Shown here: positions 1 to 64,000 of the stretch, piece by piece
Position numbering within the stretch: the first letter of the stretch is position 1
How the letters are laid out: each line of letters opens with the position of its first letter
Virus record (IMG/VR): IMGVR_UViG_3300034120_000663
Reading direction: 5' to 3' (one strand)
DNA length: 64,000 nucleotides
Source: an uncultured virus (IMG/VR IMGVR_UViG_3300034120_000663)
Lineage: Duplodnaviria > Heunggongvirae > Uroviricota > Caudoviricetes
Position numbers and translations under genes: made by a program
The notes under the pieces: model-generated
What the model was told of the DNA's origin: nothing
Databases searched by the model: none
What the model saw: the letters and a program-made list of their open reading frames with translations, nothing else

Positions 1-223
1 CACCCAGGCGGCTCACCGTGTCCTTCGACACGACGATGCCCTGGTTCTTCGCCTCGTCAGCGATGGAGCGGAGCGAGACCTTGCTGCCCAGGGCAGCGTG
101 GGTGGTGATGGCGGCGTTGGTCAGTGCATCGGCGGCACTGACACGGGCACCGGCAAGTGCCTCGTCGGCACGGTCGGCGGCGATGATGGCGGCGATGACA
201 GCGGCAGCAGTGTTGGTGTGCAT
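1..223 (-). CDS. Putative HTH DNA-binding protein (runs off window start; not in ORF track)
   Basis: ATG at 223 preceded by AGGGAGAACCAACCGCC; open frame MHTNTAAAVIAAIIAADRADEALAGARVSAADALTNAAITTHAALGSKVSLRSIADEAKNQGIVVSKDTVSRLG; the SLRSIA...VSKDTVSR segment is HTH-like. Confidence 0.65.
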   Translation of the reverse strand, partial: MHTNTAAAVIAAIIAADRADEALAGARVSAADALTNAAITTHAALGSKVSLRSIADEAKNQGIVVSKDTVSRLG

Positions 224-349
224 GGCGGTTGGTTCTCCCTAGTGGTGAGTGATGGAGCGAGATGCTCCCCGGTACAGCCATTGCTGGCTGCACTGGGCAA
301 CCCCTCGCAGGGTTGCGGCGCACGAACCGTGGTGTCCATCCCACGTTGA

Positions 350-720
350 ATCCCCCGGCCTCATGTCAGCGGTTCGGTGATTCGTGCGCCCGTCTGTCTC
401 ATCGTGAGACAGGCAGCAGGGGGACTCTCTCCCCCGTCACCGTCGTTCCCAGGAGCGAGCCTCCCCCCGTGACGGTGCCATAGCCTGGTTCGCAGAGGAT
501 GCAATCCCCGTGGGCAGCACAACCCAGCGGCTTGGCCGGGTTGCCAGGAAGTCCACGCTTGACCCCATCGGAGGGGGAGCGTGGGCCTGGCGGCTGCTTG
601 ACGTACAGCAGGCGGTTCTTCAGTTTCAAAGGAGCAGGGCCGGTGGCCCGGTGGGCGGTATGCGGCCCGACCAGAACCGTAGTCCCTGGTGGTGTCGAAC
701 GGTAATCAGGGGGCTGATTT
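350..720 (+). ncRNA. Candidate large structured RNA (unknown family)
   Basis: Consecutive stems 392-401/405-414, 419-424/430-435, 438-444/471-477, 543-548/586-591 (inner 551-560/577-586), 613-619/673-679, plus long-range 372-377/695-700; most G-U pairs favour the + strand. Confidence 0.4.
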
Positions 721-723
721 GAC

Positions 724-812
724 GCATATGCACTAGAAACGGCCCAAATCCGTAGTGCATATGCACTAGGAGACTGTCCCCTGAGTAGGGGGTTCTGATG
801 CATATGGACTAG
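724..812. promoter_or_regulatory. Three copies of GCATATG(C/G)ACTAG, operator-like
   Basis: Copies at 724-736, 757-769 (inside the perfect palindrome TAGTGCATATGCACTA, 753-768) and 800-812. Confidence 0.55.
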
Positions 813-1032
813 ATGCCTGTCCCCTCGTCAGGGGACTATGGGTGCCGGATTCCGCCCGGTCAGGCCGAAGGCCTCAGTACAGGGAGAGAGAGAGGGAGGG
901 AGGGGGTACTGCTCGGCATGGATGGGTGCTGCTCGGCACCGCTCGGCACTTGCTACCCAGCACGGCCGTAGGCCCGGCAGCAAGTGCACACAGCGGCCGT
1001 AGGCCCGTGGGGCTGCACTCACCACGCACAAC

Positions 1033-1576
1033 GTGACGCTCGTCACACCGTAGGCCCATTCGACGGGCCATGTGACGATCGACACACCGTGTGACGCCCG
1101 ACACATGCCATGTGACGTTCGTCACACCTGCGAGAAGGCCGCTCTGTGGGCCTCTGATCGAAGCACCCCCTCTTGCGCCCCCGTCATACCAATCGATAGG
1201 AGATCGGCCCTTAGAAACGATCCTCACAGGCTGTGGATTTCGGCCAAATATGCCCATCTACCAGGGCGTTTCCTTGTGGATAAGGGGTCGAATCTGTTTC
1301 GCACAATCCACAGGCTTATCCACAACTTATCCCCAGACATGTCGGTAGGTACATGGCGTGACGTTCGTCACATGCGCTCGTTCCCCCACTCGGGGGACAC
1401 CCCCACCCTTAAACGGCCTCGCCGTGGCGGAGGCGTGGCAGGGGCCACTCGCTACCGACCATTGCCTACACCAATAGGCCCATTCCAATGTGACGTTCGA
1501 CACGCCCTACCCCCCCCCTACTTGATGTGACGTTCGACACACGCACGTCCGATAGGCCCATCCTGACGCACGACAC
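1033..1576. promoter_or_regulatory. Cluster of GTGACG-N2-CG(T/A)CAC palindromes (CRP/FNR-family box type TGTGA-N6-TCACA)
   Basis: Copies at 1033, 1072, 1091, 1112, 1358, 1490, 1527 and a degenerate one at 1563. Confidence 0.7.
1232..1335. promoter_or_regulatory. DnaA-box cluster
   Basis: Perfect TGTGGATAA 1275-1283 and TTATCCACA 1316-1324; TTATCCCCA 1327-1335; two-mismatch boxes at 1232-1240 and 1304-1312. Confidence 0.6.
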
Positions 1577-1604
1577 CGCTTATCAACACGGATAGACTCT
1601 CTAT

Positions 1605-2378
1605 ATGCGGTATTACATCCAGCGACCTGCAAACTCATACGGCTCGGTTGACGTGCACGTACTGAGCGATAAGCGCACTACGGAAACGATTGACACGTGG
1701 GACGGACCAGAAGTAGCGGATGTTGCTGCTACTGGCAACGTGAGGGTAAGTTCACCTCGGGAAGAGCCGAACTTCAACACGGTGCAGCGTCCTGTGCTTA
1801 ATGCACGGGGAGAGTTTGAGTACCAAGACAATGGTCTCGTCAAACGGGAAAGCGTGTACAGATCAACGAAGGAGTGGGGTAACCCAACTGAACTGTTCAC
1901 GCACCACTCACCAGTGGTGCAAGAGGCATTCGTCGATCCCTCGCTGCGCCATGCACTACCCACGATGGTCGGTATGGCTATGAATGCAATGGGAGCAGGC
2001 GGTGACACTCCTGTGGCGGCAAATGACCTATCCAAGTGGTCAAGTACCTTGTCTAGGAAGGCCGCTAAGCGTGGACTGACAAAGGGCCACCCAGAGAACG
2101 TGAACATGAGCGTTACGAACAGCATCGACATGTATCCAAGGCATGAGCGCATGTACCACACCAACGATGCTGGTGAGCGCATTCCTACCTTCCAGGTAGA
2201 CGGTGCTAAAGAGGCAACTCCAGAAGAGGTGTCGGCTGCTCGTTCTTGGGTAAAGAGCCGTGTGAAAGGCAAACGAGGAGAGCAATTTAAGGACGTTGAG
2301 GACGGTCTATCGGTTTCTCAGCGTGAATGGCAGGCACAACGTATCAACCCAGGCCCAGGTCAGGAGTCACTGTTCTAA
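1605..2378 (+). CDS. Hypothetical protein, degenerate GNAT-like; paralog of 2851-3612; C-terminal QESLF
   Basis: 257 aa; shares ELFTH..PV..A..DP.LRH..PTMVG.AM...SSTLSR.A..RGL with the paralog; probably leaderless (TAGACT 1593-1598). Confidence 0.75.
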   Translation: MRYYIQRPANSYGSVDVHVLSDKRTTETIDTWDGPEVADVAATGNVRVSSPREEPNFNTVQRPVLNARGEFEYQDNGLVKRESVYRSTKEWGNPTELFTHHSPVVQEAFVDPSLRHALPTMVGMAMNAMGAGGDTPVAANDLSKWSSTLSRKAAKRGLTKGHPENVNMSVTNSIDMYPRHERMYHTNDAGERIPTFQVDGAKEATPEEVSAARSWVKSRVKGKRGEQFKDVEDGLSVSQREWQAQRINPGPGQESLF

Positions 2379-2851
2379 TGACTCTTGGACCGCAATTTCA
2401 ACCGTTTGGTGACATACGTGACGACGATCCAAATGTCCGCAAGTACACCCCTGAAGGAAGCAAACGGAGTTTTGAACTCCGCCATGAATACGGGTCAGTA
2501 GTCTCTCGTCAGATCGGGAAACCGGACGACATTCTTCCTGGTGGAAGGGCTGTGAAACGAGTTTCTGGAATACTTGGCACGTGGGGGGATAATGACAGTA
2601 GGGAAGTACTGCACGTTCAGGTGAACACAGGGTTTAGGGGAATGGGTATTGGTGCTGCCATGCTGTCGATGGCGCAAGAGAAGTACCCAAGCCTTTCCCA
2701 CAGTACCCAATTGAGCGCAGAAGGGGCGCGGTTTGCCCACGCAAACCCACTTCCTGGTGATACAGAGAAGACGAAGAAGGCACAAGCAAGGAAGTTGACT
2801 GCCGATGCTGCCACCACAATGCTCGGTGGGCCACGGAGAACGGGATTCTAA
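2378..2851 (+). CDS. GNAT-family acetyltransferase
   Basis: Acetyl-CoA motif A VQVNTGFRGMGIGAAML; start taken at the TAATG overlap at 2378. Confidence 0.75.
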   Translation: MTLGPQFQPFGDIRDDDPNVRKYTPEGSKRSFELRHEYGSVVSRQIGKPDDILPGGRAVKRVSGILGTWGDNDSREVLHVQVNTGFRGMGIGAAMLSMAQEKYPSLSHSTQLSAEGARFAHANPLPGDTEKTKKAQARKLTADAATTMLGGPRRTGF

Positions 2852-3612
2852 TGGCTATTCGATACTTTAGAAACATAAAGGGCGGTGGTTACTCCCTCTT
2901 TAACGGCTCTTCTATTGAAGCAGTTTCTGACAAGCGCCAACCGGATGGATACCCCTACGCAAGAGTAACGCTTGAGCCATCATTTGAGTCACCGAACTTT
3001 GAGCACAAGATCACGTCGCACACTCCTACGGAGACTCTTGTTGAGTCGATCACGAACCCGAACTTCAATCCAAAGAAGGAACTCGTTACCTCTTCCGCTT
3101 ACGGGTATATGAAGGGTAGTGAGGATGAACATCCCAGTGAATTGTTCACTCACGTGCCTCCAGTCATCGATGTTGCCTATTCTGACCCCAAACTACGTCA
3201 CGTAATGCCAACAATGGTCGGAATTGCCATGCATGAACTCGGCGCACAGCACGACGTACCAATGGCGAGCGGAACTCTGTCCCCCTTCTCCTCTACGTTG
3301 TCACGTAATGCGGTAAGTAGAGGGCTTGCAGTGCCCAACTTCTCCAATAGAAACATGGAAACAGGGCAGGACACCTACTCGGAGGATGGAGAAGTGCAGA
3401 AATACGCTGCTCCTAAGCGGGAACACATGCCTGAAATGCGTAAAGAAACTACCGGACCACTGTGGGCTGACGAAAAAGTGCCTGAAGAGCGTGTCAACCA
3501 AGGCAGACAGTGGGTTCGTGACCGCATTTCTGCTTCACGTGGCATTTCTCAGCGGGATAAGCCACAAGTTAACCGTGGTGACAGCCAATTTGAGCAATTA
3601 AAGTTGTTCTGA
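2851..3612 (+). CDS. Hypothetical protein, paralog of 1605-2378; C-terminal QLKLF
   Basis: 253 aa, TAATG-coupled, clear similarity to 1605-2378. Confidence 0.75.
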   Translation: MAIRYFRNIKGGGYSLFNGSSIEAVSDKRQPDGYPYARVTLEPSFESPNFEHKITSHTPTETLVESITNPNFNPKKELVTSSAYGYMKGSEDEHPSELFTHVPPVIDVAYSDPKLRHVMPTMVGIAMHELGAQHDVPMASGTLSPFSSTLSRNAVSRGLAVPNFSNRNMETGQDTYSEDGEVQKYAAPKREHMPEMRKETTGPLWADEKVPEERVNQGRQWVRDRISASRGISQRDKPQVNRGDSQFEQLKLF

Positions 3613-3776
3613 CAGGTGTTACTCGTGCTAGTGAGGGCAGTGAAGTGATACGTGTGGGGAACGTGACGTGGGTGTCGGGAAAAAATCCGGCCTGTAAACA
3701 GTACTTCTACGCTAGGAAAGCGCTAAAGTCGGGCATCAGCCCAGGCAACCGCTGGGAAGACGACCAGCAAGGATAG

Positions 3777-4418
3777 ATGATGAGTTCAACCTCTAAATCA
3801 CACATGTCATCCGGTCAGTTCGCTGAACAACTTCCTATGTTCATGTCTGCGCGTGAGATCCAGTCCCAATTTGCCCCACTGTCTTACGACAAGGTCGATA
3901 AGTATGACAACGGCTGGCGAGAAGAGACAGACGACGAGTTGTGGGATCGCAAACTGGACGAATCTCAGTTGAGCAAGGCTGACTATGAAAGTACGCACCA
4001 CGGTCGGGAGTACTACCGTGTGCTCCAGTCTCAGATGAGCAAAATGCCAAGCAGCCAGTTCAATGTGAGTAGGCGAACCGGTGAAGGCACGTACACGTAC
4101 CAAGACCGAAAAGAAGACGAGCGTGTAGCAGCAGCGGATGAGCACATCAACTCATACGAATCGTCGCTGTACCACCACCTATCTACTGGTGGGGACATTC
4201 CTCCTGTGCACCTTGGTCACGACCCTCTAGAGGCACCTGGGTCAGGTAAGGGCAAGACCGTCCTTGGCGGGCACCACCGCATTGCAGCACTGGCAGAGGC
4301 AGACCCAGATCGTCTGATCGCAGTCCTTCACACCGAAGGTACTGTTCCTCGGGATGCCGGTCACCCAGGTATCTTTGGTGGCCAGCGAAACCCGAAGAAT
4401 CCGTACAAGTACACCTGA
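3777..4418 (+). CDS. ParB/Srx N-terminal-like domain protein
   Basis: PPVHL...VLGGHHRIAAL motif. Confidence 0.6.
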   Translation: MMSSTSKSHMSSGQFAEQLPMFMSAREIQSQFAPLSYDKVDKYDNGWREETDDELWDRKLDESQLSKADYESTHHGREYYRVLQSQMSKMPSSQFNVSRRTGEGTYTYQDRKEDERVAAADEHINSYESSLYHHLSTGGDIPPVHLGHDPLEAPGSGKGKTVLGGHHRIAALAEADPDRLIAVLHTEGTVPRDAGHPGIFGGQRNPKNPYKYT

Positions 4419-4422
4419 TTCC

Positions 4423-4680
4423 GTGGCGGCTTCTGACAACCTAAATCCGTCACAGATGCGTTTGGTGAAGACCAAGAGCATCCCAAACGTAGATGACGAG
4501 CGTCTGACTGATTCGCTGATGCGCATTCATCAGTCTGTCCACACCGCTGAAGGGCTTCACACTTGGGATAAGCCTCGTCGTGGTCTGTACGACCTTGGCA
4601 TGAAGGCGCTTAAGATCAAGAAAGAACTTGATAAGCGCAATGTGTCATCGCCAGTCAATGACTGCAAGTGGTGTTCTTGA
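4423..4680 (+). CDS. Hypothetical protein with C-terminal CxxC
   Basis: GTG start just after the previous stop; MAASDNLNPSQM...DCKWCS. Confidence 0.6.
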   Translation: MAASDNLNPSQMRLVKTKSIPNVDDERLTDSLMRIHQSVHTAEGLHTWDKPRRGLYDLGMKALKIKKELDKRNVSSPVNDCKWCS

Positions 4681-4692
4681 TACTGTAGTGCT

Positions 4693-5445
4693 ATGAGAAA
4701 GCGCCAGTTCATCGATGTGTTCCACGCCAGTCGCTCAAGGACTCCCCCGCACCTGACGGAGCACCCTAGTGGCGACAGCATGTACTCGCCTACTCAGCAG
4801 TTCATTCTCCGCAACACAGATTTCCCTGAGGGCGAGTCAATGGTGTCGAAAGACACCTTTAGTGGCATGTATGGTGGAGGGTTATCCACCACAGCAGACT
4901 ACGTATCATCTGGTTCTGATCGCGCAGAGTTCGCTGACAAGACGATCTTCACTGGAACACCGCACACAGTGGGCGCTATGATACAAGGAGAGCAGGGCAC
5001 CGACGCCGAGGGAGGAAGGAACTACGTACACCACTACAGAGTGCCCACGTCTTCCATTTCTCCTGAAATCTACGCTGACGATGACGCCTACAGAACGCCA
5101 ACCCTTTCATCAGGGGCCACGCCTACTCTCTGGGAAAGCATCCCACTTCGGCGTAGCCAAGTACACAAGATGCAAAAAGTGGTTCAAATGCGAAACAACG
5201 TGGAGGGGCCGGGAGAGATTAGCCACGTTATTCCAAAAGAACACATGGGCAAGTTGGGTATTCAATTCGTAGGAACCAGTGCCACCGCCGATTGGAACAA
5301 GCGCTACGGGTCACAGTCCACAGAACCGTCATCTGACAACCCAGTGAGCGGTACTGGAGATGTCAGAAAAAGTGTTACCGTTTCTGACAACCAGGAAGAG
5401 CCTCGTAGAAAAGAACTGCCTGGGCAACTTCAGTTAGACATCTAA
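4693..5445 (+). CDS. Hypothetical protein, possible ADP-ribosyltransferase-like fold; C-terminal QLQLDI
   Basis: VFHAS...IFTGT...YVHHYRVP...RNNVEG..EISHVI pattern; probably leaderless (TACTGT 4681-4686). Confidence 0.55.
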   Translation: MRKRQFIDVFHASRSRTPPHLTEHPSGDSMYSPTQQFILRNTDFPEGESMVSKDTFSGMYGGGLSTTADYVSSGSDRAEFADKTIFTGTPHTVGAMIQGEQGTDAEGGRNYVHHYRVPTSSISPEIYADDDAYRTPTLSSGATPTLWESIPLRRSQVHKMQKVVQMRNNVEGPGEISHVIPKEHMGKLGIQFVGTSATADWNKRYGSQSTEPSSDNPVSGTGDVRKSVTVSDNQEEPRRKELPGQLQLDI

Positions 5446-5455
5446 GGAGAACAAC

Positions 5456-5734
5456 ATGCCATCAATCGAACGCTCTGGAGAGACATTCTCCGGCTACAAC
5501 AAGCCGAAGCGCACACCAGATCATCCAACGAAGTCGCACGCTGTACTCGCCAAGGAAGGCGATAAAGTAAAGTTGATCCGCTTCGGGCAGCAGGGCGTTT
5601 CTGGTTCCCCAGAGCGCAAGGGCGAGTCAAAGGCTGATGAGAACAGACGTGACTCATTCAAGGCACGTCACGCTAAGAACATCGCCAAGGGCAAGATGTC
5701 CGCAGCCTACTGGGCTAACAAAGAAAAGTGGTAG
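5456..5734 (+). CDS. Small basic conserved phage protein
   Basis: AGGAG RBS; KLIRFGQQG...RRDSFKARH...SAAYWA pattern I recognise from many phages. Confidence 0.75.
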   Translation: MPSIERSGETFSGYNKPKRTPDHPTKSHAVLAKEGDKVKLIRFGQQGVSGSPERKGESKADENRRDSFKARHAKNIAKGKMSAAYWANKEKW

Positions 5735-5746
5735 GAAGGAACTTCT

Positions 5747-6235
5747 GTGGAAGAGTACGACTGGGAAAGCATTGCCCATCTAAGTCAACAGTTTCACCCA
5801 TTCCACAGACCTGCTCGTCTGTACGGAGCAGGTGAGGCCGGGATTGATCGCATCTTTGGGCCTGCTCCTACAGCACCCACTCCGTGGCAGAGCGCCGGGA
5901 AGTCTAAGAAGTACGGACTACTACACCCAGACGAGAAGGATGCGATTGCCTCTGAACTTAGCCGTCAGCCGCCAAGTTTGGTTGAGTTCGACCCTCGTCC
6001 ACTACTAGCGTCTCAGCCGAGCGTGGTACAGCATCATCTTCGGCACTACATGGGGCGAAACTACGATCTAACGGGACAGACCGCTGCTGACCAAGGTAAC
6101 GTTGGCAACAGGTTCCCAGTGATCCTGCACCGCCCGTCTCGTAACCAGAACATCATTCTGTCTGGTCATCACCGAGCGACGGCTGCACTGTTGAAAGGTG
6201 TTCCACTCCGTGCATTACGCGTTGAAGGCCAGTAG
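5747..6235 (+). CDS. ParB/Srx N-terminal-like domain protein
   Basis: LLASQPSV...FPVIL...IILSGHHRATAALL. Confidence 0.65.
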   Translation: MEEYDWESIAHLSQQFHPFHRPARLYGAGEAGIDRIFGPAPTAPTPWQSAGKSKKYGLLHPDEKDAIASELSRQPPSLVEFDPRPLLASQPSVVQHHLRHYMGRNYDLTGQTAADQGNVGNRFPVILHRPSRNQNIILSGHHRATAALLKGVPLRALRVEGQ

Positions 6236-6257
6236 CCCATTTGAGTATGAGAAGACG

Positions 6258-6503
6258 ATGATCTCTGTTACACCACTCCTCCACATCGGTGATACATGCG
6301 GCGAACTGCCGATTGCTGTAGAGACCGACAGTTACAGTGAAGCCGCAGCATTCATGCTGCTTGGACTCACCACGCTGGTGCCCACACCAGAGGTAGCAAT
6401 TGACACGCTAGGCGTGTTCATGTCCCGAGAACGAGCGGAAGAACGGGTACGTTCTATCATTGAGTTCGATTTCCAGGGCTTTCCTTCACCCACTGCACCC
6501 TGA
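6258..6503 (+). CDS. Hypothetical protein
   Basis: Open frame filling the gap in the + strand operon; start uncertain. Confidence 0.5.
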   Translation: MISVTPLLHIGDTCGELPIAVETDSYSEAAAFMLLGLTTLVPTPEVAIDTLGVFMSRERAEERVRSIIEFDFQGFPSPTAP

Positions 6504-6511
6504 CGGCTGCC

Positions 6512-6913
6512 ATGCAGATCAAGGGTTCGGATATTCGTTGGCTTCGCCTTGCCATTCTTCAGGCTGAGCAGGCACCACACGCACAATGGCGTGTTGGCGC
6601 AGTGCTCGTCAGAGGAGGAAGCGTCCTGTCGTCGGGGTTTAATCGCTACAGGAATGACCCATCTCTGGTGGAACTGGACGGGGTCTCCTATCACGCTGAA
6701 GAGGCCGCTATTCGTCGGGCAGGAGATCCAGACGGAGCGACTCTGTACGTTGCGCGCATCAAGAGAGATGGCGATCTAGGCATGGCAAAGCCTTGTCAAA
6801 AGTGCCAGCAGATTATCCTTGACACGGGCGTGCACACTGTTGTGTGGTCAACCTCTGAAGGACTCTCTAAGGAGAGAACGCCTGCGCTCTGTGCAGACCG
6901 TCTTGCCGTGTGA
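6512..6913 (+). CDS. Cytidine/dCMP deaminase-family zinc protein
   Basis: HAEEAAI and KPCQKC zinc-binding motifs. Confidence 0.85.
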   Translation: MQIKGSDIRWLRLAILQAEQAPHAQWRVGAVLVRGGSVLSSGFNRYRNDPSLVELDGVSYHAEEAAIRRAGDPDGATLYVARIKRDGDLGMAKPCQKCQQIILDTGVHTVVWSTSEGLSKERTPALCADRLAV

Positions 6914-6969
6914 TAATTTGCTGGTGTAGAGCCAAGCGCTTCAACTCTGCCGTCGAACAAGGTGAACAC

Positions 6970-7878
6970 ATGAAGGTACTGATCACGGGAAGTAGTGGGT
7001 TCGTTGGAAGTCACTTCCGTAAGAAGTTAGACGACGGAACAAACGACCTGCTGTGTCTAGACGTAAAAGACGGAGTAGTCCTAAAGGAGTTCCTGAACAC
7101 GCAGGATTGCCGTGAGTACTTTAGGGCAAACAACACGCAGTTTGATCTAGTGATCCACTGCGCCGCTGTAGTAGGCGGAAGAACGATGATTGAGAACAGT
7201 CCGTTCTTGCTAGCAGCAGAGGATCTCAGCATCGACGCTGAGATGTGGCGATGGGCCGAGCGCACTAAGCCGAAGTACACTGTGTTCTTCTCCTCATCCG
7301 CCGCCTACCCCATTGCTTTTCAGCGAAGTGAATACAACATCTCTCTGAGAGAGGATCACATCGATCTAGACGCTGTGCGCAACCCAGACTTCACATATGG
7401 ATGGGTTAAGTTGACCGGTGAAATGATGGCCAGGGAGTACAGCAACCTTGGGCTAAAGGTGTTGGTTCTTCGACCTTTCAGTGGATACGGAGAAACACAG
7501 GACATGTGCTACCCGTTCCCTTCGTTTGCCTGGCGGGCAGCAGTTAAAGAGTCACCGTTTGCCATCTGGGGTGATGGCACTCAGGTTCGTGACTGGGTGC
7601 ATATTGACGACATCGTTGATGCAGTTCTGACAATGCACCAGCAGGATGTTGCTGGCTTAGCGGTCAATATCTCTACCGGAGTAGGAACTTCCTTCAACGA
7701 GTTAGCAAGTATGATGATGAAAGAGGCCGGTTACTCTGCTCCCCTTCATCATCTGCTTGACGCACCAAAGGGCGTCATGCACCGCGTTGGGTGCCCTGAT
7801 CGCCTTAACTCTTTCTATACGCCAAGAGTTACCCTTGAGGAGGGCATTAGGCGATGCATCAAACACTTCCTACACTAG
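6970..7878 (+). CDS. NAD-dependent nucleotide-sugar epimerase/dehydratase
   Basis: MKVLITGSSGFVG, SSSAAY, YGWVK, GDGTQVRDWVHIDD. Confidence 0.92.
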   Translation: MKVLITGSSGFVGSHFRKKLDDGTNDLLCLDVKDGVVLKEFLNTQDCREYFRANNTQFDLVIHCAAVVGGRTMIENSPFLLAAEDLSIDAEMWRWAERTKPKYTVFFSSSAAYPIAFQRSEYNISLREDHIDLDAVRNPDFTYGWVKLTGEMMAREYSNLGLKVLVLRPFSGYGETQDMCYPFPSFAWRAAVKESPFAIWGDGTQVRDWVHIDDIVDAVLTMHQQDVAGLAVNISTGVGTSFNELASMMMKEAGYSAPLHHLLDAPKGVMHRVGCPDRLNSFYTPRVTLEEGIRRCIKHFLH

Positions 7879-8555
7879 GAGTTCTAGTTCCATCAAGAGG
7901 CCGTCCCGGCAACGTTGGCCCTTTGATTGAGAGTTTCCATACTCGTAAAAACGAGGGCACTGAACTGCTCATCATCATTGATGACGACGATGACACATAT
8001 GAGCAGTACCACTGGGAGTGGGATCTTCACAGAGGATCACTCGTGGGTGCTCTTCTTACGACAGAACGCCTTCGTCTTGGTGGAACGCTGAACAAGTTCG
8101 GCCCAGAGATGGCTAATAGGTACGACATTGTCGGCTTTATGGGCGACGATCATCGTCCACGTACTGAAGGATGGGATGTGGAGGTAGCGAAAGCGTGCGC
8201 TAACACTCCCAATGCAGTAGTTTACGGAAACGACCTGTTGCAGGGACAAGCACTAGCGACTGCTGTGTTCATGGACTCTGCCATTATTAAGGCTCTTGGA
8301 TACATGGTGTTCCCAGGCGGCGTACACCTATTCTTCGACAACTTCTGGATGGACATTGGCCGTGGCCTTGGTACTTTGACGTACCTTAGCGACGTAATCA
8401 TCGAACACGTTCATCCCTCCGCTGGCAAGGTGGAGTGGGATCATGGGTACAATGAGGTTAACTCAAGCGATACCTGGATTATGGACGAAAACACATACAA
8501 AGAGTATGTGGCGTATCAACTCTCAAATGATGTGCAGAGAGTACGGTCTTACTGA
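7854..8555 (+). CDS. Glycosyltransferase (GT2/GT-A)
   Basis: VLVPSRGRP, IIIDDDD, FMGDDH, IIEHVHP. Confidence 0.8.
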   Translation: MHQTLPTLGVLVPSRGRPGNVGPLIESFHTRKNEGTELLIIIDDDDDTYEQYHWEWDLHRGSLVGALLTTERLRLGGTLNKFGPEMANRYDIVGFMGDDHRPRTEGWDVEVAKACANTPNAVVYGNDLLQGQALATAVFMDSAIIKALGYMVFPGGVHLFFDNFWMDIGRGLGTLTYLSDVIIEHVHPSAGKVEWDHGYNEVNSSDTWIMDENTYKEYVAYQLSNDVQRVRSY

Positions 8556-9109
8556 TGATTATCAGACTAAGACCCGACTACTCAGAGTCAGAACTCCAAG
8601 AAATCTACGCTAGGCCCAACGATTACACGAACTGGGACTATCACGTACATAGAGTCAATTTGACCATTTCCTTGGGCCTTCAGTTCTTCCGCAAGAACGA
8701 GGGTGTGGTAGTTGACCTTTCGGCAGGTGCCAGACCAGACATTGCGTACGCTTTCAGCGATTCACCTGTACTAGGTGATTACTCTTACCGTGATGGGTAC
8801 CACTACCACGGGAAGATTGAAGACGCAATTAAGAACGTTGGGTCACCATTAGTTGATCTATTCATCCTCTCTGAGACCATTGAGCACGTGTCTGAGCCTG
8901 TTCGTCTTTTAGAAGAGATTAGGGCTAGGTCAAAGAAACTAATCTTGTCAACTCCTGATGGAGAGATAGACTCCAGCAAGCATGAGCATTACTGGGGCTG
9001 GGATGTTGAGGGGATGAGAGAGATCCTTCAATCCTCGGGGTGGCGTCCGCTTATAGTCACTACTATGGATATGAGCGGCATTAAGACACAAATATGGGTG
9101 TGTGAGTGA
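8555..9109 (+). CDS. SAM-dependent methyltransferase-like protein
   Basis: VVDLSAG, SETIEHV, LILSTP; resembles the next gene. Confidence 0.65.
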   Translation: MIIRLRPDYSESELQEIYARPNDYTNWDYHVHRVNLTISLGLQFFRKNEGVVVDLSAGARPDIAYAFSDSPVLGDYSYRDGYHYHGKIEDAIKNVGSPLVDLFILSETIEHVSEPVRLLEEIRARSKKLILSTPDGEIDSSKHEHYWGWDVEGMREILQSSGWRPLIVTTMDMSGIKTQIWVCE

Positions 9110-9705
9110 TGGAGACCAGACTCTTTCCAGAAGGAACGATTCCTGAATACACAACAGATGCGTGGTACGCAGAGAGGGAAAGCGCTCCGCACGTTGATCA
9201 GGATGCCCATCGGCCTCGGCTAGACGTAGCCGCACAGTTCGTGGTTCAGGCGTACGAACCGGGAATGATTGTTGTCGATCTCGGTTCTGGTGACGGAGGA
9301 CTACTATGGTTGATCTCTTCTCAGGTTCCACCCCATCTACGCTGGGGCTACGACCTTCAGCAAAGTAACGTCGATGCTGCCGCTGCTCGCGGTCAGAACG
9401 TCATGTATGGAAACGTATTAACCGACGATATTTCATACGGGGACATATGCGTTACCACTGAGATGCTTGAACACCTCATTGACCCGCACGCGTACGTACG
9501 GCACCTGTCTTCAAAGGTGAAGTACCTAGTAGCAAGTTCTCCTGCATTTGAGACCGCTGACGCCCACTATGAGTACCACACGTGGGCGTGGGATAAAGAC
9601 GGATACGCTGAGATGCTCGTAAACAATGGCTTTAGCGTTGTTCGACATGACATTGTCGGACCATTTCAAGTAGTACTGGCAATCAGCACTCATCTTGACG
9701 TGTAG
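9106..9705 (+). CDS. Class I SAM-dependent methyltransferase
   Basis: VVDLGSGDGGLL, TEMLEHLIDP. Confidence 0.85.
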   Translation: MMETRLFPEGTIPEYTTDAWYAERESAPHVDQDAHRPRLDVAAQFVVQAYEPGMIVVDLGSGDGGLLWLISSQVPPHLRWGYDLQQSNVDAAAARGQNVMYGNVLTDDISYGDICVTTEMLEHLIDPHAYVRHLSSKVKYLVASSPAFETADAHYEYHTWAWDKDGYAEMLVNNGFSVVRHDIVGPFQVVLAISTHLDV

Positions 9706-9707
9706 AA

Positions 9708-10376
9708 ATGTCAACCCCTGTATTCGTAATTGTTCGTGATCGTCTTGAACAACTCAAGAAAACGATTACTGGCCTGGAGAAGGCGCAGGGAATTGACCTT
9801 GTCCTTGTAGACAACGACTCTACGTACGAGCCGACTGTTGAGTACCTACGCCAATCGCAGCACCAAGTGATCTTTACGGGCAGTAACCACGGACATCACA
9901 GTCCGTGGATTCTTGGCTTACTCCCAGAGATCGGCCCGTTTGGGCTTACTGACCCAGATGTATGTCCAGTAGATGAGTGCCCCACAGACTGGCCTGAGAA
10001 GATGCTAGGCGTGCTGCATCGACATGAGCGTCTAATCAAGACTGGGTTCTCTCTGCGGATCGACAACATCCCAGACCACTACCTCTATAAAGACCACGTG
10101 ATCCATCATGAAACCCAGTTCTGGGTAGGTGGTCTTCTAGAAGAGTGGGAAGACGGAACTAAGGTACATGACTCCGCTGTTGACACTACTATGGCGTTCT
10201 ACCGCAACAGAAACGCCGGTTGGGACATCTGGCCATCAGCACGACTAGGTTGGCCCTATACCGCTGAGCACCTTGCTTGGTATGTAGATTCAGCGAATCT
10301 TCTAGAAGACGAGATCTACTACCGGCAACACTGCGATAAGAACGTCGCTTCTTGGAAGTACAACGAGGAACACTGA
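9708..10376 (+). CDS. Glycosyltransferase (GT2-like)
   Basis: VFVIVRDR, LVDNDSTY, TDPD, AVDTT. Confidence 0.8.
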   Translation: MSTPVFVIVRDRLEQLKKTITGLEKAQGIDLVLVDNDSTYEPTVEYLRQSQHQVIFTGSNHGHHSPWILGLLPEIGPFGLTDPDVCPVDECPTDWPEKMLGVLHRHERLIKTGFSLRIDNIPDHYLYKDHVIHHETQFWVGGLLEEWEDGTKVHDSAVDTTMAFYRNRNAGWDIWPSARLGWPYTAEHLAWYVDSANLLEDEIYYRQHCDKNVASWKYNEEH

Positions 10377-10996
10377 TGGAACTGGCACACTTTTACCACG
10401 TCTACGCACTTGGGCAGTGGGAGCATGTGGTTGATCATCACATTCGTGCCCTCAAACGAAGCCCGGTAGGTGCAATCCCTACGTACGTAGGAGTAGTAGG
10501 CGACGCTGGCCCGGTTCTTCGCCGTCTAGCGGATAACGACATTCACGCTAACCTCGTTGCCAACAGTGACGAGGGGTGGGAGCAACTTACCCTCAATGCT
10601 TTGTACGAGTGGTCTGTTGCCAGAGAAGGGCGAGAATCGTACGTGTTGTACACCCACACCAAAGGGGCTGGGTGCGATTACCCGTTACAGGCAACGTGGC
10701 GCAACGAGATGGAATACTGGAACGTAGTCAACGCTGACAAGGCACTTGAAGTTCTGGATTCTGGAGCCTCTACAGCAGGTGTACACTATGTGAGTGGTCT
10801 TCCAGGGCAAGACCCCTACTTTGGGGGCAACTACTGGTGGGCAAGGTCATCGTGTCTTTCCGTGATCGGCCCGCCTGAGATGAACACTAGGTATGATGCC
10901 GAAGTGTGGATTGGGCGAGTTACTCGTCTCGTTCCCGGTTCATTCGCAGTCGATCTAAGCCACACACCAATCGGCCACGGCGCACCAGAGGTGTAG
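10376..10996 (+). CDS. Putative glycosyltransferase
   Basis: HFYHVY, EQLTL, LYTHTKG, FGGNYWWA; TGATG-coupled. Confidence 0.6.
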   Translation: MELAHFYHVYALGQWEHVVDHHIRALKRSPVGAIPTYVGVVGDAGPVLRRLADNDIHANLVANSDEGWEQLTLNALYEWSVAREGRESYVLYTHTKGAGCDYPLQATWRNEMEYWNVVNADKALEVLDSGASTAGVHYVSGLPGQDPYFGGNYWWARSSCLSVIGPPEMNTRYDAEVWIGRVTRLVPGSFAVDLSHTPIGHGAPEV

Positions 10997-11041
10997 TGCT
11001 AGTAGGTGCGTAATTGTATCGTTGGCGCTACAATTGACGAC

Positions 11042-11200
11042 ATGGTCATCACTTACACTGTGTCAACCCAGTTCATTGGTGATGCTCGTGCTGTTGCTAT
11101 GCGTCGTGCCACGGCAGAAGGATGGGGAAGAGCGACAGTGATGAATGTCGTGCGCCTTGACCTAAATACGTACGAAGTGACTCTAGTGGTGAGTAAGTAG
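11042..11200 (+). CDS. Small hypothetical protein
   Basis: 52 aa; TACAAT 11029-11034 lies just upstream. Confidence 0.5.
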   Translation: MVITYTVSTQFIGDARAVAMRRATAEGWGRATVMNVVRLDLNTYEVTLVVSK

Positions 11201-11248
11201 TCGCTGCTAATATTTCCGACAACTACGGTATTCGGACAAGGCGACACT

Positions 11249-12058
11249 ATGACTGTAAACACGCAGTACTTCACTAACTGGCAAGACGGTCGTCAACCCA
11301 ACTCAACGCTGTTTGGCTCCACTTCTCCCGCTCTCCGAGCGGTACGAGAATACCTACTGAAGAGATACGGCGGGGTAGATCTTGGCGGGTATGGAACGCG
11401 CAAGGTTCGTGGAGATGAGGAGTGGTCTTCGCACGCCTTTGGCTCTGCTATTGACTGGCGCTGGTGTAGCGCAGATGCCGACGTAGTGTCGGCAGCACAG
11501 CAACGGAAGATTCTTGATGATCAGATTCTGCCATTCCTCATCAACAACTCTCTTGAACTTGGCATTCAAGCAATTCACGACTACTACGGAGCAGTGCCTG
11601 GAACGGGTCGGCTCTGGCGATCAACCCGCACTAATGGTGTAAGGGGCTGGGTTAACCAGGCCGATTCTCCCACTGGCATGGGGCAACTCTGGGCTAAATG
11701 GCTACACATTGAGGTGTACGAGTCTGCCTGGTCTAACGGCGAACCAGTGGAAAACAAGTTGACTAATACTTCACCTCCTCCAGTTCCTGTCCCAGCGGTT
11801 GTTGTGCCTGCTCCAACTCTGAAGATCGGCAGCAAGGGACCAGAGGTAGTGAAGTTGCAGCAGATCCTGGTCTTCTGGTCATGGGCAAAGAAGCCATTTA
11901 AGATCGATGGCGAATTCGGTGCAATCTCAGAGATTGCTGTTAAGCAGATGCAGCGGGCGCTGAACGTCCCCATTGACGGCAACTACGGCCCCAAGACGGC
12001 AGCCGCTCTACGTAAGTTCCTTGTCAACATGGCCTCGGTTGCCGCTAGTAAGAGTTGA
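11249..12058 (+). CDS. Endolysin: M15-like Zn peptidase plus C-terminal peptidoglycan-binding domain
   Basis: SSHAFGSAID...HIE; Pro linker; LKIGSKGPEVVKLQ...DGEFG...DGNYGPKT. Confidence 0.8.
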   Translation: MTVNTQYFTNWQDGRQPNSTLFGSTSPALRAVREYLLKRYGGVDLGGYGTRKVRGDEEWSSHAFGSAIDWRWCSADADVVSAAQQRKILDDQILPFLINNSLELGIQAIHDYYGAVPGTGRLWRSTRTNGVRGWVNQADSPTGMGQLWAKWLHIEVYESAWSNGEPVENKLTNTSPPPVPVPAVVVPAPTLKIGSKGPEVVKLQQILVFWSWAKKPFKIDGEFGAISEIAVKQMQRALNVPIDGNYGPKTAAALRKFLVNMASVAASKS

Positions 12059-12067
12059 GGAGTACCA

Positions 12068-12331
12068 GTGTCGGCTTGGTCTCTTGTATTCGTGCCTATT
12101 GTCGTAGCGCTTATTGGTGGGCCTCTTATGTGGGCACTGAAGCGTCTTGACGACGACAATACTCGTCAGCACAACGAGGGTCAAAAAGAAGCGGAACGAA
12201 GGCACCTTGAGGCGCTTAACGCTCTTAGCAAGGTCGATACTAAGGTCGACAAAGTAGAAGCAACCGTCAGCGAACTCGCTGACAAACACCATGACCACAT
12301 CGTGTGGCACTTTACAAACAAAAAGGACTGA
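12068..12331 (+). CDS. Membrane-anchored coiled-coil lysis-cassette protein
   Basis: N-terminal TM helix followed by a coiled coil; GAGGAG RBS. Confidence 0.65.
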   Translation: MSAWSLVFVPIVVALIGGPLMWALKRLDDDNTRQHNEGQKEAERRHLEALNALSKVDTKVDKVEATVSELADKHHDHIVWHFTNKKD

Positions 12332-12332
12332 C

Positions 12333-12521
12333 ATGAACGAGCAAGACTGGATTCCAGTAAAGGTACGTGGGTACATCTACCGAGCACTGACTCTGGTAAT
12401 GGGTCTTAACGCTATCTTCGGCTTCTTCAGCGGTGACGTAGTGGCTAAGATCGTGCAGGTAGCAGCCCTGTTTGGCTTTGGTCTGGCGTCTGTACACACA
12501 CCCACTCGTACTGACCGTTGA
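12333..12521 (+). CDS. Putative holin
   Basis: 62 aa, two hydrophobic helices, next to the endolysin. Confidence 0.65.
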   Translation: MNEQDWIPVKVRGYIYRALTLVMGLNAIFGFFSGDVVAKIVQVAALFGFGLASVHTPTRTDR

Positions 12522-12623
12522 TCGGAAGTAGGGCGTACTAGGAACAACTACAGTTGTGGGTCAAACCAGATTGTTGCACTACGCCACTGTCGTTCCTTGC
12601 ATACATACGGTATAGTACGACTA

Positions 12624-13367
12624 ATGATCTCTCAGGCTAAGTACAAACTAACTAGAGGGCTTTCCTGGGAGCGTCTTGTCCTTGTTAAGGACAGGACTAC
12701 TCGTCGCCGTATCTATCCTACTGAGGCGTGGGGCGCAGTCCGTACCGGTACAAACATGACGGTACCTCTAAACGTGAACATCACCAGTGAGGGCGGTCTG
12801 ATGCTTTACCTCACGGATCAGGAAACGGCGGCGTTACCGTTAGGGGATCTAGCGTTTGATGTGGTAGCGGTCATCAGCCGACGTTCCGCCGCAGCAAACG
12901 GTGGGTTTGCCACTACTACTACTCCGGTGGTGGCTGGCACTATTTCCGTGTCAGACCTAGACCTCGTGTCCGACCCCACACTTGGAGCGATTATGAATCT
13001 TCCCATCAAGTTTGCAAAGGGTGAGGACTACTACACCTCGTTTGTCTGGCAAGACGGCGATGGGGACACCCTTACCGTTACCGACGCCTATTTGCAGGCA
13101 AAGGACGCTACTGGGGCGACGGTTATCGACATTCGTTGGTTCGCCACGCCTCCAAACGAGGTTGCTATTGCCGCCTTACCAGGCTCACAACGAGGCTACC
13201 TCACCTGGGTCAACGGCGACAGTTTGGAACTTCATATCTCCGACCTCAACTCAGTAACAGCAGGGTCGTATGAATATGACCTTTTCGTCCAAGGTGCGGT
13301 CAACCAGTGGACAAGGCTCGTTCGTGGCTATGTTACTATTGACCCAAGCGTTTCTGTTCGCCCTTAA
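12624..13367 (+). CDS. Virion structural protein with two tandem similar beta domains
   Basis: Halves both contain L.L.D..T/S...G...F/YD...V.G.I/V. Confidence 0.6.
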   Translation: MISQAKYKLTRGLSWERLVLVKDRTTRRRIYPTEAWGAVRTGTNMTVPLNVNITSEGGLMLYLTDQETAALPLGDLAFDVVAVISRRSAAANGGFATTTTPVVAGTISVSDLDLVSDPTLGAIMNLPIKFAKGEDYYTSFVWQDGDGDTLTVTDAYLQAKDATGATVIDIRWFATPPNEVAIAALPGSQRGYLTWVNGDSLELHISDLNSVTAGSYEYDLFVQGAVNQWTRLVRGYVTIDPSVSVRP

Positions 13368-13384
13368 TCTGTTAGGAGACTCAA

Positions 13385-13822
13385 ATGTCCAAAGGCAATA
13401 CCTGGGAAAACGACCTACTGCTCTTAGTGTTCAACAACACCAATGCGGCCAACATTGGCGATGCAACCGGTCTGCGCGGGTCAACAACAGTGGGGTCTTT
13501 GTTTCTGTCACTGCACACCGCCGACCCCGGTGAAGCAGGCGATCAGACCACCAGTGAGGCGACGTACACGGGGTACGCCCGTGTAGCCGTTGCTCGCACT
13601 ACAGGCGGGTTCACCGTGTCCGCAAACGCAGTCACTCTCGTTGCGAATACGGACTTCGGTGCCTGTACCGCTGGCACCAACACGATCACCCACTTCGCTA
13701 TCGGTACTGCTTCGACTGGTACGGGCAAGGTGCTCTACAAGGGCGCTCTCTCACCGTCCATTTCAGTAACCTCGGGTGTAACCCCTCGCATCCTTTCTGG
13801 CACGATTGTTACTGAGGACTGA
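13385..13822 (+). CDS. Conserved virion structural (fibre-associated) protein
   Basis: LSLHTADPGEAG...YTGYARVAV...ITHFAI; AGGAG RBS. Confidence 0.7.
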   Translation: MSKGNTWENDLLLLVFNNTNAANIGDATGLRGSTTVGSLFLSLHTADPGEAGDQTTSEATYTGYARVAVARTTGGFTVSANAVTLVANTDFGACTAGTNTITHFAIGTASTGTGKVLYKGALSPSISVTSGVTPRILSGTIVTED

Positions 13823-14262
13823 TGTCTGACAACAGCACTCTCCCGGCAACTGGTGATGTGATCGCTACCGATGACATTGGTGGCGTGAATTACCAGCGCA
13901 TCAAGTTGATCCACGGCAGTGATGGAGTCAACGACGGCGACGTGTCGCTCAACAACCCGTACCCGGTCACGCTCACGCAGGGCGAAGTCGTGGAGGCGCT
14001 GGAAGCCATGCGAATGGCAGTGCAGTCACTCAGCCGTTCCATTGGTCAGTCGATGCCTGATGTGGCTGGCCGTCTCCGTGTCGTGGTGGATGCCATCACT
14101 GGCTCTCTGACGTTGGCGACGATCACGACGGTCGGCACGGTGACGACGGTCAGCACGATGACGAACCAGACGCAGGTCGGTGGCAACCCGGCCTTTGAGC
14201 AGATCCCCGCCCTGATGCGCCTCGGTGCCGACTCCCTCCGCAGAAACGTGAGCGTGACCTGA
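13822..14262 (+). CDS. Structural protein, hypothetical
   Basis: IATDDIGGVNYQRIKL; TGATG-coupled. Confidence 0.6.
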   Translation: MSDNSTLPATGDVIATDDIGGVNYQRIKLIHGSDGVNDGDVSLNNPYPVTLTQGEVVEALEAMRMAVQSLSRSIGQSMPDVAGRLRVVVDAITGSLTLATITTVGTVTTVSTMTNQTQVGGNPAFEQIPALMRLGADSLRRNVSVT

Positions 14263-15701
14263 TGCCTACTACCAACGGCAACCGCAAGATTCTCGATTTA
14301 AAGCGGTGGGAGTTCTGCACGCCCGCACCCCTCGCAACCTCGGCGGGTGCATTCATTGCGTCGTCTCGCCACCACCGACAGCAGCAGTTGTATGTGGCGA
14401 GTGCAACGGCGCAGTACCTCTACAACCCTCTTGAAGATGGCTGGACGCAGATTCCCTCGGGAGCGCTGGCGGGCACGTTTGGCGCTGGTGCGTGCGGCAC
14501 TGCTACGGCGATTGGCCCATCCGGTACCGCCACGGGCGGAACAACCTCAACGATCAACACGAACCTCACCCTGGCACGTGACCTGCGTGGGTACTCCATC
14601 CACATCACTGGCGGACCGAACGCTGGCGCGACACTGGCGATCAGCAGCAACACAGTCGGCGCGAACGGCGTCGTCACGGTGCCGACCCAGGCGTCGGCGT
14701 TCACTGCGTCGACCACGTTCCGACTGCTTACGCCCCGCTGGTACGTGCTCAACGCCGTAACGGCGTCGGGCACCACTACGGCGAACCTGTTCAAGTTTTA
14801 CGATTTCGCCACCAACACCTGGGCCTCGGCCGAGACCGGTGCGACGGACGGCATCGCCCCGGCCGCAGTGATCGGCACCGACAGCAAGTTGATCTGCACC
14901 CCGTCATGGCAAGGCTCCGGTTACAAGTCGTTCGCTACTGGTACGGCGACGAGCGCCACGGCTACGACGCTGGTGAACTCGGCAAAGACGTGGACCCCCA
15001 GCCAGTGGATCAACTCCCAGATCCGCATCGTGTCTGGCACTGGAGCCGGTCAGATCCGCACCATCACGGCCAATGACGCCACCTCTGTGACCGTGGCGAC
15101 GTGGACGACGACGCCAGATGCGACGAGCGTCTACAGCATCGAAGGCAATGATGACTTCATCTACTACATGGGCAGCAACGCTGTCACGCTGTTCCGCTAC
15201 AGCATCACGGCGGGCACCTGGACGACGATCACGCCAGGTGTTGCCCGAGGCGCTGCCCCCGGTGCTGGCTTGTCGGGGCACTGGGTCTGGGAAGCGCCCG
15301 ACGCCGCTTGGAATAACGAGTCGGCCATCCTGAACGGTCGGTACATCTACTCCTTCCGTGGTGCCGCTTCGGCGGTGGTTGACCGCTATGACATTGCTGC
15401 GAACACCTGGAACAACGCTCTGACGTACGCTCCGGCGACGGAGACCTTCACGACCGGCTCCAAGTACGTCTACAGGGACGATTCTCTCTACATTCAGAAA
15501 GAAGCCACCGGTCGCTGGTTCCAGCACAACTTCGTCACCAGCGAGCAGAACGGGTGGACGACGATGACCTACACCCAGGGTGCTGCGGTGCTCGGCGACA
15601 CGGCGTTCGATGTGCACTACACCGACGGTGCCACCGAGATCGACTACGTCTACATGGTGCTGAACACATCTACAGTGATGCTTCGCTGCATGGTGATCTG
15701 A
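14262..15701 (+). CDS. Thr/Gly-rich structural protein, beta-propeller/Kelch-like
   Basis: Repeated Y/F-x-Y-D/S...N/G-TW motifs. Confidence 0.65.
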   Translation: MPTTNGNRKILDLKRWEFCTPAPLATSAGAFIASSRHHRQQQLYVASATAQYLYNPLEDGWTQIPSGALAGTFGAGACGTATAIGPSGTATGGTTSTINTNLTLARDLRGYSIHITGGPNAGATLAISSNTVGANGVVTVPTQASAFTASTTFRLLTPRWYVLNAVTASGTTTANLFKFYDFATNTWASAETGATDGIAPAAVIGTDSKLICTPSWQGSGYKSFATGTATSATATTLVNSAKTWTPSQWINSQIRIVSGTGAGQIRTITANDATSVTVATWTTTPDATSVYSIEGNDDFIYYMGSNAVTLFRYSITAGTWTTITPGVARGAAPGAGLSGHWVWEAPDAAWNNESAILNGRYIYSFRGAASAVVDRYDIAANTWNNALTYAPATETFTTGSKYVYRDDSLYIQKEATGRWFQHNFVTSEQNGWTTMTYTQGAAVLGDTAFDVHYTDGATEIDYVYMVLNTSTVMLRCMVI

Positions 15702-15702
15702 G

Positions 15703-15864
15703 ATGAACCATGACGACATTCTTCGGCAGGCTCGCACTTGGGTCGCTCGTCAGACGATGCTTCGTGCTGAAGCAGAGCGGCTTGGGGATGCTGATGCCAT
15801 CTCCCGTGCCGATGCCGAGATTGCAGAAACAGAACAACTGATTGCCGAACTAGAGAGCCTGTGA
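15703..15864 (+). CDS. Small coiled-coil protein (not in ORF track)
   Basis: MNHDDILRQARTWVARQTMLRAEAERLGDADAISRADAEIAETEQLIAELESL fills the gap exactly. Confidence 0.65.
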   Translation: MNHDDILRQARTWVARQTMLRAEAERLGDADAISRADAEIAETEQLIAELESL

Positions 15865-15875
15865 GGAGGTAGGTC

Positions 15876-16850
15876 ATGCCCAGAATCAGTGATCTGACAA
15901 CCCTCACCGGGGCCAATCTGGCCGGGACCGACAAGATCGAAGTTCTTGATGTCTCCGATCCGACGCTGGCTGCCAGCGGCACCAACAAGCAGACGACACT
16001 GGCCGACCTGGCCGTAGCCGTCAACCCGACGCCTGACATTCAGTCGTTCACGGCGAATGGCACCTGGACGAAGCCGACCGGTGCAGCGTTGAGGTGGGCG
16101 CAGGTCACGGTGGTGAGCGGCGCTGGCGGTGGTGGTTCTGGCCGTCGCGGTGCAGCGGGCACGGTGCGTTGTGGTGGCCAGTCTGGCGGCAGTGGCGGCG
16201 TATCGGTAGCGACGTTTCGCATGGCTGACCTGCCCGGCACGGTGTCGGTCACAATCGGTGCTGGTGGTGCTGGTGGGTTGGCGGTCACGACTGACGATAC
16301 GAACGGCAACAATGGCGGCAATGGTGGATCGTCGACGTTCGGATCACTCTTGGCGACAAACATCAGCGGTGGTGGCGGTGGTGGACTGAACAACGGCTCA
16401 GCCGGGACGGGGTTCGGTGGCTCTGGGAACGTGTTTACCCCGCTTGGGGTGGTTTCGCCGTCAGCAACCGGCGGCGCTGGCGGTGCTGCACAGAACCGGT
16501 TTGCGACATCCACTGGTGGCGCTGGTGGCGGTTTGACCGCAGCGAACGTTTCATCGGCTGGTGGCTTGGGCGGCTCTACGTGCACGGTTCAGGCCAACCC
16601 AGCCGCAGGTACTGCTGATGGCGGTGCTGGTGGTGCAGGCGTGAACTCAACGATTCAGCCAGGCGCTTTCGGCGGCTCGTCGGGTGGCGGCGGTGGTGCG
16701 GGCAACGCAGCCGGAACTGTCGCAGGTGGTGCAGGCGGTGCCGGTGGCTACGGCTCCAGCGGTGGCGGGGGTGGCGCATCGACCAACGGTGCGAACAGTG
16801 GCGCAGGTGGCGCAGGAGGCGGAGGTTTCGTCATGGTGGTGTGTTTCTGA
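15876..16850 (+). CDS. Glycine-rich fibre protein
   Basis: FTANGTWTKP followed by GxGGxGG repeats; GAGGAGG RBS. Confidence 0.75.
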   Translation: MPRISDLTTLTGANLAGTDKIEVLDVSDPTLAASGTNKQTTLADLAVAVNPTPDIQSFTANGTWTKPTGAALRWAQVTVVSGAGGGGSGRRGAAGTVRCGGQSGGSGGVSVATFRMADLPGTVSVTIGAGGAGGLAVTTDDTNGNNGGNGGSSTFGSLLATNISGGGGGGLNNGSAGTGFGGSGNVFTPLGVVSPSATGGAGGAAQNRFATSTGGAGGGLTAANVSSAGGLGGSTCTVQANPAAGTADGGAGGAGVNSTIQPGAFGGSSGGGGGAGNAAGTVAGGAGGAGGYGSSGGGGGASTNGANSGAGGAGGGGFVMVVCF

Positions 16851-17137
16851 TGGCCGTTCAACGCTGGGTCGTCCTCGCTGCCGATGGCGTGCCGCAGAAC
16901 GTCGTCATGTGGGACGCCGACGACGCACCCGACTGGGAGCCACCGGAGGGCTGCACTGTCCGTCTTGATGATGGCACCCCAATTGAGTTGAGCGACGCTC
17001 CACAACAGGCCGTTCAGCCAACTGCCGATGACAAACTCGCTGCCGCCAGCAGCGCTCTGGCCGCTATCGACTCAGCAACAACCGTCAATAACATCGTTGC
17101 TATCCTCACGGAGTTGAAGAACGCACTGGAGCAGTGA
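16850..17137 (+). CDS. Fibre assembly chaperone-like protein
   Basis: NVVMWD...WEPPEG after the Gly-rich fibre; TGATG-coupled. Confidence 0.55.
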   Translation: MAVQRWVVLAADGVPQNVVMWDADDAPDWEPPEGCTVRLDDGTPIELSDAPQQAVQPTADDKLAAASSALAAIDSATTVNNIVAILTELKNALEQ

Positions 17138-17140
17138 TCT

Positions 17141-19954
17141 ATGAGCCTCCTGCTTCTGCTCTCCAGCAGTACACCGCAAGACCCTTTTGCACGCAATTTG
17201 GAGGATTGGAGCCTTCGCACTGTAGAGAGTGATTTCAAGCGACGACTAGAAAACGATGTCGCTGAGAACCTTGGTGCTGGTGGGTTCGCTCTTGATGGGC
17301 AATACGGCTCAACGATTGGTGTTGACGCAAACGATCCGCTGCTGCTGACGCACACCGGTACGAACTATCTGTACCTACCAGGCGTAAGCGGCAACTACGC
17401 GTCAGTGCCTGACGCTGCGCCCATCAAGTTGACCGGCGACCTGGAGATCGTGTGGCGAGTTTCAAGCGACGCATGGACTGGAGGAACTTCCCAGACGGTT
17501 GTCGGCAAGTGGAACGACGGGACGAACCAACGTCAGTACATGGTGCGCCACGAGTCTGCATTCGCCAATGTTCGATTCTACTATTCGACCACTGGGGCAA
17601 ACTTTCCCTACTTTGAGAGCAACACAATGCCGTTGGTCAATGGCGTGGCCTACTGGTTCAGGCTCACGTGGCAGGCATCGACCGGAACTGCTGCATTCTT
17701 TTATGCCGCCGACCAACCGAACGAGCCAACCACATGGACTTCGGCAGGAACGCCAGCAGCCGTAGGAGCAACCACCCTGTTCAACGGCACGGCACCATTG
17801 CAAGTTGGTAGCAGCAATGACGGCACCGCTACTCTGCTGGCCGGAAAGGTCTACCGCTCCATCGTCCGTAACGGCGTCGGCGGTACCACCGTGTTCGACG
17901 TTGACTTCACCACAGGTATCACCAGTGGTGATGCACTAACGGTTCCGTACACCGGAACCGCCTCAACTGCTCTTGAGTCCGTTCGGGTTATGTCGAACCT
18001 CGGCACCGGAGGCTCGGTGCTGAATGCCTCTTTGGGTGGCAATCCCACTCAGCCGACTACGAACGATCCGCGACTGTTGACACACACCGGCACGAACTAT
18101 CTGTACTTACCGGGGTTGAGTTTCAACGACGCAACAGCACCCGATCTGGCTGCGTACACACCTTCCACATCATTGGACGCTCGGATTGCTGTGGCGCTGG
18201 ACAGCATCTCTGGAACACAGGCTTTAGTCGGGCACTACACCGTCAGTGCCAACAACCGGTCGTGGTTATTGATGTGGACTACGAACACTCTGACGCTGTA
18301 TCTGTCCGTCGATGGGGTAAACATTACGATCCAAACCTCCCCGACCATTGCCCCCACGATGGTTGCGGGCGCAGTCACGCTGTTACGGGCTACGTGGACA
18401 TCTTCTCCTGCCGAGATCAAATTCTTCCAGAAAGCCACGACCGAGAGTGCGGCAGCAGCCGATTTGGCGGTGGACACAGGCTGGACTCAACTAGGGACAA
18501 CGATCGCGACGGTAAGCGTTCCTTCGACGGCGCTCTTCAACGCGGTCACACCTTTGGTTATCGGATCACAGTCTGGTATCAACAATTTGTCGGGCAGGGT
18601 GTACCGCTCGCAAGTGAGAGTGGATGGATCGACGGCGTTCGACGCCAACTTCACTACAGGCATCACCAGCGGTGGACAGACGACGTTTACTGAGTCGTCT
18701 TCCAACGCTGCGACCGTCACGATCAATCGTCCCACCTCTGGGCGCAAGTCTGTTGCCGTGGTGCGTCCAGTGTGGCTGTTCGGCACTGACGACCATATGG
18801 AAGTTCCTGACAACGATCTGCTTGACTTCAGTGCGTCACAATCTTTCACTGTCTTGGCGGTGGTGCGTCAATGGGCAACGCCGACCAACTTCGGTCGATG
18901 GATCGACAAGAAGGTTTCTGGCGCTGGTCAAGTTGGTTGGAACCTTGTCCCCAACGCCACGGCGTTGCAGGTGGCCTTTGACATTGGCGACGGGACCACG
19001 CAGGTATATGCGGGCGCTCCAGCATTCACCGCTGGAGAGTTCGTTGTAGTGAGCGGAGTAGTTGACCGTGGCGTCAACCAGTCTCGGGTGTACAAGGGCA
19101 CCACCTCTTCCGGTACGCAATCGACAGTCGGCCTAGGTTCGCTCGCCAACTCTCTACCTGTGCGGGTTGGCGGTGCTGGCGGTGGTGGAGGGTCGCAAGA
19201 CTTTGAGTGTTACGCCGTTGCTGTATTCCGCCGTGCCTTGAGCGCTGGTGAAATCTCCACAATCAACGACCACTACCAGGGAACTGTTACTCCAACATCG
19301 ACGGCTCTGCTTAGTGGGGCGACCTTCTGGCTAGATGCGGCCTCGTCGCCAAAGCCTGTTGTTTCGATCAATCGTTCTACATCTGGCCGAAAGACGGTCG
19401 CCGTCACCAGACCTGTCTGGTTGTTCGGCACCGACGACCTCTTGCAAGTGGCTGATAACGCCTTGCTGGACTTCGACAACTCAGACGATTGGACGCTGTT
19501 GGTCGTGAATCGTGTGTGGGCTACACCTTATTCGGGGCAACGCTTCATCGACAAGACCGGACCAGCGGGAGTTGGCGGCTACCTGTTGCGTGCTGCTGGC
19601 GTTCCGGTTGGGTTTGGCGGAGCGTTGGAGTTCAGCGATGGCACTACGTCAGTTACTTACTTTCAGTTGAACAATCGACGGGCGGGAGTGCTGGATGTGT
19701 TGTTTGCGAGGAGGCGGAGCAGCACATCCCAAGTAGATGTCGGACGCATCCTGAATGGGACATTAGACTTGAACACCGGCAGCACATCGACGGTGACTGG
19801 ATCACTAGCAAACTCAGCACCGTTCCGTATTGGAACCAATCAGTCAGCCGGTCAGGGCAATGACTTTGAGTGTTTTGCCGTCGTTGCATTCCGGCGTCGT
19901 CTCTCTGATGCAGAGTTGCTTAGCATCGCCTCTTACTACGGAGTAACCGGATGA
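17141..19954 (+). CDS. LamG/concanavalin-A-like repeat virion protein
   Basis: 937 aa; duplicated NDP.LLTHTGTNYLYLPG and INR.TSGRK.VAV.RPVWLFGTDD; DFEC.AV..FRR.LS..E. Confidence 0.75.
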   Translation: MSLLLLLSSSTPQDPFARNLEDWSLRTVESDFKRRLENDVAENLGAGGFALDGQYGSTIGVDANDPLLLTHTGTNYLYLPGVSGNYASVPDAAPIKLTGDLEIVWRVSSDAWTGGTSQTVVGKWNDGTNQRQYMVRHESAFANVRFYYSTTGANFPYFESNTMPLVNGVAYWFRLTWQASTGTAAFFYAADQPNEPTTWTSAGTPAAVGATTLFNGTAPLQVGSSNDGTATLLAGKVYRSIVRNGVGGTTVFDVDFTTGITSGDALTVPYTGTASTALESVRVMSNLGTGGSVLNASLGGNPTQPTTNDPRLLTHTGTNYLYLPGLSFNDATAPDLAAYTPSTSLDARIAVALDSISGTQALVGHYTVSANNRSWLLMWTTNTLTLYLSVDGVNITIQTSPTIAPTMVAGAVTLLRATWTSSPAEIKFFQKATTESAAAADLAVDTGWTQLGTTIATVSVPSTALFNAVTPLVIGSQSGINNLSGRVYRSQVRVDGSTAFDANFTTGITSGGQTTFTESSSNAATVTINRPTSGRKSVAVVRPVWLFGTDDHMEVPDNDLLDFSASQSFTVLAVVRQWATPTNFGRWIDKKVSGAGQVGWNLVPNATALQVAFDIGDGTTQVYAGAPAFTAGEFVVVSGVVDRGVNQSRVYKGTTSSGTQSTVGLGSLANSLPVRVGGAGGGGGSQDFECYAVAVFRRALSAGEISTINDHYQGTVTPTSTALLSGATFWLDAASSPKPVVSINRSTSGRKTVAVTRPVWLFGTDDLLQVADNALLDFDNSDDWTLLVVNRVWATPYSGQRFIDKTGPAGVGGYLLRAAGVPVGFGGALEFSDGTTSVTYFQLNNRRAGVLDVLFARRRSSTSQVDVGRILNGTLDLNTGSTSTVTGSLANSAPFRIGTNQSAGQGNDFECFAVVAFRRRLSDAELLSIASYYGVTG

Positions 19955-21081
19955 GCATTACTCTTCTCCGTGAAGCGACTCTGTGGCTGTCTGCCGATCC
20001 CACCGTAACCTCTGGCTCCACCATTGCCGCCGCTTCCCCGGTAGCAGCGGCTGGTGTCGCCACCGTTTCAGCGGCAGGTTCAACAGGTGGTTCAATCGCA
20101 AGCGCCTCTCCCACTGCGGCAGCAGGTGTTGCGTCCGTTTCAGCGACGGCTGGGGCTAGGACTGCCGCCTCAGCAACAGCGGCAGCAGGTACCGCGACTG
20201 TTTCAGCAGTCGGTGCAACAGCCACTGCCGGGTCTTCTTCCCCAATACCAGCAGCCGGTGCAGCCACAGTCACCGCTACGTTCGCTGCCACCTCAGCAAC
20301 GGCCCTCAGTCCATCCAATGGGGCGGCGACTGTTTCAGTAACCGCTGCTGCCCGATCAGCAACATCTGCTACCCCAGCAGCAGGTGTCGCCGCCGTATCT
20401 TCTACCTTTGCTGCTACGGCTGCGGCTACTACCACTCCAGCAGCAGGTGTCGCCACCGTTTCAGCGGCAGGCGCAATTGGTGGGACGGTCGTAGCCGCAT
20501 CTCCTGTAGCGGCGTCTGGTACTGCAACCGTTTCCGGTAGTTCGGCAACCTTAGGCAGTGCCACCCCTACTCCAGCCGCTGGTACTGCAACCGTAAGTGG
20601 CGTATTTGCCGTAGTAAGCGCAGCGTCAGGAACATCAAATGGTTTGGCTGTCGCCAGCGCTATTGGTGCGTCTAGGTTCGCTAGTTCTGCTATTGCAGCA
20701 ACCGGGTCGGCCACTGTATCAAGGCAAATAACTGCCATTGTTCAGGTACCCCTTATCCCAGCAGCAGGTACCGCAGTTGTATCTGGTGTTAGTGAGTTTG
20801 GGTCGAAGATAGTACCAGCAAGCGGTTTAGCGGTAGTATTTGCAGTCGGAGCGGTAGGCAGACCCTCGGTATGGGCTGGTGGAGTTAACGTTGTTAAGCA
20901 AGACAACGCTAACAACGTAGTTGTGCTAGGTATTCAGAAGAAGACCACCGTGGTAACGTCTAGGGACACAACAGTTGTGGTGACTGGCGAAAATCAAACT
21001 ACTACGGTACCGGCGTCTGACCCGTCTACTAACTACGTCGTTACTCAGGACGGCTCCAAGCGTGTTAAAGTATCACGATAG
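19951..21081 (+). CDS. Ala/Thr/Ser-rich repeat structural protein
   Basis: More than 10 copies of a (P)AAG.ATVS-type repeat. Confidence 0.7.
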   Translation: MSITLLREATLWLSADPTVTSGSTIAAASPVAAAGVATVSAAGSTGGSIASASPTAAAGVASVSATAGARTAASATAAAGTATVSAVGATATAGSSSPIPAAGAATVTATFAATSATALSPSNGAATVSVTAAARSATSATPAAGVAAVSSTFAATAAATTTPAAGVATVSAAGAIGGTVVAASPVAASGTATVSGSSATLGSATPTPAAGTATVSGVFAVVSAASGTSNGLAVASAIGASRFASSAIAATGSATVSRQITAIVQVPLIPAAGTAVVSGVSEFGSKIVPASGLAVVFAVGAVGRPSVWAGGVNVVKQDNANNVVVLGIQKKTTVVTSRDTTVVVTGENQTTTVPASDPSTNYVVTQDGSKRVKVSR

Positions 21082-21090
21082 AGGTTCATT

Positions 21091-21255
21091 ATGACTAGAT
21101 CAGTAGACATGATCAGCGTGCCGAGTACAGGTGCTACTGAAGAGCATGTAACCCCTGTGCTGGGCCAGACTGTTCACCGTATGCGCGATTCTCAGCCAGC
21201 GATAAACCAGCCACGTCAAGCAGGTAACCCCGATAATGGTTCCGGCAACGTATAA
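21091..21255 (+). CDS. Small hypothetical protein (not in ORF track)
   Basis: 54-codon open frame after GAGG, MTRSVDMISVPSTG... Confidence 0.4.
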   Translation: MTRSVDMISVPSTGATEEHVTPVLGQTVHRMRDSQPAINQPRQAGNPDNGSGNV

Positions 21256-21296
21256 CATGTGCTATCCTGTGCCTTGCGTGCTACGGGAGGTACCTT

Positions 21297-21563
21297 GTGT
21301 CACAACCGTCATTAGACAAGTACTTTGAGGGGTTGGTATCCAAACCAACTTCCTGCTTGATCTCACGTCTTGAAAAAACGCTGGACGAGCAGAACCTAGA
21401 GAAACTCCAAGGCTGGTTAGCGTCTGATGAGCACTCATCTACGATTACTCGGGCGTTAAAGGTGTTTCTCAGCGATATTGGGTCTGATGAATCCGTTGCT
21501 GCTAATGCAGTCAGCAACCACCGCATTGGTCGGTGTTCCTGCCCCAAGAATAAGGCCGTATGA
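21297..21563 (+). CDS. Hypothetical protein, possibly zinc-binding
   Basis: GGGAGG RBS; NHRIGRCSC. Confidence 0.65.
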   Translation: MSQPSLDKYFEGLVSKPTSCLISRLEKTLDEQNLEKLQGWLASDEHSSTITRALKVFLSDIGSDESVAANAVSNHRIGRCSCPKNKAV

Positions 21564-22723
21564 ACTTCGACGACGCCATGCATGAAGCGTCGACAAGTAC
21601 CAAGCGAGGGAAGAGCAGCACACTTGGCAAGTTGGCCGAGTTGCTTGATCGCTCTGGTATTGACCTTGACGATGTTGCCCGTGTGACAAAGATTCGTGCT
21701 TGGCAGAACTTCTTCAAAGATGATCAGGGCGAAGCGCAAACAGTTGATCTGCATGGGATTGAACTGGTTCCAAGTTGGGCCGATGGCCCAGAGTGGCCTG
21801 TCGTACAGCAGTCCAAGCCGGTAATCGCCAAGCCACGACCTGCTCCCAAAACGGCTAAGAGCACACAGACTGTCTTCATCGCTCCCGATCCGCAAATCGG
21901 GTACCGAAGGTATGAAGACGGTACGTACGACCCGTTCCAAGACGAACGGGCTATTGCCGTGTCTTTGCAGATGATCCGTGATGCTAAGCCCAATAGGATC
22001 ATCAACCTTGGTGATACTTGCGATTTCCCCGAGTGGTCAGACAAGTTCATCGTCACGCCTGAGTTTGCATTTACTACCCAGAAGACTCTGGACCGCGTAC
22101 ATCTGTACGTCGCTGAGCAAGCAACAGAGGCACCAGAAGGGTGTGACATCGAACTTATTGAGGGCAACCACGATAAGAGACTGATGAACGCCATTACGAA
22201 GAATGCCAAGTCAGCACTTCGTATTCGGCAGGCAAATATCCCCGACAGTTGGCCTGTTCTTTCCCTTCAGCACCTGCTGAGGATTGATGAGACTCCCAAC
22301 GTCACATACCACGATGGCTACCCGGCTGGGCGGATAAAGATCGCCCAGGGAGGCAATGAGCAGACTCCTCTGTACGCCATCCACGGTGAGAAGTTGACAG
22401 TATCTGCGGTGGCTAAGGGCGAGCGCCAGTCGTACGTGCAGGGGCACATCCACCGCATTCAAGACCACTACGAAACGTTTGAGATCAACGACGAGCGAGT
22501 CACCGTCAACGCTTGGTCCCCTGGGTGCCTATCTCGTGTTGATGGCGCTGTTCCTTCGGTAAAGGGATCAAGTAACAGCAAAGGGTTGCCTATGCGACGC
22601 TATGAGAACTGGCAGCAGGGCGTTGGCGTAGTGACCATCATGCCTGACGGTACGTGGTCTAAAGAGATTGTCGAAATCCGAAACGGGAGGGCTGTATGGC
22701 GAGGAAACGAGTACGTAGCCTAA
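21560..22723 (+). CDS. Calcineurin-like metallophosphoesterase
   Basis: PDPQ, NLGDTCD, EGNHD, HG, GHIH. Confidence 0.85.
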   Translation: MNFDDAMHEASTSTKRGKSSTLGKLAELLDRSGIDLDDVARVTKIRAWQNFFKDDQGEAQTVDLHGIELVPSWADGPEWPVVQQSKPVIAKPRPAPKTAKSTQTVFIAPDPQIGYRRYEDGTYDPFQDERAIAVSLQMIRDAKPNRIINLGDTCDFPEWSDKFIVTPEFAFTTQKTLDRVHLYVAEQATEAPEGCDIELIEGNHDKRLMNAITKNAKSALRIRQANIPDSWPVLSLQHLLRIDETPNVTYHDGYPAGRIKIAQGGNEQTPLYAIHGEKLTVSAVAKGERQSYVQGHIHRIQDHYETFEINDERVTVNAWSPGCLSRVDGAVPSVKGSSNSKGLPMRRYENWQQGVGVVTIMPDGTWSKEIVEIRNGRAVWRGNEYVA

Positions 22724-22728
22724 GGCCA

Positions 22729-23058
22729 ATGGTTAGGGTTAGGTGGAAAGACGCCCACTCGGATAGGTCTGGTGGGTGGGTTCTCCCAGGGAACCGAGAC
22801 AAAGACCCGTGGGTCAACACTTCCGTGGGGTTTCTCGTAGATCCTAAGCCTGGTCATATCAGCATCTGCCTTAACATGACCGAGGATGAGCAGGAAGACA
22901 GTCATCTTCATGTGCTTGAACAAATGGTTATTGATGTAGAATACCTAGTACCAGCGACTGAGATAAAGATGGTTATAGACAGTAAGAAGGGGCCGTCCCC
23001 AGAACTACTGTATGACCTTATCTCTAGGTACTCGCAGCACCTAAACAACAAGGAGTAG
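22729..23058 (+). CDS. Hypothetical protein
   Basis: VRVRWKDAH...SVGFLV pattern. Confidence 0.6.
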   Translation: MVRVRWKDAHSDRSGGWVLPGNRDKDPWVNTSVGFLVDPKPGHISICLNMTEDEQEDSHLHVLEQMVIDVEYLVPATEIKMVIDSKKGPSPELLYDLISRYSQHLNNKE

Positions 23059-23060
23059 AA

Positions 23061-23198
23061 ATGCAGTCAGAGCAGGTCGATGTTCAGTTAGTGATCAACG
23101 AACTACTGCGTAAGGTAGCGGACCTTACGTACGAGGTGGCTTTGCTGCGTGCACAGCACGCCAGTGGCCAGGCGACTAAGGAATCATCCAATGGATAA
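23061..23198 (+). CDS. Small coiled-coil protein (not in ORF track)
   Basis: AAGGAG RBS; MQSEQVDVQLVINELLRKVADLTYEVALLRAQ. Confidence 0.6.
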   Translation: MQSEQVDVQLVINELLRKVADLTYEVALLRAQHASGQATKESSNG

Positions 23199-23721
23199 TC
23201 CTCGTAGAAGGGGCGGGCTAGGCCGCTCATTCCGAGAGATTGAGCAGGCTTTAGCGGAGAACGTTGCCAAGCGCAGCGACTCCAGCATGTACACCAACCC
23301 ACGGGTAGAAGTAGACCAGAGCGGAAACAAGCGCCTTGAGTCACCCTCTGGGCTAAATGTGCTGTTCGCATCTGGGTCTGACTTTGCTCCGTATGAGGTG
23401 TCCGAGGCGTCTGAGTACTACCAGGGTCCAACGGCAAGTACTCGCGTATCCGCCCATCAGTTCATCCCAGACACAATGGGGTCAGACGCTCAAACTACCC
23501 GTGGGTACATCTACGTACGGTTCCAGCGCCCAGTAAAAGGACCGGCCTCCACCACTGCGCTCGTGTCTCCACAGGGCTATTGGAAGTACGGACCATGTTC
23601 CTTATCTGATTACAGAACCTTTAGAGAGAGTTACTCTAAAGGTAGAGCGGTTCAGGCACTGGAAGCGTTTGGCCATTCTGGTGTAGATGCTTCAAATCTA
23701 CCATCAGATATTGGCATTTGA
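23191..23721 (+). CDS. KTSC-like domain protein
   Basis: STRV...IYVRF...YWKY....DYRTF..S.SKGR. Confidence 0.55.
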   Translation: MDNPRRRGGLGRSFREIEQALAENVAKRSDSSMYTNPRVEVDQSGNKRLESPSGLNVLFASGSDFAPYEVSEASEYYQGPTASTRVSAHQFIPDTMGSDAQTTRGYIYVRFQRPVKGPASTTALVSPQGYWKYGPCSLSDYRTFRESYSKGRAVQALEAFGHSGVDASNLPSDIGI

Positions 23722-24131
23722 TGCTGTCCGTAGCAATTATGGTTATATGGTTACTGTGTTTATTAGTATCCGTATGCTCATTGGTACTATTAGAATTCCC
23801 TGCGTTTTTAGTCCCTCTACTTATATCGATCGTATACTCATGGTTTGTGTTTAAAGACACACTCAATAAGTTGCAGGTTGCGGGAAGTGTGTACTGGATC
23901 GTCAGAGACGTTCCAACAAGGGGAGTACCGTTTGTGTGTAGGGGAACTATGCGTGAAACAGACGATCCTTGGAGAAGAGGATCTGGTATTCAGGTACGTC
24001 TACCTGGACGTGTTGTACAAGTAGGGGTATGTGACAATGGGTCAGTATTGGACGAGATCGATGGTCTTGTCACCGTCCTAGACGCACGTATGCTGGACGA
24101 TCCAGCAACAACAATCAGGGACTGGAGATGA
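23718..24131 (+). CDS. Hypothetical protein with hydrophobic N-terminus
   Basis: Overlaps both neighbours; start uncertain. Confidence 0.55.
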   Translation: MMLSVAIMVIWLLCLLVSVCSLVLLEFPAFLVPLLISIVYSWFVFKDTLNKLQVAGSVYWIVRDVPTRGVPFVCRGTMRETDDPWRRGSGIQVRLPGRVVQVGVCDNGSVLDEIDGLVTVLDARMLDDPATTIRDWR

Positions 24132-24355
24132 CCATGCCCTTCTTTCGCAAGAAGCCAACTAAGAAAGTAAGAGTTTCTCGTATCCAAAAGATGTCAACCC
24201 CCGATCTGATCAGTTGGGCTGACGTAGTCATCATGCACCTCGGTAGATCATTTGATCAATGGAGGTACAAAGAGGGTGACATTGAAGAGGTGCGCTCTCA
24301 CGTGACTGCACTTACAGATATCTTGGCGGAAATTGAGGACCGAGCAAATGGTTGA
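24128..24355 (+). CDS. Hypothetical protein
   Basis: ATGA-coupled, directly upstream of the terminase. Confidence 0.65.
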   Translation: MTMPFFRKKPTKKVRVSRIQKMSTPDLISWADVVIMHLGRSFDQWRYKEGDIEEVRSHVTALTDILAEIEDRANG

Positions 24356-25898
24356 CGTTCTCGCAGAGTTACCTGACGAGCAGTACGAGGAACTAGACGA
24401 AACGTCTGCCGAGTTCCTTGACTCCCTGGTCAAGCGCCTCCTCATATTCACAGAGGAGTTCTGTGACGTAGAACTGTTTCCGTACCAGATACCAATCGCT
24501 TACCGCTACATTGAGTCACTCATTATTGGTGACGGTGAAGAGTTCACTCTTATCGCCTGCCGTCAGTCAGGTAAGTCGGAAGTGTTGTCGAACGTCATTG
24601 CGGCGATGATGGTCATTCTCCCTAAGTTGGCACCTATCTATCCAACTTGGTTGTCCAAGTTCTCCAAAGGTCTATTCGTCGGCGTGTTTGCTCCTGTAGA
24701 GGATCAAGCAGAGACCATCTTCGGTCGTGTTGTTTCTAAGTTGACCAGCGAGCATGCACTGGACTTCCTGCTTGACCCAGAACTGGACGACAAGGCGGCT
24801 TCCGGTGGTGCCCGTGGTAAGGGCAAGATCATCACGCTCAAGAAGAGCGGGTCTCATTGCCGCATGACCACGTGTAACCCAAAGGCCAAGATTGAGTCGA
24901 AGACGTACCACCTGGCCCTAGTAGACGAAGCACAGGGTGCAGACAGCACCATGATCACTAAGAGCATCAAGCCGATGTTGGCGTTCAACAACGGAACTCT
25001 CGTGCTGTCCGGTACAGCCACGCGAGAGAAGTGCTACTTCTATAACATGATCCAGTACAACAAGCGGCGTGACATCAACGGTAAGCGTGGGCATCGTCAA
25101 AGTCACTTTGAATACGACTACAAGGTCGCAAGCAAGTACAACCCAAACTACGCCAAGTTCATCGCGAAAGAGAAACTGCGGCTAGGCGAGGACTCCGATG
25201 AGTTCCGCATGTCCTACAAGAACGAGTGGATTCTTGAGAAAGGCATGTTCGTTACAGAAGACCGCCTTAATTCGCTCTACGACGAATCGATGTCGTTCGT
25301 TCGTCAGTGGTGGAAGACGCCTATCGTTGCAGGCATCGACGTAGCGAGAAGTAACGACTCAACCGTTGTCTGCGCCGTGTGGGTCGACTGGGACCACCCA
25401 GATGGTCTTGGGTTCTACGAGCACCGTGTGCTGAACTGGTTGGAAATCAATAACGTTGAATGGGAGCAACAGTACTTCCAGATAGTTGACTTCTTACGCA
25501 ATTACGACGTACTGCGGGTAGGGGTCGACTCTCAGGGCGTGGGCGGTGCTGTAGCGGAACGATTGGCCCTACTGCTCCCGCACATTGAGGTAACCCCCAT
25601 CTCGTCTGACTCAAAGGCACAGAACGACCGATGGGTGCACCTCACTGAACTGATTCAGCGAGAACAGATTCTGTTTCCTGGTCATAGTAAGGCAAAGCGC
25701 ACCAAGGCTTGGAAGAAGTTCCACCAGCAGATGTCAGACCTAGAGAAGGTCTACCGTGGAAAGTACATGCTGGCTGCTGCTCCCAACGAGCGCAACGCCT
25801 ATGACGACTTCCCAGACGCTCTTGCCATCGCCTGCTCTATGACCCAGTACGACACTATGCCAACGGTTCAAGTGTTTGAATCACCCTTTTACAGATAG
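24348..25898 (+). CDS. terL: Terminase large subunit
   Basis: CRQSGKS Walker A, LVDEAQ Walker B, GIDVA and DDFPDA nuclease motifs. Confidence 0.92.
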   Translation: MVDVLAELPDEQYEELDETSAEFLDSLVKRLLIFTEEFCDVELFPYQIPIAYRYIESLIIGDGEEFTLIACRQSGKSEVLSNVIAAMMVILPKLAPIYPTWLSKFSKGLFVGVFAPVEDQAETIFGRVVSKLTSEHALDFLLDPELDDKAASGGARGKGKIITLKKSGSHCRMTTCNPKAKIESKTYHLALVDEAQGADSTMITKSIKPMLAFNNGTLVLSGTATREKCYFYNMIQYNKRRDINGKRGHRQSHFEYDYKVASKYNPNYAKFIAKEKLRLGEDSDEFRMSYKNEWILEKGMFVTEDRLNSLYDESMSFVRQWWKTPIVAGIDVARSNDSTVVCAVWVDWDHPDGLGFYEHRVLNWLEINNVEWEQQYFQIVDFLRNYDVLRVGVDSQGVGGAVAERLALLLPHIEVTPISSDSKAQNDRWVHLTELIQREQILFPGHSKAKRTKAWKKFHQQMSDLEKVYRGKYMLAAAPNERNAYDDFPDALAIACSMTQYDTMPTVQVFESPFYR

Positions 25899-25972
25899 GG
25901 TATGGCAGTACCAAATTGGTACTGTTATTATTCATACCAAGACACCATCTCTCTCCGAAGGAGAATCCCGTC

Positions 25973-26389
25973 GTGATGAACCCCACCGTAGCACCAGCCC
26001 CCATGTTCCCTGAGCGGGATCGCATGGCCAATCGGTATGAGCGCGCACTTGCTCCCTCAATTCCTGGTAACCGTGGCCCACTTCGCTTTGAAGAAGGCGT
26101 AGCAACCGACACCGACGTTCCTAACGACTTCGGTCGTGGTGCGTACTTCGACACTGCCCCCGCAATGGGCCGCATGAACACCCCTAACCCAGAGGCAGTC
26201 TTCAAGCGTGCCGAGGAGACGATGCGTGAGCGTGCCCACGTTGGGTCGGCTGCTTGGGTTGAAGCCCCTGAGGTTCTCGGTGAGTTCGTGCAGGGGTCGA
26301 TGGCCGGTGACTACATGCCTACCTTTGAGTACTCATACAACTCAGGTGGGATTATGAAGCGCCCCAACCCAACTGTCGTATACGACTGA
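25973..26389 (+). CDS. Conserved phage head-region protein
   Basis: AAGGAG RBS; RGPLRFEEGVATDTDVPNDF. Confidence 0.7.
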   Translation: MMNPTVAPAPMFPERDRMANRYERALAPSIPGNRGPLRFEEGVATDTDVPNDFGRGAYFDTAPAMGRMNTPNPEAVFKRAEETMRERAHVGSAAWVEAPEVLGEFVQGSMAGDYMPTFEYSYNSGGIMKRPNPTVVYD

Positions 26390-26437
26390 TTCGTACACCA
26401 TCTCGTGGATGAGTCGTCGTCCCCACCGGTACTAACG

Positions 26438-26797
26438 ATGGCAAAGGACACAGCACAGGTGTCCTTTGCTGACGTTGCGTCGTCGTTTCGACGCATGCGA
26501 ACTGATGAGTTCAATAGCGGTCACGGGCGTCAAGACATGATCGACATCTCTGTCCCCAGTGCGTACGTATCCACTCCACGTGAAATGGTGTCTCAGCCCA
26601 AGGCAATGGAAGGCATGGGGGAGTTTGTAGTTGATCCCATGCAGAACCTCATTCCAGAGGGATTGCCGCTAGAGGGTCGTTCACGTAGTGACTACGCTGC
26701 AAGTACTAGCGTCACCAGTGACCCCCTATCAACATCTCGTCTCCGCTCTCGTGGAGTAGCCGTATACAACAAAGAGGCACGTAGTGGCAAAGCGTAA
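26438..26797 (+). CDS. Hypothetical protein
   Basis: Open frame in the operon; start uncertain. Confidence 0.5.
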   Translation: MAKDTAQVSFADVASSFRRMRTDEFNSGHGRQDMIDISVPSAYVSTPREMVSQPKAMEGMGEFVVDPMQNLIPEGLPLEGRSRSDYAASTSVTSDPLSTSRLRSRGVAVYNKEARSGKA

Positions 26798-28244
26798 CGA
26801 CCAAGCGCCTGAGCGGGTTACCAGAGCACCTGACGACCGTCCTCTTCAATGGTCCGACATGGACGAAGTCGGGCAAAAAGTCGTCTCTTCAAACATGGCG
26901 AACTGGGGCAAGGCAAAGACCACTGCCAAGAAGGCAAAAGCAACCATGCTTTCCCGTCGCGCCTCAGCATTAGCAGCATCAACAGATGAATCACTTCCTG
27001 AGAAGAAGCAGGAATCTGCTAAAAAAACAGCCAAAGGTATGGACCGGTCACTTGCTGCTTTAGGCGAGGTCAGCCCACATCTAAAGGACGTTCCCGTAAC
27101 GCTAGATACTGCTGCCAATCGACGCGTACAACTAATTCGTGGGTCTGCTCGTCGGGCTTCGCAGCAAAGTGGTCTTGGTCTTGGTGGGGGATCGGCACTA
27201 CGGGCTGCTGGTGTTGGTTGGTACTTCGACCACAGGCAGCAGTTGAATGACATCGCAAGTCAACACGGTATTGACGAAGATTCAATCGTTACTGCCTCCG
27301 CTGTAATGTCTCCCTCCAATAGTCCTGACAGGGAGAAGTCGGCAGTTGGCGCTTTAGCGCATATGCACAGCACAAACCCAACTCTTACATTGAGCGCTCA
27401 CGCTCAGAAGAAACTAGGTGTGAAGCGCTCGTCACTCACGTTCAGTGAGTTGACATCTCAGCAGGCGTCGTTGATCGGTAGTCCATCCTTGCGTGAGCAC
27501 ATTGGTGGAGTAGATAAGAACGTTCTGACCCAGTGGGCCAATGGCGGCACTAACGAGAACATGGCTAAGGCTGTTGATGTTGTTCGTGGGAACATCCACC
27601 ACAAAGACGCCATTAACCCACACAGCGCACCGAAGGTGTGGAGTTACCGGGACAGCATCAGCAAGGCCATTCCAGGCAGCAACGAGCACATGGAGTACAT
27701 GTCTCGTGCTCAAACTGCGCTGTTTGAACTTCCTGGGCAGACTCGTCTAGATCTCTTCGGACTTCAGTCCTCTACTGAAGGAATCCTTAGTCCTACCAAG
27801 TCCACTGCTGAGGACACGTGGGAAGGCGCTGTTACATCAGGTCAACAGTTAGAGAGCGTTGGGCGTCGTACGCACAAGCAGTCCCCCGCTAAGTTCGTGG
27901 CATCTGATAAGGCGTTTACTGACCAACTCAAGAAGACCGCTGTCATCAACAAGAAGAAAGTCAGCGCAATCGCTGACCCACGTATTGGGGCTAACGCCAC
28001 CACACACGCCTTCCATAATGAAGCAGTCATCAGAGCAGCGTCACAGTTGTCTGACACATCGGGAGAGATCATCCCCTCGGTGCTCGCTCAAGAAGTTCCC
28101 TGGACTGAGTCCCGCAGAATCGCTAGTAAGGATATTCCTTACGAAGGGTTCATCTCAGGGATTGACGCGCAGGCAAAGCAGTCCCGCTCCGATCACTTTA
28201 ATACTGGTAAGGGCGGTTCACCCAAACAACTATCACTATTCTGA
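26784..28244 (+). CDS. Hypothetical protein, DUF7178/HhH-glycosylase-like; C-terminal QLSLF
   Basis: GWY...SAVMSP...PKVWSY..SI...TAEDTW pattern. Confidence 0.6.
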   Translation: MAKRNDQAPERVTRAPDDRPLQWSDMDEVGQKVVSSNMANWGKAKTTAKKAKATMLSRRASALAASTDESLPEKKQESAKKTAKGMDRSLAALGEVSPHLKDVPVTLDTAANRRVQLIRGSARRASQQSGLGLGGGSALRAAGVGWYFDHRQQLNDIASQHGIDEDSIVTASAVMSPSNSPDREKSAVGALAHMHSTNPTLTLSAHAQKKLGVKRSSLTFSELTSQQASLIGSPSLREHIGGVDKNVLTQWANGGTNENMAKAVDVVRGNIHHKDAINPHSAPKVWSYRDSISKAIPGSNEHMEYMSRAQTALFELPGQTRLDLFGLQSSTEGILSPTKSTAEDTWEGAVTSGQQLESVGRRTHKQSPAKFVASDKAFTDQLKKTAVINKKKVSAIADPRIGANATTHAFHNEAVIRAASQLSDTSGEIIPSVLAQEVPWTESRRIASKDIPYEGFISGIDAQAKQSRSDHFNTGKGGSPKQLSLF

Positions 28245-28266
28245 TAGTCGTCGTAAGGACTAAACT

Positions 28267-29064
28267 ATGAAGCGCAAACTTACAAAAGACTTCCCGGTAC
28301 TCACACCGGACGAAATCGAAGCCACTGCCGCTGTTGCAGACAAGGGGTTCACTGTTCGCACCACTGGCCCTCAGGCTGGGAAGTTTGCGCGTAATCAACT
28401 CTCTGTCGGATTCGCCCCAGAGGGTGGTCGGGCAGAGGAAGTAAAGGTGCAGCCAGGGTCAGGTGCGTTTGGGCGAATTGCGGCCTTTGCTAGCGCAAAG
28501 ATGGGCATCCTCCGTACGCCAGGGGCAACGATGGGCATCGGCGGCTGGATCGACCCAGAAGCCAGTGAGGGGAATGACGGCACCGTCATGGATACCTCGG
28601 TGCTCTTGCCAAAGAGCAAGTCGGGGATGCAGGCTGCAATGCAACTCGGATCGTTATCTAATCAGGAGAGCATTGGCCACCTTGGGTATTCGGCCAAGAA
28701 GCCATACCGAGGGGATATTCCAGTACCGCCTGACGTGCGCCCAGGGGTGCTTGAAGACCAGGCAGCACGACACGGTAGGCCACGTCGTCGCCCTGTTCCT
28801 GCGTCTCGTCAGGACAGGCGCATTCCTACGTGGAATGACGATCAAGCAGACCCAATGAAGCCAGACGTGCGTACCCGTCCACGCACCGGAGTAACCGGTA
28901 GACAGGGTGTTACGTATGAGATCACCCCATCACGGATGGAGGCCGCTGATCTCGCTGCGTCTCATGCAGCGGAGAACATGGGTCTCCGCAGTACCGACGT
29001 GTACGACACTAAGCCCCTATCGGCTGAAGAGTACGTTGCCAAGGGCAAGAAAACTCGTCGCTGA
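28267..29064 (+). CDS. Hypothetical protein, possible SAM-lyase-like fold
   Basis: GFT...IGGWID...MDTS...AAMQLG...NQESI. Confidence 0.5.
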   Translation: MKRKLTKDFPVLTPDEIEATAAVADKGFTVRTTGPQAGKFARNQLSVGFAPEGGRAEEVKVQPGSGAFGRIAAFASAKMGILRTPGATMGIGGWIDPEASEGNDGTVMDTSVLLPKSKSGMQAAMQLGSLSNQESIGHLGYSAKKPYRGDIPVPPDVRPGVLEDQAARHGRPRRRPVPASRQDRRIPTWNDDQADPMKPDVRTRPRTGVTGRQGVTYEITPSRMEAADLAASHAAENMGLRSTDVYDTKPLSAEEYVAKGKKTRR

Positions 29065-29110
29065 TACGCTATAGTTCCTAACGCGTACGGTTACACAAAG
29101 GAGCACAAAT

Positions 29111-29374
29111 ATGGCACCGCCGAAGTCGAAGAATCCGAAGGAAACAGCCAAGTACTATCGGGACAACCCAGAGGCTCGTAAGAAGAAAGACGAGTACAAC
29201 AAGGACTTCAACAAGAGGGAAGATCAGAAAGAAAAGCGCACTGAACTTCGACGTGAGCGCCGTAAGCGTGGCATGGACGGAGAGGGTGGCGACGATCTAT
29301 CTCACACCAAAACAGGCGGTCTTGTTAAGGAAGACCCATCTATCAACCGTGCCCGTAATCGTGGTAAAAAGTAA
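29111..29374 (+). CDS. Small basic protein
   Basis: AAGGAG RBS; K/R-rich; DLSH...NRARN. Confidence 0.65.
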   Translation: MAPPKSKNPKETAKYYRDNPEARKKKDEYNKDFNKREDQKEKRTELRRERRKRGMDGEGGDDLSHTKTGGLVKEDPSINRARNRGKK

Positions 29375-29395
29375 TGAATGGAGGTGAGCAGGTAA

Positions 29396-31081
29396 ATGCC
29401 TATTGATTTCTGGAGTCCATCTGCTCGTGCTGCCTCCTCCGACTTGGCTGTATCAGTCAGTCCACTCGGCCTCGTTGAACTTGCAGACGAAGAGTTTGAA
29501 GTTCACGGGCCTCGCCTTAATCGCTATGCAGCAGAGTGGGCATGGTATCTAGGCCACCACTGGTCGTATCGCCGTGAGATGGGCGAGCAGAACATCACGC
29601 TGAACTACGTTCGCACGCTCGCTGACTACGTGATCAACTTCGCCTTTGGCAAGGGGATTGAGTTCCATTGCCCAGAGCAGAACAACGCCATCATTCCTCA
29701 TCTGCTCCAGCAGGTATGGGAAGTGCACAACTACAAGCACTCAATCCTTTGGGAGATGGGGCAACTAGGCGTCGTTACTGGTGACTGCTTCGTAAAGGTG
29801 GCGTTTGAGGAGCCGTGGCAAGATCCCCTTGGGATTGTCCACGAGGGGAAGATTCGGATCATTCCGCTCAACCCATCATCTTGCTTCCCTGAGTATCACC
29901 CTCACGACCGTGATCGCATCATTCGCTTCAAGTTGAAGTACAGATTCTGGGGCACATCTCCAGAAGGAACCCGTCAGGTATTCACATTCACCGAGATCAT
30001 CACTGATGAGATGGTGGAGCAGTACATCAATGACGAACTCGTTGATCAGTACGAGAACAACATCGGTGCCATTCCTGTGGTGCACATTCCCAACGGGACT
30101 ATCTCGTCGTCTCCCTGGGGTTCATCTGCGATCTTTGACATCATCTCGCTGAACCGTGAGTTGAACGAGAAGATGACTGACATCTCGGACATCATCAACT
30201 ACCACGCTGCTCCGATCACGATCATTACTGGCGCTAAGAGCGACTCCCTTCAGCGTGGCCCGAAGAAGGTGTGGGGTGGTCTGCCGAAAGATGCCAACGT
30301 CTTCAACCTAGAGTCCCGTGGTGAAATGTCTGGCGCTCTAGAGTACGTGCAGTTCTTAAAGCGTGCCATGCACGAACATGTTGGCGTACCAGAAACCGCT
30401 CTTGGCCAGATGCAGCCGATCAGCAACACATCTGGTGTTGCCCTGGCGATCCAGTATCAGCCGATCATGAATCGGTACAGCATGATCAAGGTGAACTTCT
30501 CAAAGGGTCTAGAGAAGGTAAACGAACTGATCATCCGTACCGCTGCGGTATTCCGCCCTGACTTGCTTCAGTACGATCCAAGCAAGGCTTCTATGCCTGA
30601 GCCTGATCAGGCAACCATGCTTGATCCGACTGACCCAACGACGTATCGAACTACCTGTCATTGGCCAGAGCCTCTTCCTGTCGACGTGCTCATCAAGTTG
30701 AACGAGGTGCAGGCCAAGATGGGTCTTGGTCTTGAGTCGAAACTAGGAGCGCTTCGCATCTTGGGGGAGAAGTTCCCCAATGAAAAGATGGACGAGATCT
30801 TTGAAGAGTTGCAGAAGGATGCTCTAGATCAAGGTGCTCTTGATATGCTAAGGGCACAAATATCGCAGGCTGTAATGCTGGTAACGGGTATGATCCCAGG
30901 GCCAGATGGCGCAGCGCAAGTCGCATCAGCAGGTGGCCCCGATGTCACCGCCGCTGGTCAGGGAGGTAGCCCACTTCCTGGCACCCAAGTTGGGGACGCA
31001 GAGGGCCAAATGATTAACAAACTTGTGCAGAGGGCGTACGGTGCAAGGTTTGCACAACGGCGCGTTCCAGACGAAGAATAA
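29396..31081 (+). CDS. Portal protein
   Basis: 561 aa before scaffold and capsid; NYV..LAD, GVVTGD.FVKV, IPVVHIPN, SNTSGVAL. Confidence 0.88.
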   Translation: MPIDFWSPSARAASSDLAVSVSPLGLVELADEEFEVHGPRLNRYAAEWAWYLGHHWSYRREMGEQNITLNYVRTLADYVINFAFGKGIEFHCPEQNNAIIPHLLQQVWEVHNYKHSILWEMGQLGVVTGDCFVKVAFEEPWQDPLGIVHEGKIRIIPLNPSSCFPEYHPHDRDRIIRFKLKYRFWGTSPEGTRQVFTFTEIITDEMVEQYINDELVDQYENNIGAIPVVHIPNGTISSSPWGSSAIFDIISLNRELNEKMTDISDIINYHAAPITIITGAKSDSLQRGPKKVWGGLPKDANVFNLESRGEMSGALEYVQFLKRAMHEHVGVPETALGQMQPISNTSGVALAIQYQPIMNRYSMIKVNFSKGLEKVNELIIRTAAVFRPDLLQYDPSKASMPEPDQATMLDPTDPTTYRTTCHWPEPLPVDVLIKLNEVQAKMGLGLESKLGALRILGEKFPNEKMDEIFEELQKDALDQGALDMLRAQISQAVMLVTGMIPGPDGAAQVASAGGPDVTAAGQGGSPLPGTQVGDAEGQMINKLVQRAYGARFAQRRVPDEE

Positions 31082-31130
31082 GTCTCCCCATTCCTGTCAT
31101 TATCAGACAAACCAACACTGAGGTACAACC

Positions 31131-31955
31131 GTGACTACAGACAACCCCGCAGTAGAGCAGTTCATCAGCGAAAGCATGGCCGCTCTTAACCCAGATGGTA
31201 CGAGCGTTAGCGTATACACGCCAGCGACCACTCAAACCGCTACCACTCCAACTATGTTCACTACTGAGGACGTTGAGCGCGTCCGTAAGCAGGAAAAGGA
31301 CAAGTTGTACAAGAAGATGGAAGACAGCGAATCACGCCTCAAGGCACTTGCAGACCAAGTGAGCACTCTTGAAAAGGAGCGCGAAGAGGCCCGCAAGCAG
31401 GCTGAGGAGTTGTCCGTGAAGGAACGCCAACTCCAGAAGGAACGTGAGGAAGCGGAACTTTCCGCCAAGGAACTCATCCTGATGAAGGAACAAGAGTTCA
31501 ACAGCCGCATCTCGCAGGTAGAAGACGAGTGGCGTGGGCGACTCTCACAGATTGAGCAAGAGCGTGAAGCACAGGCCGCTCTTCTTGAGAAAGAGCGTGA
31601 GTTCCAGGCACTCAACACATACATGCAACGTCGTCTTGCAGAAGAAGCGGACGCAATTATCCCAGAACTCCGTGATCTAGTTACAGGAAATTCTGTAGAA
31701 GAAGTCGAAGCGAGTATTGACATTCTTCGCGAACGGAGTAATGCTATCGTTGCATCAATTCAGCAGGCGACCCAGTCACAGGCTGGTCGTCCGCGGGGGG
31801 CGCAGGTAACTGCTCCTCCGATTGGGCCAATGGATAACCAAATGGAGCAGCAAACGTACACTCTGGATGACATCCAGAACATGCCGATGAATAAGTATGC
31901 AGAAATGAGGGATCGGCTCTTGAGCGCAGCACGTCCACAACGGCGTGGCTTCTAA
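31131..31955 (+). CDS. Capsid scaffolding protein
   Basis: Long Glu/Lys coiled coil between portal and major capsid gene. Confidence 0.8.
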   Translation: MTTDNPAVEQFISESMAALNPDGTSVSVYTPATTQTATTPTMFTTEDVERVRKQEKDKLYKKMEDSESRLKALADQVSTLEKEREEARKQAEELSVKERQLQKEREEAELSAKELILMKEQEFNSRISQVEDEWRGRLSQIEQEREAQAALLEKEREFQALNTYMQRRLAEEADAIIPELRDLVTGNSVEEVEASIDILRERSNAIVASIQQATQSQAGRPRGAQVTAPPIGPMDNQMEQQTYTLDDIQNMPMNKYAEMRDRLLSAARPQRRGF

Positions 31956-31990
31956 CAATTCCACACAAGTCCCTCGGAGGATAAACACAA

Positions 31991-33067
31991 ATGGCCCTTC
32001 CAGCCCCTTCCGGTGGTGCTCTTACTAGCACCGCTAGCATTTCAGCCACTGGCTACAACTCAAGTAGCGCACTGACTCCTGCTATTCAGACGATCTGGTC
32101 AAAGGAAATCCTTTTCCAGGCCATGCCCGTTCTGCGCTTTGAGCAGTTCGCAGTGAAGAAGACTGAACTGGGTGTCATGCCCGGTCTCACGATCAACTTC
32201 ATGCGCTACAACAACCTTGCTACCAACGCTTCGGCAGGTGCAACCCTGAACGAAGGCGTTCGTATGGAGCCAGTGGCTCTGTCCGCTAGCCAGATCCAGA
32301 TCACCGTCAAGGAACAGGGTCAGGCCGTCGCCGTTACCGAACTGCTGCTCAACGCATCGTTCGATGACGTGATGGCATCAAGCAGCCGTCTGCTCGGTCG
32401 CCACATGGCTCAGAGCATGGACATCCAGGCTCGTAACACCCTGTACCAGAACGCTGTTCCCTTCGGTGGCGGCTCAGCCGTTCCCCCGAACATCGTGTTC
32501 GGCCGTAACGCCCCTGCTAGCCGTGGTGCTCTCAGCCCCTACGACTACACCACTGCTCCTACGGCAGCATCAGCCGCTGGCTACTTCTCGCCAGCAACTG
32601 TCAAGGACGCTGTCGACGTACTGGCCAGCCAGAACATCCCCCGTCTGGGCGACACCTACGTCTGCTTCGTTCACCCCAAGCAGGCACGTGCCCTCCGTGA
32701 CTGGCCCGAGTTCATCGAAGTCACGAAGTACGCCGCTCCCGGCAACTTCATGCTCGGTGAGATCGGTCGCCTGTACGACGTGGTGTTCATTGAGACCACC
32801 CAGGTTCTCCAGGGTGCTCTCGCATCGTCAGGCATCAACAACAGCCTGACGACGCTGACCAACGCCAACACCTACAACGCTGTGATGATCGGTGACAACA
32901 CCTTCGGTCACGCTATTGCCCTCCCAGTGGAACTGCGTGACGGCGGTGTCATCGACTTCGGTCGTGAGCACGGCCTCGCCTGGTACGCCATCTGGGGCTT
33001 CGGTATGATCACCCACGAGAGCCGTGTTCTCATCAACACGCTCGGCGGTTCGATCTACGGCGGCTGA
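31991..33067 (+). CDS. Major capsid protein (N4-gp56-like family)
   Basis: IWSKEILFQA, FVHP.Q, GEIGRLYDVVFIET, DFGREHGLAWY; strongly biased codons. Confidence 0.92.
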   Translation: MALPAPSGGALTSTASISATGYNSSSALTPAIQTIWSKEILFQAMPVLRFEQFAVKKTELGVMPGLTINFMRYNNLATNASAGATLNEGVRMEPVALSASQIQITVKEQGQAVAVTELLLNASFDDVMASSSRLLGRHMAQSMDIQARNTLYQNAVPFGGGSAVPPNIVFGRNAPASRGALSPYDYTTAPTAASAAGYFSPATVKDAVDVLASQNIPRLGDTYVCFVHPKQARALRDWPEFIEVTKYAAPGNFMLGEIGRLYDVVFIETTQVLQGALASSGINNSLTTLTNANTYNAVMIGDNTFGHAIALPVELRDGGVIDFGREHGLAWYAIWGFGMITHESRVLINTLGGSIYGG

Positions 33068-33089
33068 TAGCACAGCGTCAGTGCCTATT

Positions 33090-33125
33090 GAAGGGGCGTG
33101 GGTATTTCGCCCACGCCCCTTCTCA
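33090..33125 (+). terminator. Hairpin terminator after the capsid gene
   Basis: 13-bp stem GAAGGGGCGTGGG/CCCACGCCCCTTC with a 7-nt loop. Confidence 0.75.
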
Positions 33126-33176
33126 ATGTCAGCACATATTGTGCTACGATGCGATAAAAGCCGATAAGGAGATTCC

Positions 33177-33461
33177 GTGGCCTCACAACACCCTCGTTTT
33201 GCTGGTCAATTAGGTCCAGACGCCAACCAGCCAGCCGGTGCAGCCCTTGCCGTTACCCCATCGGACTCAACTGATCTTGCATTCACCGCAAATGCCCTGT
33301 ACGTCGGGAGTACTGGTACCGTTAGGGTTAGATTGCGAGACGATGCAGCGGGGGCGTCGGTAACCTTCACAGCAGTACCCGCTGGGGCTATCCTCCCGAT
33401 CCATGCTGAGAGGGTATTTGCAACTGGTACCAGCGCATCTAACATCGTTGCGTTGTTCTAG
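33177..33461 (+). CDS. Head-spike base protein (RcGTA Rcc01079-like)
   Basis: AVTPSDSTDL...ALYVG..G.V.V...VTF..VPAG.ILPI...RV.ATGT.A..IVAL. Confidence 0.7.
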   Translation: MASQHPRFAGQLGPDANQPAGAALAVTPSDSTDLAFTANALYVGSTGTVRVRLRDDAAGASVTFTAVPAGAILPIHAERVFATGTSASNIVALF

Positions 33462-33499
33462 TGCTTCTAGGCCAAAGCGTCTAGATCATCAGCCATGAG

Positions 33500-33527
33500 T
33501 TGACCGTGGTCGATTCACAACTACTAT
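33500..33527 (+). promoter_or_regulatory. Putative housekeeping-sigma promoter
   Basis: TTGACC-N16-TACTAT. Confidence 0.45.
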
Positions 33528-33587
33528 CCATCTCACAAGTGGACTACCTTGTAGTAGTCACAGGGCCAATTAAACAGGAGACATAAA

Positions 33588-33821
33588 ATGGCACGTAACA
33601 ACATCCCCGTTGCTGACGAGTTCGACGATCAGGACGAAGCAGTCCAGGTGGAGTCAGCAGTTGTAGTCGGTACCCCGACCAAGTCTGGTCGCGTAAAGGG
33701 TACGTGGACGATGTACTGGGGTCTTGAGTCATACGACTTTGAGGACGGCAAGCGTTACCAGTTGCCCGTGGAACTCTATGAGTACCTACGAGCAGCAGGA
33801 AACATCTACGACACTCTGTAA
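33588..33821 (+). CDS. Small conserved head-region protein
   Basis: AGGAG RBS; YDFEDGKRYQLP.ELYEYL. Confidence 0.7.
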   Translation: MARNNIPVADEFDDQDEAVQVESAVVVGTPTKSGRVKGTWTMYWGLESYDFEDGKRYQLPVELYEYLRAAGNIYDTL

Positions 33822-33829
33822 GGAACACC

Positions 33830-35332
33830 GTGGCACACATCATCCCGAACGCAACCGACACGGGGTCTGCTCTTCGCTTTGCCAACATCAACCAGGCAGA
33901 GCCTGATGCTCTAGACATTGAAGCGCTCGGCAATCGGTCGAACTTCATCCGTTCGGGTGGTGTTACCACGCAGTCAGGCGGAACCATCAACGTAACGGGG
34001 GGCGTAGCCGTTATCGCTGGTGTACCGTACTCCTTCAGTACGTACAGCGTTGTTAACGCTGCTCCAGACACCGTTCCTTCAAACGTACAGTTCTCCCTGC
34101 TGGTAGCAAGACTTAGCGGTTCTACCGTGTCCATCGTCAAACTAGACGGTGTGTCGTCCTCCACTAATCCGGTGTTCCCTAAGAGTACGAGTACTGCTCT
34201 TTCATCGGACACGACTGCCCAGAAGAACAACTACTACAACCCTGACACAGACGCTCTTATCTGTGCGATCTTCCGTGCCGCCGCAGGTTCTACCGTTGAC
34301 GGGCACTTGATTGACAAGCGCACCATGTACACGGGCAACATCACCTGGACTCAGGCTGCTGTACCATCAGCAGGACAAGGGATTAACGGCGACGTTGTAG
34401 TCCTAGCATCTCCTACCTCTACCACTAACGCTGTGTACGTTAGGGCAGCGGGTAACTGGTTGCAGGTAGCCAGTCAGTCTGTAGTTGACGACATTGTTCC
34501 GGTGGGCATGGTTGTTACGTGGCCAGCAAACACTACGCCACCAGCCAGGTTCAAAGAGTGCAATGGCACTGCGCTACCAAATGACCCACTGTACGATGGT
34601 CTTGCTACTGCCTGGGGTGTGTCACAGCCCATCACGCTACCAGACTACTCAAACCAATTCCTTCGTGGCGGTGCTGCAACAGGAGGAAGTGGACTCGTTA
34701 CTGCGTCTGGTGGTGCTGACAGTGTCACCATTCCGCTGCTAGCGCACGTTCATGACCTGAGCAACCACGTGCATACCCTGCCAGCCCACGGTCATGGGAC
34801 GGTGTCGACAGGTGCAGGCGGTGGGCACGGCCATAGTGGTGCTCTGAACAGTACAGCAATCACTACTAATATCTATGGGCATGGTCACGCTGTCCATCCC
34901 GTTGGGTTTAACACTTTTGAGTATAACTCTTATGGGTTTGTGTCCGTTAGAAGGCCGACTCCCCAGTACCCACAACCTGGAGGATTGACGTGGCAGGTAA
35001 CTGGTACGTTCCCCTTCACGTCCACTACAGTTCCCAGTGACTATGCACTGCAACTAATGCAGTTGGGAGGAGGTGGGTCTCCGCTTGACTACGCAGAGCA
35101 AGATAGTTTAGTTGCCCTAAACGATAACCACTCTCACACCGGATCAGTGACTAATGGTGCAGTTACTGTGAACGCTGTCGGTGATCACACCCACACAGTC
35201 ACTGTCAATAACGCATCGTTGACAACAAATGCCCCTAGCACCAACAGCACGTCGTCTACCGGGTCTGTCTCTCCGACGATTGATAACCGTCCTGCGTTCA
35301 AGACTATTAGGTACTTCGTAAGGGCGTACTGA
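33830..35332 (+). CDS. Fibre protein with tail-collar domain
   Basis: PVGMVVTW...ECNG...LPDYSNQFLRG; repeated HxH; NRPAF...YFVR. Confidence 0.8.
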   Translation: MAHIIPNATDTGSALRFANINQAEPDALDIEALGNRSNFIRSGGVTTQSGGTINVTGGVAVIAGVPYSFSTYSVVNAAPDTVPSNVQFSLLVARLSGSTVSIVKLDGVSSSTNPVFPKSTSTALSSDTTAQKNNYYNPDTDALICAIFRAAAGSTVDGHLIDKRTMYTGNITWTQAAVPSAGQGINGDVVVLASPTSTTNAVYVRAAGNWLQVASQSVVDDIVPVGMVVTWPANTTPPARFKECNGTALPNDPLYDGLATAWGVSQPITLPDYSNQFLRGGAATGGSGLVTASGGADSVTIPLLAHVHDLSNHVHTLPAHGHGTVSTGAGGGHGHSGALNSTAITTNIYGHGHAVHPVGFNTFEYNSYGFVSVRRPTPQYPQPGGLTWQVTGTFPFTSTTVPSDYALQLMQLGGGGSPLDYAEQDSLVALNDNHSHTGSVTNGAVTVNAVGDHTHTVTVNNASLTTNAPSTNSTSSTGSVSPTIDNRPAFKTIRYFVRAY

Positions 35333-36141
35333 TGTCTGCTCTTGAAGAAATTGCATCCATTGCACGCAACTACTTGCGTGACTTCCCCAAGTTCTTTCAA
35401 ACATCGTTTACCGTGGGAGGTAGGACGTTTGAACTTGGCCATCCCAACATTGATGCACCATCTATGTGGATTGCGTATGTACCGTCAGGTGGTACTGGTG
35501 CCTGCTCTATGAGCACATCTGCTTACTCACTTGACGAGCGGAACGGTCTCCTACGCATTAGTTCTCCCCCACCACAGGGGAGTACCTTGCTTGTAGAGGG
35601 CTACTACTACGACTGGATTCTTCCATCAGACCTGGACTTCTACGCGCAGATTGCGCTGAACATGCACACGCACAATCTGGACACTCCGCCCTCGTCCATG
35701 TCTACAGCAGTGATCGATGTAATTGGAATCTCTGCGCTCGTCGAAGCGCTTTGGGCACTGACGACTGAGTTCAGCAGAGACATCGATGTGATGACTTCCG
35801 AGTCGATCCACATTCCTGCCTCGCAGCGATTCAGAATGGTGCAGAGCATGCTCCAGTTCTGGATGGGCGAGTACGAGAAGAAGGCCAAGGCACTCAATAT
35901 TGGCCTGGAGCGCATCGAAGTGTTCAACCTTCGTAGGGTTTCACGTACAACAAATCGTCTTGTTCCGGTATTCAAGGACCGTGAGGTTGGCGACTTTGAT
36001 CCGATTGAGCGTGTCTGGCCGAACATCGACAGTGGCAAGATTGACGTAGAAACGCCCCCAGACGATAATCGCTATGATGTGTACGTTGATAGTTACCCAA
36101 GTACTGGGAGCGTAACTCCTATGGATGGGTATCTCTACTAA
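35332..36141 (+). CDS. Head-tail adaptor/neck protein
   Basis: Position after the capsid module; IPASQRF, LRRVSRTTNRLVP. Confidence 0.6.
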   Translation: MSALEEIASIARNYLRDFPKFFQTSFTVGGRTFELGHPNIDAPSMWIAYVPSGGTGACSMSTSAYSLDERNGLLRISSPPPQGSTLLVEGYYYDWILPSDLDFYAQIALNMHTHNLDTPPSSMSTAVIDVIGISALVEALWALTTEFSRDIDVMTSESIHIPASQRFRMVQSMLQFWMGEYEKKAKALNIGLERIEVFNLRRVSRTTNRLVPVFKDREVGDFDPIERVWPNIDSGKIDVETPPDDNRYDVYVDSYPSTGSVTPMDGYLY

Positions 36142-36683
36142 TGGACGTTCGTAGAGAACTGACTCAGATCAGGAAGCACTACCGTCGATATCACCGGGAA
36201 TCTGGCGAACACATCGTGTGGTTTGAGGCACTTCCGTTTGGCGACGATCCGCTAACTGAAAGTGTGTACAACGACGTGTATGACGAAGCGCCAGCCGGTG
36301 TAGGTGGGCGTAGGTATACAAGTGGCACTGTCGTCCCAGTACTGATGATTACTGAGTCTGAAGACTTGAAGCGCGCCATCCCAGAAGGCCGTCAGCCAAT
36401 TCAGTTGGTCAACTTCGTCGCATCAGTATCTGATGTTGCTGACGCAGGTGTATCATCTCCTTGGGAGTATCAGATGCATCTCAACGACATGTTCCTCTAC
36501 GACAGTCGTTACTTCTCTGTGGCTTCCTACCGTGTACGTGGGCGTGCCAAAGATGATGTCATGTTGGTAGTCGAAGGGTTTGAGGTGTACGTCGGCCAAG
36601 AAATGGTGAACGACGAGGCTGCACCGGCAGGTTTTTTGACAAATAACCACCCGTGGCCTGCACAACTTCCAACTATCGGATAG
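36141..36683 (+). CDS. Head closure/neck protein
   Basis: Position, size and TAATG coupling. Confidence 0.55.
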   Translation: MDVRRELTQIRKHYRRYHRESGEHIVWFEALPFGDDPLTESVYNDVYDEAPAGVGGRRYTSGTVVPVLMITESEDLKRAIPEGRQPIQLVNFVASVSDVADAGVSSPWEYQMHLNDMFLYDSRYFSVASYRVRGRAKDDVMLVVEGFEVYVGQEMVNDEAAPAGFLTNNHPWPAQLPTIG

Positions 36684-36745
36684 CATATGAATAACGATGA
36701 ACAAGCGTTCATCGTTCTCAACTGCTCAGGAACCGGAAGGTGTTC

Positions 36746-37123
36746 ATGTCTGTCTCTGGCATGGCTAACAACCCTATCATCTCTGGTGTTCCTTCAGTTA
36801 TTGAGTACTTTGATCTCCTGGCGCAAGAAGGCCCAACCTTCATGCGTGCTGCTCTTGAAAAGACAGTGCGTGAGGAAGAGGACGCCATCAAGGAGCGAAT
36901 GCAGTCCTCTAGATTTTCCGATCTATCTCCTTCTCTTGACATCCGTATCAAGAAGAACAAGATCGTTTATGGCTCGTCAGAGTCAGAGGATGCTGCGAAG
37001 CGGATCAAGGACATGGAGTACGGTGTGCCAGGTGAGCCACCTACCCCACTGCTCCGCAAGAGTGCGCTAGACGGTAATCGCTTCTCTGCTCGTGTCAGTG
37101 AGCATCTGGAGAAGATGTACTGA
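36746..37123 (+). CDS. Neck/tail completion protein
   Basis: MEYG...PTPLLR motif. Confidence 0.55.
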   Translation: MSVSGMANNPIISGVPSVIEYFDLLAQEGPTFMRAALEKTVREEEDAIKERMQSSRFSDLSPSLDIRIKKNKIVYGSSESEDAAKRIKDMEYGVPGEPPTPLLRKSALDGNRFSARVSEHLEKMY

Positions 37124-37836
37124 TGACAGCACCTGTCGGATTCCTTCTTGCAGAAGACGCTGCTGTTAAGTTGCGATTCTCCAACATCAAGGTCACTGAT
37201 GACCGCAATGCTCAACGCCCTGTGCAGGTGTTCTACCGCTATCCAGACAACGAGACTGAACGCAACTACCCGTTCATCACCATTGAGAACATCGACATTT
37301 CTCATGCTCGTCAGCGTCAGCACTCTGAGGCGAGGGTCTACACACCTAACCCCTACTCAGCGTCATCAGCCACGGCACCTGATGCGCTGACATATTGGCC
37401 GAGTACGTCTGCTGACCTTGGAGCAAGCGCTGGTGCTGGTCTTGTCGCTTACTCTGGGTGGGACTTCGTTCCAGTCGATCTTCTGTATCAGGTGTCGACT
37501 TTTGCAAGAACTGCTCTGCATGATCGACAACTGACTTCTCAAATGTTAGGATCTATTACGCCATTCCGTTACGGGTACCTACACGTAGAAACGGATGACA
37601 CGATTCGTCGCTTCGATCTCCTAGATTGGGTTACTGCCGATCTTCTAGATCCAGAGGCGGGGTATAGGAAACGTATATTCCGAAAGGTGTATACTATCCA
37701 AGTATCAGCAGAACTGCCTTACTCGCAGTTCTATCAAGTAAAACGAGTAGACCAAGTCGCGGGTTCGTTGACTTCTTCCGTACCACAAACAGGTTCTATC
37801 AGCCGCTCTCCTTACACAATTACGGAGGAATTCTAA
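37123..37836 (+). CDS. Tail terminator/completion protein
   Basis: YPFITI, PVDLLYQV; directly before the sheath. Confidence 0.6.
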   Translation: MTAPVGFLLAEDAAVKLRFSNIKVTDDRNAQRPVQVFYRYPDNETERNYPFITIENIDISHARQRQHSEARVYTPNPYSASSATAPDALTYWPSTSADLGASAGAGLVAYSGWDFVPVDLLYQVSTFARTALHDRQLTSQMLGSITPFRYGYLHVETDDTIRRFDLLDWVTADLLDPEAGYRKRIFRKVYTIQVSAELPYSQFYQVKRVDQVAGSLTSSVPQTGSISRSPYTITEEF

Positions 37837-39410
37837 TGCCCTTCTCAGTTCCAGGCGTATACGTATCAGAAGCGCCTTTCAAGGCACGTGCAACTACTCG
37901 CGCCTCTGGCGCAACTGCTGCTGCCTTCATTGGTAAGAGTCTTCGTGGTACGGTAACCGAACCAGTTCTAGTCCGTTCATGGCCCGAGTACCGGGCACAG
38001 TACGGTGATCTAGACAACTCGTACGATCTCGGGTTCGCTCTGTATCAGTACTTCGCTAACGGCGGTCGTGACGCCTACGTAGTACGTGCCTACGGCAGCA
38101 ACTCAACCGCAGCATCAGCAACCATCACGTACAGCCGTGTCCCTGCTACAGGTGCATCCGCTACCGGCGTTCTGATGACGCTGGATGCCCGTAACCCCGG
38201 CGACTGGGGCAACACTGCTAACACGGCAGTCGGTGGCGGTCTTATCTGCCAGGTGACCGCTGGTAGCACCCTTACGCCCACCTCTAGCCCAGCGACTACT
38301 GTCGCTACGTTCAACCTGCGCATCCTCGTAGGCGGCAACACGGCAACAGGTACTGAGGTGGAGTTCTGGCCAGATCTCAGCCCAGATCCTAACTCCAGTC
38401 GCTATGCGCCTACGATTCTGAACACGTACTCAAACTACGTCCGTGTTCGTTCTGGCCAGGTCGACATCGCTCCGTTCGTGGGTGCTACTACTGGCGCTCT
38501 GACGTTCTCAAGCACTGGCCTCTTCACTGGCGGCAGTATTCAAGATGCCGACGCTGACGCAGCAGCCTACGGTCGTGCACTTGACCTGCTGGACACGATC
38601 AATGACTCACTGCTCATCAACGTGGTTGGTAAGTCGGATACGACTACAGTCAACTTGGCGCTTACTAAGGCCCAGACTCGTGGCACCTCATTTGTGATCA
38701 TCGATCCAAACCCAGCCTCCACGACAACTGTTGCCATCAGCAACGCTGTGGCTTCATACAGCCCCAAAGGCTGGGGCGCTCCGTACTACGGCATGCTCAC
38801 GATGGTAGACCCATCAAAGTCAGGTATCGGCGCTGTCCGAAACACATATCCTGGTGGTGCTGTTGCTGGTCTGTACGTCCGTACCGAGATCGAACGCACT
38901 GTGGCTAAGCCACCGGCTGGCTACAACGCAGACATCCGTAACGCTCTTGGTACCGTGCTGAATCTCACCGAGAACGACATCGGTACCCTGTACAACTCTG
39001 GCGTTAACGCCTTCAAGGCGATCCCAGGTGCTGGCGTTGTCGTTCTTGGTGCACGCACGCTGGAAACCAGCAAGCCAGACAAGTACATCAGCATCCGTCG
39101 CTCACTCAACTACGTGAAGCAGCGGTCGATTGAAGTTACTCGCTTCGCTGTGTTTGAGCCAAACGATCAGCGCCTGTGGAACGCCATCAACGTGCGCCTT
39201 GGTTCGATGCTCACCGATTTCTGGGGTGCAGGCGGTCTCAAGGGCCGTAGCCCTGGCGAGGCGTTCTTCGTGGTGTGCGACGAGACCGTCAACACCCCGG
39301 CAGTAATCGACTCTGGTGAGGTGCGCGTACAGGTCGGTGTTGCGCTCCAGTATCCAGGCGAGTTCGTAGTCATCACAATCAGCCAGTTGGCTGGCGGAAT
39401 TAGCGAATAG
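37836..39410 (+). CDS. Tail sheath protein
   Basis: PGVYVSE, YFANGG, KPPAG, GARTL, FAVFEPN, AFFVVCD, PGEFVVI. Confidence 0.95.
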   Translation: MPFSVPGVYVSEAPFKARATTRASGATAAAFIGKSLRGTVTEPVLVRSWPEYRAQYGDLDNSYDLGFALYQYFANGGRDAYVVRAYGSNSTAASATITYSRVPATGASATGVLMTLDARNPGDWGNTANTAVGGGLICQVTAGSTLTPTSSPATTVATFNLRILVGGNTATGTEVEFWPDLSPDPNSSRYAPTILNTYSNYVRVRSGQVDIAPFVGATTGALTFSSTGLFTGGSIQDADADAAAYGRALDLLDTINDSLLINVVGKSDTTTVNLALTKAQTRGTSFVIIDPNPASTTTVAISNAVASYSPKGWGAPYYGMLTMVDPSKSGIGAVRNTYPGGAVAGLYVRTEIERTVAKPPAGYNADIRNALGTVLNLTENDIGTLYNSGVNAFKAIPGAGVVVLGARTLETSKPDKYISIRRSLNYVKQRSIEVTRFAVFEPNDQRLWNAINVRLGSMLTDFWGAGGLKGRSPGEAFFVVCDETVNTPAVIDSGEVRVQVGVALQYPGEFVVITISQLAGGISE

Positions 39411-39421
39411 GAGTACCCATC

Positions 39422-40063
39422 ATGGCTGTAACTGTTACACGCACTGACCCTCTTCGGAACTTTAAGTTCACCGTGGAGATCATTCCCAAGGCTGGGGGCA
39501 ACACCGACGATGATCTGTTCGGTCTTGGCAACTCCAGTGCACTCACAATCGGCTTTGCAGCGGTGTCTGGGGTCAGCGTGACCAACCAAGTCATCCCGTA
39601 CCGCGAGGGTGGCATGAACACGCACACGCACAAGATGGTTGGCATGAGCGACTTCGCTCCTGTCACCTTCAGTCGTGGTGTGTTCGCTGGTCAGGGACAA
39701 CTGTGGCGTTGGCAGCAGTTCATGCACCAGTGGAACCAGGGCAACCCTGACATTGGTTCAGTGGGGTCTGACACCGACTATCGGTGCGACATCCTTGTGT
39801 ACGTGCACGATCACCCTGTCACCACTAACGCTGCTACGTACAACAACGACGCTTCGATGCCTTACTCATCAGGTGTGTTCCCTGGCGCAAAGAAGTTGGC
39901 GTACCGTCTGTACAACTGCTGGCCTGGTGGCTACGCCCTTGGCGACCTCGGGGCTGGAGAAAGCAGCATCCTCGTACAGCAACTCACTGTTCACCACGAG
40001 GGTTACACCCTTGCATGGGAAACAAGCGAGATCAACGCCCTCGCTACCGTACTGAACGCGTAA
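39422..40063 (+). CDS. Tail tube protein (T4 gp19-like)
   Basis: DPLRNFKFTV, YREGG, VTFSRG, LYNCWP, LTVHHEG. Confidence 0.92.
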   Translation: MAVTVTRTDPLRNFKFTVEIIPKAGGNTDDDLFGLGNSSALTIGFAAVSGVSVTNQVIPYREGGMNTHTHKMVGMSDFAPVTFSRGVFAGQGQLWRWQQFMHQWNQGNPDIGSVGSDTDYRCDILVYVHDHPVTTNAATYNNDASMPYSSGVFPGAKKLAYRLYNCWPGGYALGDLGAGESSILVQQLTVHHEGYTLAWETSEINALATVLNA

Positions 40064-40089
40064 TCAACAACTAATAGGAGCAGAATAAG

Positions 40090-40884
40090 ATGAACCCATC
40101 TGATCTTGATGCGGTAAACAAAGTCATTGACGAGGCGTCGAAAGAGCCAGTTCCCCGTATTTCAGGTAGTCCAAACTGCGACGCTACGTTGCTGATGGGG
40201 CTACAGGACAAGAACGGGGACTGGCACGTCAACGCTGTAGTCAGAGAGATGACAGGTGAAGACGAAGAGCACCTGTCTCATCTTGAGACACGAGACAACC
40301 TGTCGTACGCCGACTACATGACTGAACTCCTCTCTAGGACAGTTGTGTCAATTGGCCCAGCAGAGAGTTGGTCACCAACACTGATCGACTCACTTGTTAC
40401 CGCTGATCGCGACATCCTCTTCATCGCCACTATTCGTGCCACGTACGGAGATCAGCGGGAGTTTCGACTGAAGTGCTCCCAGTGTGGAGGAAGTAACGAC
40501 GTAAATGTCGATCTGGTTGATGGGTTCCCGGTCCTCGGCACTACCGAGCAAATCCGCTCAAAGCGGGAAGTAACCCTTCGGTCAGGCGCAACTGTGACGG
40601 TGTCACACCCGACAGGAGCAGACAGCCGTTACGTCGCTAAGCACGCCAAGACGACTGCCGAGCAGAACACGACGCTCATCGCACGCTGCTGCGATGTGAG
40701 TACACAAGTACCAAACAAGGTGGAGTGGGCCAAGAAACTTGGCATCGCAGACCGTAACGCCATCATCAAGGTTCTCTTTGGTGACAAGTTCGGTCCTCAG
40801 ATTGAGGAGGTGAACGCCCCGTGCGGACATTGCGACGAAAACATTTCGTTCACTGTCGACTGGGTGTCCCTTCTATTTGGCTGA
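40090..40884 (+). CDS. Tail assembly chaperone / T4 gp26-like baseplate hub assembly protein
   Basis: VREMTGEDEE, DRDIL...IRATYG, two CxxC. Confidence 0.75.
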   Translation: MNPSDLDAVNKVIDEASKEPVPRISGSPNCDATLLMGLQDKNGDWHVNAVVREMTGEDEEHLSHLETRDNLSYADYMTELLSRTVVSIGPAESWSPTLIDSLVTADRDILFIATIRATYGDQREFRLKCSQCGGSNDVNVDLVDGFPVLGTTEQIRSKREVTLRSGATVTVSHPTGADSRYVAKHAKTTAEQNTTLIARCCDVSTQVPNKVEWAKKLGIADRNAIIKVLFGDKFGPQIEEVNAPCGHCDENISFTVDWVSLLFG

Positions 40885-41026
40885 TCCTGTGTCTAACTAC
40901 TGGGAATACGAACTGATCGCCTCCGTATACAACGGTTTCAACTTCAAAGAACTTCAAGGCATGACCGTGCGCCAGCGTCGCTACTGGTATGAAATGGCGA
41001 AATGGCGCAGTAACGTCGGAGGCTAG
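40877..41026 (+). CDS. Small tail-chaperone partner ORF (not in ORF track)
   Basis: YWEYELIASVYNGFNFKELQGMTVRQRRYW in the +1 frame, between chaperone and tape measure. Confidence 0.6.
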   Translation: MADPVSNYWEYELIASVYNGFNFKELQGMTVRQRRYWYEMAKWRSNVGG

Positions 41027-41029
41027 TAC

Positions 41030-43759
41030 GTGGAAAACGAAGACCAATCATCGTCTAATGCCCTCGGGATGCACTTTAAGTCCCTCAAGGCAGCATTTAA
41101 GGTCGATTCGTCTGCCGTAACGTCTCTGAACAAAGACTTCAAGACTCTGCACGAGACGCTTGTTGGTGTACGTAAGGAACTTGAAACTATCTCCAAGTTG
41201 TCCGTTAGTGCCAAAGGCGCTATTCAAGGACAAGGAGCGCAAGACTCAAGCAACCCACACTCCAAGATGGCCGCTATGGCGGCTAAGGCGGCTGGTCAGG
41301 GTGCTCCTACTCCAGCAGTAGGTGGCGGTGCTGGTGGAGGAATCGCCTCAGCGATTTCCGCTGCCGGTGGTGGAGGCGGTGGTGGTGGAGCAGCCGTCGC
41401 TGCGAACATCATTGGAAGCCTAGCGTCGGCCATCGGCAAGGCCGTGGATAGTCGTATCCAGTCTGGGTATCAGTACTCACTGTCTGCCGACAAGATGAAC
41501 ATGCTCTACCAGCAGACGACTGGTATGAGTCAGTTGGACGTTCAGTCGACGTACCGTCAGCCACTGACCGACTACCGCCTTGGTGTGGGCGGAATCAACG
41601 AGGTGCTTGCTCTCCAGGCAAGTACTGGATTATCGCAGCAGGCATCGTCATTTGACGCCCTACGAACCATGTCTGGGTTCGGGTACTCCACTGCCGACAC
41701 CGCTGCAATGGCTAAGGCAATGGCATCTCCCACTGCCGTGAACCGCATGTTCTTCACCACTGGCATGTCGATGTACGGCATCGGTGGCAAAGAGAACGAC
41801 ATGATGTCGGTAATTCAGAACCTCGTGCAGGCAACTGGCATGACCAACGAGACGGTACTGAAGGGCGCAAAGCAGCAAGGCTCTGTTACCCGTCAACGGC
41901 TGGCGTTCTCAGGTCTCCCTGAAGACATGCAGGACGTGGTGATCCAGTACGCAGAAGCCAACCTTGCGTACAAGGAGAAGGGCGGCACGGGGATGTACAA
42001 CCCCGGTGACCGATCACAGCAGAAGTTGATGGGCATCAGTGAGAACTTCGCACTTCAGCAAGAAGAAACACAGCGAACACAGGCTGAGCGCGAGGAAAAC
42101 TTCTACCGCCGTCAGGCAGACAACTTCGCTGATCTGGAGAAGAAGACTCAGTCACTGACTCGTATGTTTGGAGCGCTTGAAGAGAGGCTCAGCGGTCTTC
42201 TTGGTGAGCAGATCAGCAACAAGCCGTACATGGACATGGCTAAGCCTGCTATGGGGGCTGCTGGTACTGGACTACTGGCTGCCGGTGCTGCCCTCACCTT
42301 CGGTACAGGTGGGGCTGGCGCTATTGCTGGTATCCCTATGATGATCGGCGGCGGGATTCTCTCGTTCCTGGCTGGTGACCCAGAAGAGAAGCCCAGCAAC
42401 GCTGCTGCAAATGCCACACCAAACATCTCTGTTCCTACATACGGTAAGCCCACGACTATCTCTGGCCTTGCCAGCATGTCATCGTTCAAGAGCCTCCACC
42501 CGACGTTCAAGAACCGCCTGCTCTCCCTCATCCAGGCATCAGGTGGACGTGTTGGGTTCGGGCAGGGCAAGCGCGCCTCCTCTGATCAGCGTGCTCTGTT
42601 CCTGTCCCGCTACACCCCGACCAGCGAAGACACGGGCATTGTCTTTGAGGGGAAGAACTGGAAGAAGAATCCAGGGGTTGCACCCGCTGCACCTCCTGGT
42701 AGGTCGATGCACGAAGTCGGTCTTGCTGCTGACCTAGTTGGCGACATGGGTTGGTTGGAGCAGAACGCCTCTCGCTTCGGGCTGAAGACGTTCGGTGATG
42801 TTAACAACGAGCCGTGGCACGTTCAGCCATCGGAACTTCCAAACTCACGTCGTGAATACGAGCAAATGGGGGCAGCGTGGGGGTCTGACGGAAAGTACAA
42901 CGAGGACGCATCGTTCTCCAGCGAACCTGTCGGTGGCACTACGCACAAGTCTAGTGAGCACGGGGTTGGCGACACGTCCATCGGTGGCGTCTCTCTCCGT
43001 ACGTACGACGGCGTTTCAATCGACCAGAAGATCGCCCAATTCCAGGCTGACTCTTTCGTTAGTTTCATGACTAAGTCTGGACAGGCCAGGGAGATCCGCT
43101 CAGGTGGTTCGGTCGCCTCAGCAAACAGCGTCCCCATCGTTCCCTCATCTGGATCGATGTCTGGTGACGACATCGTTCGTCTCATGATGACTAAGGGCGG
43201 ATGGTCTGGCCAAGACCTCGTCAAAGCAGTTGGTATTTCGCACCGTGAAAGCCGCTGGAACCCTAAAGTACTTAATCCTAACAAGGGCACAGGGGACACG
43301 TCGTACGGGCTGTTCCAGATCAACATGCTTGGCAGTCTTGGGCCATCTCGTCGTAAGTGGTTCGGAATCCCTAATGACGAATCGCTATACGACCCGTCAG
43401 TAAACGTTAGCGCTGCTCGCAAGATGTTCGACTCTAGGGCAAAGACCAACGGAAATGGCTGGTACGACTGGGGGCCGTATAAGGGCAAGCCAGAGACGTT
43501 CAACGTAGACATGGGTGCTGCTGCTGCCACTGTGGAGAGTTACAAGCGTCGTAACTCTGGTGACCCTGTTGAGATGAGTGGACGTTCCGGCAGAGGTGGG
43601 TCGTACACGTCTATTCAAGGAGGTAGTACCATCAACATCGCCCCAACAATCAACCTTATTGGCGGTTCGTCCGCACGAGGTGACGCAGAGGCAATCGCTG
43701 ACGAGTTGACTCGTCTACTCAAAGACAGTGACCTATTGGCCTCAGTAAGGGGTAGTTAA
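41030..43759 (+). CDS. Tape-measure protein with M15 peptidase and lytic transglycosylase domains
   Basis: SMHEVGLAADL...EPWHVQ; RESRWNP...SYGLFQIN. Confidence 0.85.
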   Translation: MENEDQSSSNALGMHFKSLKAAFKVDSSAVTSLNKDFKTLHETLVGVRKELETISKLSVSAKGAIQGQGAQDSSNPHSKMAAMAAKAAGQGAPTPAVGGGAGGGIASAISAAGGGGGGGGAAVAANIIGSLASAIGKAVDSRIQSGYQYSLSADKMNMLYQQTTGMSQLDVQSTYRQPLTDYRLGVGGINEVLALQASTGLSQQASSFDALRTMSGFGYSTADTAAMAKAMASPTAVNRMFFTTGMSMYGIGGKENDMMSVIQNLVQATGMTNETVLKGAKQQGSVTRQRLAFSGLPEDMQDVVIQYAEANLAYKEKGGTGMYNPGDRSQQKLMGISENFALQQEETQRTQAEREENFYRRQADNFADLEKKTQSLTRMFGALEERLSGLLGEQISNKPYMDMAKPAMGAAGTGLLAAGAALTFGTGGAGAIAGIPMMIGGGILSFLAGDPEEKPSNAAANATPNISVPTYGKPTTISGLASMSSFKSLHPTFKNRLLSLIQASGGRVGFGQGKRASSDQRALFLSRYTPTSEDTGIVFEGKNWKKNPGVAPAAPPGRSMHEVGLAADLVGDMGWLEQNASRFGLKTFGDVNNEPWHVQPSELPNSRREYEQMGAAWGSDGKYNEDASFSSEPVGGTTHKSSEHGVGDTSIGGVSLRTYDGVSIDQKIAQFQADSFVSFMTKSGQAREIRSGGSVASANSVPIVPSSGSMSGDDIVRLMMTKGGWSGQDLVKAVGISHRESRWNPKVLNPNKGTGDTSYGLFQINMLGSLGPSRRKWFGIPNDESLYDPSVNVSAARKMFDSRAKTNGNGWYDWGPYKGKPETFNVDMGAAAATVESYKRRNSGDPVEMSGRSGRGGSYTSIQGGSTINIAPTINLIGGSSARGDAEAIADELTRLLKDSDLLASVRGS

Positions 43760-45558
43760 TGTCGTACCGTGACAGCCAGTTCTACAAGTTCCCTGTAGGG
43801 GAGCGAAACAGCGCCACGGACAACCCTCCCTTCGCCTATCCAGGTGGGACTGCTCAGACATTCACAAAGTCGGGCACTAAGAAGGTTCAACGTGGGTTCA
43901 TCAAGTCGCTGATGGGTGGCAACTCTGCGATCTTCCAGAACCTGGGGATTGACGAGACGCAAGCAAACAGCCCAGTGTTCAACAAGCGGATGTGGTTCCA
44001 GTTCAACCCTGAGACGCTCTCTCAAGACGTATCAATGTCAGAGGGGTTGACGAACCCTTACCTTCAGGACGCTGGCCAGTTCACGCAGCCCGTTGCTGCT
44101 ATGCAGAACTTCTCGTTCAACATCCTTCTTGACCGGCAGTTTGAAATGAACCGCAGGTCGCAATCAGTTGCTCCTGACTCTCCCTACTTCACCGGGCCTA
44201 ACGCAGTGACTAACGACCCGATCTTTACGTCTACTGATCCTGGCGACATTGGTGTACTCGCAGACTTAAAGGTGCTTTTTGCCATCATTGGTCAAGGACT
44301 ATCCAGCGAGCAAGTAACGTTCTTTAAGAAGTTGGCAGAACTACAGTCTGCAACGTCTAGGGACACATCAGAGTCGACCGACCAACTTCTTGATGAAAAT
44401 GGAACACCAGTAACTCCTGGTAGCGGTTTCACATTTGCTGACGGCAGGAACTCCCTGGACAGCAACATCAACCTGGGCAACTTCGCTTTCTTGTCCACAC
44501 TTCCTGTCCGTGTCGTGTTCTCATCACTGTTCATGGTGGATGGTTTCATCACCCGCAGCAGTGTGCTCTACACGAAGTTCAATGCAAACATGGTTCCGGT
44601 GCAGTGCACTGTCAACCTACAGATGCAGGCAACGTACATTGGGTTTGCACGTCAGGACACAATCCTGACCGAGGCGCTCAAGGTCGTGAAACCTACGTCT
44701 GTTGCTGCTTCTGATCCAGGTGCTGACACAGGTACACCAGCGCCATCGCTTGATGGGTCACCGGAGGATAGACAACTACTAAAGAAGTGGCTTACTACAG
44801 GGATTCTTCGTCAATTCAGACTTCGTGTGTACGCTGGTGGCGGCGACCACGCATGGGGTGACGGTCCTCCTAGTTCTGCTACTTTTTCTATTGACAATGG
44901 GTTCAAAGAGCGGATCTGTGGTGATTCATCACTAGGACTTGTGTACGGATTTAAGTACGCACCATCATCGTACAAAGACGATGAAATCTACAATTACATG
45001 AACGACAAGACAGGCGATGTAGCCATCAGTTACAGTTGGGATATCTCTGTGTACAGAGAACCTTTCGGTACTGAAACGGCAAGCCCTGACATCGACACGT
45101 CAGTTACCGATGGTTACAGTCTTCTAATCTGGAGACTTACCCGATCATCGATCAACGCTGATGGTATGGATGGGGCAGATACCGCCACGACACCGTCACA
45201 GTACGATGCACTAAGGCGGGTACTGGACGAGAATGTCAACCCAGATAATAGTGGCATGCGTAAACCGGGATGGGCAGGGAATCGTTTGGGGTCAGACTTC
45301 TGGTTATCGCAAGCGACTGCTACGGAACTATACGGCGGAGTGAGTCCTAAAAAGAAGATCAAGGTAGTACTCACATTCAACATGACAGCGTCGGTTGCCT
45401 CGCCAGGCAAGTCGCCGTCAACGTGGTCCCTTCCTACAATTAGAAAGACTCAGTACGCATCACCGTACCGTCTGTTTCTTGAATGGGACTTTGATACCAA
45501 CCCACCACCGCGAGACACCCCGAGTGGTATACCAGGATTGTGGGGTCCGAGGTCGTAA
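43759..45558 (+). CDS. Baseplate/tube-initiator protein
   Basis: FQFNPETL, FNILLDR, YTKFNANMVP. Confidence 0.65.
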   Translation: MSYRDSQFYKFPVGERNSATDNPPFAYPGGTAQTFTKSGTKKVQRGFIKSLMGGNSAIFQNLGIDETQANSPVFNKRMWFQFNPETLSQDVSMSEGLTNPYLQDAGQFTQPVAAMQNFSFNILLDRQFEMNRRSQSVAPDSPYFTGPNAVTNDPIFTSTDPGDIGVLADLKVLFAIIGQGLSSEQVTFFKKLAELQSATSRDTSESTDQLLDENGTPVTPGSGFTFADGRNSLDSNINLGNFAFLSTLPVRVVFSSLFMVDGFITRSSVLYTKFNANMVPVQCTVNLQMQATYIGFARQDTILTEALKVVKPTSVAASDPGADTGTPAPSLDGSPEDRQLLKKWLTTGILRQFRLRVYAGGGDHAWGDGPPSSATFSIDNGFKERICGDSSLGLVYGFKYAPSSYKDDEIYNYMNDKTGDVAISYSWDISVYREPFGTETASPDIDTSVTDGYSLLIWRLTRSSINADGMDGADTATTPSQYDALRRVLDENVNPDNSGMRKPGWAGNRLGSDFWLSQATATELYGGVSPKKKIKVVLTFNMTASVASPGKSPSTWSLPTIRKTQYASPYRLFLEWDFDTNPPPRDTPSGIPGLWGPRS

Positions 45559-45806
45559 TGGCAACATCGTCACGGTACAAGACATCGTACGCTCAAGACG
45601 CTACGACCACCATCTCTGTTCGATCCTCTACGTACCCTACAAGGTACACGTATCACGTATCGTCTGACGGTGAGTCCTTTGAATCCATCGCTACTTGGGC
45701 GTTTGGCGACCCAGAGCGGTGGTGGGAGATTGCCGACATCAACTCTCAAGTGCGCTACCCAAACTTCATTCCAACTGGAACTATCATCAGGATTCCATCC
45801 TCGTGA
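45558..45806 (+). CDS. LysM/tail-X-like baseplate protein
   Basis: GESFESIA...WWEIADIN...GTIIRIP. Confidence 0.8.
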   Translation: MATSSRYKTSYAQDATTTISVRSSTYPTRYTYHVSSDGESFESIATWAFGDPERWWEIADINSQVRYPNFIPTGTIIRIPSS

Positions 45807-46951
45807 TCTTCCGTGGACGCCTGAAGAGTTCACCTGTAATCGACGTTACCTTTGATGGTATTTCCATGAACTACCAATCAATCGGTAAAGTCGAACTTAT
45901 GCTTGACGAGAACAAGCACGACACGCTCATTGTGACTATCCGTGGCATGAGTCCAAGGCTTCTGGTAGAGATGATCAACGTGCCTATCAAGGCTACGTGG
46001 TATGTCGGCAGCACAGGTCACACGTTCATCGGCTACGTCTACAGCGTCAACCCTCAGACAGTGTCCAAAGAAGGACTTGTAAACAACAGCCCATTTCAGC
46101 GGGCAGATGTCGTTTGCCTTGGTGCCTCATCCGCTATGCGTGGCAAGCAGACTCGCGTATGGTCCGACGTGTCACTAAACACGATTGTGTCAAAGATTGC
46201 TGAGGACTACCGCATTTCGTACTCAGTGCCTAGCGTGACTCCTACGTTCCAGCGCCTATTTCAGGACGGCAAGTCTGACTGGGAGTTTCTCGTAAATACA
46301 TGTACGGACGTAGGTCTGTCTGTGACTATGCACGGTACGCACCTAACTCTTTGGGACAACGTGCGGTATCTGGCTCGCCGCTCCTCATACCATGAGATCC
46401 TCTCACTACGCACACCCGCTGCTCGTACTGTTGATGCGCCAGGCAGGATTCTGGACTTTAGTGCTTCTCTGAAGACCAACTCTGGCGTCGTAGCCTCTGG
46501 TGTAGACCGCAGTGGAACGGTGTTCTCTAGCGTTGGTCCCTACCCCGCTAACACTGGGGCGGGCAGGGAAGCAACGTCTACCTGGGTTGACACTATTCCT
46601 ATCAACTTCAGCGAGTTCGACCTAGCCGACTCTGTTATCCGCTCAGCAAACACCAGAACGTTCCCGTTTACTGCTGAAGCCACTGTTACAGGTATCGCTG
46701 GGTGCATCCCCGGTGGGATTGTCAATGTCGTTGACTTCGGGTCAGATATTGACGGACTTTGGTGCGTGTCTGGTGTAAAGCACGTCGCCATGAACGACAG
46801 GTTCATTACCAAACTTTCTCTTGCTAGTTTTACGCACAACGCCGATCCGGTCGATCTTCCTCCGTCCATTTCTCTTCTAGAGCCGCCTACCAGCACGTTG
46901 GTAGAGGGATCGTGGGTATCATCCCTAATGATGAGTGAGACGTATGCTTAA
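45803..46951 (+). CDS. Baseplate hub protein (gpD/gp27-like)
   Basis: FIGYV, IVSKIA, QDGKSDWEFL, GLWCV..VKH. Confidence 0.8.
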   Translation: MIFRGRLKSSPVIDVTFDGISMNYQSIGKVELMLDENKHDTLIVTIRGMSPRLLVEMINVPIKATWYVGSTGHTFIGYVYSVNPQTVSKEGLVNNSPFQRADVVCLGASSAMRGKQTRVWSDVSLNTIVSKIAEDYRISYSVPSVTPTFQRLFQDGKSDWEFLVNTCTDVGLSVTMHGTHLTLWDNVRYLARRSSYHEILSLRTPAARTVDAPGRILDFSASLKTNSGVVASGVDRSGTVFSSVGPYPANTGAGREATSTWVDTIPINFSEFDLADSVIRSANTRTFPFTAEATVTGIAGCIPGGIVNVVDFGSDIDGLWCVSGVKHVAMNDRFITKLSLASFTHNADPVDLPPSISLLEPPTSTLVEGSWVSSLMMSETYA

Positions 46952-49328
46952 CCCAGGAGCAAGAGTATTCAGAGGAACGGTCGTCACCTCTTCTCCCTAT
47001 ACGGGAGAGGTGTCTGTGCTGCTGAGCGGGTTCGGCGTAACAGACAGCGTCATTAAGATCTCAAACGTTGCTCGCCGCATGGTCAACAACCGATGGGCCG
47101 TTCCCTCGGTTGGCGATCAGGTGTACGTAACTGGTGACGACGACAACCTATCCAACGCCTTCCTCCTGTCAGCGCATAACGACGACAACGCTGCCACTGG
47201 TGAGCCGATGGGTCACGAGGACAAGTCCCAGTCATCGGTCTCGTTCGACAACACCACTAGGACGTTCTCAATCTCCCCAACGGGAATACAGCATGCTGTG
47301 TGGTGTCGTGGGCGAAGGTTCGTCAAAACCACGACGGAGATACTTCAGATTCCCAATACGACTGGGTCGTACGCTATCTACTACGACGAGAACGGGTTCC
47401 TTGGGTATCAAGCGGATCGCTTCACGCTGGAGTTCCAGACCCCCACCTCGTACGTGTACTGGAACGCCACGACGCAGAGGGCAGAGATCTTCGCAGACGA
47501 GCGACACGGCATTGTGCTTGACTGGCAAACACATGAGTACCTGCATAGGACTCGCGGTGCGTCGCTCGCCAATGGATTTGGTGCTTACGGTTTCACCATT
47601 AGTGGCTCTGGGTCAGCGAACAGTGACGCTCAGATCAGTTTCGCTAACGGCACGTTCTTCGACGAAGACCTAGAAGTATCGATCACTCACTCTGCATCAC
47701 CGGTCGCCAACACATGGCAACAGCGCATTCAAGGACCGGCGTACATCCCCGTGTTCTATAGGTCTGGGACGGCATGGCATCGTGATACCGCCACATCCTA
47801 CCCATTCAAGATGGGTACTACGTACCCCACGTACAACACTTACAGTGCTCCTAACTGGAGCGCTACTGAGATGACCAATCACAAGTTCAGTGTTACTTGG
47901 GTCGTTGCGACGAACAACCTGTCTGAGCCGGTTATTGGGATCATGGGCCAGGGTGAGTACAACAATATTGGTGCAGCAGAGGCAGCGCTGTGGGCGGAAC
48001 TTGATCTCACTTCGTTGCCCATCCAAGAAATGCGACCCCTGTACAAGGTAGTGTTCCAAGTATCTAGTTCGTACTCTAACGCTACTAAGACGGCTATTCG
48101 TGGTGTGTACGATCTGCGTACAACTACCATTACAGCGGGAGCGTCTTCCGTACCCATCGTGCTAGACCACGGGTCACTGACTGGTCTAGCGGACGACGAC
48201 CACACTCAGTACTTCGACCAGACTCGTGGCGATGCCCGCTATTTGCAACTGGGGTCTAACCTCCCCGCAGCGCAACTAACAGGCACTGTTAACACTGCCC
48301 GACTGTCTGGTTCTTACACCGGTATTACCGGAATTGGTAGCATTACTAACAGCCCCAACTTCATGTCTACTGGAACCCTGACCTCATCCCCTGTGACGGG
48401 TCTCCAGATTCTCAACATGACTGCTGGTAACGATGCGTTCCTAACACTCCACGTAAGTACGGACTTCGCTGGGTACTTCGGCATGGGTGGAGCAGAAAAC
48501 GATCTTGTTGTGGGCGGCTTCAGTTACGGAGCAAACCGTTACCGGGTATACCACAGCGGGAATACAAGCCTGTGGTCAAGTTTGTCCCCGACGTTTAGCG
48601 GACTCACGGTAAACAACACGACCACGATCAACGCCAACATCAACTCTGGCGGTACGGGTGGTACTGCTGGGTTCTTTGCCTATGACCGCAACACCCCATA
48701 CACCACCCACGTAGGGCTGTTCTGCTCCTCTTCAGTTGGACGCATCTACCACAGTGGCTATGGGGGGAACATTATCTCGTTCAACTCCAACAGCATCACT
48801 ATCCCTGTTGTCACTGAGTTCAGTCTCGCTGGTACGCCAACGGGAGACGGCGCTGGAGTCATCCGTGCCACGTCTGATGGTTCTCGCACAGGAATCACCA
48901 TCAAGTCATCATCACTATCAACTAGTAGTGACTTCTTTATGGCGTTTTATGATACAGCAAATACAACTAACGCAGTTGGTAGTATCTTTAGTCCTGCAAG
49001 CACATCAACTACGACCTACTCCACCACTTCTGACTATCGCCTGAAGCGGGACGATGCGCCATTGGCTGGTTCGCTGGAGCGGGTAATGGCCCTTCGCCCC
49101 ATCAGTTACCGCTGGGAGCGGTTCGCTGACAGTCCTCTGGAGGAAGGCTTCTTTGCACATGAGGTACAGGAAATCGTGCCCTGTGCGGCGTTCGGAGAGA
49201 AAGACGCCGAGGACGAAAACGGCAACATCGTCGCCCAGCAGATGGAACTATCCCGCCTAGTACCAGTGTTGGTCGGAGCGGTGCAGGAACTGGCAGCCAA
49301 AGTATCCCTACTGGAGAGCGCACAATGA
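46944..49328 (+). CDS. Baseplate spike (gpV/gp5-type OB) fused to a fibre with a C-terminal S74 intramolecular chaperone
   Basis: FRGTVV...VPSVGDQVYV; LDHGSLTGLADDDHTQY; TSDYRLK...GFFAHEVQEIVP...LVPVLVGAVQEL. Confidence 0.8.
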   Translation: MLNPGARVFRGTVVTSSPYTGEVSVLLSGFGVTDSVIKISNVARRMVNNRWAVPSVGDQVYVTGDDDNLSNAFLLSAHNDDNAATGEPMGHEDKSQSSVSFDNTTRTFSISPTGIQHAVWCRGRRFVKTTTEILQIPNTTGSYAIYYDENGFLGYQADRFTLEFQTPTSYVYWNATTQRAEIFADERHGIVLDWQTHEYLHRTRGASLANGFGAYGFTISGSGSANSDAQISFANGTFFDEDLEVSITHSASPVANTWQQRIQGPAYIPVFYRSGTAWHRDTATSYPFKMGTTYPTYNTYSAPNWSATEMTNHKFSVTWVVATNNLSEPVIGIMGQGEYNNIGAAEAALWAELDLTSLPIQEMRPLYKVVFQVSSSYSNATKTAIRGVYDLRTTTITAGASSVPIVLDHGSLTGLADDDHTQYFDQTRGDARYLQLGSNLPAAQLTGTVNTARLSGSYTGITGIGSITNSPNFMSTGTLTSSPVTGLQILNMTAGNDAFLTLHVSTDFAGYFGMGGAENDLVVGGFSYGANRYRVYHSGNTSLWSSLSPTFSGLTVNNTTTINANINSGGTGGTAGFFAYDRNTPYTTHVGLFCSSSVGRIYHSGYGGNIISFNSNSITIPVVTEFSLAGTPTGDGAGVIRATSDGSRTGITIKSSSLSTSSDFFMAFYDTANTTNAVGSIFSPASTSTTTYSTTSDYRLKRDDAPLAGSLERVMALRPISYRWERFADSPLEEGFFAHEVQEIVPCAAFGEKDAEDENGNIVAQQMELSRLVPVLVGAVQELAAKVSLLESAQ

Positions 49329-49423
49329 AAAAGGTGTCGGCTTTAATCGCACTAGCAGTATGCGTATACCTATACGTATTAGTATCTGTGTATAGGGCGT
49401 ACAGGGAGATTGAGTACCCATGA
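49325..49423 (+). CDS. 32-aa single-TM peptide (not in ORF track)
   Basis: MKKVSALIALAVCVYLYVLVSVYRAYREIEYP; ATGA overlaps at both ends. Confidence 0.5.
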   Translation: MKKVSALIALAVCVYLYVLVSVYRAYREIEYP

Positions 49424-49803
49424 AAAGCATTGACCTTCCGTTCAATTTCTCCAATGGTCGACTGTCCGTGGTGTCGGACTACGCTGCTGTAATTGAGCAG
49501 AAGATCCTTGACGTTCTACTCACGTCAAGGTCTGAGCGGGTCATGCGACCAAGGTATGGGGCCGGTGCCTACTCTCTGCTGTTTGAGATCATGGACCCTA
49601 ACGTGTGGGCAGACTTCAGAGCAGAGGCCATGATGGACATCAACGAGTCCGTTGACGGTGTTATTGTCAACGACATTCGTATGTCAGTAGATGATCACGG
49701 CGGGGATTCGGGGTATGATACCGTTCTATCAATCGCGGTGATGTACACGATTCCACCTGATAAGACGAACACCCTTTCGTTCTCCGTTAGCCAAGGGTTC
49801 TAG
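49420..49803 (+). CDS. Baseplate wedge protein (gp25/gpW-like)
   Basis: LLTSRSERVMRPRYG. Confidence 0.88.
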   Translation: MKSIDLPFNFSNGRLSVVSDYAAVIEQKILDVLLTSRSERVMRPRYGAGAYSLLFEIMDPNVWADFRAEAMMDINESVDGVIVNDIRMSVDDHGGDSGYDTVLSIAVMYTIPPDKTNTLSFSVSQGF

Positions 49804-49811
49804 GAGCGACA

Positions 49812-51296
49812 GTGTCTACCTTCAACTATACGAGTCGCGACTTTGGAACGATCAAGGCAGATCTGACATCACGTGCTGCTGCGATGATCCCAGACTGGAC
49901 TGACCGCAGCCCAGCAGACTTCATGGTGGCCCTCATTGACCTGTGGGCATACTCAGCGGACGTACTCCATTACTACGTCGACAGGGCTGCCACAGAGGCG
50001 TTCCTGAGCACCGCTACTCAAAGGGATAGCGTCCTGGCGTTTGCCAACCTGTACGACTACACGCCCAACTTCAGGCAGAGCGCCGCTGTTTCCGTACAGG
50101 TGTCCAACCCTACGAATGCCAACATCGCCATCCCCTCGGGTACTCGCTTCTACGCACAAGTCGGCTCTAACCGAGTTGAGTTCTACGCAACTACGACAGT
50201 AACCGCTGCTAGCAACTCGTCAATAAATGTGTCGTGCACGCAGGGTGTGCAGAAGACTGACCAGAAGGTTGCGTCTCTGAACACTACCGCTGGAACGAAG
50301 AGTGATGGAACGTCCACACAACGCTTCACGATCCCTGATCCGTTCGTAGCACCGAACACCGTTAGTGTGTTCGTAAAAGAGGGCAACGTCACGTCCCAGT
50401 GGACATACGACGATCAGTTTACAAACTCTTTTGCTGCCTCCAATACGTACTCCTTGTACGTAACTACGGACGGGTACGTGCAGATCGTGTTCGGCAATGG
50501 TGTCAATGGACGAATCCCCGCTACTGGGTCGGACATTTCAGCGTCTTACTCTATCAACTCGGGCACCTCGGGTAACGTAGCAGCGAACACCATCACTAAC
50601 TTCGTCAACCCAATCACAGGGCTGAACGTGATTGGCAACGCATTTGCCGCCGTAGGTGGCGCAGACGCAGAGTCGATTGACTCACTTAAGCGAAGCATCC
50701 CGGCTACACTGCGTACACAGAGTCGCGCTGTGTCTCTCACTGACTACGAAGACCTAGCACTTAGCGTGCAAGGCGTGTCCAAGACCAAGGCCGTGTACGC
50801 CGGAACCGGTGCTAACGGCGGGTCTGTTACTGTGCATGCCGTTGCATACCAGTCAGACTTCCTGACTGGTGCGAGTGTTATCCCCGTCAGTTCTACGCTG
50901 CGGAATGATGTGTCTAGTTCGCTGCAAGCAGCCTCAATGCTCGGCATTACGAACATCACCGTTCCGTCCACGATTACATGTGACAACGTAAAGATCACGA
51001 TGGATGTAGTGGTCAGGTCGAACTACGTGCAGGAGTGGGTGCGTCTAGATGTGCAGAATGCCATCGATTCACTGTTCACGTTTGACCAGACATCGTTTGG
51101 TAAGAGGCTCCCTCTAGGTGATGTGTACCGAACCGCTATGGCGGTTGCTGGGGTTGACTACGTGTCGATCACGGCGTTCAACACTGACGGTGGTTCGTCT
51201 GTACAGACTGCCGTGTCGTCGGCGTCCACTAGACTCCTTAAAAAGGGAACAGTAACGATTACGGCTACAGGCGGGGTAACCCCTAGTGGCTCGTAA
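49812..51296 (+). CDS. Baseplate J-like wedge protein
   Basis: YTSRDF, FGNGVNGRIP, GGADAES, RAVSLTDYE. Confidence 0.9.
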   Translation: MSTFNYTSRDFGTIKADLTSRAAAMIPDWTDRSPADFMVALIDLWAYSADVLHYYVDRAATEAFLSTATQRDSVLAFANLYDYTPNFRQSAAVSVQVSNPTNANIAIPSGTRFYAQVGSNRVEFYATTTVTAASNSSINVSCTQGVQKTDQKVASLNTTAGTKSDGTSTQRFTIPDPFVAPNTVSVFVKEGNVTSQWTYDDQFTNSFAASNTYSLYVTTDGYVQIVFGNGVNGRIPATGSDISASYSINSGTSGNVAANTITNFVNPITGLNVIGNAFAAVGGADAESIDSLKRSIPATLRTQSRAVSLTDYEDLALSVQGVSKTKAVYAGTGANGGSVTVHAVAYQSDFLTGASVIPVSSTLRNDVSSSLQAASMLGITNITVPSTITCDNVKITMDVVVRSNYVQEWVRLDVQNAIDSLFTFDQTSFGKRLPLGDVYRTAMAVAGVDYVSITAFNTDGGSSVQTAVSSASTRLLKKGTVTITATGGVTPSGS

Positions 51297-53421
51297 CTCG
51301 TTTACATTTAAGCAATCCACCAACGCCTCTGTAGGGTCGTTCCTACAGATCTCTCCGAGTTACTTTGCTGGGTCTGACGATGCCTCTGCTCTGCGGTCAG
51401 ACGGATACGTAACTGCCCCCACGAACACGTCGGGCACAGAACTGTTCTTGGATGCGGAAGCCACCGGATACAGCACTATCACTCTTGATTGGCAGATCAA
51501 TGGGTCGTTGGCTACCGTAATCACGGCAACCCCTCAAGTAACAGCGCTACTACTGGTGTACAGCCCAGTCGGCGCACCACAGACTGTTGCTGACGGGACT
51601 CTGCTAAATAACATCACCTCAGCAGCGGGGACATACGTCCACACTGGTCTTAATAGTGGATCATGGGCGTATTACTCGCTGTTCTCTCAGTATGAGGGAA
51701 TCGGAGTTAACTCTTGGTATGAACTAATCGGGTCTACTGAAGTGCTAGTTCCTAAGAACTACGGCTCTACCGATGACCTGTGGAAGCGCATCCCAAGGCA
51801 CTACCGCTTAGCGGATGAGTCGTCAGGGAATACCCCGTCAAGCAACGATGGAGATGGTCATCCCCTTGTTGGCGGGCCGCTCTACAGAACTCTCAGCGTA
51901 TTCGGCTGGGACATCGACAAGATGCGGACTCTAGTTGACTACCAGATGGTTGCTAAAGACCCAGCAAATGCTGCAACTGAGGCGCTAAACGCCTTGGCGT
52001 TTGAGGTGGGGCTTCCCATCACAGCCACTGATCTTGGCCCAATTCGTCTTCGTAACGCTCTGTGGAACGTGCGTACGAACACGTCAACTAAGGGGACGCT
52101 TGCTGGCGTTGAGCGCACACTGTCAAATCTGACTGGTTCTGTAGTAGAGATCGTCCCCACGAGGCCGAACCTGCTCACCGCAGCACAGCGAGCCTTCTCT
52201 GGGGGGTTCACCCCAGCATCCGCAGGACTGCCGACAGGTAGTCAGTGGAGTTACACTTCCGCTGCATCATTGGCAGCAAGTGCTGGTGGCGTGCGTGTGT
52301 CGCGGGCATCTGGAACTGACTTTGCGCTTGCGCTCATCTCCACCCGAGTTACCATTTCCAACGCTGAGCAGTACAGGTCGTACTACGATGTGCTCCCAGC
52401 AACCGGAGCGTCAGTAGTTGGATCAATGATGACGGGAGCGTCAGTATCGCTATCGTCGTTCACCTTCGACAGTGTCACGGGAGTAGTCAGCGAGGTTCCT
52501 GCTGGATTCCAGGCACAGTTGAGCGGCGGTGACCGGTGGTATCAGGCACCCCAGACGCACGGCATTGTAGGCAACGGTTCCTACACGAGCGGAACCGTCT
52601 ATTTGACTATTGCCGTTGTCATGAATGCCACTGGTGCTCTCTTGCTGAGGAACCCATCAGTCAACTCACGTAACAACTACCCATACGTCATCAACGTGTA
52701 TAGCCAAAGGGTCAACCTGATCAAAGATCCTCGGTTCACTACGTCGACACTAAACACTGGTGCGTCTGGGTCGGCTAACTACTGGTGTGTGTACCCGACA
52801 GCGGGAAGTTGTACTGCCGCTGTTGGCAGTACCTCGCTCAGTATTACCTCTGCTACCGGTGCATCCGTGTCAGTCAACACGAACGTGACTGGTAACTACT
52901 TTGCCACTCGTACTGGTGTTCCATACAACTTCTCCATCATCGACGACAAAGAGTCAATCGCCTCTGTTCGGCTGGTGTCAGTTACTTATGGAGTAATCGC
53001 ATCTGCGACAATCCCGTATGCCGTGGAGCAGACAGCGGCAGGCAAGCGCAGATACTGGGAGTTGCTCAAAGCGTATGACGCTCCCTGGTTCCCCCTAAAC
53101 ATCAGTGACTGCTACTTTGAGTTCTCTCTTGGAGTAACTGGAACGGTGCTGCTACAGCAGCCTCTGTTTGAGCCACTACTTCGATACGGTGCCTACTTTG
53201 ACGGCAGCAGCACGAATGGTGGCTGGCTGCGTGGTACTGGATCAACTGGTAGGAGTGACTACCGGTGGGGTTCTGGTGGAACGAACACGGATTTCTCGTA
53301 CTACTCTACTGACTACGGGCGAATGGTGTCCACTGTAAACAGAGTCATTCAGTACTACGTCCCTGTTACCGAGTCGAACGCAAGTGCCTCTCTCTTCTTC
53401 AACAAGATCATCGGATCGTGA
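51286..53421 (+). CDS. Baseplate/tail protein (gpI-like core with extensions)
   Basis: LWKRIPRHY, LSVFGWDID, KGTLAGV. Confidence 0.7.
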   Translation: MARNSFTFKQSTNASVGSFLQISPSYFAGSDDASALRSDGYVTAPTNTSGTELFLDAEATGYSTITLDWQINGSLATVITATPQVTALLLVYSPVGAPQTVADGTLLNNITSAAGTYVHTGLNSGSWAYYSLFSQYEGIGVNSWYELIGSTEVLVPKNYGSTDDLWKRIPRHYRLADESSGNTPSSNDGDGHPLVGGPLYRTLSVFGWDIDKMRTLVDYQMVAKDPANAATEALNALAFEVGLPITATDLGPIRLRNALWNVRTNTSTKGTLAGVERTLSNLTGSVVEIVPTRPNLLTAAQRAFSGGFTPASAGLPTGSQWSYTSAASLAASAGGVRVSRASGTDFALALISTRVTISNAEQYRSYYDVLPATGASVVGSMMTGASVSLSSFTFDSVTGVVSEVPAGFQAQLSGGDRWYQAPQTHGIVGNGSYTSGTVYLTIAVVMNATGALLLRNPSVNSRNNYPYVINVYSQRVNLIKDPRFTTSTLNTGASGSANYWCVYPTAGSCTAAVGSTSLSITSATGASVSVNTNVTGNYFATRTGVPYNFSIIDDKESIASVRLVSVTYGVIASATIPYAVEQTAAGKRRYWELLKAYDAPWFPLNISDCYFEFSLGVTGTVLLQQPLFEPLLRYGAYFDGSSTNGGWLRGTGSTGRSDYRWGSGGTNTDFSYYSTDYGRMVSTVNRVIQYYVPVTESNASASLFFNKIIGS

Positions 53422-53672
53422 ACGTACTACTTAGTGGTCTAGTCGTATACAAAATCGTGCAGTTCATCAAGGCAACGGCACCAGTGTCGATCCCCCCGTG
53501 GGTTGAGTTACTCCTGTCAGTGCTGATCAGCATCGGTGTGACGTTTGTCACAGTAGACGGTAACGTCGTATTTATGGGCCTTGTAGTTGCTACACTGGCA
53601 GAGGCGACGCAGATGATCATGCGACTCGCTGCCTTTGCAGGAGACCTCCTGCTGAGGAAGAGCATTAAGTAG
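53418..53672 (+). CDS. Small membrane protein
   Basis: Two to three hydrophobic helices. Confidence 0.6.
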   Translation: MNVLLSGLVVYKIVQFIKATAPVSIPPWVELLLSVLISIGVTFVTVDGNVVFMGLVVATLAEATQMIMRLAAFAGDLLLRKSIK

Positions 53673-53690
53673 CACAACAAGGAGAACACA

Positions 53691-54527
53691 TTGGCTAAGG
53701 CACTACCACCCGTGTATGGCATCGCTGGAAGGGGCCACGCCAAAGCGTCGGTCGTCTTGACCGGCCTCAAGGATCTTCCTGGGCCGTTCATCCTACCCAT
53801 GTACAAAGAGCCTTACGCCATCATGCATAAGGTCTACAGTTACTTCAACGACATCCTCTTCAACGATGAAGTGGATCGGGTAAACGAGGTCTACGGCAAC
53901 GTTGATCCCAGTGACTGCTTTGAGTGGGACGTAACGTGGGACTCCGTTCTGGGGACGCTCAACAGCAAGTGGTCAGACGACAAAGTCGACCAGGCAGTAG
54001 TCGACGCTCTGATTGAGCACCGTGGTGAAAACGATCCGACTCTTCTGATCCTGTGGGATGACTCCAACAGTGAGGCGATGGAAACGCTCTGCTCCTATGC
54101 ACTTGAGCATGGCGTCAAGGTACTTGACCTGGCAAATGGCCTGGCCCCAATTGCTCTTGAGGAAGAGGAGCAGGCTCCTGAGCAGAAGGAAGAGGAGCCT
54201 GAAGAGGAACACAGCAACTTCACCCATGAAGAACTGGTGGCGATGCCTCTCGCATCACTCAAGCGCATGGCTACTGCACTGGGTCACGAGATCCCCTCTC
54301 GTCCATCGAAGGAGCATCTCGCAGAGATGATCTCTGGAGAACCCACCACTGAAGAGGTGGCAGTGCCAGCACCGAAGGAAGAGAAGGCGAAGACGGAAGA
54401 CGCCCCACTGGAGAGCAACGTGGTCTCCATCACAGTTGTCTACGACAACGGCGCTACTGTCGTGCTGAACGCCTCTGGCGCTACTGGTGCGCTCGCAAAG
54501 GAACTTGTCAAGGCATACCTGTCCTGA
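53691..54527 (+). CDS. Hypothetical protein with a Rho-N/HeH-like helical motif
   Basis: AAGGAG RBS with TTG start; FTHEELVAMPLASLKRMATALG...SKEHLAEMI. Confidence 0.65.
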   Translation: MAKALPPVYGIAGRGHAKASVVLTGLKDLPGPFILPMYKEPYAIMHKVYSYFNDILFNDEVDRVNEVYGNVDPSDCFEWDVTWDSVLGTLNSKWSDDKVDQAVVDALIEHRGENDPTLLILWDDSNSEAMETLCSYALEHGVKVLDLANGLAPIALEEEEQAPEQKEEEPEEEHSNFTHEELVAMPLASLKRMATALGHEIPSRPSKEHLAEMISGEPTTEEVAVPAPKEEKAKTEDAPLESNVVSITVVYDNGATVVLNASGATGALAKELVKAYLS

Positions 54528-54553
54528 CGTAGTCCAGAATCACCAAGGAAGAG

Positions 54554-54577
54554 GGCACCCTTCGGGGTGCCTTTTTC
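54554..54577 (+). terminator. Intrinsic terminator closing the structural operon
   Basis: GGCACCC-TTCG-GGGTGCC-TTTTT. Confidence 0.88.
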
Positions 54578-54602
54578 TTGTACCCAGTGTCTCACGATGA
54601 GA

Positions 54603-54694
54603 CAAAGGAAAGAGGGGCCGCTACACCCCCGCTTATTGGGCGGGCTTCGCAGCGGCCCCTCTTCCAGGGGACAAGGGAGAACCACCAACCTTGT
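54603..54694 (-). ncRNA. Candidate ~92-nt sRNA with an anti-Shine-Dalgarno loop
   Basis: 5' hairpin ACAAGG-UUGGUGGUUCUC-CCUUGU, 12-bp terminator stem (54611-54622/54651-54662) and a UUCCUUU tail. Confidence 0.6.
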
Positions 54695-54700
54695 GCCAAC

Positions 54701-54729
54701 ATCTTAGCAACAGGGTTGGGCTGGATCAA
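54701..54729 (-). promoter_or_regulatory. Sigma70-type promoter for the candidate sRNA
   Basis: TTGATC-N17-TAAGAT with an extended TGn on the minus strand. Confidence 0.65.
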
Positions 54730-54792
54730 CTCAGTTAGCGAATTTCTTAGAGAACTACAACATTTCTGCTCAGATCACCAGCCCCCAAGGGT

Positions 54793-54879
54793 GTGCCCAA
54801 CGTCACATCATGTGACGCTCGTCACCCTCAAAGTAGTGCACGTACTACACTAATTCGGGTGTCATGTGACGAACGTCAC
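54793..54879. promoter_or_regulatory. Three more CRP-type palindromes
   Basis: 54793-54806 (degenerate), GTGACGCTCGTCAC 54812-54825, GTGACGAACGTCAC 54866-54879. Confidence 0.65.
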
Positions 54880-54945
54880 ACCCCCAATCCCCTCAAATAG
54901 TTGCTATCGCTCTATAGCGTAGTAGCACATAGTTATTGTGTTGAG

Positions 54946-54979
54946 TTAATTACAAGTACCTAACGGTACTTGTAATTAA
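54946..54979. repeat. Perfect 15-bp AT-rich inverted repeat
   Basis: TTAATTACAAGTACC-TAAC-GGTACTTGTAATTAA. Confidence 0.85.
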
Positions 54980-55037
54980 GTGGCGGAGCCACCTTCGTAA
55001 ACTAGCCTGGAAATCTGTAGAACTGAGTGGACGTGCC

Positions 55038-55293
55038 GGTGTAGGGGCGCTAGTCTTGCGCTGCTGCTGACGGGCAGACCGCAAACCCAACCGCGTAACG
55101 GAGGGCGTTAACCACGGGCGTCAGTACGTGGAAAAGGTACCGGCCTTTTAACCGGAGGTTTCCACGCACCAGAGTATGTGGCGAGCGACGGCTCTAGAGA
55201 CCCCCCAACGGCCCGGCCAGGTCAGGGGGGTCTTGACGTTTCAGGGGTAGGAGAGAAGAAATCTCAGCCACGTAGACCAACCGGCTTGAAACG
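55038..55293 (+). ncRNA. Candidate multi-stem structured RNA (unknown family)
   Basis: Stems 55065-55072/55119-55126, 55127-55134/55159-55166, 55171-55175/55191-55195, 55198-55206/55225-55233, 55237-55244/55286-55293. Confidence 0.5.
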
Positions 55294-55313
55294 CTGCGAT
55301 CTGCGTGTATGGT
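55286..55313 (+). promoter_or_regulatory. Putative promoter of the replication operon
   Basis: TTGAAA-N16-TATGGT, upstream of the AAGGAGAACCAC RBS. Confidence 0.4.
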
Positions 55314-55339
55314 AGATGGCCTAGCAAAGGAGAACCACG

Positions 55340-56068
55340 ATGATCTACGGCAAAGACCCAGATGCCGTGCTCACTGAAGAGCAGCCCAAGACTCGGTGGC
55401 ACAAGAGCACCACCAGCCTCACCAAGAACGACTCCAGCCCACAAACCGTGGTGAGCATGTTCTCCTACTTCAACTTCTCAGCCAGGAAGCGCATGCTCCC
55501 ATCAGTCGTTGACTGGTCTGAATCGCTGGCGTTCAAGTCCCAACTCAAGCGCTGGGTGAGTCTTGGGATCACCACCGACCAGTTCACGAAGATGTGTGAT
55601 CTCTTCTTCGCCACCTACAAGGGCACCACGCCGTGGAAGAGTTTCACGTCCACAGCAGTTCGTGACCGTCTCATTAGTGAGACAGCACCGGCTGGTGAGT
55701 CGTTCACCGAGATGGAGCAGTGGCTGATGAACGACCTAGCCTACGATGATTACCTCCCGTGGACTAGCCGTGAGAACTCAGAGTCAGCATCGCTGGTTCT
55801 CCGCTTCCCTGGCCTGCTTCACACGTACCCTGACGTGGTGCTTGATGTGGTGGAGAAGGCGTCAGGCTCCGATGCCATCGGCCTGCTGGAAGACGTGATG
55901 TTGCTGACGGACAATGGTGTCCGTGGTGCTGAGCGAAAGGCAGCAGTTGCCCGCCTACAGCAGAGCGATGTGCGTGTACCAAAGTCAATGATGACGGTGT
56001 CGACTCTTCGGTCACCTGCTACCTCGTTGCTCGCTGCGATCACCTTGGCAAGGTCTGACAAGTCATGA
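55340..56068 (+). CDS. Hypothetical protein heading the replication module
   Basis: Strong RBS; ATGA-coupled to the DnaC-like gene. Confidence 0.7.
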   Translation: MIYGKDPDAVLTEEQPKTRWHKSTTSLTKNDSSPQTVVSMFSYFNFSARKRMLPSVVDWSESLAFKSQLKRWVSLGITTDQFTKMCDLFFATYKGTTPWKSFTSTAVRDRLISETAPAGESFTEMEQWLMNDLAYDDYLPWTSRENSESASLVLRFPGLLHTYPDVVLDVVEKASGSDAIGLLEDVMLLTDNGVRGAERKAAVARLQQSDVRVPKSMMTVSTLRSPATSLLAAITLARSDKS

Positions 56069-56694
56069 CCGTTGGAAAACCGCCCCTGGACTGGAAGAGC
56101 AGCAAGTGGTGGGCACACCGTTCGCCAGAAGAGCGAACAGCGTGGGCTAACATCCCGAAGAGGTACACCGCCCTGACCCTCTCTGAGTTGGAACTACCTG
56201 CCAACGTACTCAAGCAGTCGAACGAGTGGATCGAAGCGTACGTCTCAGGCGAGACATCCGGCCTCTTGATCACTGGCGGTGCCTCCAGTGGGAAGACCGC
56301 CCTAGCACAGGCGATTGGCAAGGAGATCATCAACAGAACACCATCGATGGTCTACTTCCTGTCATCTGATCGCTACGTAGAGATGATCAAGGACTCGTTC
56401 GACGCAGACAATGGCGAACTACCAGAGATGTACGAGATGCCCTGGCTCATCAAGTATGTGCGCGACGTGTTCCACTTGCCGATCATCGATTCTCTTGGAA
56501 GAGAACGCCCCACCGACTTCTCACAGTACGAACTTGGTGCACTCCTTCGGAGAAGGTGGGAAGAGTGCCGGTGCACTCTGATTACCACCAGCCTGTCGCT
56601 CATTGACGTATCCGCTAGGTACGGAGACTCTGCTAGGGCAGTGCTGGAAGACATGAACCGCATTCAGATCAAAGGAGACCGTGGTGGAAGGTAA
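56065..56694 (+). CDS. DnaC/IstB-like AAA+ helicase loader
   Basis: ANIPKRY, GGASSGKT, IIDSLGRE, TLITTSL. Confidence 0.8.
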   Translation: MTVGKPPLDWKSSKWWAHRSPEERTAWANIPKRYTALTLSELELPANVLKQSNEWIEAYVSGETSGLLITGGASSGKTALAQAIGKEIINRTPSMVYFLSSDRYVEMIKDSFDADNGELPEMYEMPWLIKYVRDVFHLPIIDSLGRERPTDFSQYELGALLRRRWEECRCTLITTSLSLIDVSARYGDSARAVLEDMNRIQIKGDRGGR

Positions 56695-57127
56695 CGACCT
56701 GGCAGCGTGGACGGACTACACCGAAGCAGTTGTGTTTGAGGGTGTTCTTGCAGCACCGCCAGACCGTACGTTGCAGAAGTTCAAGTTCAAAGTGTCTCAG
56801 TCGACTGGTGACTGGGATCGCGCCCTTCGGTTGTGGCGACCGGGCGACCACGCTCTCAAGACGCTCATCAGCAACGTCAACAGGATCGGCATCAGGACGT
56901 ACGTCTACACGTTTCTTGATGAGGGTGCAGCAGAGGCTATTGAAAGGTGGCTTGCCAGAAAAGGCGTAGGTGTGTCGTGTACGTACTACTCGTCGGTAGA
57001 GGCTCTTCGTGATGATCTCCGCTACAACCGTGAGGTCTACAAGGTGTACGTTCCAACGTACGACATGGTGAGGGAGATAGGCCCACGTGCAACGGCAGTA
57101 TCTCCAGATAGTACATGGAGTAACTGA
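56681..57127 (+). CDS. Hypothetical protein (possibly a degenerate HAD fold)
   Basis: VVFEGVLA; AAGGAG RBS. Confidence 0.6.
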   Translation: MVEGNDLAAWTDYTEAVVFEGVLAAPPDRTLQKFKFKVSQSTGDWDRALRLWRPGDHALKTLISNVNRIGIRTYVYTFLDEGAAEAIERWLARKGVGVSCTYYSSVEALRDDLRYNREVYKVYVPTYDMVREIGPRATAVSPDSTWSN

Positions 57128-58365
57128 TGGCTTCACCTGAGTATCTGCTCATAGTAAAGTGCGTTGCTGAGGGGGACATGCACACGCCGCTGAAGAGCGG
57201 CATCAAGCCCGAGCACTTCTCTGGAGAATGGGCAGAGATCTGGGGGTGGATGGTTGAGTACCACCAAAAGCACTCGCAGTGTCCGTCCATTCGATCACTC
57301 CAGAACCAGTGGGGAGATCTAGACACAAACGAGGACACGACGAACGAGTCGTTCTCTGGCCTCGTTGACGAGGTTCACGACGCATACACACGTCGAAAGT
57401 TGTTGGAGACAATCTCCGACACAATGCCGTCTCTTAACGGGGGAAGAACGGCAGAAGCGCTGAACACGCTGAGTTCGGGCGTACAGCAGGCAGCGGTGAG
57501 TGTCGCAAAGATTCGTGATGTTGACATCATCCAGACCTGGGAAGAGCGCATCCAGAAGTACGAGACGATGCGGAACACTCCCAACAGTCTTCGTGGTATT
57601 CCGACAGGGTTCCCTGGTCTTGACAAGATCACGAATGGTCTTCGACCACAGCAGTTCATCGTCGTAGCAGGTGAGCCGAAGCGAGGAAAGTCATGGCTCG
57701 CTCTCATCATGGCAGACGAGGCACACCGCTACGGAAAGCGCCCGATGTTCATCTCGTTTGAAATGAGCATTGAGGAGCAGGAGGCGCGATACGACGCAAT
57801 CGTGTCAAAGGTTCCGTACGGGAACGTGCTGAGCGGCAACCTTACGTCTAGAGAACTGGACACGATCAGGGCGGCATTGAAGTTACGGAAGAACATGCAC
57901 CCGTTCATCATGAGCGAGGACACGTCAAGCCTGACAACTGTCAGCGCTGTTTCGGCCAAGATCAAGGAGTACCAGCCCGATGTGTTGTTCATCGATGGTG
58001 TGTATCTCATGGACGACGAGAACGGGGAGCGCAAGGGTTCGCCGCAGGCTCTGACCAACATCACTCGTTCACTGAAGCGGTTGGCACAGCAGTACGACAT
58101 TCCAGTTGTGGCAACCACACAGGTGTTGTCGTGGAAGTTGAACAACAAGACATCCCGAGCAGTGTCCGCTGATGCCATTGGCTACACGTCATCCTTCGCC
58201 CAGGACTCAGACCTTCTCTTGGGTATTGAGCGCAACCCAGACATCGACAACCGTGCAATCATCCGAGTAGTGCACGCCAGGTCATCAACTACTGGAATTG
58301 TTAACATTTGTTGGAACTGGACGACAATGGAGTTCGACGAGGTGTATGGTGACGATGACGAATAA
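57127..58365 (+). CDS. dnaB: DnaB-like replicative helicase
   Basis: GIPTGFPGLD, GEPKRGKS, ISFEMS, LFIDG, QDSD. Confidence 0.9.
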   Translation: MASPEYLLIVKCVAEGDMHTPLKSGIKPEHFSGEWAEIWGWMVEYHQKHSQCPSIRSLQNQWGDLDTNEDTTNESFSGLVDEVHDAYTRRKLLETISDTMPSLNGGRTAEALNTLSSGVQQAAVSVAKIRDVDIIQTWEERIQKYETMRNTPNSLRGIPTGFPGLDKITNGLRPQQFIVVAGEPKRGKSWLALIMADEAHRYGKRPMFISFEMSIEEQEARYDAIVSKVPYGNVLSGNLTSRELDTIRAALKLRKNMHPFIMSEDTSSLTTVSAVSAKIKEYQPDVLFIDGVYLMDDENGERKGSPQALTNITRSLKRLAQQYDIPVVATTQVLSWKLNNKTSRAVSADAIGYTSSFAQDSDLLLGIERNPDIDNRAIIRVVHARSSTTGIVNICWNWTTMEFDEVYGDDDE

Positions 58366-58374
58366 GGAGAACCA

Positions 58375-58677
58375 ATGAGCGAGCAAGACATCGTGGAACG
58401 GCTACGGGCTGAAGTTGTCCCATGCCCCGGCAGGGGATTGGACGGGCACGGTATGCGGCACTGCGCCGAGTGTTGTTTCGGCAGTGGCATCGAAGCAACC
58501 AGCGAAGCCGATCTTCGGATCATGCTGCTTGCCCGAGATGCCGCCGACCAGATCGAACGGTTGCGAGCCGCAGGCGATGCGCTGGTGCAACTGATCTACC
58601 TGAATCCGAACACCCCTTCTCAAGAAGACTGGGATGCGGCTGTCGCCGCATGGCGGGAGGCCAGTCGTGAGCGGTGA
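58375..58677 (+). CDS. Cassette protein (DIVERLR/EIERLR family) with Cys motif
   Basis: MSEQDIVERLR...AADQIERLRAAGDAL...WREASRER. Confidence 0.7.
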   Translation: MSEQDIVERLRAEVVPCPGRGLDGHGMRHCAECCFGSGIEATSEADLRIMLLARDAADQIERLRAAGDALVQLIYLNPNTPSQEDWDAAVAAWREASRER

Positions 58678-59122
58678 CATCGTGGAGCGGCTACGGAACT
58701 GGGACGATGGCCGTGTCAGCACCCACTATGAGGGCTGCTGGGATTCCCACCCCGTTTGCGCCATCCTGCTTGCCGCTGACGCCATTGAAGCCCGTGATGC
58801 CGAGATCGAACGGCTGCGGAAGCGACTGCAAGCGTGTCAGTCGATCGACGCCTTGCCGCTGACCGACGACTGCATCACGCAGAACGAGCGAATGCTCTTC
58901 ACTGAGAACGAGCGGCTGCGGGCTGAGCGTGACGACCTGCACGTTCTTCTCAGAGGCAGAACGGCTGAACTGCAAGCCGAGATCGGAGGGCTGCGAGGTA
59001 ATCAGCGTGCGGTTGTTGCTCTTGCTCGCACAGTTCTAGGCAAGAGCGAGCATCCAGTTGAACGGTCGCCGTGGATCGACGTAATCCACATGATGGACGA
59101 GGAGGTCCGCTGTGAGCGGTGA
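58667..59122 (+). CDS. Cassette protein (DIVERLR/EIERLR family)
   Basis: GGAGG-N6-GTG start; DIVERLR, EIERLR. Confidence 0.7.
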   Translation: MSGDIVERLRNWDDGRVSTHYEGCWDSHPVCAILLAADAIEARDAEIERLRKRLQACQSIDALPLTDDCITQNERMLFTENERLRAERDDLHVLLRGRTAELQAEIGGLRGNQRAVVALARTVLGKSEHPVERSPWIDVIHMMDEEVRCER

Positions 59123-59387
59123 AATGACCGAGTTGCCGGAAGTCGCACTATGGCGAGTGACATGGTGGGAGCCACCCGACCCAACTACGACCCGTCCTCG
59201 GAAAACGACCACCGTTTCGCCATACTGGCTAGGCGGCACTAACCACACAGCCGAAGTGGTCGCATCCACGATGGAGGTTGCCATTGCAGCCGTCCGTGCC
59301 GATAACCCCACCGCCGTCTTTGCCAATGTCACGAAGGCAAGCAAGACAGGCCTGTTCTACGTTGCGCAGGAGGACCGCCATGAGTAG
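59112..59387 (+). CDS. Cassette protein, hypothetical
   Basis: GGAGG-N6-GTG junction start. Confidence 0.6.
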   Translation: MSGEMTELPEVALWRVTWWEPPDPTTTRPRKTTTVSPYWLGGTNHTAEVVASTMEVAIAAVRADNPTAVFANVTKASKTGLFYVAQEDRHE

Positions 59388-59625
59388 TGACATTGTGGAG
59401 CGGCTGCGTACCGAAGCCAATGAATGGTGGGAGTGCTGTAACAACATCCATTTGCCCCTCATCGCTGCCGCCGACACCATCGAAGCCCGTGACGAAGAAA
59501 TCGAACGGCTGCGTGCCGAACTGGAACTACATCGGGCTGGCACTCAGGAGGTAATCAGAGAAGAAATCAGATTGGCTACACAACGTGTCGTCGCAGCACA
59601 CAGGGAGGCCCGTCGTGAGCGATGA
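59380..59625 (+). CDS. Cassette protein (DIVERLR/EIERLR family)
   Basis: MSSDIVERLR...EEIERLRAEL...HREARRER. Confidence 0.7.
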   Translation: MSSDIVERLRTEANEWWECCNNIHLPLIAAADTIEARDEEIERLRAELELHRAGTQEVIREEIRLATQRVVAAHREARRER

Positions 59626-59854
59626 CATTTGCGATTGGCTTGCCGAAGAGGAAGCCGCTGCCGAGCAGTGGGGCGGCTTGGGCGGTGCCCAGTTCTATCG
59701 GGAACGGTTCGCCGCCGCCCGTGCCGAGATCGAACGGCTGCGTGCCGCAGGCGATGCGCTGGCCGACTCAGTTGACCTGACCCAATTCCACCTGACCCAG
59801 TTCGTCCTGGCCGCAGAAGCATGGCGGGAGGCCCGTCGTGAGCGGCAGGGATAG
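59615..59854 (+). CDS. Cassette protein (EIERLR family)
   Basis: AEIERLRAAGDAL...WREARRE. Confidence 0.7.
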   Translation: MSDDICDWLAEEEAAAEQWGGLGGAQFYRERFAAARAEIERLRAAGDALADSVDLTQFHLTQFVLAAEAWREARRERQG

Positions 59855-59862
59855 GTAACCGC

Positions 59863-60771
59863 ATGTCCTTAGCACAAGTACTCAGTGACATCGGTGTAGA
59901 TGTCAAGCGAGAAGACTCAAAGGAAATCACTGGCAAGTGCCCCGTTCATCTTCGTCGGACAGGGCGAGAAGACGGCCACCCGTCATGGAGTATGAACGCA
60001 TCCACTGGTCTTTGGATCTGTTTCTCCTGCGGAGCACGTGGGACGCTGCCCATGCTTGTACAGGAGTTGACCGGGTCAGCAGATACCATGACGTTAGTAC
60101 ACAACGTCATCATAGAAGCAGGCATCAAGACAGCCGCAATAGGCAAAGGTGTCAAGACCAGTGTCCAACTCACTAACGATGACCTGATCAAGTTTGGGCA
60201 ATTTTCTTCCGTGCCTAAGAAGAAAGCGAAGCGTCGCAGCCTTGAACAAGACCTACTTGAAGAGTACAGCATTAGGTGGGATGACGACGACCATGCGTTC
60301 ATCATCCCCATTGTCTCTCTCACAGGAGAGATGATGGGCTGGCAGTGCAAGGGAAACGGTTGGGTGAAGAACTATCCAGAAGGAGTAATCAAGTCAGACA
60401 CTCTGTTTGGTGTGCACCACCTTGGCGTATCAGCATCGCCAAAGGCCGTGCTTGTAGAGTCACCGCTTGACGTAGTGCGGTGGGCAGCGGTATGGGACTT
60501 CCCTCGCGCAGTAGCGTCGTTTGGGTCGTACGTATCTGATAAACAGATTCGCCTACTGTCTAGGGCGGTAGACGGATTGGTCGTAGCGATGGACAACGAT
60601 CCGGCTGGAGTGAGTTCCACCTCACGTCTCTTCCGAGTACTTCCTAACTTCCGTAGCGGCGTTGCGTACCTGAAGTATCCAAAGGGAGTAAAAGACGTAG
60701 GCGACATGAGCGACGATCAGATCGTTGCTGCACTGGAGTCATCCGCTGCACTTCCTCCTTGGAAGTGCTAG
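59863..60771 (+). CDS. DNA primase (zinc finger plus TOPRIM)
   Basis: CPVH...CFSCG, LVESPLD, MDNDPAG, KDVGDM. Confidence 0.88.
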   Translation: MSLAQVLSDIGVDVKREDSKEITGKCPVHLRRTGREDGHPSWSMNASTGLWICFSCGARGTLPMLVQELTGSADTMTLVHNVIIEAGIKTAAIGKGVKTSVQLTNDDLIKFGQFSSVPKKKAKRRSLEQDLLEEYSIRWDDDDHAFIIPIVSLTGEMMGWQCKGNGWVKNYPEGVIKSDTLFGVHHLGVSASPKAVLVESPLDVVRWAAVWDFPRAVASFGSYVSDKQIRLLSRAVDGLVVAMDNDPAGVSSTSRLFRVLPNFRSGVAYLKYPKGVKDVGDMSDDQIVAALESSAALPPWKC

Positions 60772-60815
60772 AACTGTTGACTATTCGTGCCTGAATGCTA
60801 GTAGCATCTATTGCT

Positions 60816-62357
60816 ATGGCGTTTATTGGTACACCATACCCGTATCAACAGGAAGCGATTGACCGCATGGTCGATCAAGGGAAGATGCTTCTTGGTGTAT
60901 GCATGGGCGGCGGGAAAACGCTAATGACGATTGCTGCCATTGAGCGTCTGTACGATGAGGGTGAAATCCGCCGAGCACTTGTTGTCGTTCCTGCGTCCCT
61001 CAAGTACCAGTGGCTGAGTGAGATCAAGAAGTTCACCGACTCACGGGCAGTTGTGATCGATGGGTCAGCCGAACAGCGTAAAGCGCTTTGGAGGGCCAGT
61101 ACCTCTGTTAAGTACGTGATCATTAACCCCGAGTCATTGATCAACGACTTACCGCAGTTGGTAAGCCACAAGTTTGACCTCATCGCTGTTGACGAGGCAA
61201 CTATGCTGAAGACCCGTTCTTCTAAGCGCTCTCGCATGCTTAAGAAGATAGGTAACTCAATCTTCTATAGGTTTGCGCTCACAGGGCAGCCGATTGAGAA
61301 TCGCCCAGAAGAACTCTTCAGCATCATGGAGTTTGTCGACAAGGAAGTTCTCGGGGACTTTAGAAAGTTCGACAACACGTTCATCGTACGTAACAACTTC
61401 GGTCGTCCTGTTCGATACAGGAACCTTGATCGTCTGACTGATGCGCTGGTCGATAGATTGATTCGTAAAACCAGAGCAGACATTGCTGACCAGTTGCCGC
61501 AAGTGATCCATCAGACGATTGCCGTTCCGTTTGACGATGCTGGTGGTCGCCTGTATAGGCACATCGCTAACGATCTAATCAGCCAGATTCAGGACGCAAC
61601 AGCAAAGCACGGCAAGGGTTTCAGTCTGTGGAGCCATTACAACGGTGAGGGTGATGAGGCGCAGGGGCAGATCATGTCTCGTCTCACGGTGCTTCGTATG
61701 CTGTGCGACAATCCACAACTCGTGAAGGACAGTGCTAACGAGTTCGCTGACAGCAGTACAAAGGCAGGTAGTCAGTACGCAGCAAACATCGCTGCTGCTG
61801 GCCTGCTTTCCAACGTAGATAAGACTCCCAAACTCAACGCAGTTCTGGAGTACATCGAACAGGTGTTGTCGGAAGACCCAGCGAACAAGGTCGTGCTGTT
61901 CTCGTTCTTCAAGAACAACCTACGCCTTCTACAGAGGAACACTTCTCACCTCACGAACAGCGTGCTGTTCATGGGCGGCATGACCAACGTAGAAAGAGAA
62001 GCGGCCAAGGAAAAGTTCCGCAACGACCCAGGAACCCGTCTCTTCTTATCGTCAGACGCAGGCGGATACGGCGTAGACCTACCTATGGCCAACGTGCTTA
62101 TATCGTACGACCTACCGTGGTCGTCTGGAAAACTAGAGCAGCGAGAAGCGCGCATCATCCGTTTGTCGTCTGAGTTCCCCCACGTCACCATTGCTACGTT
62201 CGTCATGCGTGGTTCGATTGAGGAGCGGCAGTACGAGATGCTCCAGCACAAGCGCATGGTCAATGAGGCGTTCGTGGACGGCAAGCACCATGAGCAGGGT
62301 GTTCTTGAGGTAGACGTGTCCACTCTGACAAACTTTCTAAAATCTACCGAACTGTAG
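60816..62357 (+). CDS. SNF2-family helicase
   Basis: MGGGKT, DEAT, ALTGQP, AGGYGVDL, QREARI. Confidence 0.88.
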   Translation: MAFIGTPYPYQQEAIDRMVDQGKMLLGVCMGGGKTLMTIAAIERLYDEGEIRRALVVVPASLKYQWLSEIKKFTDSRAVVIDGSAEQRKALWRASTSVKYVIINPESLINDLPQLVSHKFDLIAVDEATMLKTRSSKRSRMLKKIGNSIFYRFALTGQPIENRPEELFSIMEFVDKEVLGDFRKFDNTFIVRNNFGRPVRYRNLDRLTDALVDRLIRKTRADIADQLPQVIHQTIAVPFDDAGGRLYRHIANDLISQIQDATAKHGKGFSLWSHYNGEGDEAQGQIMSRLTVLRMLCDNPQLVKDSANEFADSSTKAGSQYAANIAAAGLLSNVDKTPKLNAVLEYIEQVLSEDPANKVVLFSFFKNNLRLLQRNTSHLTNSVLFMGGMTNVEREAAKEKFRNDPGTRLFLSSDAGGYGVDLPMANVLISYDLPWSSGKLEQREARIIRLSSEFPHVTIATFVMRGSIEERQYEMLQHKRMVNEAFVDGKHHEQGVLEVDVSTLTNFLKSTEL

Positions 62358-62409
62358 TTGCTACCGTACTTCGCCACGCTATGCTGGTGCTCCTAGCACA
62401 AGGAGGAGC

Positions 62410-62874
62410 ATGAAGATCGTACGAGAAACCCGGCCAGACGGTCAGTATCTGGCCCGACTAGCAGATGAGTACGCCAATGCTAAAGCATTCGCAGAGAAGG
62501 CCACTGCTCGCGCTGATGAACTCAAGTCAGAACTCGCCCGAGTGACCGACGAGTTGGGCCAGCAGGACAACAAGGGCAACATCTGGCTGCAAGCAGGCAA
62601 GTACGACCTCAAGCGTGAGCGTCGACTGTCGCGCAGTCTGGATCTGTCTCATGCTGAGACATGGGCACGGGACAACGGAGTGTGGGGAGAAGTTTCCGAA
62701 ATCAAGGCAGTCCTGAGCGAAGACCTGCTTCTTGGGTGGGCGTGGGATCACCCAGATAAGACGGATGAAGTCCAGGCTCTTTACAAAGAGAAAGAGGTCT
62801 GGGCCTTCAAACTCTCTGAGGCCAAGGTGCCTCTTACGGAGACCAGCGCCACAGATGTGGGAGGACAGCCATGA
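62410..62874 (+). CDS. Hypothetical protein (coiled-coil N-terminus)
   Basis: AGGAGGAG RBS; 154 aa. Confidence 0.7.
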   Translation: MKIVRETRPDGQYLARLADEYANAKAFAEKATARADELKSELARVTDELGQQDNKGNIWLQAGKYDLKRERRLSRSLDLSHAETWARDNGVWGEVSEIKAVLSEDLLLGWAWDHPDKTDEVQALYKEKEVWAFKLSEAKVPLTETSATDVGGQP

Positions 62875-63107
62875 GCGGTAAGCAGAGTCTCTTGGAGTGG
62901 TTGCGCTGGATGGCCCTAATGGGCGTTGATAATGAAGTGGTCATGCTTCAGGGTGGAGCACTAGAGCGATGCGCTGAAGCAGCCGTTGAGATCGAACGGT
63001 TGCGGGCCGCTGGCGATGTGCTGTGTCGCTACGTCATCGAGAGTGGCCCTGGGTTGCATGACGACGAATCCGTTGTCGCCTACTGGCTGGAGGCCCGCCG
63101 TGAGTGA
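62871..63107 (+). CDS. Cassette protein (EIERLR family)
   Basis: AAVEIERLRAAGDVL...WLEARRE. Confidence 0.7.
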   Translation: MSGKQSLLEWLRWMALMGVDNEVVMLQGGALERCAEAAVEIERLRAAGDVLCRYVIESGPGLHDDESVVAYWLEARRE

Positions 63108-63387
63108 GCGAGACATCGTGGAACGGCTGCGTGACGCGCACCAGACCGTACCGATCCCAGCCATTGCATCGCTCTACAGCAATGCTGCCGACGAGATCAA
63201 ACGGCTGCGTGCCGAGGTCAGGGGCTTTCAGGCTGAAAGCGGCTGCTGGCAGCGGTGGCACGACGCCGAGCGTGCCCTGGCCGACCAGTTGGCCGATGCG
63301 TTGCGAGATGAAGCCCGCAATCGCACACTGCGAGGGAGCGCTGCCCGAGCACTGGACGCCCACGAAGAGGCCCGCCGTGAGCGGTGA
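63100..63387 (+). CDS. Cassette protein (DIVERLR family)
   Basis: ERDIVERLR...AADEIKRLR...HEEARRER. Confidence 0.7.
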   Translation: MSERDIVERLRDAHQTVPIPAIASLYSNAADEIKRLRAEVRGFQAESGCWQRWHDAERALADQLADALRDEARNRTLRGSAARALDAHEEARRER

Positions 63388-63574
63388 GTGTGTTGCGTTC
63401 CAGTGGATCGGCCAGCCGATCACGTCATGCGATGGTTGCGGGAAGCCAGCATGGGAGCACGACTACTACCGAGGCTCTCCGTGGCAGGATTACCTCATCG
63501 CCACTTGGCTGGCGGATGGATTCATCAGCCGACAGCGAGCCGCAGCCCTACTCGTAGTGGAGGAGCGGTCATGA
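63377..63574 (+). CDS. Cassette protein with CxxC..H
   Basis: Junction GTG start; SCDGCGKPAWEH. Confidence 0.6.
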   Translation: MSGECVAFQWIGQPITSCDGCGKPAWEHDYYRGSPWQDYLIATWLADGFISRQRAAALLVVEERS

Positions 63575-63750
63575 GAAGTGGGCGGCACGACTTCGTCTGC
63601 GGCCAAGTCGCCTGGTTCGTGCGCCGCTGCTGGTGGGCGCTCAATCCATCACGAGCCGTGTGGTGCGACGACCTGGCGTGCAAGTGTAGGACATGCACCG
63701 TGGACGGGTGCTGGTGCCGGGAGGCCCGCTATGAGCAGCGCAATGACTGA
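63571..63750 (+). CDS. Cys/Trp-rich cassette protein
   Basis: GGAGG RBS with ATGA overlap; ends CREARYE. Confidence 0.5.
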   Translation: MRSGRHDFVCGQVAWFVRRCWWALNPSRAVWCDDLACKCRTCTVDGCWCREARYEQRND

Positions 63751-63844
63751 GGTGACGACCTTCTTGGCTGTCTGGCTGGTGTTCTCGGTCGTCGTCGGGC
63801 TTGTCGTCGGCCGCATCATCAAGGAGGAGGCCCGACGTGAGTAG
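63731..63844 (+). CDS. Small single-TM cassette protein
   Basis: FLAVWLVFSVVVGLVVGRIIKEEARRE. Confidence 0.6.
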   Translation: MSSAMTEVTTFLAVWLVFSVVVGLVVGRIIKEEARRE

Positions 63845-64000
63845 GTACTACTACGTATGCGCCACGTGTGGAAACAAGTGCGACACCATCGCCCCATCAG
63901 TTGTCATATGCACTCATAGACCCCTGAACAAACAGGGGTCGTCTCACACGGCAAAGAAACCAACACAATCCGTCGAAGTATCGAAGGAAGTATATGAGCA
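63837..64000 (+). CDS. Small zinc-ribbon-like protein (runs off window end)
   Basis: GGAGG-N6-GTG; YVCATCGNKC. Confidence 0.45.
   Translation, partial: MSRYYYVCATCGNKCDTIAPSVVICTHRPLNKQGSSHTAKKPTQSVEVSKEVYE

Follow-up and report, generated by a model that had tools for sequence, protein, structure and literature searches.

A shared peptide resembling the beta-clamp-binding motif on unrelated enzyme-like proteins of an uncultured myovirus

Peptides that bind the sliding clamp are a familiar feature of cellular polymerases and repair proteins; Pol II, Pol IV, Hda and MutS, for example, are clamp clients with QL(S/D)LF or QLxLxL. The Eco1/ESCO acetyltransferases also have a clamp-interaction peptide, by which PCNA brings them to replicating DNA. 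At C-termini the clamp-binding consensus is QL(S/D)LF, according to the excerpted text of PMC9690074. Among phages, such peptides have recently been demonstrated for MuC, a transcription factor of phage Mu. The late-transcription activators MuC/Mor have the motifs QHDLF and QPDLF at their N- and C-termini, with a family consensus of Qx[D/E][L/M]F (PMC12867686, excerpts), and the consensus for Streptomyces NucS is KLRLF (bioRxiv 10.1101/2023.12.20.572499, excerpts).

The window, that is, the whole 64,000-nt stretch of DNA analysed here, is part of the genome of an uncultured myovirus of roughly 90–115 kb, a distant relative of the BRock/LuckySocke-type Streptomyces phages. Its host is probably an actinobacterium, a placement that follows only from the terminase, 47–48% identical to those of Streptomyces phages, and from synteny. 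Here the same putative tag occurs on several unrelated, uncharacterised enzyme families of one phage and is conserved in many metagenomic relatives.

Motif-bearing proteins of the window

Five proteins carry the peptide, and all five ORFs and peptides were found exactly as the earlier note had described them (Table 1). KQLSLF, EQLKLF, GQESLF, GQLQLDI and EQLPMF fit QL[S/D]LF or QLxLxL, judged against the consensus in the excerpts of PMC9690074. The peptide takes the form Q-[L/M/G/E]-x-[L/M]-F or the six-residue QLxLx[I/L/F], and is often preceded by PG and an upstream QF. In the two models it lies on a disordered end: pLDDT is below 50 at residues 233–253 of the 253-aa model, the disordered tail of paralogue B, and at residues 479–483 of the 486-aa model. 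Across relatives its variants recover both the QL(S/D)LF consensus of PMC9690074 and the Qx[D/E][L/M]F of the Mu family (PMC12867686). The idea of a shared clamp-like motif is supported in that the peptides behave like one conserved, portable short linear motif, matching both the penta- and the hexapeptide consensus, on disordered ends of unrelated proteins.

Table 1. Features of the window discussed in the text (coordinates in nt of the window).
Coordinates	Strand	Product	Assignment	Motif or other detail
1032..1541	.		7 copies of 16-bp palindrome TGTGACGNTCGWCACA	1.4-kb non-coding stretch directly upstream of cluster
1605..2378	+	257 aa	GNAT-fold-like family, paralogue A	C-terminal GQESLF; QESLF at nt 2361-2375
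2378..2851	+	157 aa	Weakly GNAT-like, without clamp motif	Acetyltransf_7, E 0.014, 16 bits, below cut-off
2851..3612	+	253 aa	GNAT-fold-like family, paralogue B	C-terminal DSQFEQLKLF; motif at nt 3595-3609
3777..4418	+	213 aa	ParB/Srx-like, GGHHRIA	EQLPMF at residues 17-22; QLPMF at residues 18-22, nt 3828-3842
4693..5445	+	250 aa	Fold unassigned	C-terminal PGQLQLDI; motif at nt 5425-5442
5456..5734	+	92 aa	Conserved small phage protein, without motif	phrog_7595 and a segment of phrog_220
5747..6235	+	162 aa	Second ParB-like protein, SGHHRATAA	Without clamp motif
26784..28244	+	486 aa	HhH-GPD-glycosylase-like core	C-terminal KQLSLF; QLSLF at nt 28227-28241
54792..54880	.		Three more copies of TGTGACGNTCGWCACA	Gap between structural module and replication genes

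Motif frequency was compared with that expected from shuffled composition, using 78 plus-strand proteins called greedily and C-termini scored for Q..[LM]F or Q[LM].[LM].[LIF]. Four of the 78 terminate in the motif, against 0.013–0.035 expected. The lower value is the null mean per proteome when six residues are drawn from each protein's own composition (none of 20,000 trials reached two), and the upper is the expectation at C-termini given nine occurrences of the same patterns anywhere in the 19,935 residues of the proteome. Since two of the four are paralogues (A and B share 32% identity), the C-terminal cases amount to three independent ones, in addition to the one at an N-terminus. The syntenic Streptomyces phage LuckySocke has no motif-ended ORF among 207, and none beyond these four was found in the flanks of the window (14.2 kb upstream, L016; 10 kb downstream, L017). 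Short motifs do invite chance resemblance, which is nevertheless scarcely credible here in view of the enrichment in the window, the zero count in LuckySocke and the conservation in four families; the retention of the motif in relatives already refutes it.

The stop codon of paralogue A overlaps the ATG of the 157-aa gene (TAATG), which is translationally coupled to both of its neighbours. The palindrome TGTGACGNTCGWCACA occurs at 11 sites in the window, seven upstream of the cluster and four at 53537–54880 ahead of the replication genes (20 strand-matches observed versus 0.67 expected). The array at 1032..1541 is probably an operator array and, because this rare palindrome is common to the cluster and the region ahead of the replication genes, its distribution suggests that the cluster at 1605–5445 is co-regulated with replication rather than with head assembly.

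At default thresholds the five proteins matched no family in Pfam, PHROGs or PADLOC, and relaxing Pfam to E≤10 yielded only the weak GNAT match of the 157-aa protein. No match was obtained against cultured phages by megablast of positions 1500–6500 or by tblastn of the 253-aa and 486-aa proteins, nor against PDB sequences with profiles A2 and A3 and the 250-aa protein. A search of viral contigs for related loci brought up nothing but identical copies of this phage.

Conservation and fold of the individual families

All 11 sequences of the GNAT-fold family bear the motif, in the variants QLKLF, QLNLGI, QLSLGI, QMELFG and QESLF, so that penta- and hexapeptide forms swap among relatives; P0006, a relative of paralogue A, ends in PGQMELFG. 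The description of paralogues A and B as GNAT-like finds some support in fold searches, which point with middling Z to the GNAT fold, the top match being ESCO1. Neither paralogue matches a Pfam GNAT family even at E≤10, and neither a GNAT profile nor acetyl-CoA motif A was found in them. The profile of this family was also aligned with the weakly GNAT-like 157-aa protein, and the hhalign probability of 0.6% shows no relatedness.

The 486-aa gene sits between the large terminase and the portal, in the head-morphogenesis block. Its product combines a helical hairpin with an HhH-GPD-glycosylase-like core and has a basic, disordered tail that closes with QLSLF; its relatives begin at the Met corresponding to position 26802. 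By the strict pattern 53 of 72 relatives keep the motif, as a pentapeptide within 0–2 residues of the end in 44 and as a hexapeptide in nine; the other 19 fail the pattern, and 11 of these have nothing similar. Thirty-nine tails stop precisely at QxxLF. Their L and F never vary; the third position is occupied by S in 19, by T in six and by E in five, and the second by G in 14, further from the textbook L. Support for a glycosylase-like protein was found at fold level: overall comparison of the model (pLDDT 94.5) points, with middling Z, to the fold of HhH-GPD DNA glycosylases and QNG1 (DUF2419). D344, K284, K370 and E304 are invariant in the family.

The sole non-self relative of the 250-aa protein (53% identical) ends in PGQLQMDI, the motif having been kept where the roughly 40 residues before it have diverged. 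The earlier proposal that this protein is ART-like gained no support from Pfam, PHROG, PADLOC, PDB-sequence or Atlas searches; the Atlas search gave no usable match, and the Atlas's own model is poor. The conserved stretches FHAxR, TT and GEISHVIP were assigned by none of the tools used.

In the ParB-like family QLxMF[ML] is found near the N-terminus in 101 of 149 relatives. As to the ParB-like label itself, the conserved GGHHRIA motif and leads from the Atlas suggest it; a Pfam match is absent at E≤10. H167 and R168 occur in every sequence, G165 and H166 are each kept by at least 90%, and ParB_N occurs in 26% of the members of a neighbouring Atlas cluster, the structure rows having TM values of 0.36–0.42. 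Comparison of the family profile with the second ParB-like protein, a relative of which lies between terminase and portal in contig L012, gave an hhalign probability of 17%, which shows no relatedness.

The QLPMF of the 213-aa protein lies inside a conserved QLxMFM[ST]xxEI element. For this protein only, it is plausible, if not the reading to which we incline, that QLPMF begins an N-terminal element with a structural or catalytic role (QLxMFM[ST]xxEI...Y.PLDGDR...ETDxELWxRK) and that its clamp likeness is coincidental. In the 100 of 149 relatives whose motif is preceded by at least six residues, M occupies position 4 in 97, F position 5 in 100 and M position 6 in 96; the residues following QLxMFM are conserved as well, making the element far more rigid than the C-terminal tails, and some relatives without Q keep PMFM (HLPMFM, NMPMFM). 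Clamp motifs are seldom so rigid, which may point to a different role for QLxMFM[ST]xxEI. A linear motif is nevertheless suggested by the position of QLxMF as the first conserved feature behind a variable, low-complexity N-terminus, by a QF just upstream in 29 of 149 relatives, as in the DSQFEQLKLF of the GNAT family, and by extra upstream copies of Qxx[LM]F or LFD in 19 relatives, which are typical of linear motifs.

Proposed clamp docking and its alternatives

The phage polymerase belongs to family A. No clamp gene was found in the ~88 kb of phage sequence, and the other ~5–25 kb could hold one; a Pfam scan of 52, 18 and 12 ORFs found no clamp family, and five related viral fragments gave zero matches to DNA_pol3_beta. 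Given this polymerase and the lack of a clamp gene in ~88 kb, the tails probably target the host DnaN. A survey of 41 Actinomycetota genomes found NucS in 13, and all 13 carry a hydrophobic x-L-F tail, which closes the protein in 11 and has 3–4 further residues behind it in two. The second position holds L in 10 tails (KLRLF, ELKLF, DLTLF) and P or S in three. The phage EQLKLF fits these NucS tails of the likely host phylum and is almost identical to ELKLF, which occurs in one genome.

We favour, with some confidence, the reading that the peptide is a beta-clamp-binding motif on at least four unrelated families, by which the enzymes would be tethered to the host DnaN. Because the motif is present on unrelated proteins and kept in their relatives, the phage probably parks a toolkit on the host clamp. 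Each tail would slot into the hydrophobic cleft of the DnaN ring, like those of Pol II, Pol IV, Hda, NucS and phage Mu MuC, and so tether its enzyme to clamps loaded on DNA; host clients of the clamp would face competition from the tails, while the phage DNA would be copied by the phage family A polymerase. We infer the DnaN binding, the host, the enzymatic activities and the purpose of the tethering, which might be attack on the replisome or action on replicating DNA. A more elaborate version is possible but doubtful, namely that the host clamp serves as the non-covalent hub of a taken-apart polyvalent protein. GNAT-fold, ParB/Srx-like, glycosylase-fold, HExxH-peptidase-like and unassigned proteins with the tag QF...QLxLF would then attack or modify DNA and replisome and keep the clamp from host polymerases and repair enzymes, in a probably actinobacterial phage lineage with a clamp-independent family A polymerase.

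The tails of several abundant phage proteins could instead bind the host clamp for blockade, not recruitment, saturating the cleft so that Pol III, repair and mismatch correction of the host cease while the clamp-independent phage polymerase continues. The attached domains would then matter little. Five motif-bearing proteins in one genome, the family A polymerase and the lack of a clamp gene in ~88 kb agree with such a role, and precedents exist in SocB, which binds the clamp through the usual motif and inhibits elongation (excerpts of PMC9690074), and in MuC, whose overproduction is lethal by way of its clamp motifs (excerpts of PMC12867686). We regard blockade as unlikely, however, as a small peptide-like protein would suffice as a plug and the attached domains are conserved, folded and enzyme-like, with invariant residues and, in the 486-aa model, the high pLDDT given above.

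The main rival to clamp docking takes the peptide for an address that directs the enzymes to a hub built by the phage, such as the procapsid interior, the scaffold or the portal, for loading into the virion and injection with the DNA. The proteins would then be single-domain counterparts of head-packaged "polyvalent proteins", and packaging could coexist with clamp binding in the next cell. It would account for the location of the 486-aa gene and for MAG contigs L012 and L014, in which an HExxH protein (N-terminal GGPQF...QQGTLF), a ParB-like protein and a relative of the 486-aa protein (ending in GQQSLRF or GQQSLGF) are all found in the interval from terminase to portal. Beyond two close relatives, BFVD fold matches are phage proteins of 670–1490 aa, one of them named ART-PolyVal-like; the GNAT, ParB and peptidase repertoire matches that of polyvalent proteins, for which packaging in capsids is predicted (Iyer et al. 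2017, excerpts of PMC5512222); and the 92-aa neighbour matches part of phrog_220, annotated as "minor head protein and DNA pilot". We nonetheless judge packaging unlikely. The peptide fits the clamp consensus at each position, the alternative hexapeptide included, and the consensus is held across relatives of only 30–40% identity, where a signal recognised by fast-evolving capsid proteins would be expected to drift. The cluster at 1605–5445, moreover, does not belong to the structural block, and its operator-like sites recur at the replication genes. The word "clamp" is absent from PMC5512222. A packaging peptide of this kind is, to our knowledge, without precedent.

Comparison with known systems

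If the peptide does bind the clamp, it would offer a first clue to the function of the DUF7178-like, GNAT-fold and ParB-like phage families and a simple sequence rule for spotting such proteins in phage dark matter. Phages could then steer a set of enzymes to replicating DNA or the host replisome via one universal host hub. The locus ties in with two known themes, injected polyvalent effectors and ParB-assisted DNA modification systems of phages.

The phage proteins share with cellular clamp clients the grammar of the motif, its place at a terminus and the swapping between five- and six-residue forms, but those clients are host replication and repair proteins in which no homology to the phage families was detected. 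NucS/EndoMS, from the likely host phylum, is a DNA-acting enzyme that, like paralogue B, has an LxLF peptide at its extreme C-terminus; it differs in that the leading Q is usually absent and in being a cellular repair nuclease unrelated to the phage proteins. Paralogues A and B, if they are GNAT-fold acetyltransferases tethered to the clamp, would resemble Eco1/ESCO, GNAT-fold acetyltransferases recruited to replicating DNA by such a peptide.

The polyvalent proteins, as far as the excerpts of PMC5512222 describe them, offer a similar repertoire (GNAT, ParB/Srx-like, metallopeptidase and possibly ART), occur in phages with portal–terminase packaging and have a predicted anti-host role. They fuse 2–15 domains in each polypeptide, whereas here separate proteins carry the same short tag, each being its own ORF of 157–486 aa with one globular part. 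SocB of Caulobacter is a non-polymerase protein that places the usual motif in the clamp cleft and blocks replication, but it is a single, non-phage protein and a component of a chromosomal toxin–antitoxin system (PMC9690074, excerpts). MuC/Mor of phage Mu are non-polymerase phage proteins that bind host DnaN through near-consensus clamp motifs (PMC12867686, excerpts). By the same excerpts MuC is a small DNA-binding transcription factor whose binding has been proven experimentally, whereas the putative clamp binders described here are enzyme-like, represent four unrelated families and occur several to a genome.

Enrichment of clamp-like peptides

The earlier note had placed five clamp-like peptides (resembling those that bind the beta sliding clamp DnaN) in the window, and all were found at those positions (see table). 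Among 78 greedily called + strand proteins of the window, four end in Q..[LM]F or Q[LM].[LM].[LIF]. When six-residue ends were sampled from the composition of the respective protein, 0.013 such endings were expected per proteome, with none of 20,000 trials yielding two, and the overall density of the patterns (9 in 19,935 residues) gave 0.035. Two of the four motif-ended proteins are paralogues with 32% identity, so the independent cases number three at C-termini and one at an N-terminus. The same processing of LuckySocke, a syntenic Streptomyces phage, found motif endings in 0/207 ORFs, and the sole match to the N-terminal pattern lay in an unannotated 67-aa antisense ORF. The enrichment is real and is not general to this phage group.

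Proteins with clamp-like peptides and annotated features of the phage and of two related MAG contigs (L012, L014)
Feature	Position	Strand	Evidence or remark
GNAT-fold-like protein, 257 aa	1605-2378	+	ends GQESLF
GNAT-fold-like protein, 253 aa	2851-3612	+	ends EQLKLF
ParB-like protein, 213 aa	3777-4418	+	EQLPMF near N-terminus
250-aa protein	4693-5445	+	ends GQLQLDI
Large terminase	24333-25898	+	Pfam
486-aa protein	26784-28244	+	ends KQLSLF
SPP1-type portal	29396-31081	+	Pfam
Capsid protein	31991-33067	+	Pfam
Sheath	37836-39410	+	Pfam
Tube and baseplate proteins		+	Pfam; myovirus structural block
IstB/DnaC-like loader	56065-56694	+	Pfam; replication block
DnaB-like helicase	57127-58365	+	Pfam; replication block
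Primase	59863-60771	+	Pfam; replication block
SNF2 helicase		+	Pfam; replication block of window
HELGH metallopeptidase-like protein, 341-343 aa	L012 3232-4263; L014 3275-4300		directly 3' of terminase; N-terminal GGPQF...QQGTLF

Conservation of the peptides among relatives

The peptides recur in homologues, as the earlier note's reading would have it: in 11/11 GNAT-fold-like sequences, 53/72 relatives of the 486-aa protein, the single relative of the 250-aa protein and, among the matches listed, 101/149 non-self relatives of the ParB-like protein. The GNAT-fold alignment comprises nine relatives of the 253-aa protein (36-52% identity) and both window paralogues, with the endings QLKLF (three), QLNLGI (three), QLSLGI (two), QLKLL, QMELFG and QESLF (one each). 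Five- and six-residue endings thus swap among close relatives, as would be expected if they were the two forms in which the clamp motif has been published. TAATG stop-start overlaps join the two paralogous genes to an intervening one (2378-2851), the product of which has a weak Acetyltransf_7 match (E 0.014).

The relatives of the 486-aa protein share 30-99% identity with it, and one of them is its own cluster. Qxx[LMF]F lies 0-2 residues from the end in 44 of the 72, and a further nine end in a hexapeptide (QLSLGI, QMSFAI, QMDFGF, QLSLGF or QLSFDL). The strict pattern fails in 19, of which eight carry near-forms (QLKLWG, PTLFD, QQSLRF, QTETLF, GQIEAFPNL, and internal QLDLL, QFSML and QLSFL) and 11 carry nothing motif-like. 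In the 39 relatives with an exact pentapeptide ending, L4 and F5 are invariant, while position 3 is S (19), T (6) or E (5) and position 2 is G (14), L (7), M (7) or T (5), counting the residues noted. Pfam DUF7178 is matched, below its cut-off, by 32/57 family members, and phrog_3842 by 19/57.

The ParB-like protein, so labelled from a conserved GGHHRIA and Atlas leads, has 223 relatives at E<=0.001. The conserved form is QLxMF[ML]; the other non-self relatives among the matches listed comprise nine whose sequence begins with MFM, probably because the start was mis-called, 20 variants and 19 that fail the pattern. A second conserved end, aromatic-x-[Y/F]-[S/T/R/D/E] (e.g. YKYT, YPYT), is found in 59/149 relatives (P0085-P0233), among the matches listed. 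The one non-self relative of the 250-aa protein (53% identity) keeps EVPGQLQMDI after 40 diverged residues; the ART-like label that the note had given this protein is supported by none of the tools applied. For the 92-aa protein encoded at 5456-5734, the matches are phrog_7595 (E 7e-41) and 70 residues of phrog_220, annotated as "minor head protein and DNA pilot"; its small domain is found elsewhere within very large phage proteins.

The linkers ahead of the tails are basic and variable, often with PG immediately before the Q and QF or HF upstream. In three unrelated families this QF/HF precedes the core by 1-16 residues: DSQFEQLKLF (GNAT-fold), PQFEQLPMF and SQQFEQLGLF. [GP]QF[EHQK]QLPMF occurs in 29/100 ParB-like relatives among the matches listed, and [QHE]F lies within 16 residues in 25/54 relatives of the 486-aa protein. 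The upstream element may provide a second contact.

Probable host, receptor and regulation

All large ORFs of the window lie on the + strand, its G+C content is 51-59%, and no tRNA genes were found in it. In a terminase search, the nearest cultured relatives were the Streptomyces phages BRock, LuckySocke, Alone3, GiJojo and pSt2308 (47-48% identity), and Streptomyces phages made up 6/15 records matched. LuckySocke shares the module order, which runs from structural genes through loader, DnaB, primase, helicase, SSB, DNA polymerase I and RecA to Cas4 exonuclease. Because of this kinship and shared order, the host is likely actinobacterial. The replication module contains at least four small, dispersed paralogues (58375-59854 and 62871-63107), with DIVERLR, EIERLRAAGD and a C-terminal AWREARRER in common; a fifth ORF (58634-59122) has the first part of these motifs, and 63578-63844 only the end.

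Several IMG/VR fragments carry identical pieces of the same phage and supplied two flanks. The upstream flank (14.2 kb) holds minus-strand genes, including those for an SNF2 helicase, an AAA_5 protein and a pyrimidine-dimer glycosylase; the downstream flank (10 kb) encodes a family A DNA polymerase with 3'-5' exonuclease, RecA and an HD protein, as well as a SpoVS-like protein (L017 17166-17444, Pfam E 1e-19). CheckV rates 41-43 kb fragments as 44-45% complete; therefore, the ~88 kb seen are most, not all, of the genome, which would be some 5-25 kb longer. No member of the clamp family was found among the phage ORFs scanned over these ~88 kb, nor any DNA_pol3_beta match in five related viral fragments. 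Since no phage clamp gene was found and the polymerase is of family A, the simplest receptor of the tails would be host DnaN.

A 16-bp palindrome, TGTGACGNTCGWCACA, has 11 sites in the window (20 strand-matches against 0.67 expected). Seven copies lie at 1032-1541, in a 1.4-kb non-coding stretch ahead of the gene at 1605, and the other four at 53537-54880, three of them inside the gap preceding the replication genes. The palindrome is probably the operator of a regulator, and its placement suggests that the cluster and the replication block are under one regulator. No promoter was identified for control through it, so joint regulation is something we infer. Such shared control would fit a replication-linked role better than one in head assembly.

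Proposed clamp docking, possible virion loading and known systems

The peptide could instead serve to load proteins into the virion. The 486-aa gene sits between terminase and portal, and in L012 (labelled Microthrixaceae) and L014 (labelled Saccharibacteria) a 343-aa HExxH protein (N-terminal GGPQF...QQGTLF; see table), a ParB-like protein and a relative of the 486-aa protein ending in GQQSLRF or GQQSLGF all lie between these two genes. The weak BFVD matches are large phage proteins, of which one bears the name ART-PolyVal-like, and the GNAT/ParB/peptidase set resembles the polyvalent proteins packaged in capsids that Iyer et al. described (PMC5512222; the word "clamp" is absent from that paper). 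Packaging is nevertheless rated below clamp docking, because the peptide holds closely to the rules of the clamp motif even in distant relatives, and because the main cluster lies outside the structural block. A clamp-binding role of the tails is well supported by their sequences but unproven, and the two roles could coexist if injected proteins docked on the next host's clamp.

Recent work showed that post-replicative oxidation of thymine in DNA is activated by phage ParB-like proteins (PMC13229309). After the cluster, 6512-10996 encodes deoxycytidylate-deaminase-like, NAD-dependent epimerase, glycosyltransferase-like (phrog_14945) and methyltransferase proteins and several unknowns, a run that may form a pathway for modifying nucleotides, DNA or glycans. 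Given this precedent and these modification-type genes, a clamp-tethered toolkit that modifies or attacks DNA is plausible; it is also plausible that the tails merely compete for the clamp cleft.

A full-text literature search returned MuC, Tn3 transposase, RecBCD, SocB and cellular clients as clamp binders, and nothing that describes such motifs on phage proteins of the GNAT-fold, ParB-like or DUF7178-like families. The C-terminal clamp consensus is QL(S/D)LF, with variability acknowledged (PMC9690074), phage Mu MuC binds E. coli DnaN via QHDLF and QPDLF (family Qx[D/E][L/M]F; PMC12867686), and the clamp-binding consensus of Streptomyces NucS is described as KLRLF (bioRxiv 10.1101/2023.12.20.572499). 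NucS served as a control in 41 genomes of Actinomycetota, the likely host phylum, and was present in 13. All 13 proteins have a hydrophobic x-L-F tail, which closes the sequence in 11 and has 3-4 residues after it in two; position 2 is L in 10 (KLRLF, ELKLF, DLTLF, ILRLF) and P or S in three (PTLF, PRLF, SRLF). The phage ending EQLKLF agrees with this actinobacterial tail pattern.

Follow-up and report, generated by a model that had tools for sequence, protein, structure and literature searches.

A candidate small RNA gene in an uncultured lake myovirus, with a hairpin loop complementary to the start regions of phage genes

Between the tail genes and the replication genes of an uncultured lake phage lies a stretch with promoter-like and terminator-like signals on the minus strand. 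Does this stretch encode a small RNA of its own, and on what would such an RNA act? The initial annotation had proposed a self-contained small RNA whose loop is antisense to a ribosome-binding motif shared by several phage genes. Here, this proposal is weighed against the anatomy of the locus, its counterparts in other phages and the complementarity of its loop to gene starts.

Genomic setting and anatomy of the locus

The window, meaning the whole stretch of 64,000 nucleotides that was analysed, covers most of a tailed-phage genome, with nearly all coding on the plus strand. Its landmark genes were as follows:

24348: large terminase
29396: portal
31991: major head protein
37836: sheath
49812: baseplate J (a tube gene is also present)
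up to 54527: tail genes; a convergent 278-aa tail gene stops there
56065: DnaC-like loader of the replication module
57127: DnaB-like helicase of the replication module
59863: primase of the replication module
60795: SNF2 helicase of the replication module

The RNA locus lies within the 812-bp gap between the last tail gene (stop at 54527) and the first gene of the replication module (242 aa, ATG at 55340). Among cultured phages, the BRock group of large Streptomyces myoviruses comes closest, with 59.6% identity in the major head protein and 34% in the helicase, and an actinobacterial host is possible. The window phage is a lake-water myovirus: its stretch was present in 24 listed sequencing runs, which were lake-water metagenomes throughout, with RNA in 0 of the 24. 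The G+C content along the window was ~50-61% per 2-kb bin, and no tRNA or tmRNA was found in it. The elements around the locus are listed here in the direction of minus-strand transcription:

54812..54879: two operator-like palindromes GTGACGNNCGTCAC, upstream of the RNA promoter
54724..54729, minus strand: -35 hexamer TTGATC, with a 17-nt spacer behind it (sequence reading)
54701..54709, minus strand: extended -10, composed of TGC (54709-54707) and TAAGAT (54706-54701) (sequence reading)
54671..54694, minus strand: hairpin 1 at the 5' end, with ACAAGG (54694-54689), a 12-nt loop (54688-54677) and CCUUGU (54676-54671)
54608..54665, minus strand: hairpin 2, which is terminator 1, an 18-bp GC-rich stem with an inner 5-bp hairpin (folding and terminator scan)
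54589..54603, minus strand: small palindromic hairpin GTCTCATCGTGAGAC, with a second copy at 396-410
54554..54571, both strands: terminator 2, bidirectional, GGCACCC-TTCG-GGGTGCC (terminator scan)

The minus-strand promoter of the initial annotation, TTGATC-N17-TAAGAT with a TGn extension, was found exactly as described, including an expected +1 on the first base of the hairpin. Six bases separate the -10 box from hairpin 1, whose first base, 7 nt past the -10, is the predicted transcript start (54694). With 8 of 12 hexamer matches by manual count, this promoter fell below the threshold of our consensus scan (9/12) and was not listed by it. The loop above the 6-bp stem of hairpin 1 reads TTGGTGGTTCTC in DNA letters and UUGGUGGUUCUC in RNA letters; folding predicts a 2-bp closure inside it, which would leave a tetraloop alone open. 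Five bases further on begins hairpin 2, followed by the U-rich tail UUUCCUUUGUCUC to ~54598, for a predicted RNA of ~95 nt. The U-rich tail had been annotated correctly, but the stem before it, given as 12 bp, is 18 bp long and carries an inner hairpin. Terminator 2 ends the plus-strand tail operon, and a minus-strand RNA extending to it would measure ~150 nt. As a whole, a 161-nt stretch folds at -83.3 kcal/mol (z = -5.5), a stability equalled in 0 of 200 shuffles.

The 812-bp gap is rich in palindromes and repeated operator-like sites. The GTCTCATCGTGAGAC palindrome has 5 matches at up to 2 mismatches against 0.39 expected, and the GTGACGNNCGTCAC motif recurs at 7 further sites in 1033-1540, giving 14 strand-matches against 0.05 expected.

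The statement that the region holds no ORF did not stand literally, since three mechanical ORFs overlap it: minus 54592-54729 (45 aa), minus 54440-54688 (82 aa) and plus 54578-54853 (91 aa). Their starts fall within the -35 box, the hairpin or a terminator, and an SD precedes none of them. In addition, no reading frame is conserved: in the second phage lineage described below, manual reading placed the common terminator in differing frames behind the different module types.

A natural variant of the locus was recovered as one 140-nt contig from one of the four runs compared. It differs from the window by 11 substitutions and 1 insertion in a patch at 54703..54782. Within the promoter, substitutions hit 5 of the 17 spacer positions but none of the 6 of the -35 box or the 3 of the TGn; the -10 box became TAATAT (54703 C>A, plus strand), which keeps T1, A2, A5 and T6 of TAnnAT. 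Positions 54673-54702 were unchanged, and the 1-nt insertion at 54781 would frameshift the 91-aa plus-strand ORF. The numbers are small, and the pattern of substitutions fits a working promoter and transcript.

Recurrence of the hairpin in other phages

An Rfam 15 scan of 53500-56000, up to E = 10, returned 6 weak matches, none of them C4 and none on the hairpin; the corresponding RNAs of the second lineage had no Rfam match either. The initial annotation had likewise recognised no described family, and within Rfam 15 and a limited literature search no earlier description of the RNA gene was found. Megablast and blastn searches of GenBank phages with 54400-55400 gave no match. When the flanking 242-aa and 278-aa proteins served as queries, they led to a fragment of the same phage that begins past the region, or to nothing. 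The nearest record (G001) does not span 48000-55400, and the 3' body of the RNA had no exact match among viral contigs.

An 18-mer made of the loop and the 3' stem was matched exactly in four viral contigs of another lineage. By BLAST, their identity to the window amounts to 20 nt (GGTTGGTGGTTCTCCCTTGT) and nothing more. There, a promoter TTGGTC/TTGGCC-N17-TATAAT (TTGGYC in the -35 box) ends 7 nt ahead of the hairpin CAAGG. The hairpin, CAAGGG / UUGGUGGUUCU / CCCUUG, is followed by an 18-nt linker, and a strong rho-independent terminator with a run of 5-7 U closes the RNA. The RNA is flanked by a weak DUF551 match on one side and, on the other, by a small gene that precedes the portal gene, and it shares the strand of its neighbours. 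The portal is of the SU10 type, with ~30-34% identity to its counterparts in Pelagibacter, Roseobacter and Caulobacter phages; the lineage, podovirus-like and probably from lakes, is unrelated to the window phage. Five records of this lineage (the L037 lineage) had a G+C content of 51.6-53.4%. MW202675, with a portal protein 67.6% identical, lacks the RNA locus.

About one 18-mer hit is expected by chance in the viral collection, as scaled from 6 and 15 hits in larger scans. The match is meaningful because promoter distance, stem, terminator and intergenic setting also agree. Of the larger scans, that of 185,579 species genomes found 6 single hits, all of them outside any hairpin or start-region context, and that of metagenome contigs found 15. 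No CRISPR arrays were present at either set of hits, and the hairpin matches no arrayed CRISPR repeat, so that the solitary repeat mimic typical of an RNA anti-CRISPR was not seen. One metagenome hit (L059), an 18-mer with a terminator behind it, had been considered as a third lineage, but it proved a chance match, since this stretch is where a TonB-receptor-like gene ends (3') on a contig of non-phage origin. Others (L050/L058 and L051) had a short hairpin context but neither promoter nor terminator and were left out; the remaining metagenome hits, L049 included, and all 6 genome hits lay in unrelated contexts.

A search with the terminator of the second lineage yielded 10 contigs, which carry four alternative 5' modules within one fixed promoter-terminator frame: the type A hairpin in 6, type B in 2, and types C and D in 1 each. 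The metagenome scan added one more type A copy (L055). Among the type A copies and the window (4 distinct sequences), the pair that closes the stem can be G.U, G-C, C-G or A-U, one inner G-C pair is replaced by G.U, and 11 loop letters are invariant. A covariation check on the annotated stem was thus positive: the pairs of hairpin 1 vary compatibly in the second lineage around an unchanging loop. The identity of this hairpin across unrelated phage groups points to a common regulatory job, as far as sequence can tell.

Closer relatives of the window phage were found through the helicase (53-63% identical), at 32 loci. Wherever the sequence extends far enough, gene order is conserved: baseplate J, tail genes, gap, DnaC-like gene, 148-aa gene and helicase. 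The gap of many of these loci houses two short genes on the minus strand, p56 (present at 18 of the 32) and p89 (at 12), and a promoter, a hairpin 1 and a hairpin 2 homologous to those of the window run directly into them. In the window, p56 is absent, and the p89 homologue is a 92-aa gene at about 5456-5734 on the plus strand, whose product is 67-79% identical to cyanophage, roseophage and vibriophage proteins. Among cultured phages that have a p89 homologue, Cyanophage KBS-S-2A showed no similar leader in the stretch that was read, and the gene table of Roseobacter phage CRP-603 shows no intergenic gap ahead of the p89 homologue. A 16-mer from the relatives' leader matched 50 contigs, and the leader itself is present in just 8 of them.

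Two kinds of leader occur upstream of p56 in these relatives. In kind 1, TTGATT-N17-TACACT is followed after 7 nt by a hairpin with the stem CAAYAC/GUGUUG and one of the loops UUGGUCGUCCUU, UUGGACAUACCCU, UUGGUUGUACCCU or UUGGCAGGUUAAAUUUCCUA, then by a fixed linker and a 16-bp hairpin 2. RNAalifold of five kind-1 leaders gave 0 of 7 broken pairs in hairpin 1 and 4 compensatory pairs in hairpin 2. In all 5 aligned relatives the GG:CC closure is unchanged. The five loops of the window lineage have a 5' UUGG in common and a pyrimidine run on the 3' side, and vary in the middle. In kind 2, the covarying stem is GCAAGGG, GCGGGGG or GUGGGGG with matching 3' halves, and the loop core CUUUCCCUCCUUUCU is fixed. 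Because strand, place, promoter spacing, hairpin size and the UUGG at the start of the loop all agree, the window element is best read as the relatives' leader, now ended by a terminator. It looks mosaic in its letters, with a stem like that of kind 2 and type A and a loop plan like that of kind 1.

The spacing between promoter and hairpin is equal in both comparison groups, the second lineage and the syntenic relatives. Of the features that mark independent sRNA genes, the locus shows its own promoter, a terminator within ~50-300 nt, no conserved ORF and structure covariation. The description as a self-contained small RNA gene held up well: the same hairpin, promoter distance and terminator recur in an unrelated lineage, the stem covaries and the natural variant spares the signals. 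We consider a genuine small RNA gene likely.

Possible pairing with gene starts and competing explanations

The candidate targets of the loop in the window are the following:

230..240, minus strand: AGGGAGAACCA, 6 nt ahead of the start codon (ATG at 223) of a leftward gene that continues past the window's edge; duplex -23.0 kcal/mol
5446..5455, plus strand: weaker candidate GGAGAACAAC, ahead of the 92-aa p89 homologue
55329..55338, plus strand: GGAGAACCAC, over the SD of the 242-aa gene (ATG 55340); duplex -19.5 kcal/mol
58366..58374, plus strand: GGAGAACCA, abutting the ATG of a 100-aa gene (58375) after the DnaB-like helicase; duplex -15.9 kcal/mol

All five complementary sites quoted by the initial annotation exist in the window, including the GGAGAAC motifs, which lie at 5446 and 53681. 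The site ahead of the leftward gene is real as well, but the naming of that gene as an HTH gene found no support, its 74-aa product having no match in Pfam or PHROGs. Contiguous pairing with the hairpin spans 11 nt at the gene at 223, 10 nt at 55340 and 9 nt at 58375. The count suggested for GGAGAACCA came out as enrichment at starts: with both strands counted, 5 copies were present where 0.56 would be expected, a number that none of 100 shuffles reached. One copy is the RNA gene itself, and 3 of the 4 others lie 0-6 nt ahead of the three candidate start codons; the fifth (55802-55794, minus strand) is antisense within the 242-aa gene, ahead of an 8-codon ORF.

The loop-target duplexes reach -16 to -23 kcal/mol, against -6.7 for opening the hairpin. 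When the hairpin was randomised, three start regions with at least 9 nt of pairing arose in 20 of 20000 full shuffles and in 468 of 20000 shuffles that kept CTCC; the latter null (P = 0.023) is not strong. When duplexes were scanned along the entire window, the three sites did not stand out: the site of the leftward gene ranked joint third (-27.4) and that at 55340 joint 16th (-24.4), and the site at 58375 lay outside the top 25.

Five hairpins were also set against five genomes, with 102-185 start regions per genome and gene calls for the relatives that are crude, coming from a simple script. Start-region pairing of at least 10 nt occurred only for the window hairpin with the window genome (other combinations, 0 of 24), and 9 nt was reached in five of the other 24. 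Co-variation of loop and target, to which the initial annotation had looked for support, did not appear: in four relatives with other loops, the cognate maxima were 7, 7, 8 and 9 nt, which is the non-cognate level, and no matching start regions stood out above background. GGAGAAC start regions were rarer in these relatives, at 2 of 185, 2 of 137, 3 of 161 (in SD position) and 0 of 177, than in the window, at 6 of 102; the relative with 161 regions has a fourth copy ~15 nt further upstream. Because relatives with other loops also carry such start regions, GGAGAAC is partly a general habit of the phage group. The genes that carry them in the relatives are not homologous to those of the window.

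In the second lineage, GAGAACCA occurred nowhere outside the RNA gene in the four type A records (6-22 kb, 11-38% complete), and the best start-region match was 6-7 nt (24-27 genes). Matches of 9-11 nt between second-lineage modules and their own records were set aside as chance level, one of them lying in a region conserved whatever the module type. As a whole, the notion of a trans-acting anti-SD RNA directed at phage genes keeps moderate statistical support within the window, but neither loop/target co-variation nor sites in the 11-38% complete records of the second lineage speak for it.

On this proposal, a sigma-70-type extended -10 promoter would start minus-strand transcription at ~54694. 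The RNA would open with hairpin 1 and end at terminator 1 (~95 nt) or terminator 2 (~150 nt). Its gene would descend from the 5' leader of the leftward two-gene p56-p89 operon; the two genes would have gone from this site in the window phage, the leader ending at terminators instead. The segment UGGUUCUCC, that is the pyrimidine-rich 3' part of the loop and the first stem bases, would pair with GGAGAACCA over the SD region and spacer of three mRNAs, those of the gene that opens the replication module, of the gene after the helicase and of the leftward gene at the left edge of the window. Such pairing would block ribosome entry. Transcription itself, the base pairing and the choice of targets are what we infer; the anatomy, the recurrence of the hairpin, the stem covariation and the enrichment of the complementary 9-mer at gene starts were read from the sequences.

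Other explanations start from the same hairpin. The RNA might be directed at the host, with the invariant loop pairing with a bacterial RNA that both lineages must control and the phage matches being incidental. An identical 20-nt hairpin in two lineages without other common DNA would suit this, as would the lack of complementary phage sites in the 11-38% complete records of the second lineage, the similar G+C contents (51.6-53.4% in the L037 lineage and ~50-61% in the window bins) and the occurrence of the window phage in lake-water runs. Host-directed phage sRNAs are moreover a known kind (bioRxiv 10.1101/2024.10.31.621285). However, the 18-mer had no hit in a hairpin or start region among the 185,579 species genomes, which means no near-perfect host site there. 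One common host mRNA is also made less likely because the cultured relatives, distant as these relationships are, infect different phyla (Streptomyces on one side; Pelagibacter, Roseobacter and Caulobacter on the other). We regard a host target as unlikely. Quite unlikely, in our view, is a leftover, in which the promoter and leader hairpin of p56-p89 outlived the deletion or relocation of the genes and yield a short functionless transcript. That the relatives' homologous elements lead straight into p56 and p89, and that the window keeps p89 alone, elsewhere and on the opposite strand, is what one would expect of such a remnant. Yet hairpin 2 of the window is a different and much stronger terminator with a U tail, the promoter boxes and transcript are spared within a variant patch that is 15% divergent, and in the second lineage the hairpin is retained within a promoter-to-terminator unit that has no ORF of its own.

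A role through protein we hold to be improbable to the same degree as a leftover. The hairpin would then either stabilise the 5' end or be bound, in the manner of boxB, by a regulator or antiterminator, and specificity would reside in the loop. Its position at the extreme 5' end with a terminator-like hairpin next, in all three contexts, agrees with this; so do the same-strand genes beyond it in the relatives and the second lineage, the loop plan of UUGG plus pyrimidine run common to five loops with the GG:CC closure invariant in 5 of 5, and the lack of cognate RNA targets found in the relatives. In the window, however, there is nothing to read through beyond the terminators, that space being taken up by the convergent 278-aa tail gene; a candidate binding protein did not emerge, and a stabiliser role alone leaves the invariance of the loop across unrelated phages unexplained. 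The setting directly upstream of the replication module, in a gap dense in palindromes and operator-like repeats, recalls a further idea, once proposed for lambda pO/OOP, of a short leftward RNA that activates or primes replication; the pO promoter matters for lambda replication (PMC12197685). R-loops form poorly from so stable and GC-rich a hairpin RNA, though, and the second lineage has the hairpin between packaging and portal genes, not at a replication module, so that we find an origin-associated transcript very improbable. Barely credible is an illusory RNA gene, the complement AAGGGAGAACCACC being the real or decayed RBS of a small plus-strand ORF. Manual reading does give GGAG-N11-TTG and then a 15-codon frame, and the 91-aa ORF overlaps; but in the second lineage the hairpin shares its strand with promoter, terminator and flanking genes, which leaves its complement no RBS there, and the insertion of the variant would break the 91-aa frame. 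In our judgement the best single mechanism is that the loop pairs with purine-rich start regions and that its targets are the three phage genes, which we advance tentatively, as somewhat short of an even chance.

Pairing with tRNA 3' ends was tried and rejected. The loop starts UGGU, resembling the NCCA-binding element of T-boxes, but the other loops would need acceptor stems unlike those of the tRNAs we know.

Known phage RNAs and wider meaning

The c4 RNA of P1 is cut from an operon transcript that also carries its target, and it controls an antirepressor in a temperate phage. In sRNAs derived from 5' leaders or attenuators, and in stabiliser hairpins, a 5'-end hairpin is followed by a terminator. 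As described in PMC12197685, P1/P7 c4 is a small phage antisense RNA whose loops pair around a ribosome-binding site and block translation, and small loop differences set the specificity between related phages. The window RNA differs from c4 in having its own promoter and terminator, scattered candidate sites and no Rfam match. The initial suggestion of a c4-like immunity switch was not borne out: antirepressor, repressor and integrase families were absent among the 55 window proteins scanned, which cover 64 kb of genome (contigs of relatives reach 94-97 kb), and no other lysogeny genes were seen in the window. P1 c4 is a fair analogy of mechanism, not a family to which the window RNA belongs.

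Lambda OOP and P22 sar, as given in PMC12197685, are promoter-to-terminator phage RNAs of 68-77 nt, OOP running leftward beside replication genes. The predicted window RNA is likewise a short leftward unit of this kind beside replication genes. However, OOP and sar act on overlapping or adjacent transcripts, whereas the window RNA overlaps no coding region (tail stop at 54527, terminator at 54554-54571). A lambda sRNA with host mRNA targets identified by experiment is reported in bioRxiv 10.1101/2024.10.31.621285; it shares with the window RNA that it is phage-encoded and, as proposed here, trans-acting. Unlike leader-derived sRNAs and stabilisers, the window element has no downstream genes, and its loop sequence itself is conserved across unrelated phages. 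The same lack of same-strand genes past the terminator separates it from boxB/nut, although the relatives and the second lineage do have such genes. The actinobacterial 6C RNA (RF01066), with its C-rich loops, offers a likeness in that a pyrimidine-rich loop could pair with purine-rich SD regions; the window loop is, however, U/G-rich on its 5' side and matches no Rfam family up to E = 10.

A bolder reading, which we consider decidedly improbable, would make the 5' hairpin a specificity cassette that unrelated lake phages exchange with one another, its decoy RNAs competing with ribosomes for chosen SD-plus-spacer sequences. It draws on at least four alternative cassettes in one promoter-terminator frame and on one cassette in two lineages. 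Under the same low probability, taken jointly with the decoys, the pyrimidine-rich loops would copy the anti-Shine-Dalgarno tail of the ribosome; the CCUCC-UUUCU part of a relative's loop, CUUUCCCUCCUUUCU, is what we take to match the 3' tail of 16S rRNA. If true, this would be a device for takeover or timing at the level of translation, with a target range reprogrammed by swapping the loop.

Most regulatory RNAs known from phages were described in a handful of models that infect enteric bacteria, and this candidate comes from uncultured lake phages. It is unusual in three respects: a 20-nt hairpin is letter-identical in two lineages with nothing else in common, promoter and terminator stay fixed around a seed-bearing module that is swapped, and an origin from an mRNA leader is visible. 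The element is short and easily synthesised. If its hairpin binds a host RNA or protein, it would mark a shared weak point of the hosts. If its loop pairs with SD regions, the element would illustrate how RNA "addresses" used in translational control evolve in phages and pass between them.

Hairpin leaders and alternative modules around the RNA gene

In L060-L069, ten contigs of closely related phages that form a second lineage unrelated to that of the window, the RNA locus has a weak DUF551 match on one side and the portal gene on the other. A single promoter and a single terminator flank four distinct 5' modules there (in 6, 2, 1, and 1 of the 10 contigs). Each of these modules is purine-rich at its 5' end and, closer to the 3' side, has a run of CUCC, CCUCC, or UCCC.

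A hairpin leader was also found in syntenic relatives of the window, where a homologue of the window's 92-aa protein is paired with a lysine-rich 56-aa protein (p56), both under the leader.

5456-5734: gene of the 92-aa protein (phrog_7595, annotated as unknown function)
L006 3791-3826, minus strand: example of the p56 leader hairpin

In the leaders of L003, L006, L009, and L012, the hairpin stem covaries (GCAAGGG / GCGGGGG / GUGGGGG) and the loop core CUUUCCCUCCUUUCU is invariant. This loop presumably has the anti-Shine-Dalgarno core among its bases and is similar to the 16S rRNA 3' tail. No visible Shine-Dalgarno sequence was present at the p56 start codon in these four leaders. The 92-aa protein itself shares 67-79% identity with proteins encoded by phages of Synechococcus, Roseobacter, and Vibrio (144 records), and its conservation is unusually high for phages of different phyla.

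Start-codon proximity of the candidate target motif

The complement of the RNA loop and adjacent stem, GGAGAACCA, has a fifth copy in the window.

55794-55802, minus strand: fifth GGAGAACCA, antisense, inside the gene of the 242-aa first replication-module protein

An ATG with an 8-codon frame begins 3 nt after this copy; thus, all non-self copies of GGAGAACCA in the window are start-codon-proximal.

Palindromes in the intergenic region and at the left end

The intergenic region that holds the RNA gene also contains several palindromes. The 15-nt palindromic hairpin GTCTCATCGTGAGAC occurs exactly twice in the window, at 396-410 and at 54589-54603, the latter copy falling within the 3' part of the RNA. 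In the metagenome runs from lake water, 18-19 nt at 54587-54604 and 54864-54882 are common to other contigs as well.

54946-54979: 34-nt near-perfect palindrome with 15-nt arms TTAATTACAAGTACC and a 4-nt centre
54812-54879: two sites of palindrome GTGACGNNCGWCAC, just upstream of the RNA promoter
1033-1540: seven sites of palindrome GTGACGNNCGWCAC, close to the gene that runs leftward at the left edge of the window

The 34-nt palindrome may serve as an origin or be bound by a protein. The left end of the window (1-2000) has a G+C content of 61% (most of the remaining 2-kb bins: about 50-57%) and is rich in repeats with a low coding capacity. A motif count over the window gave 14 strand-matches to the 14-bp GTGACGNNCGWCAC, compared with 0.05 expected. 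These sites resemble a set of operators for a single DNA-binding protein, which would join both regulatory regions.
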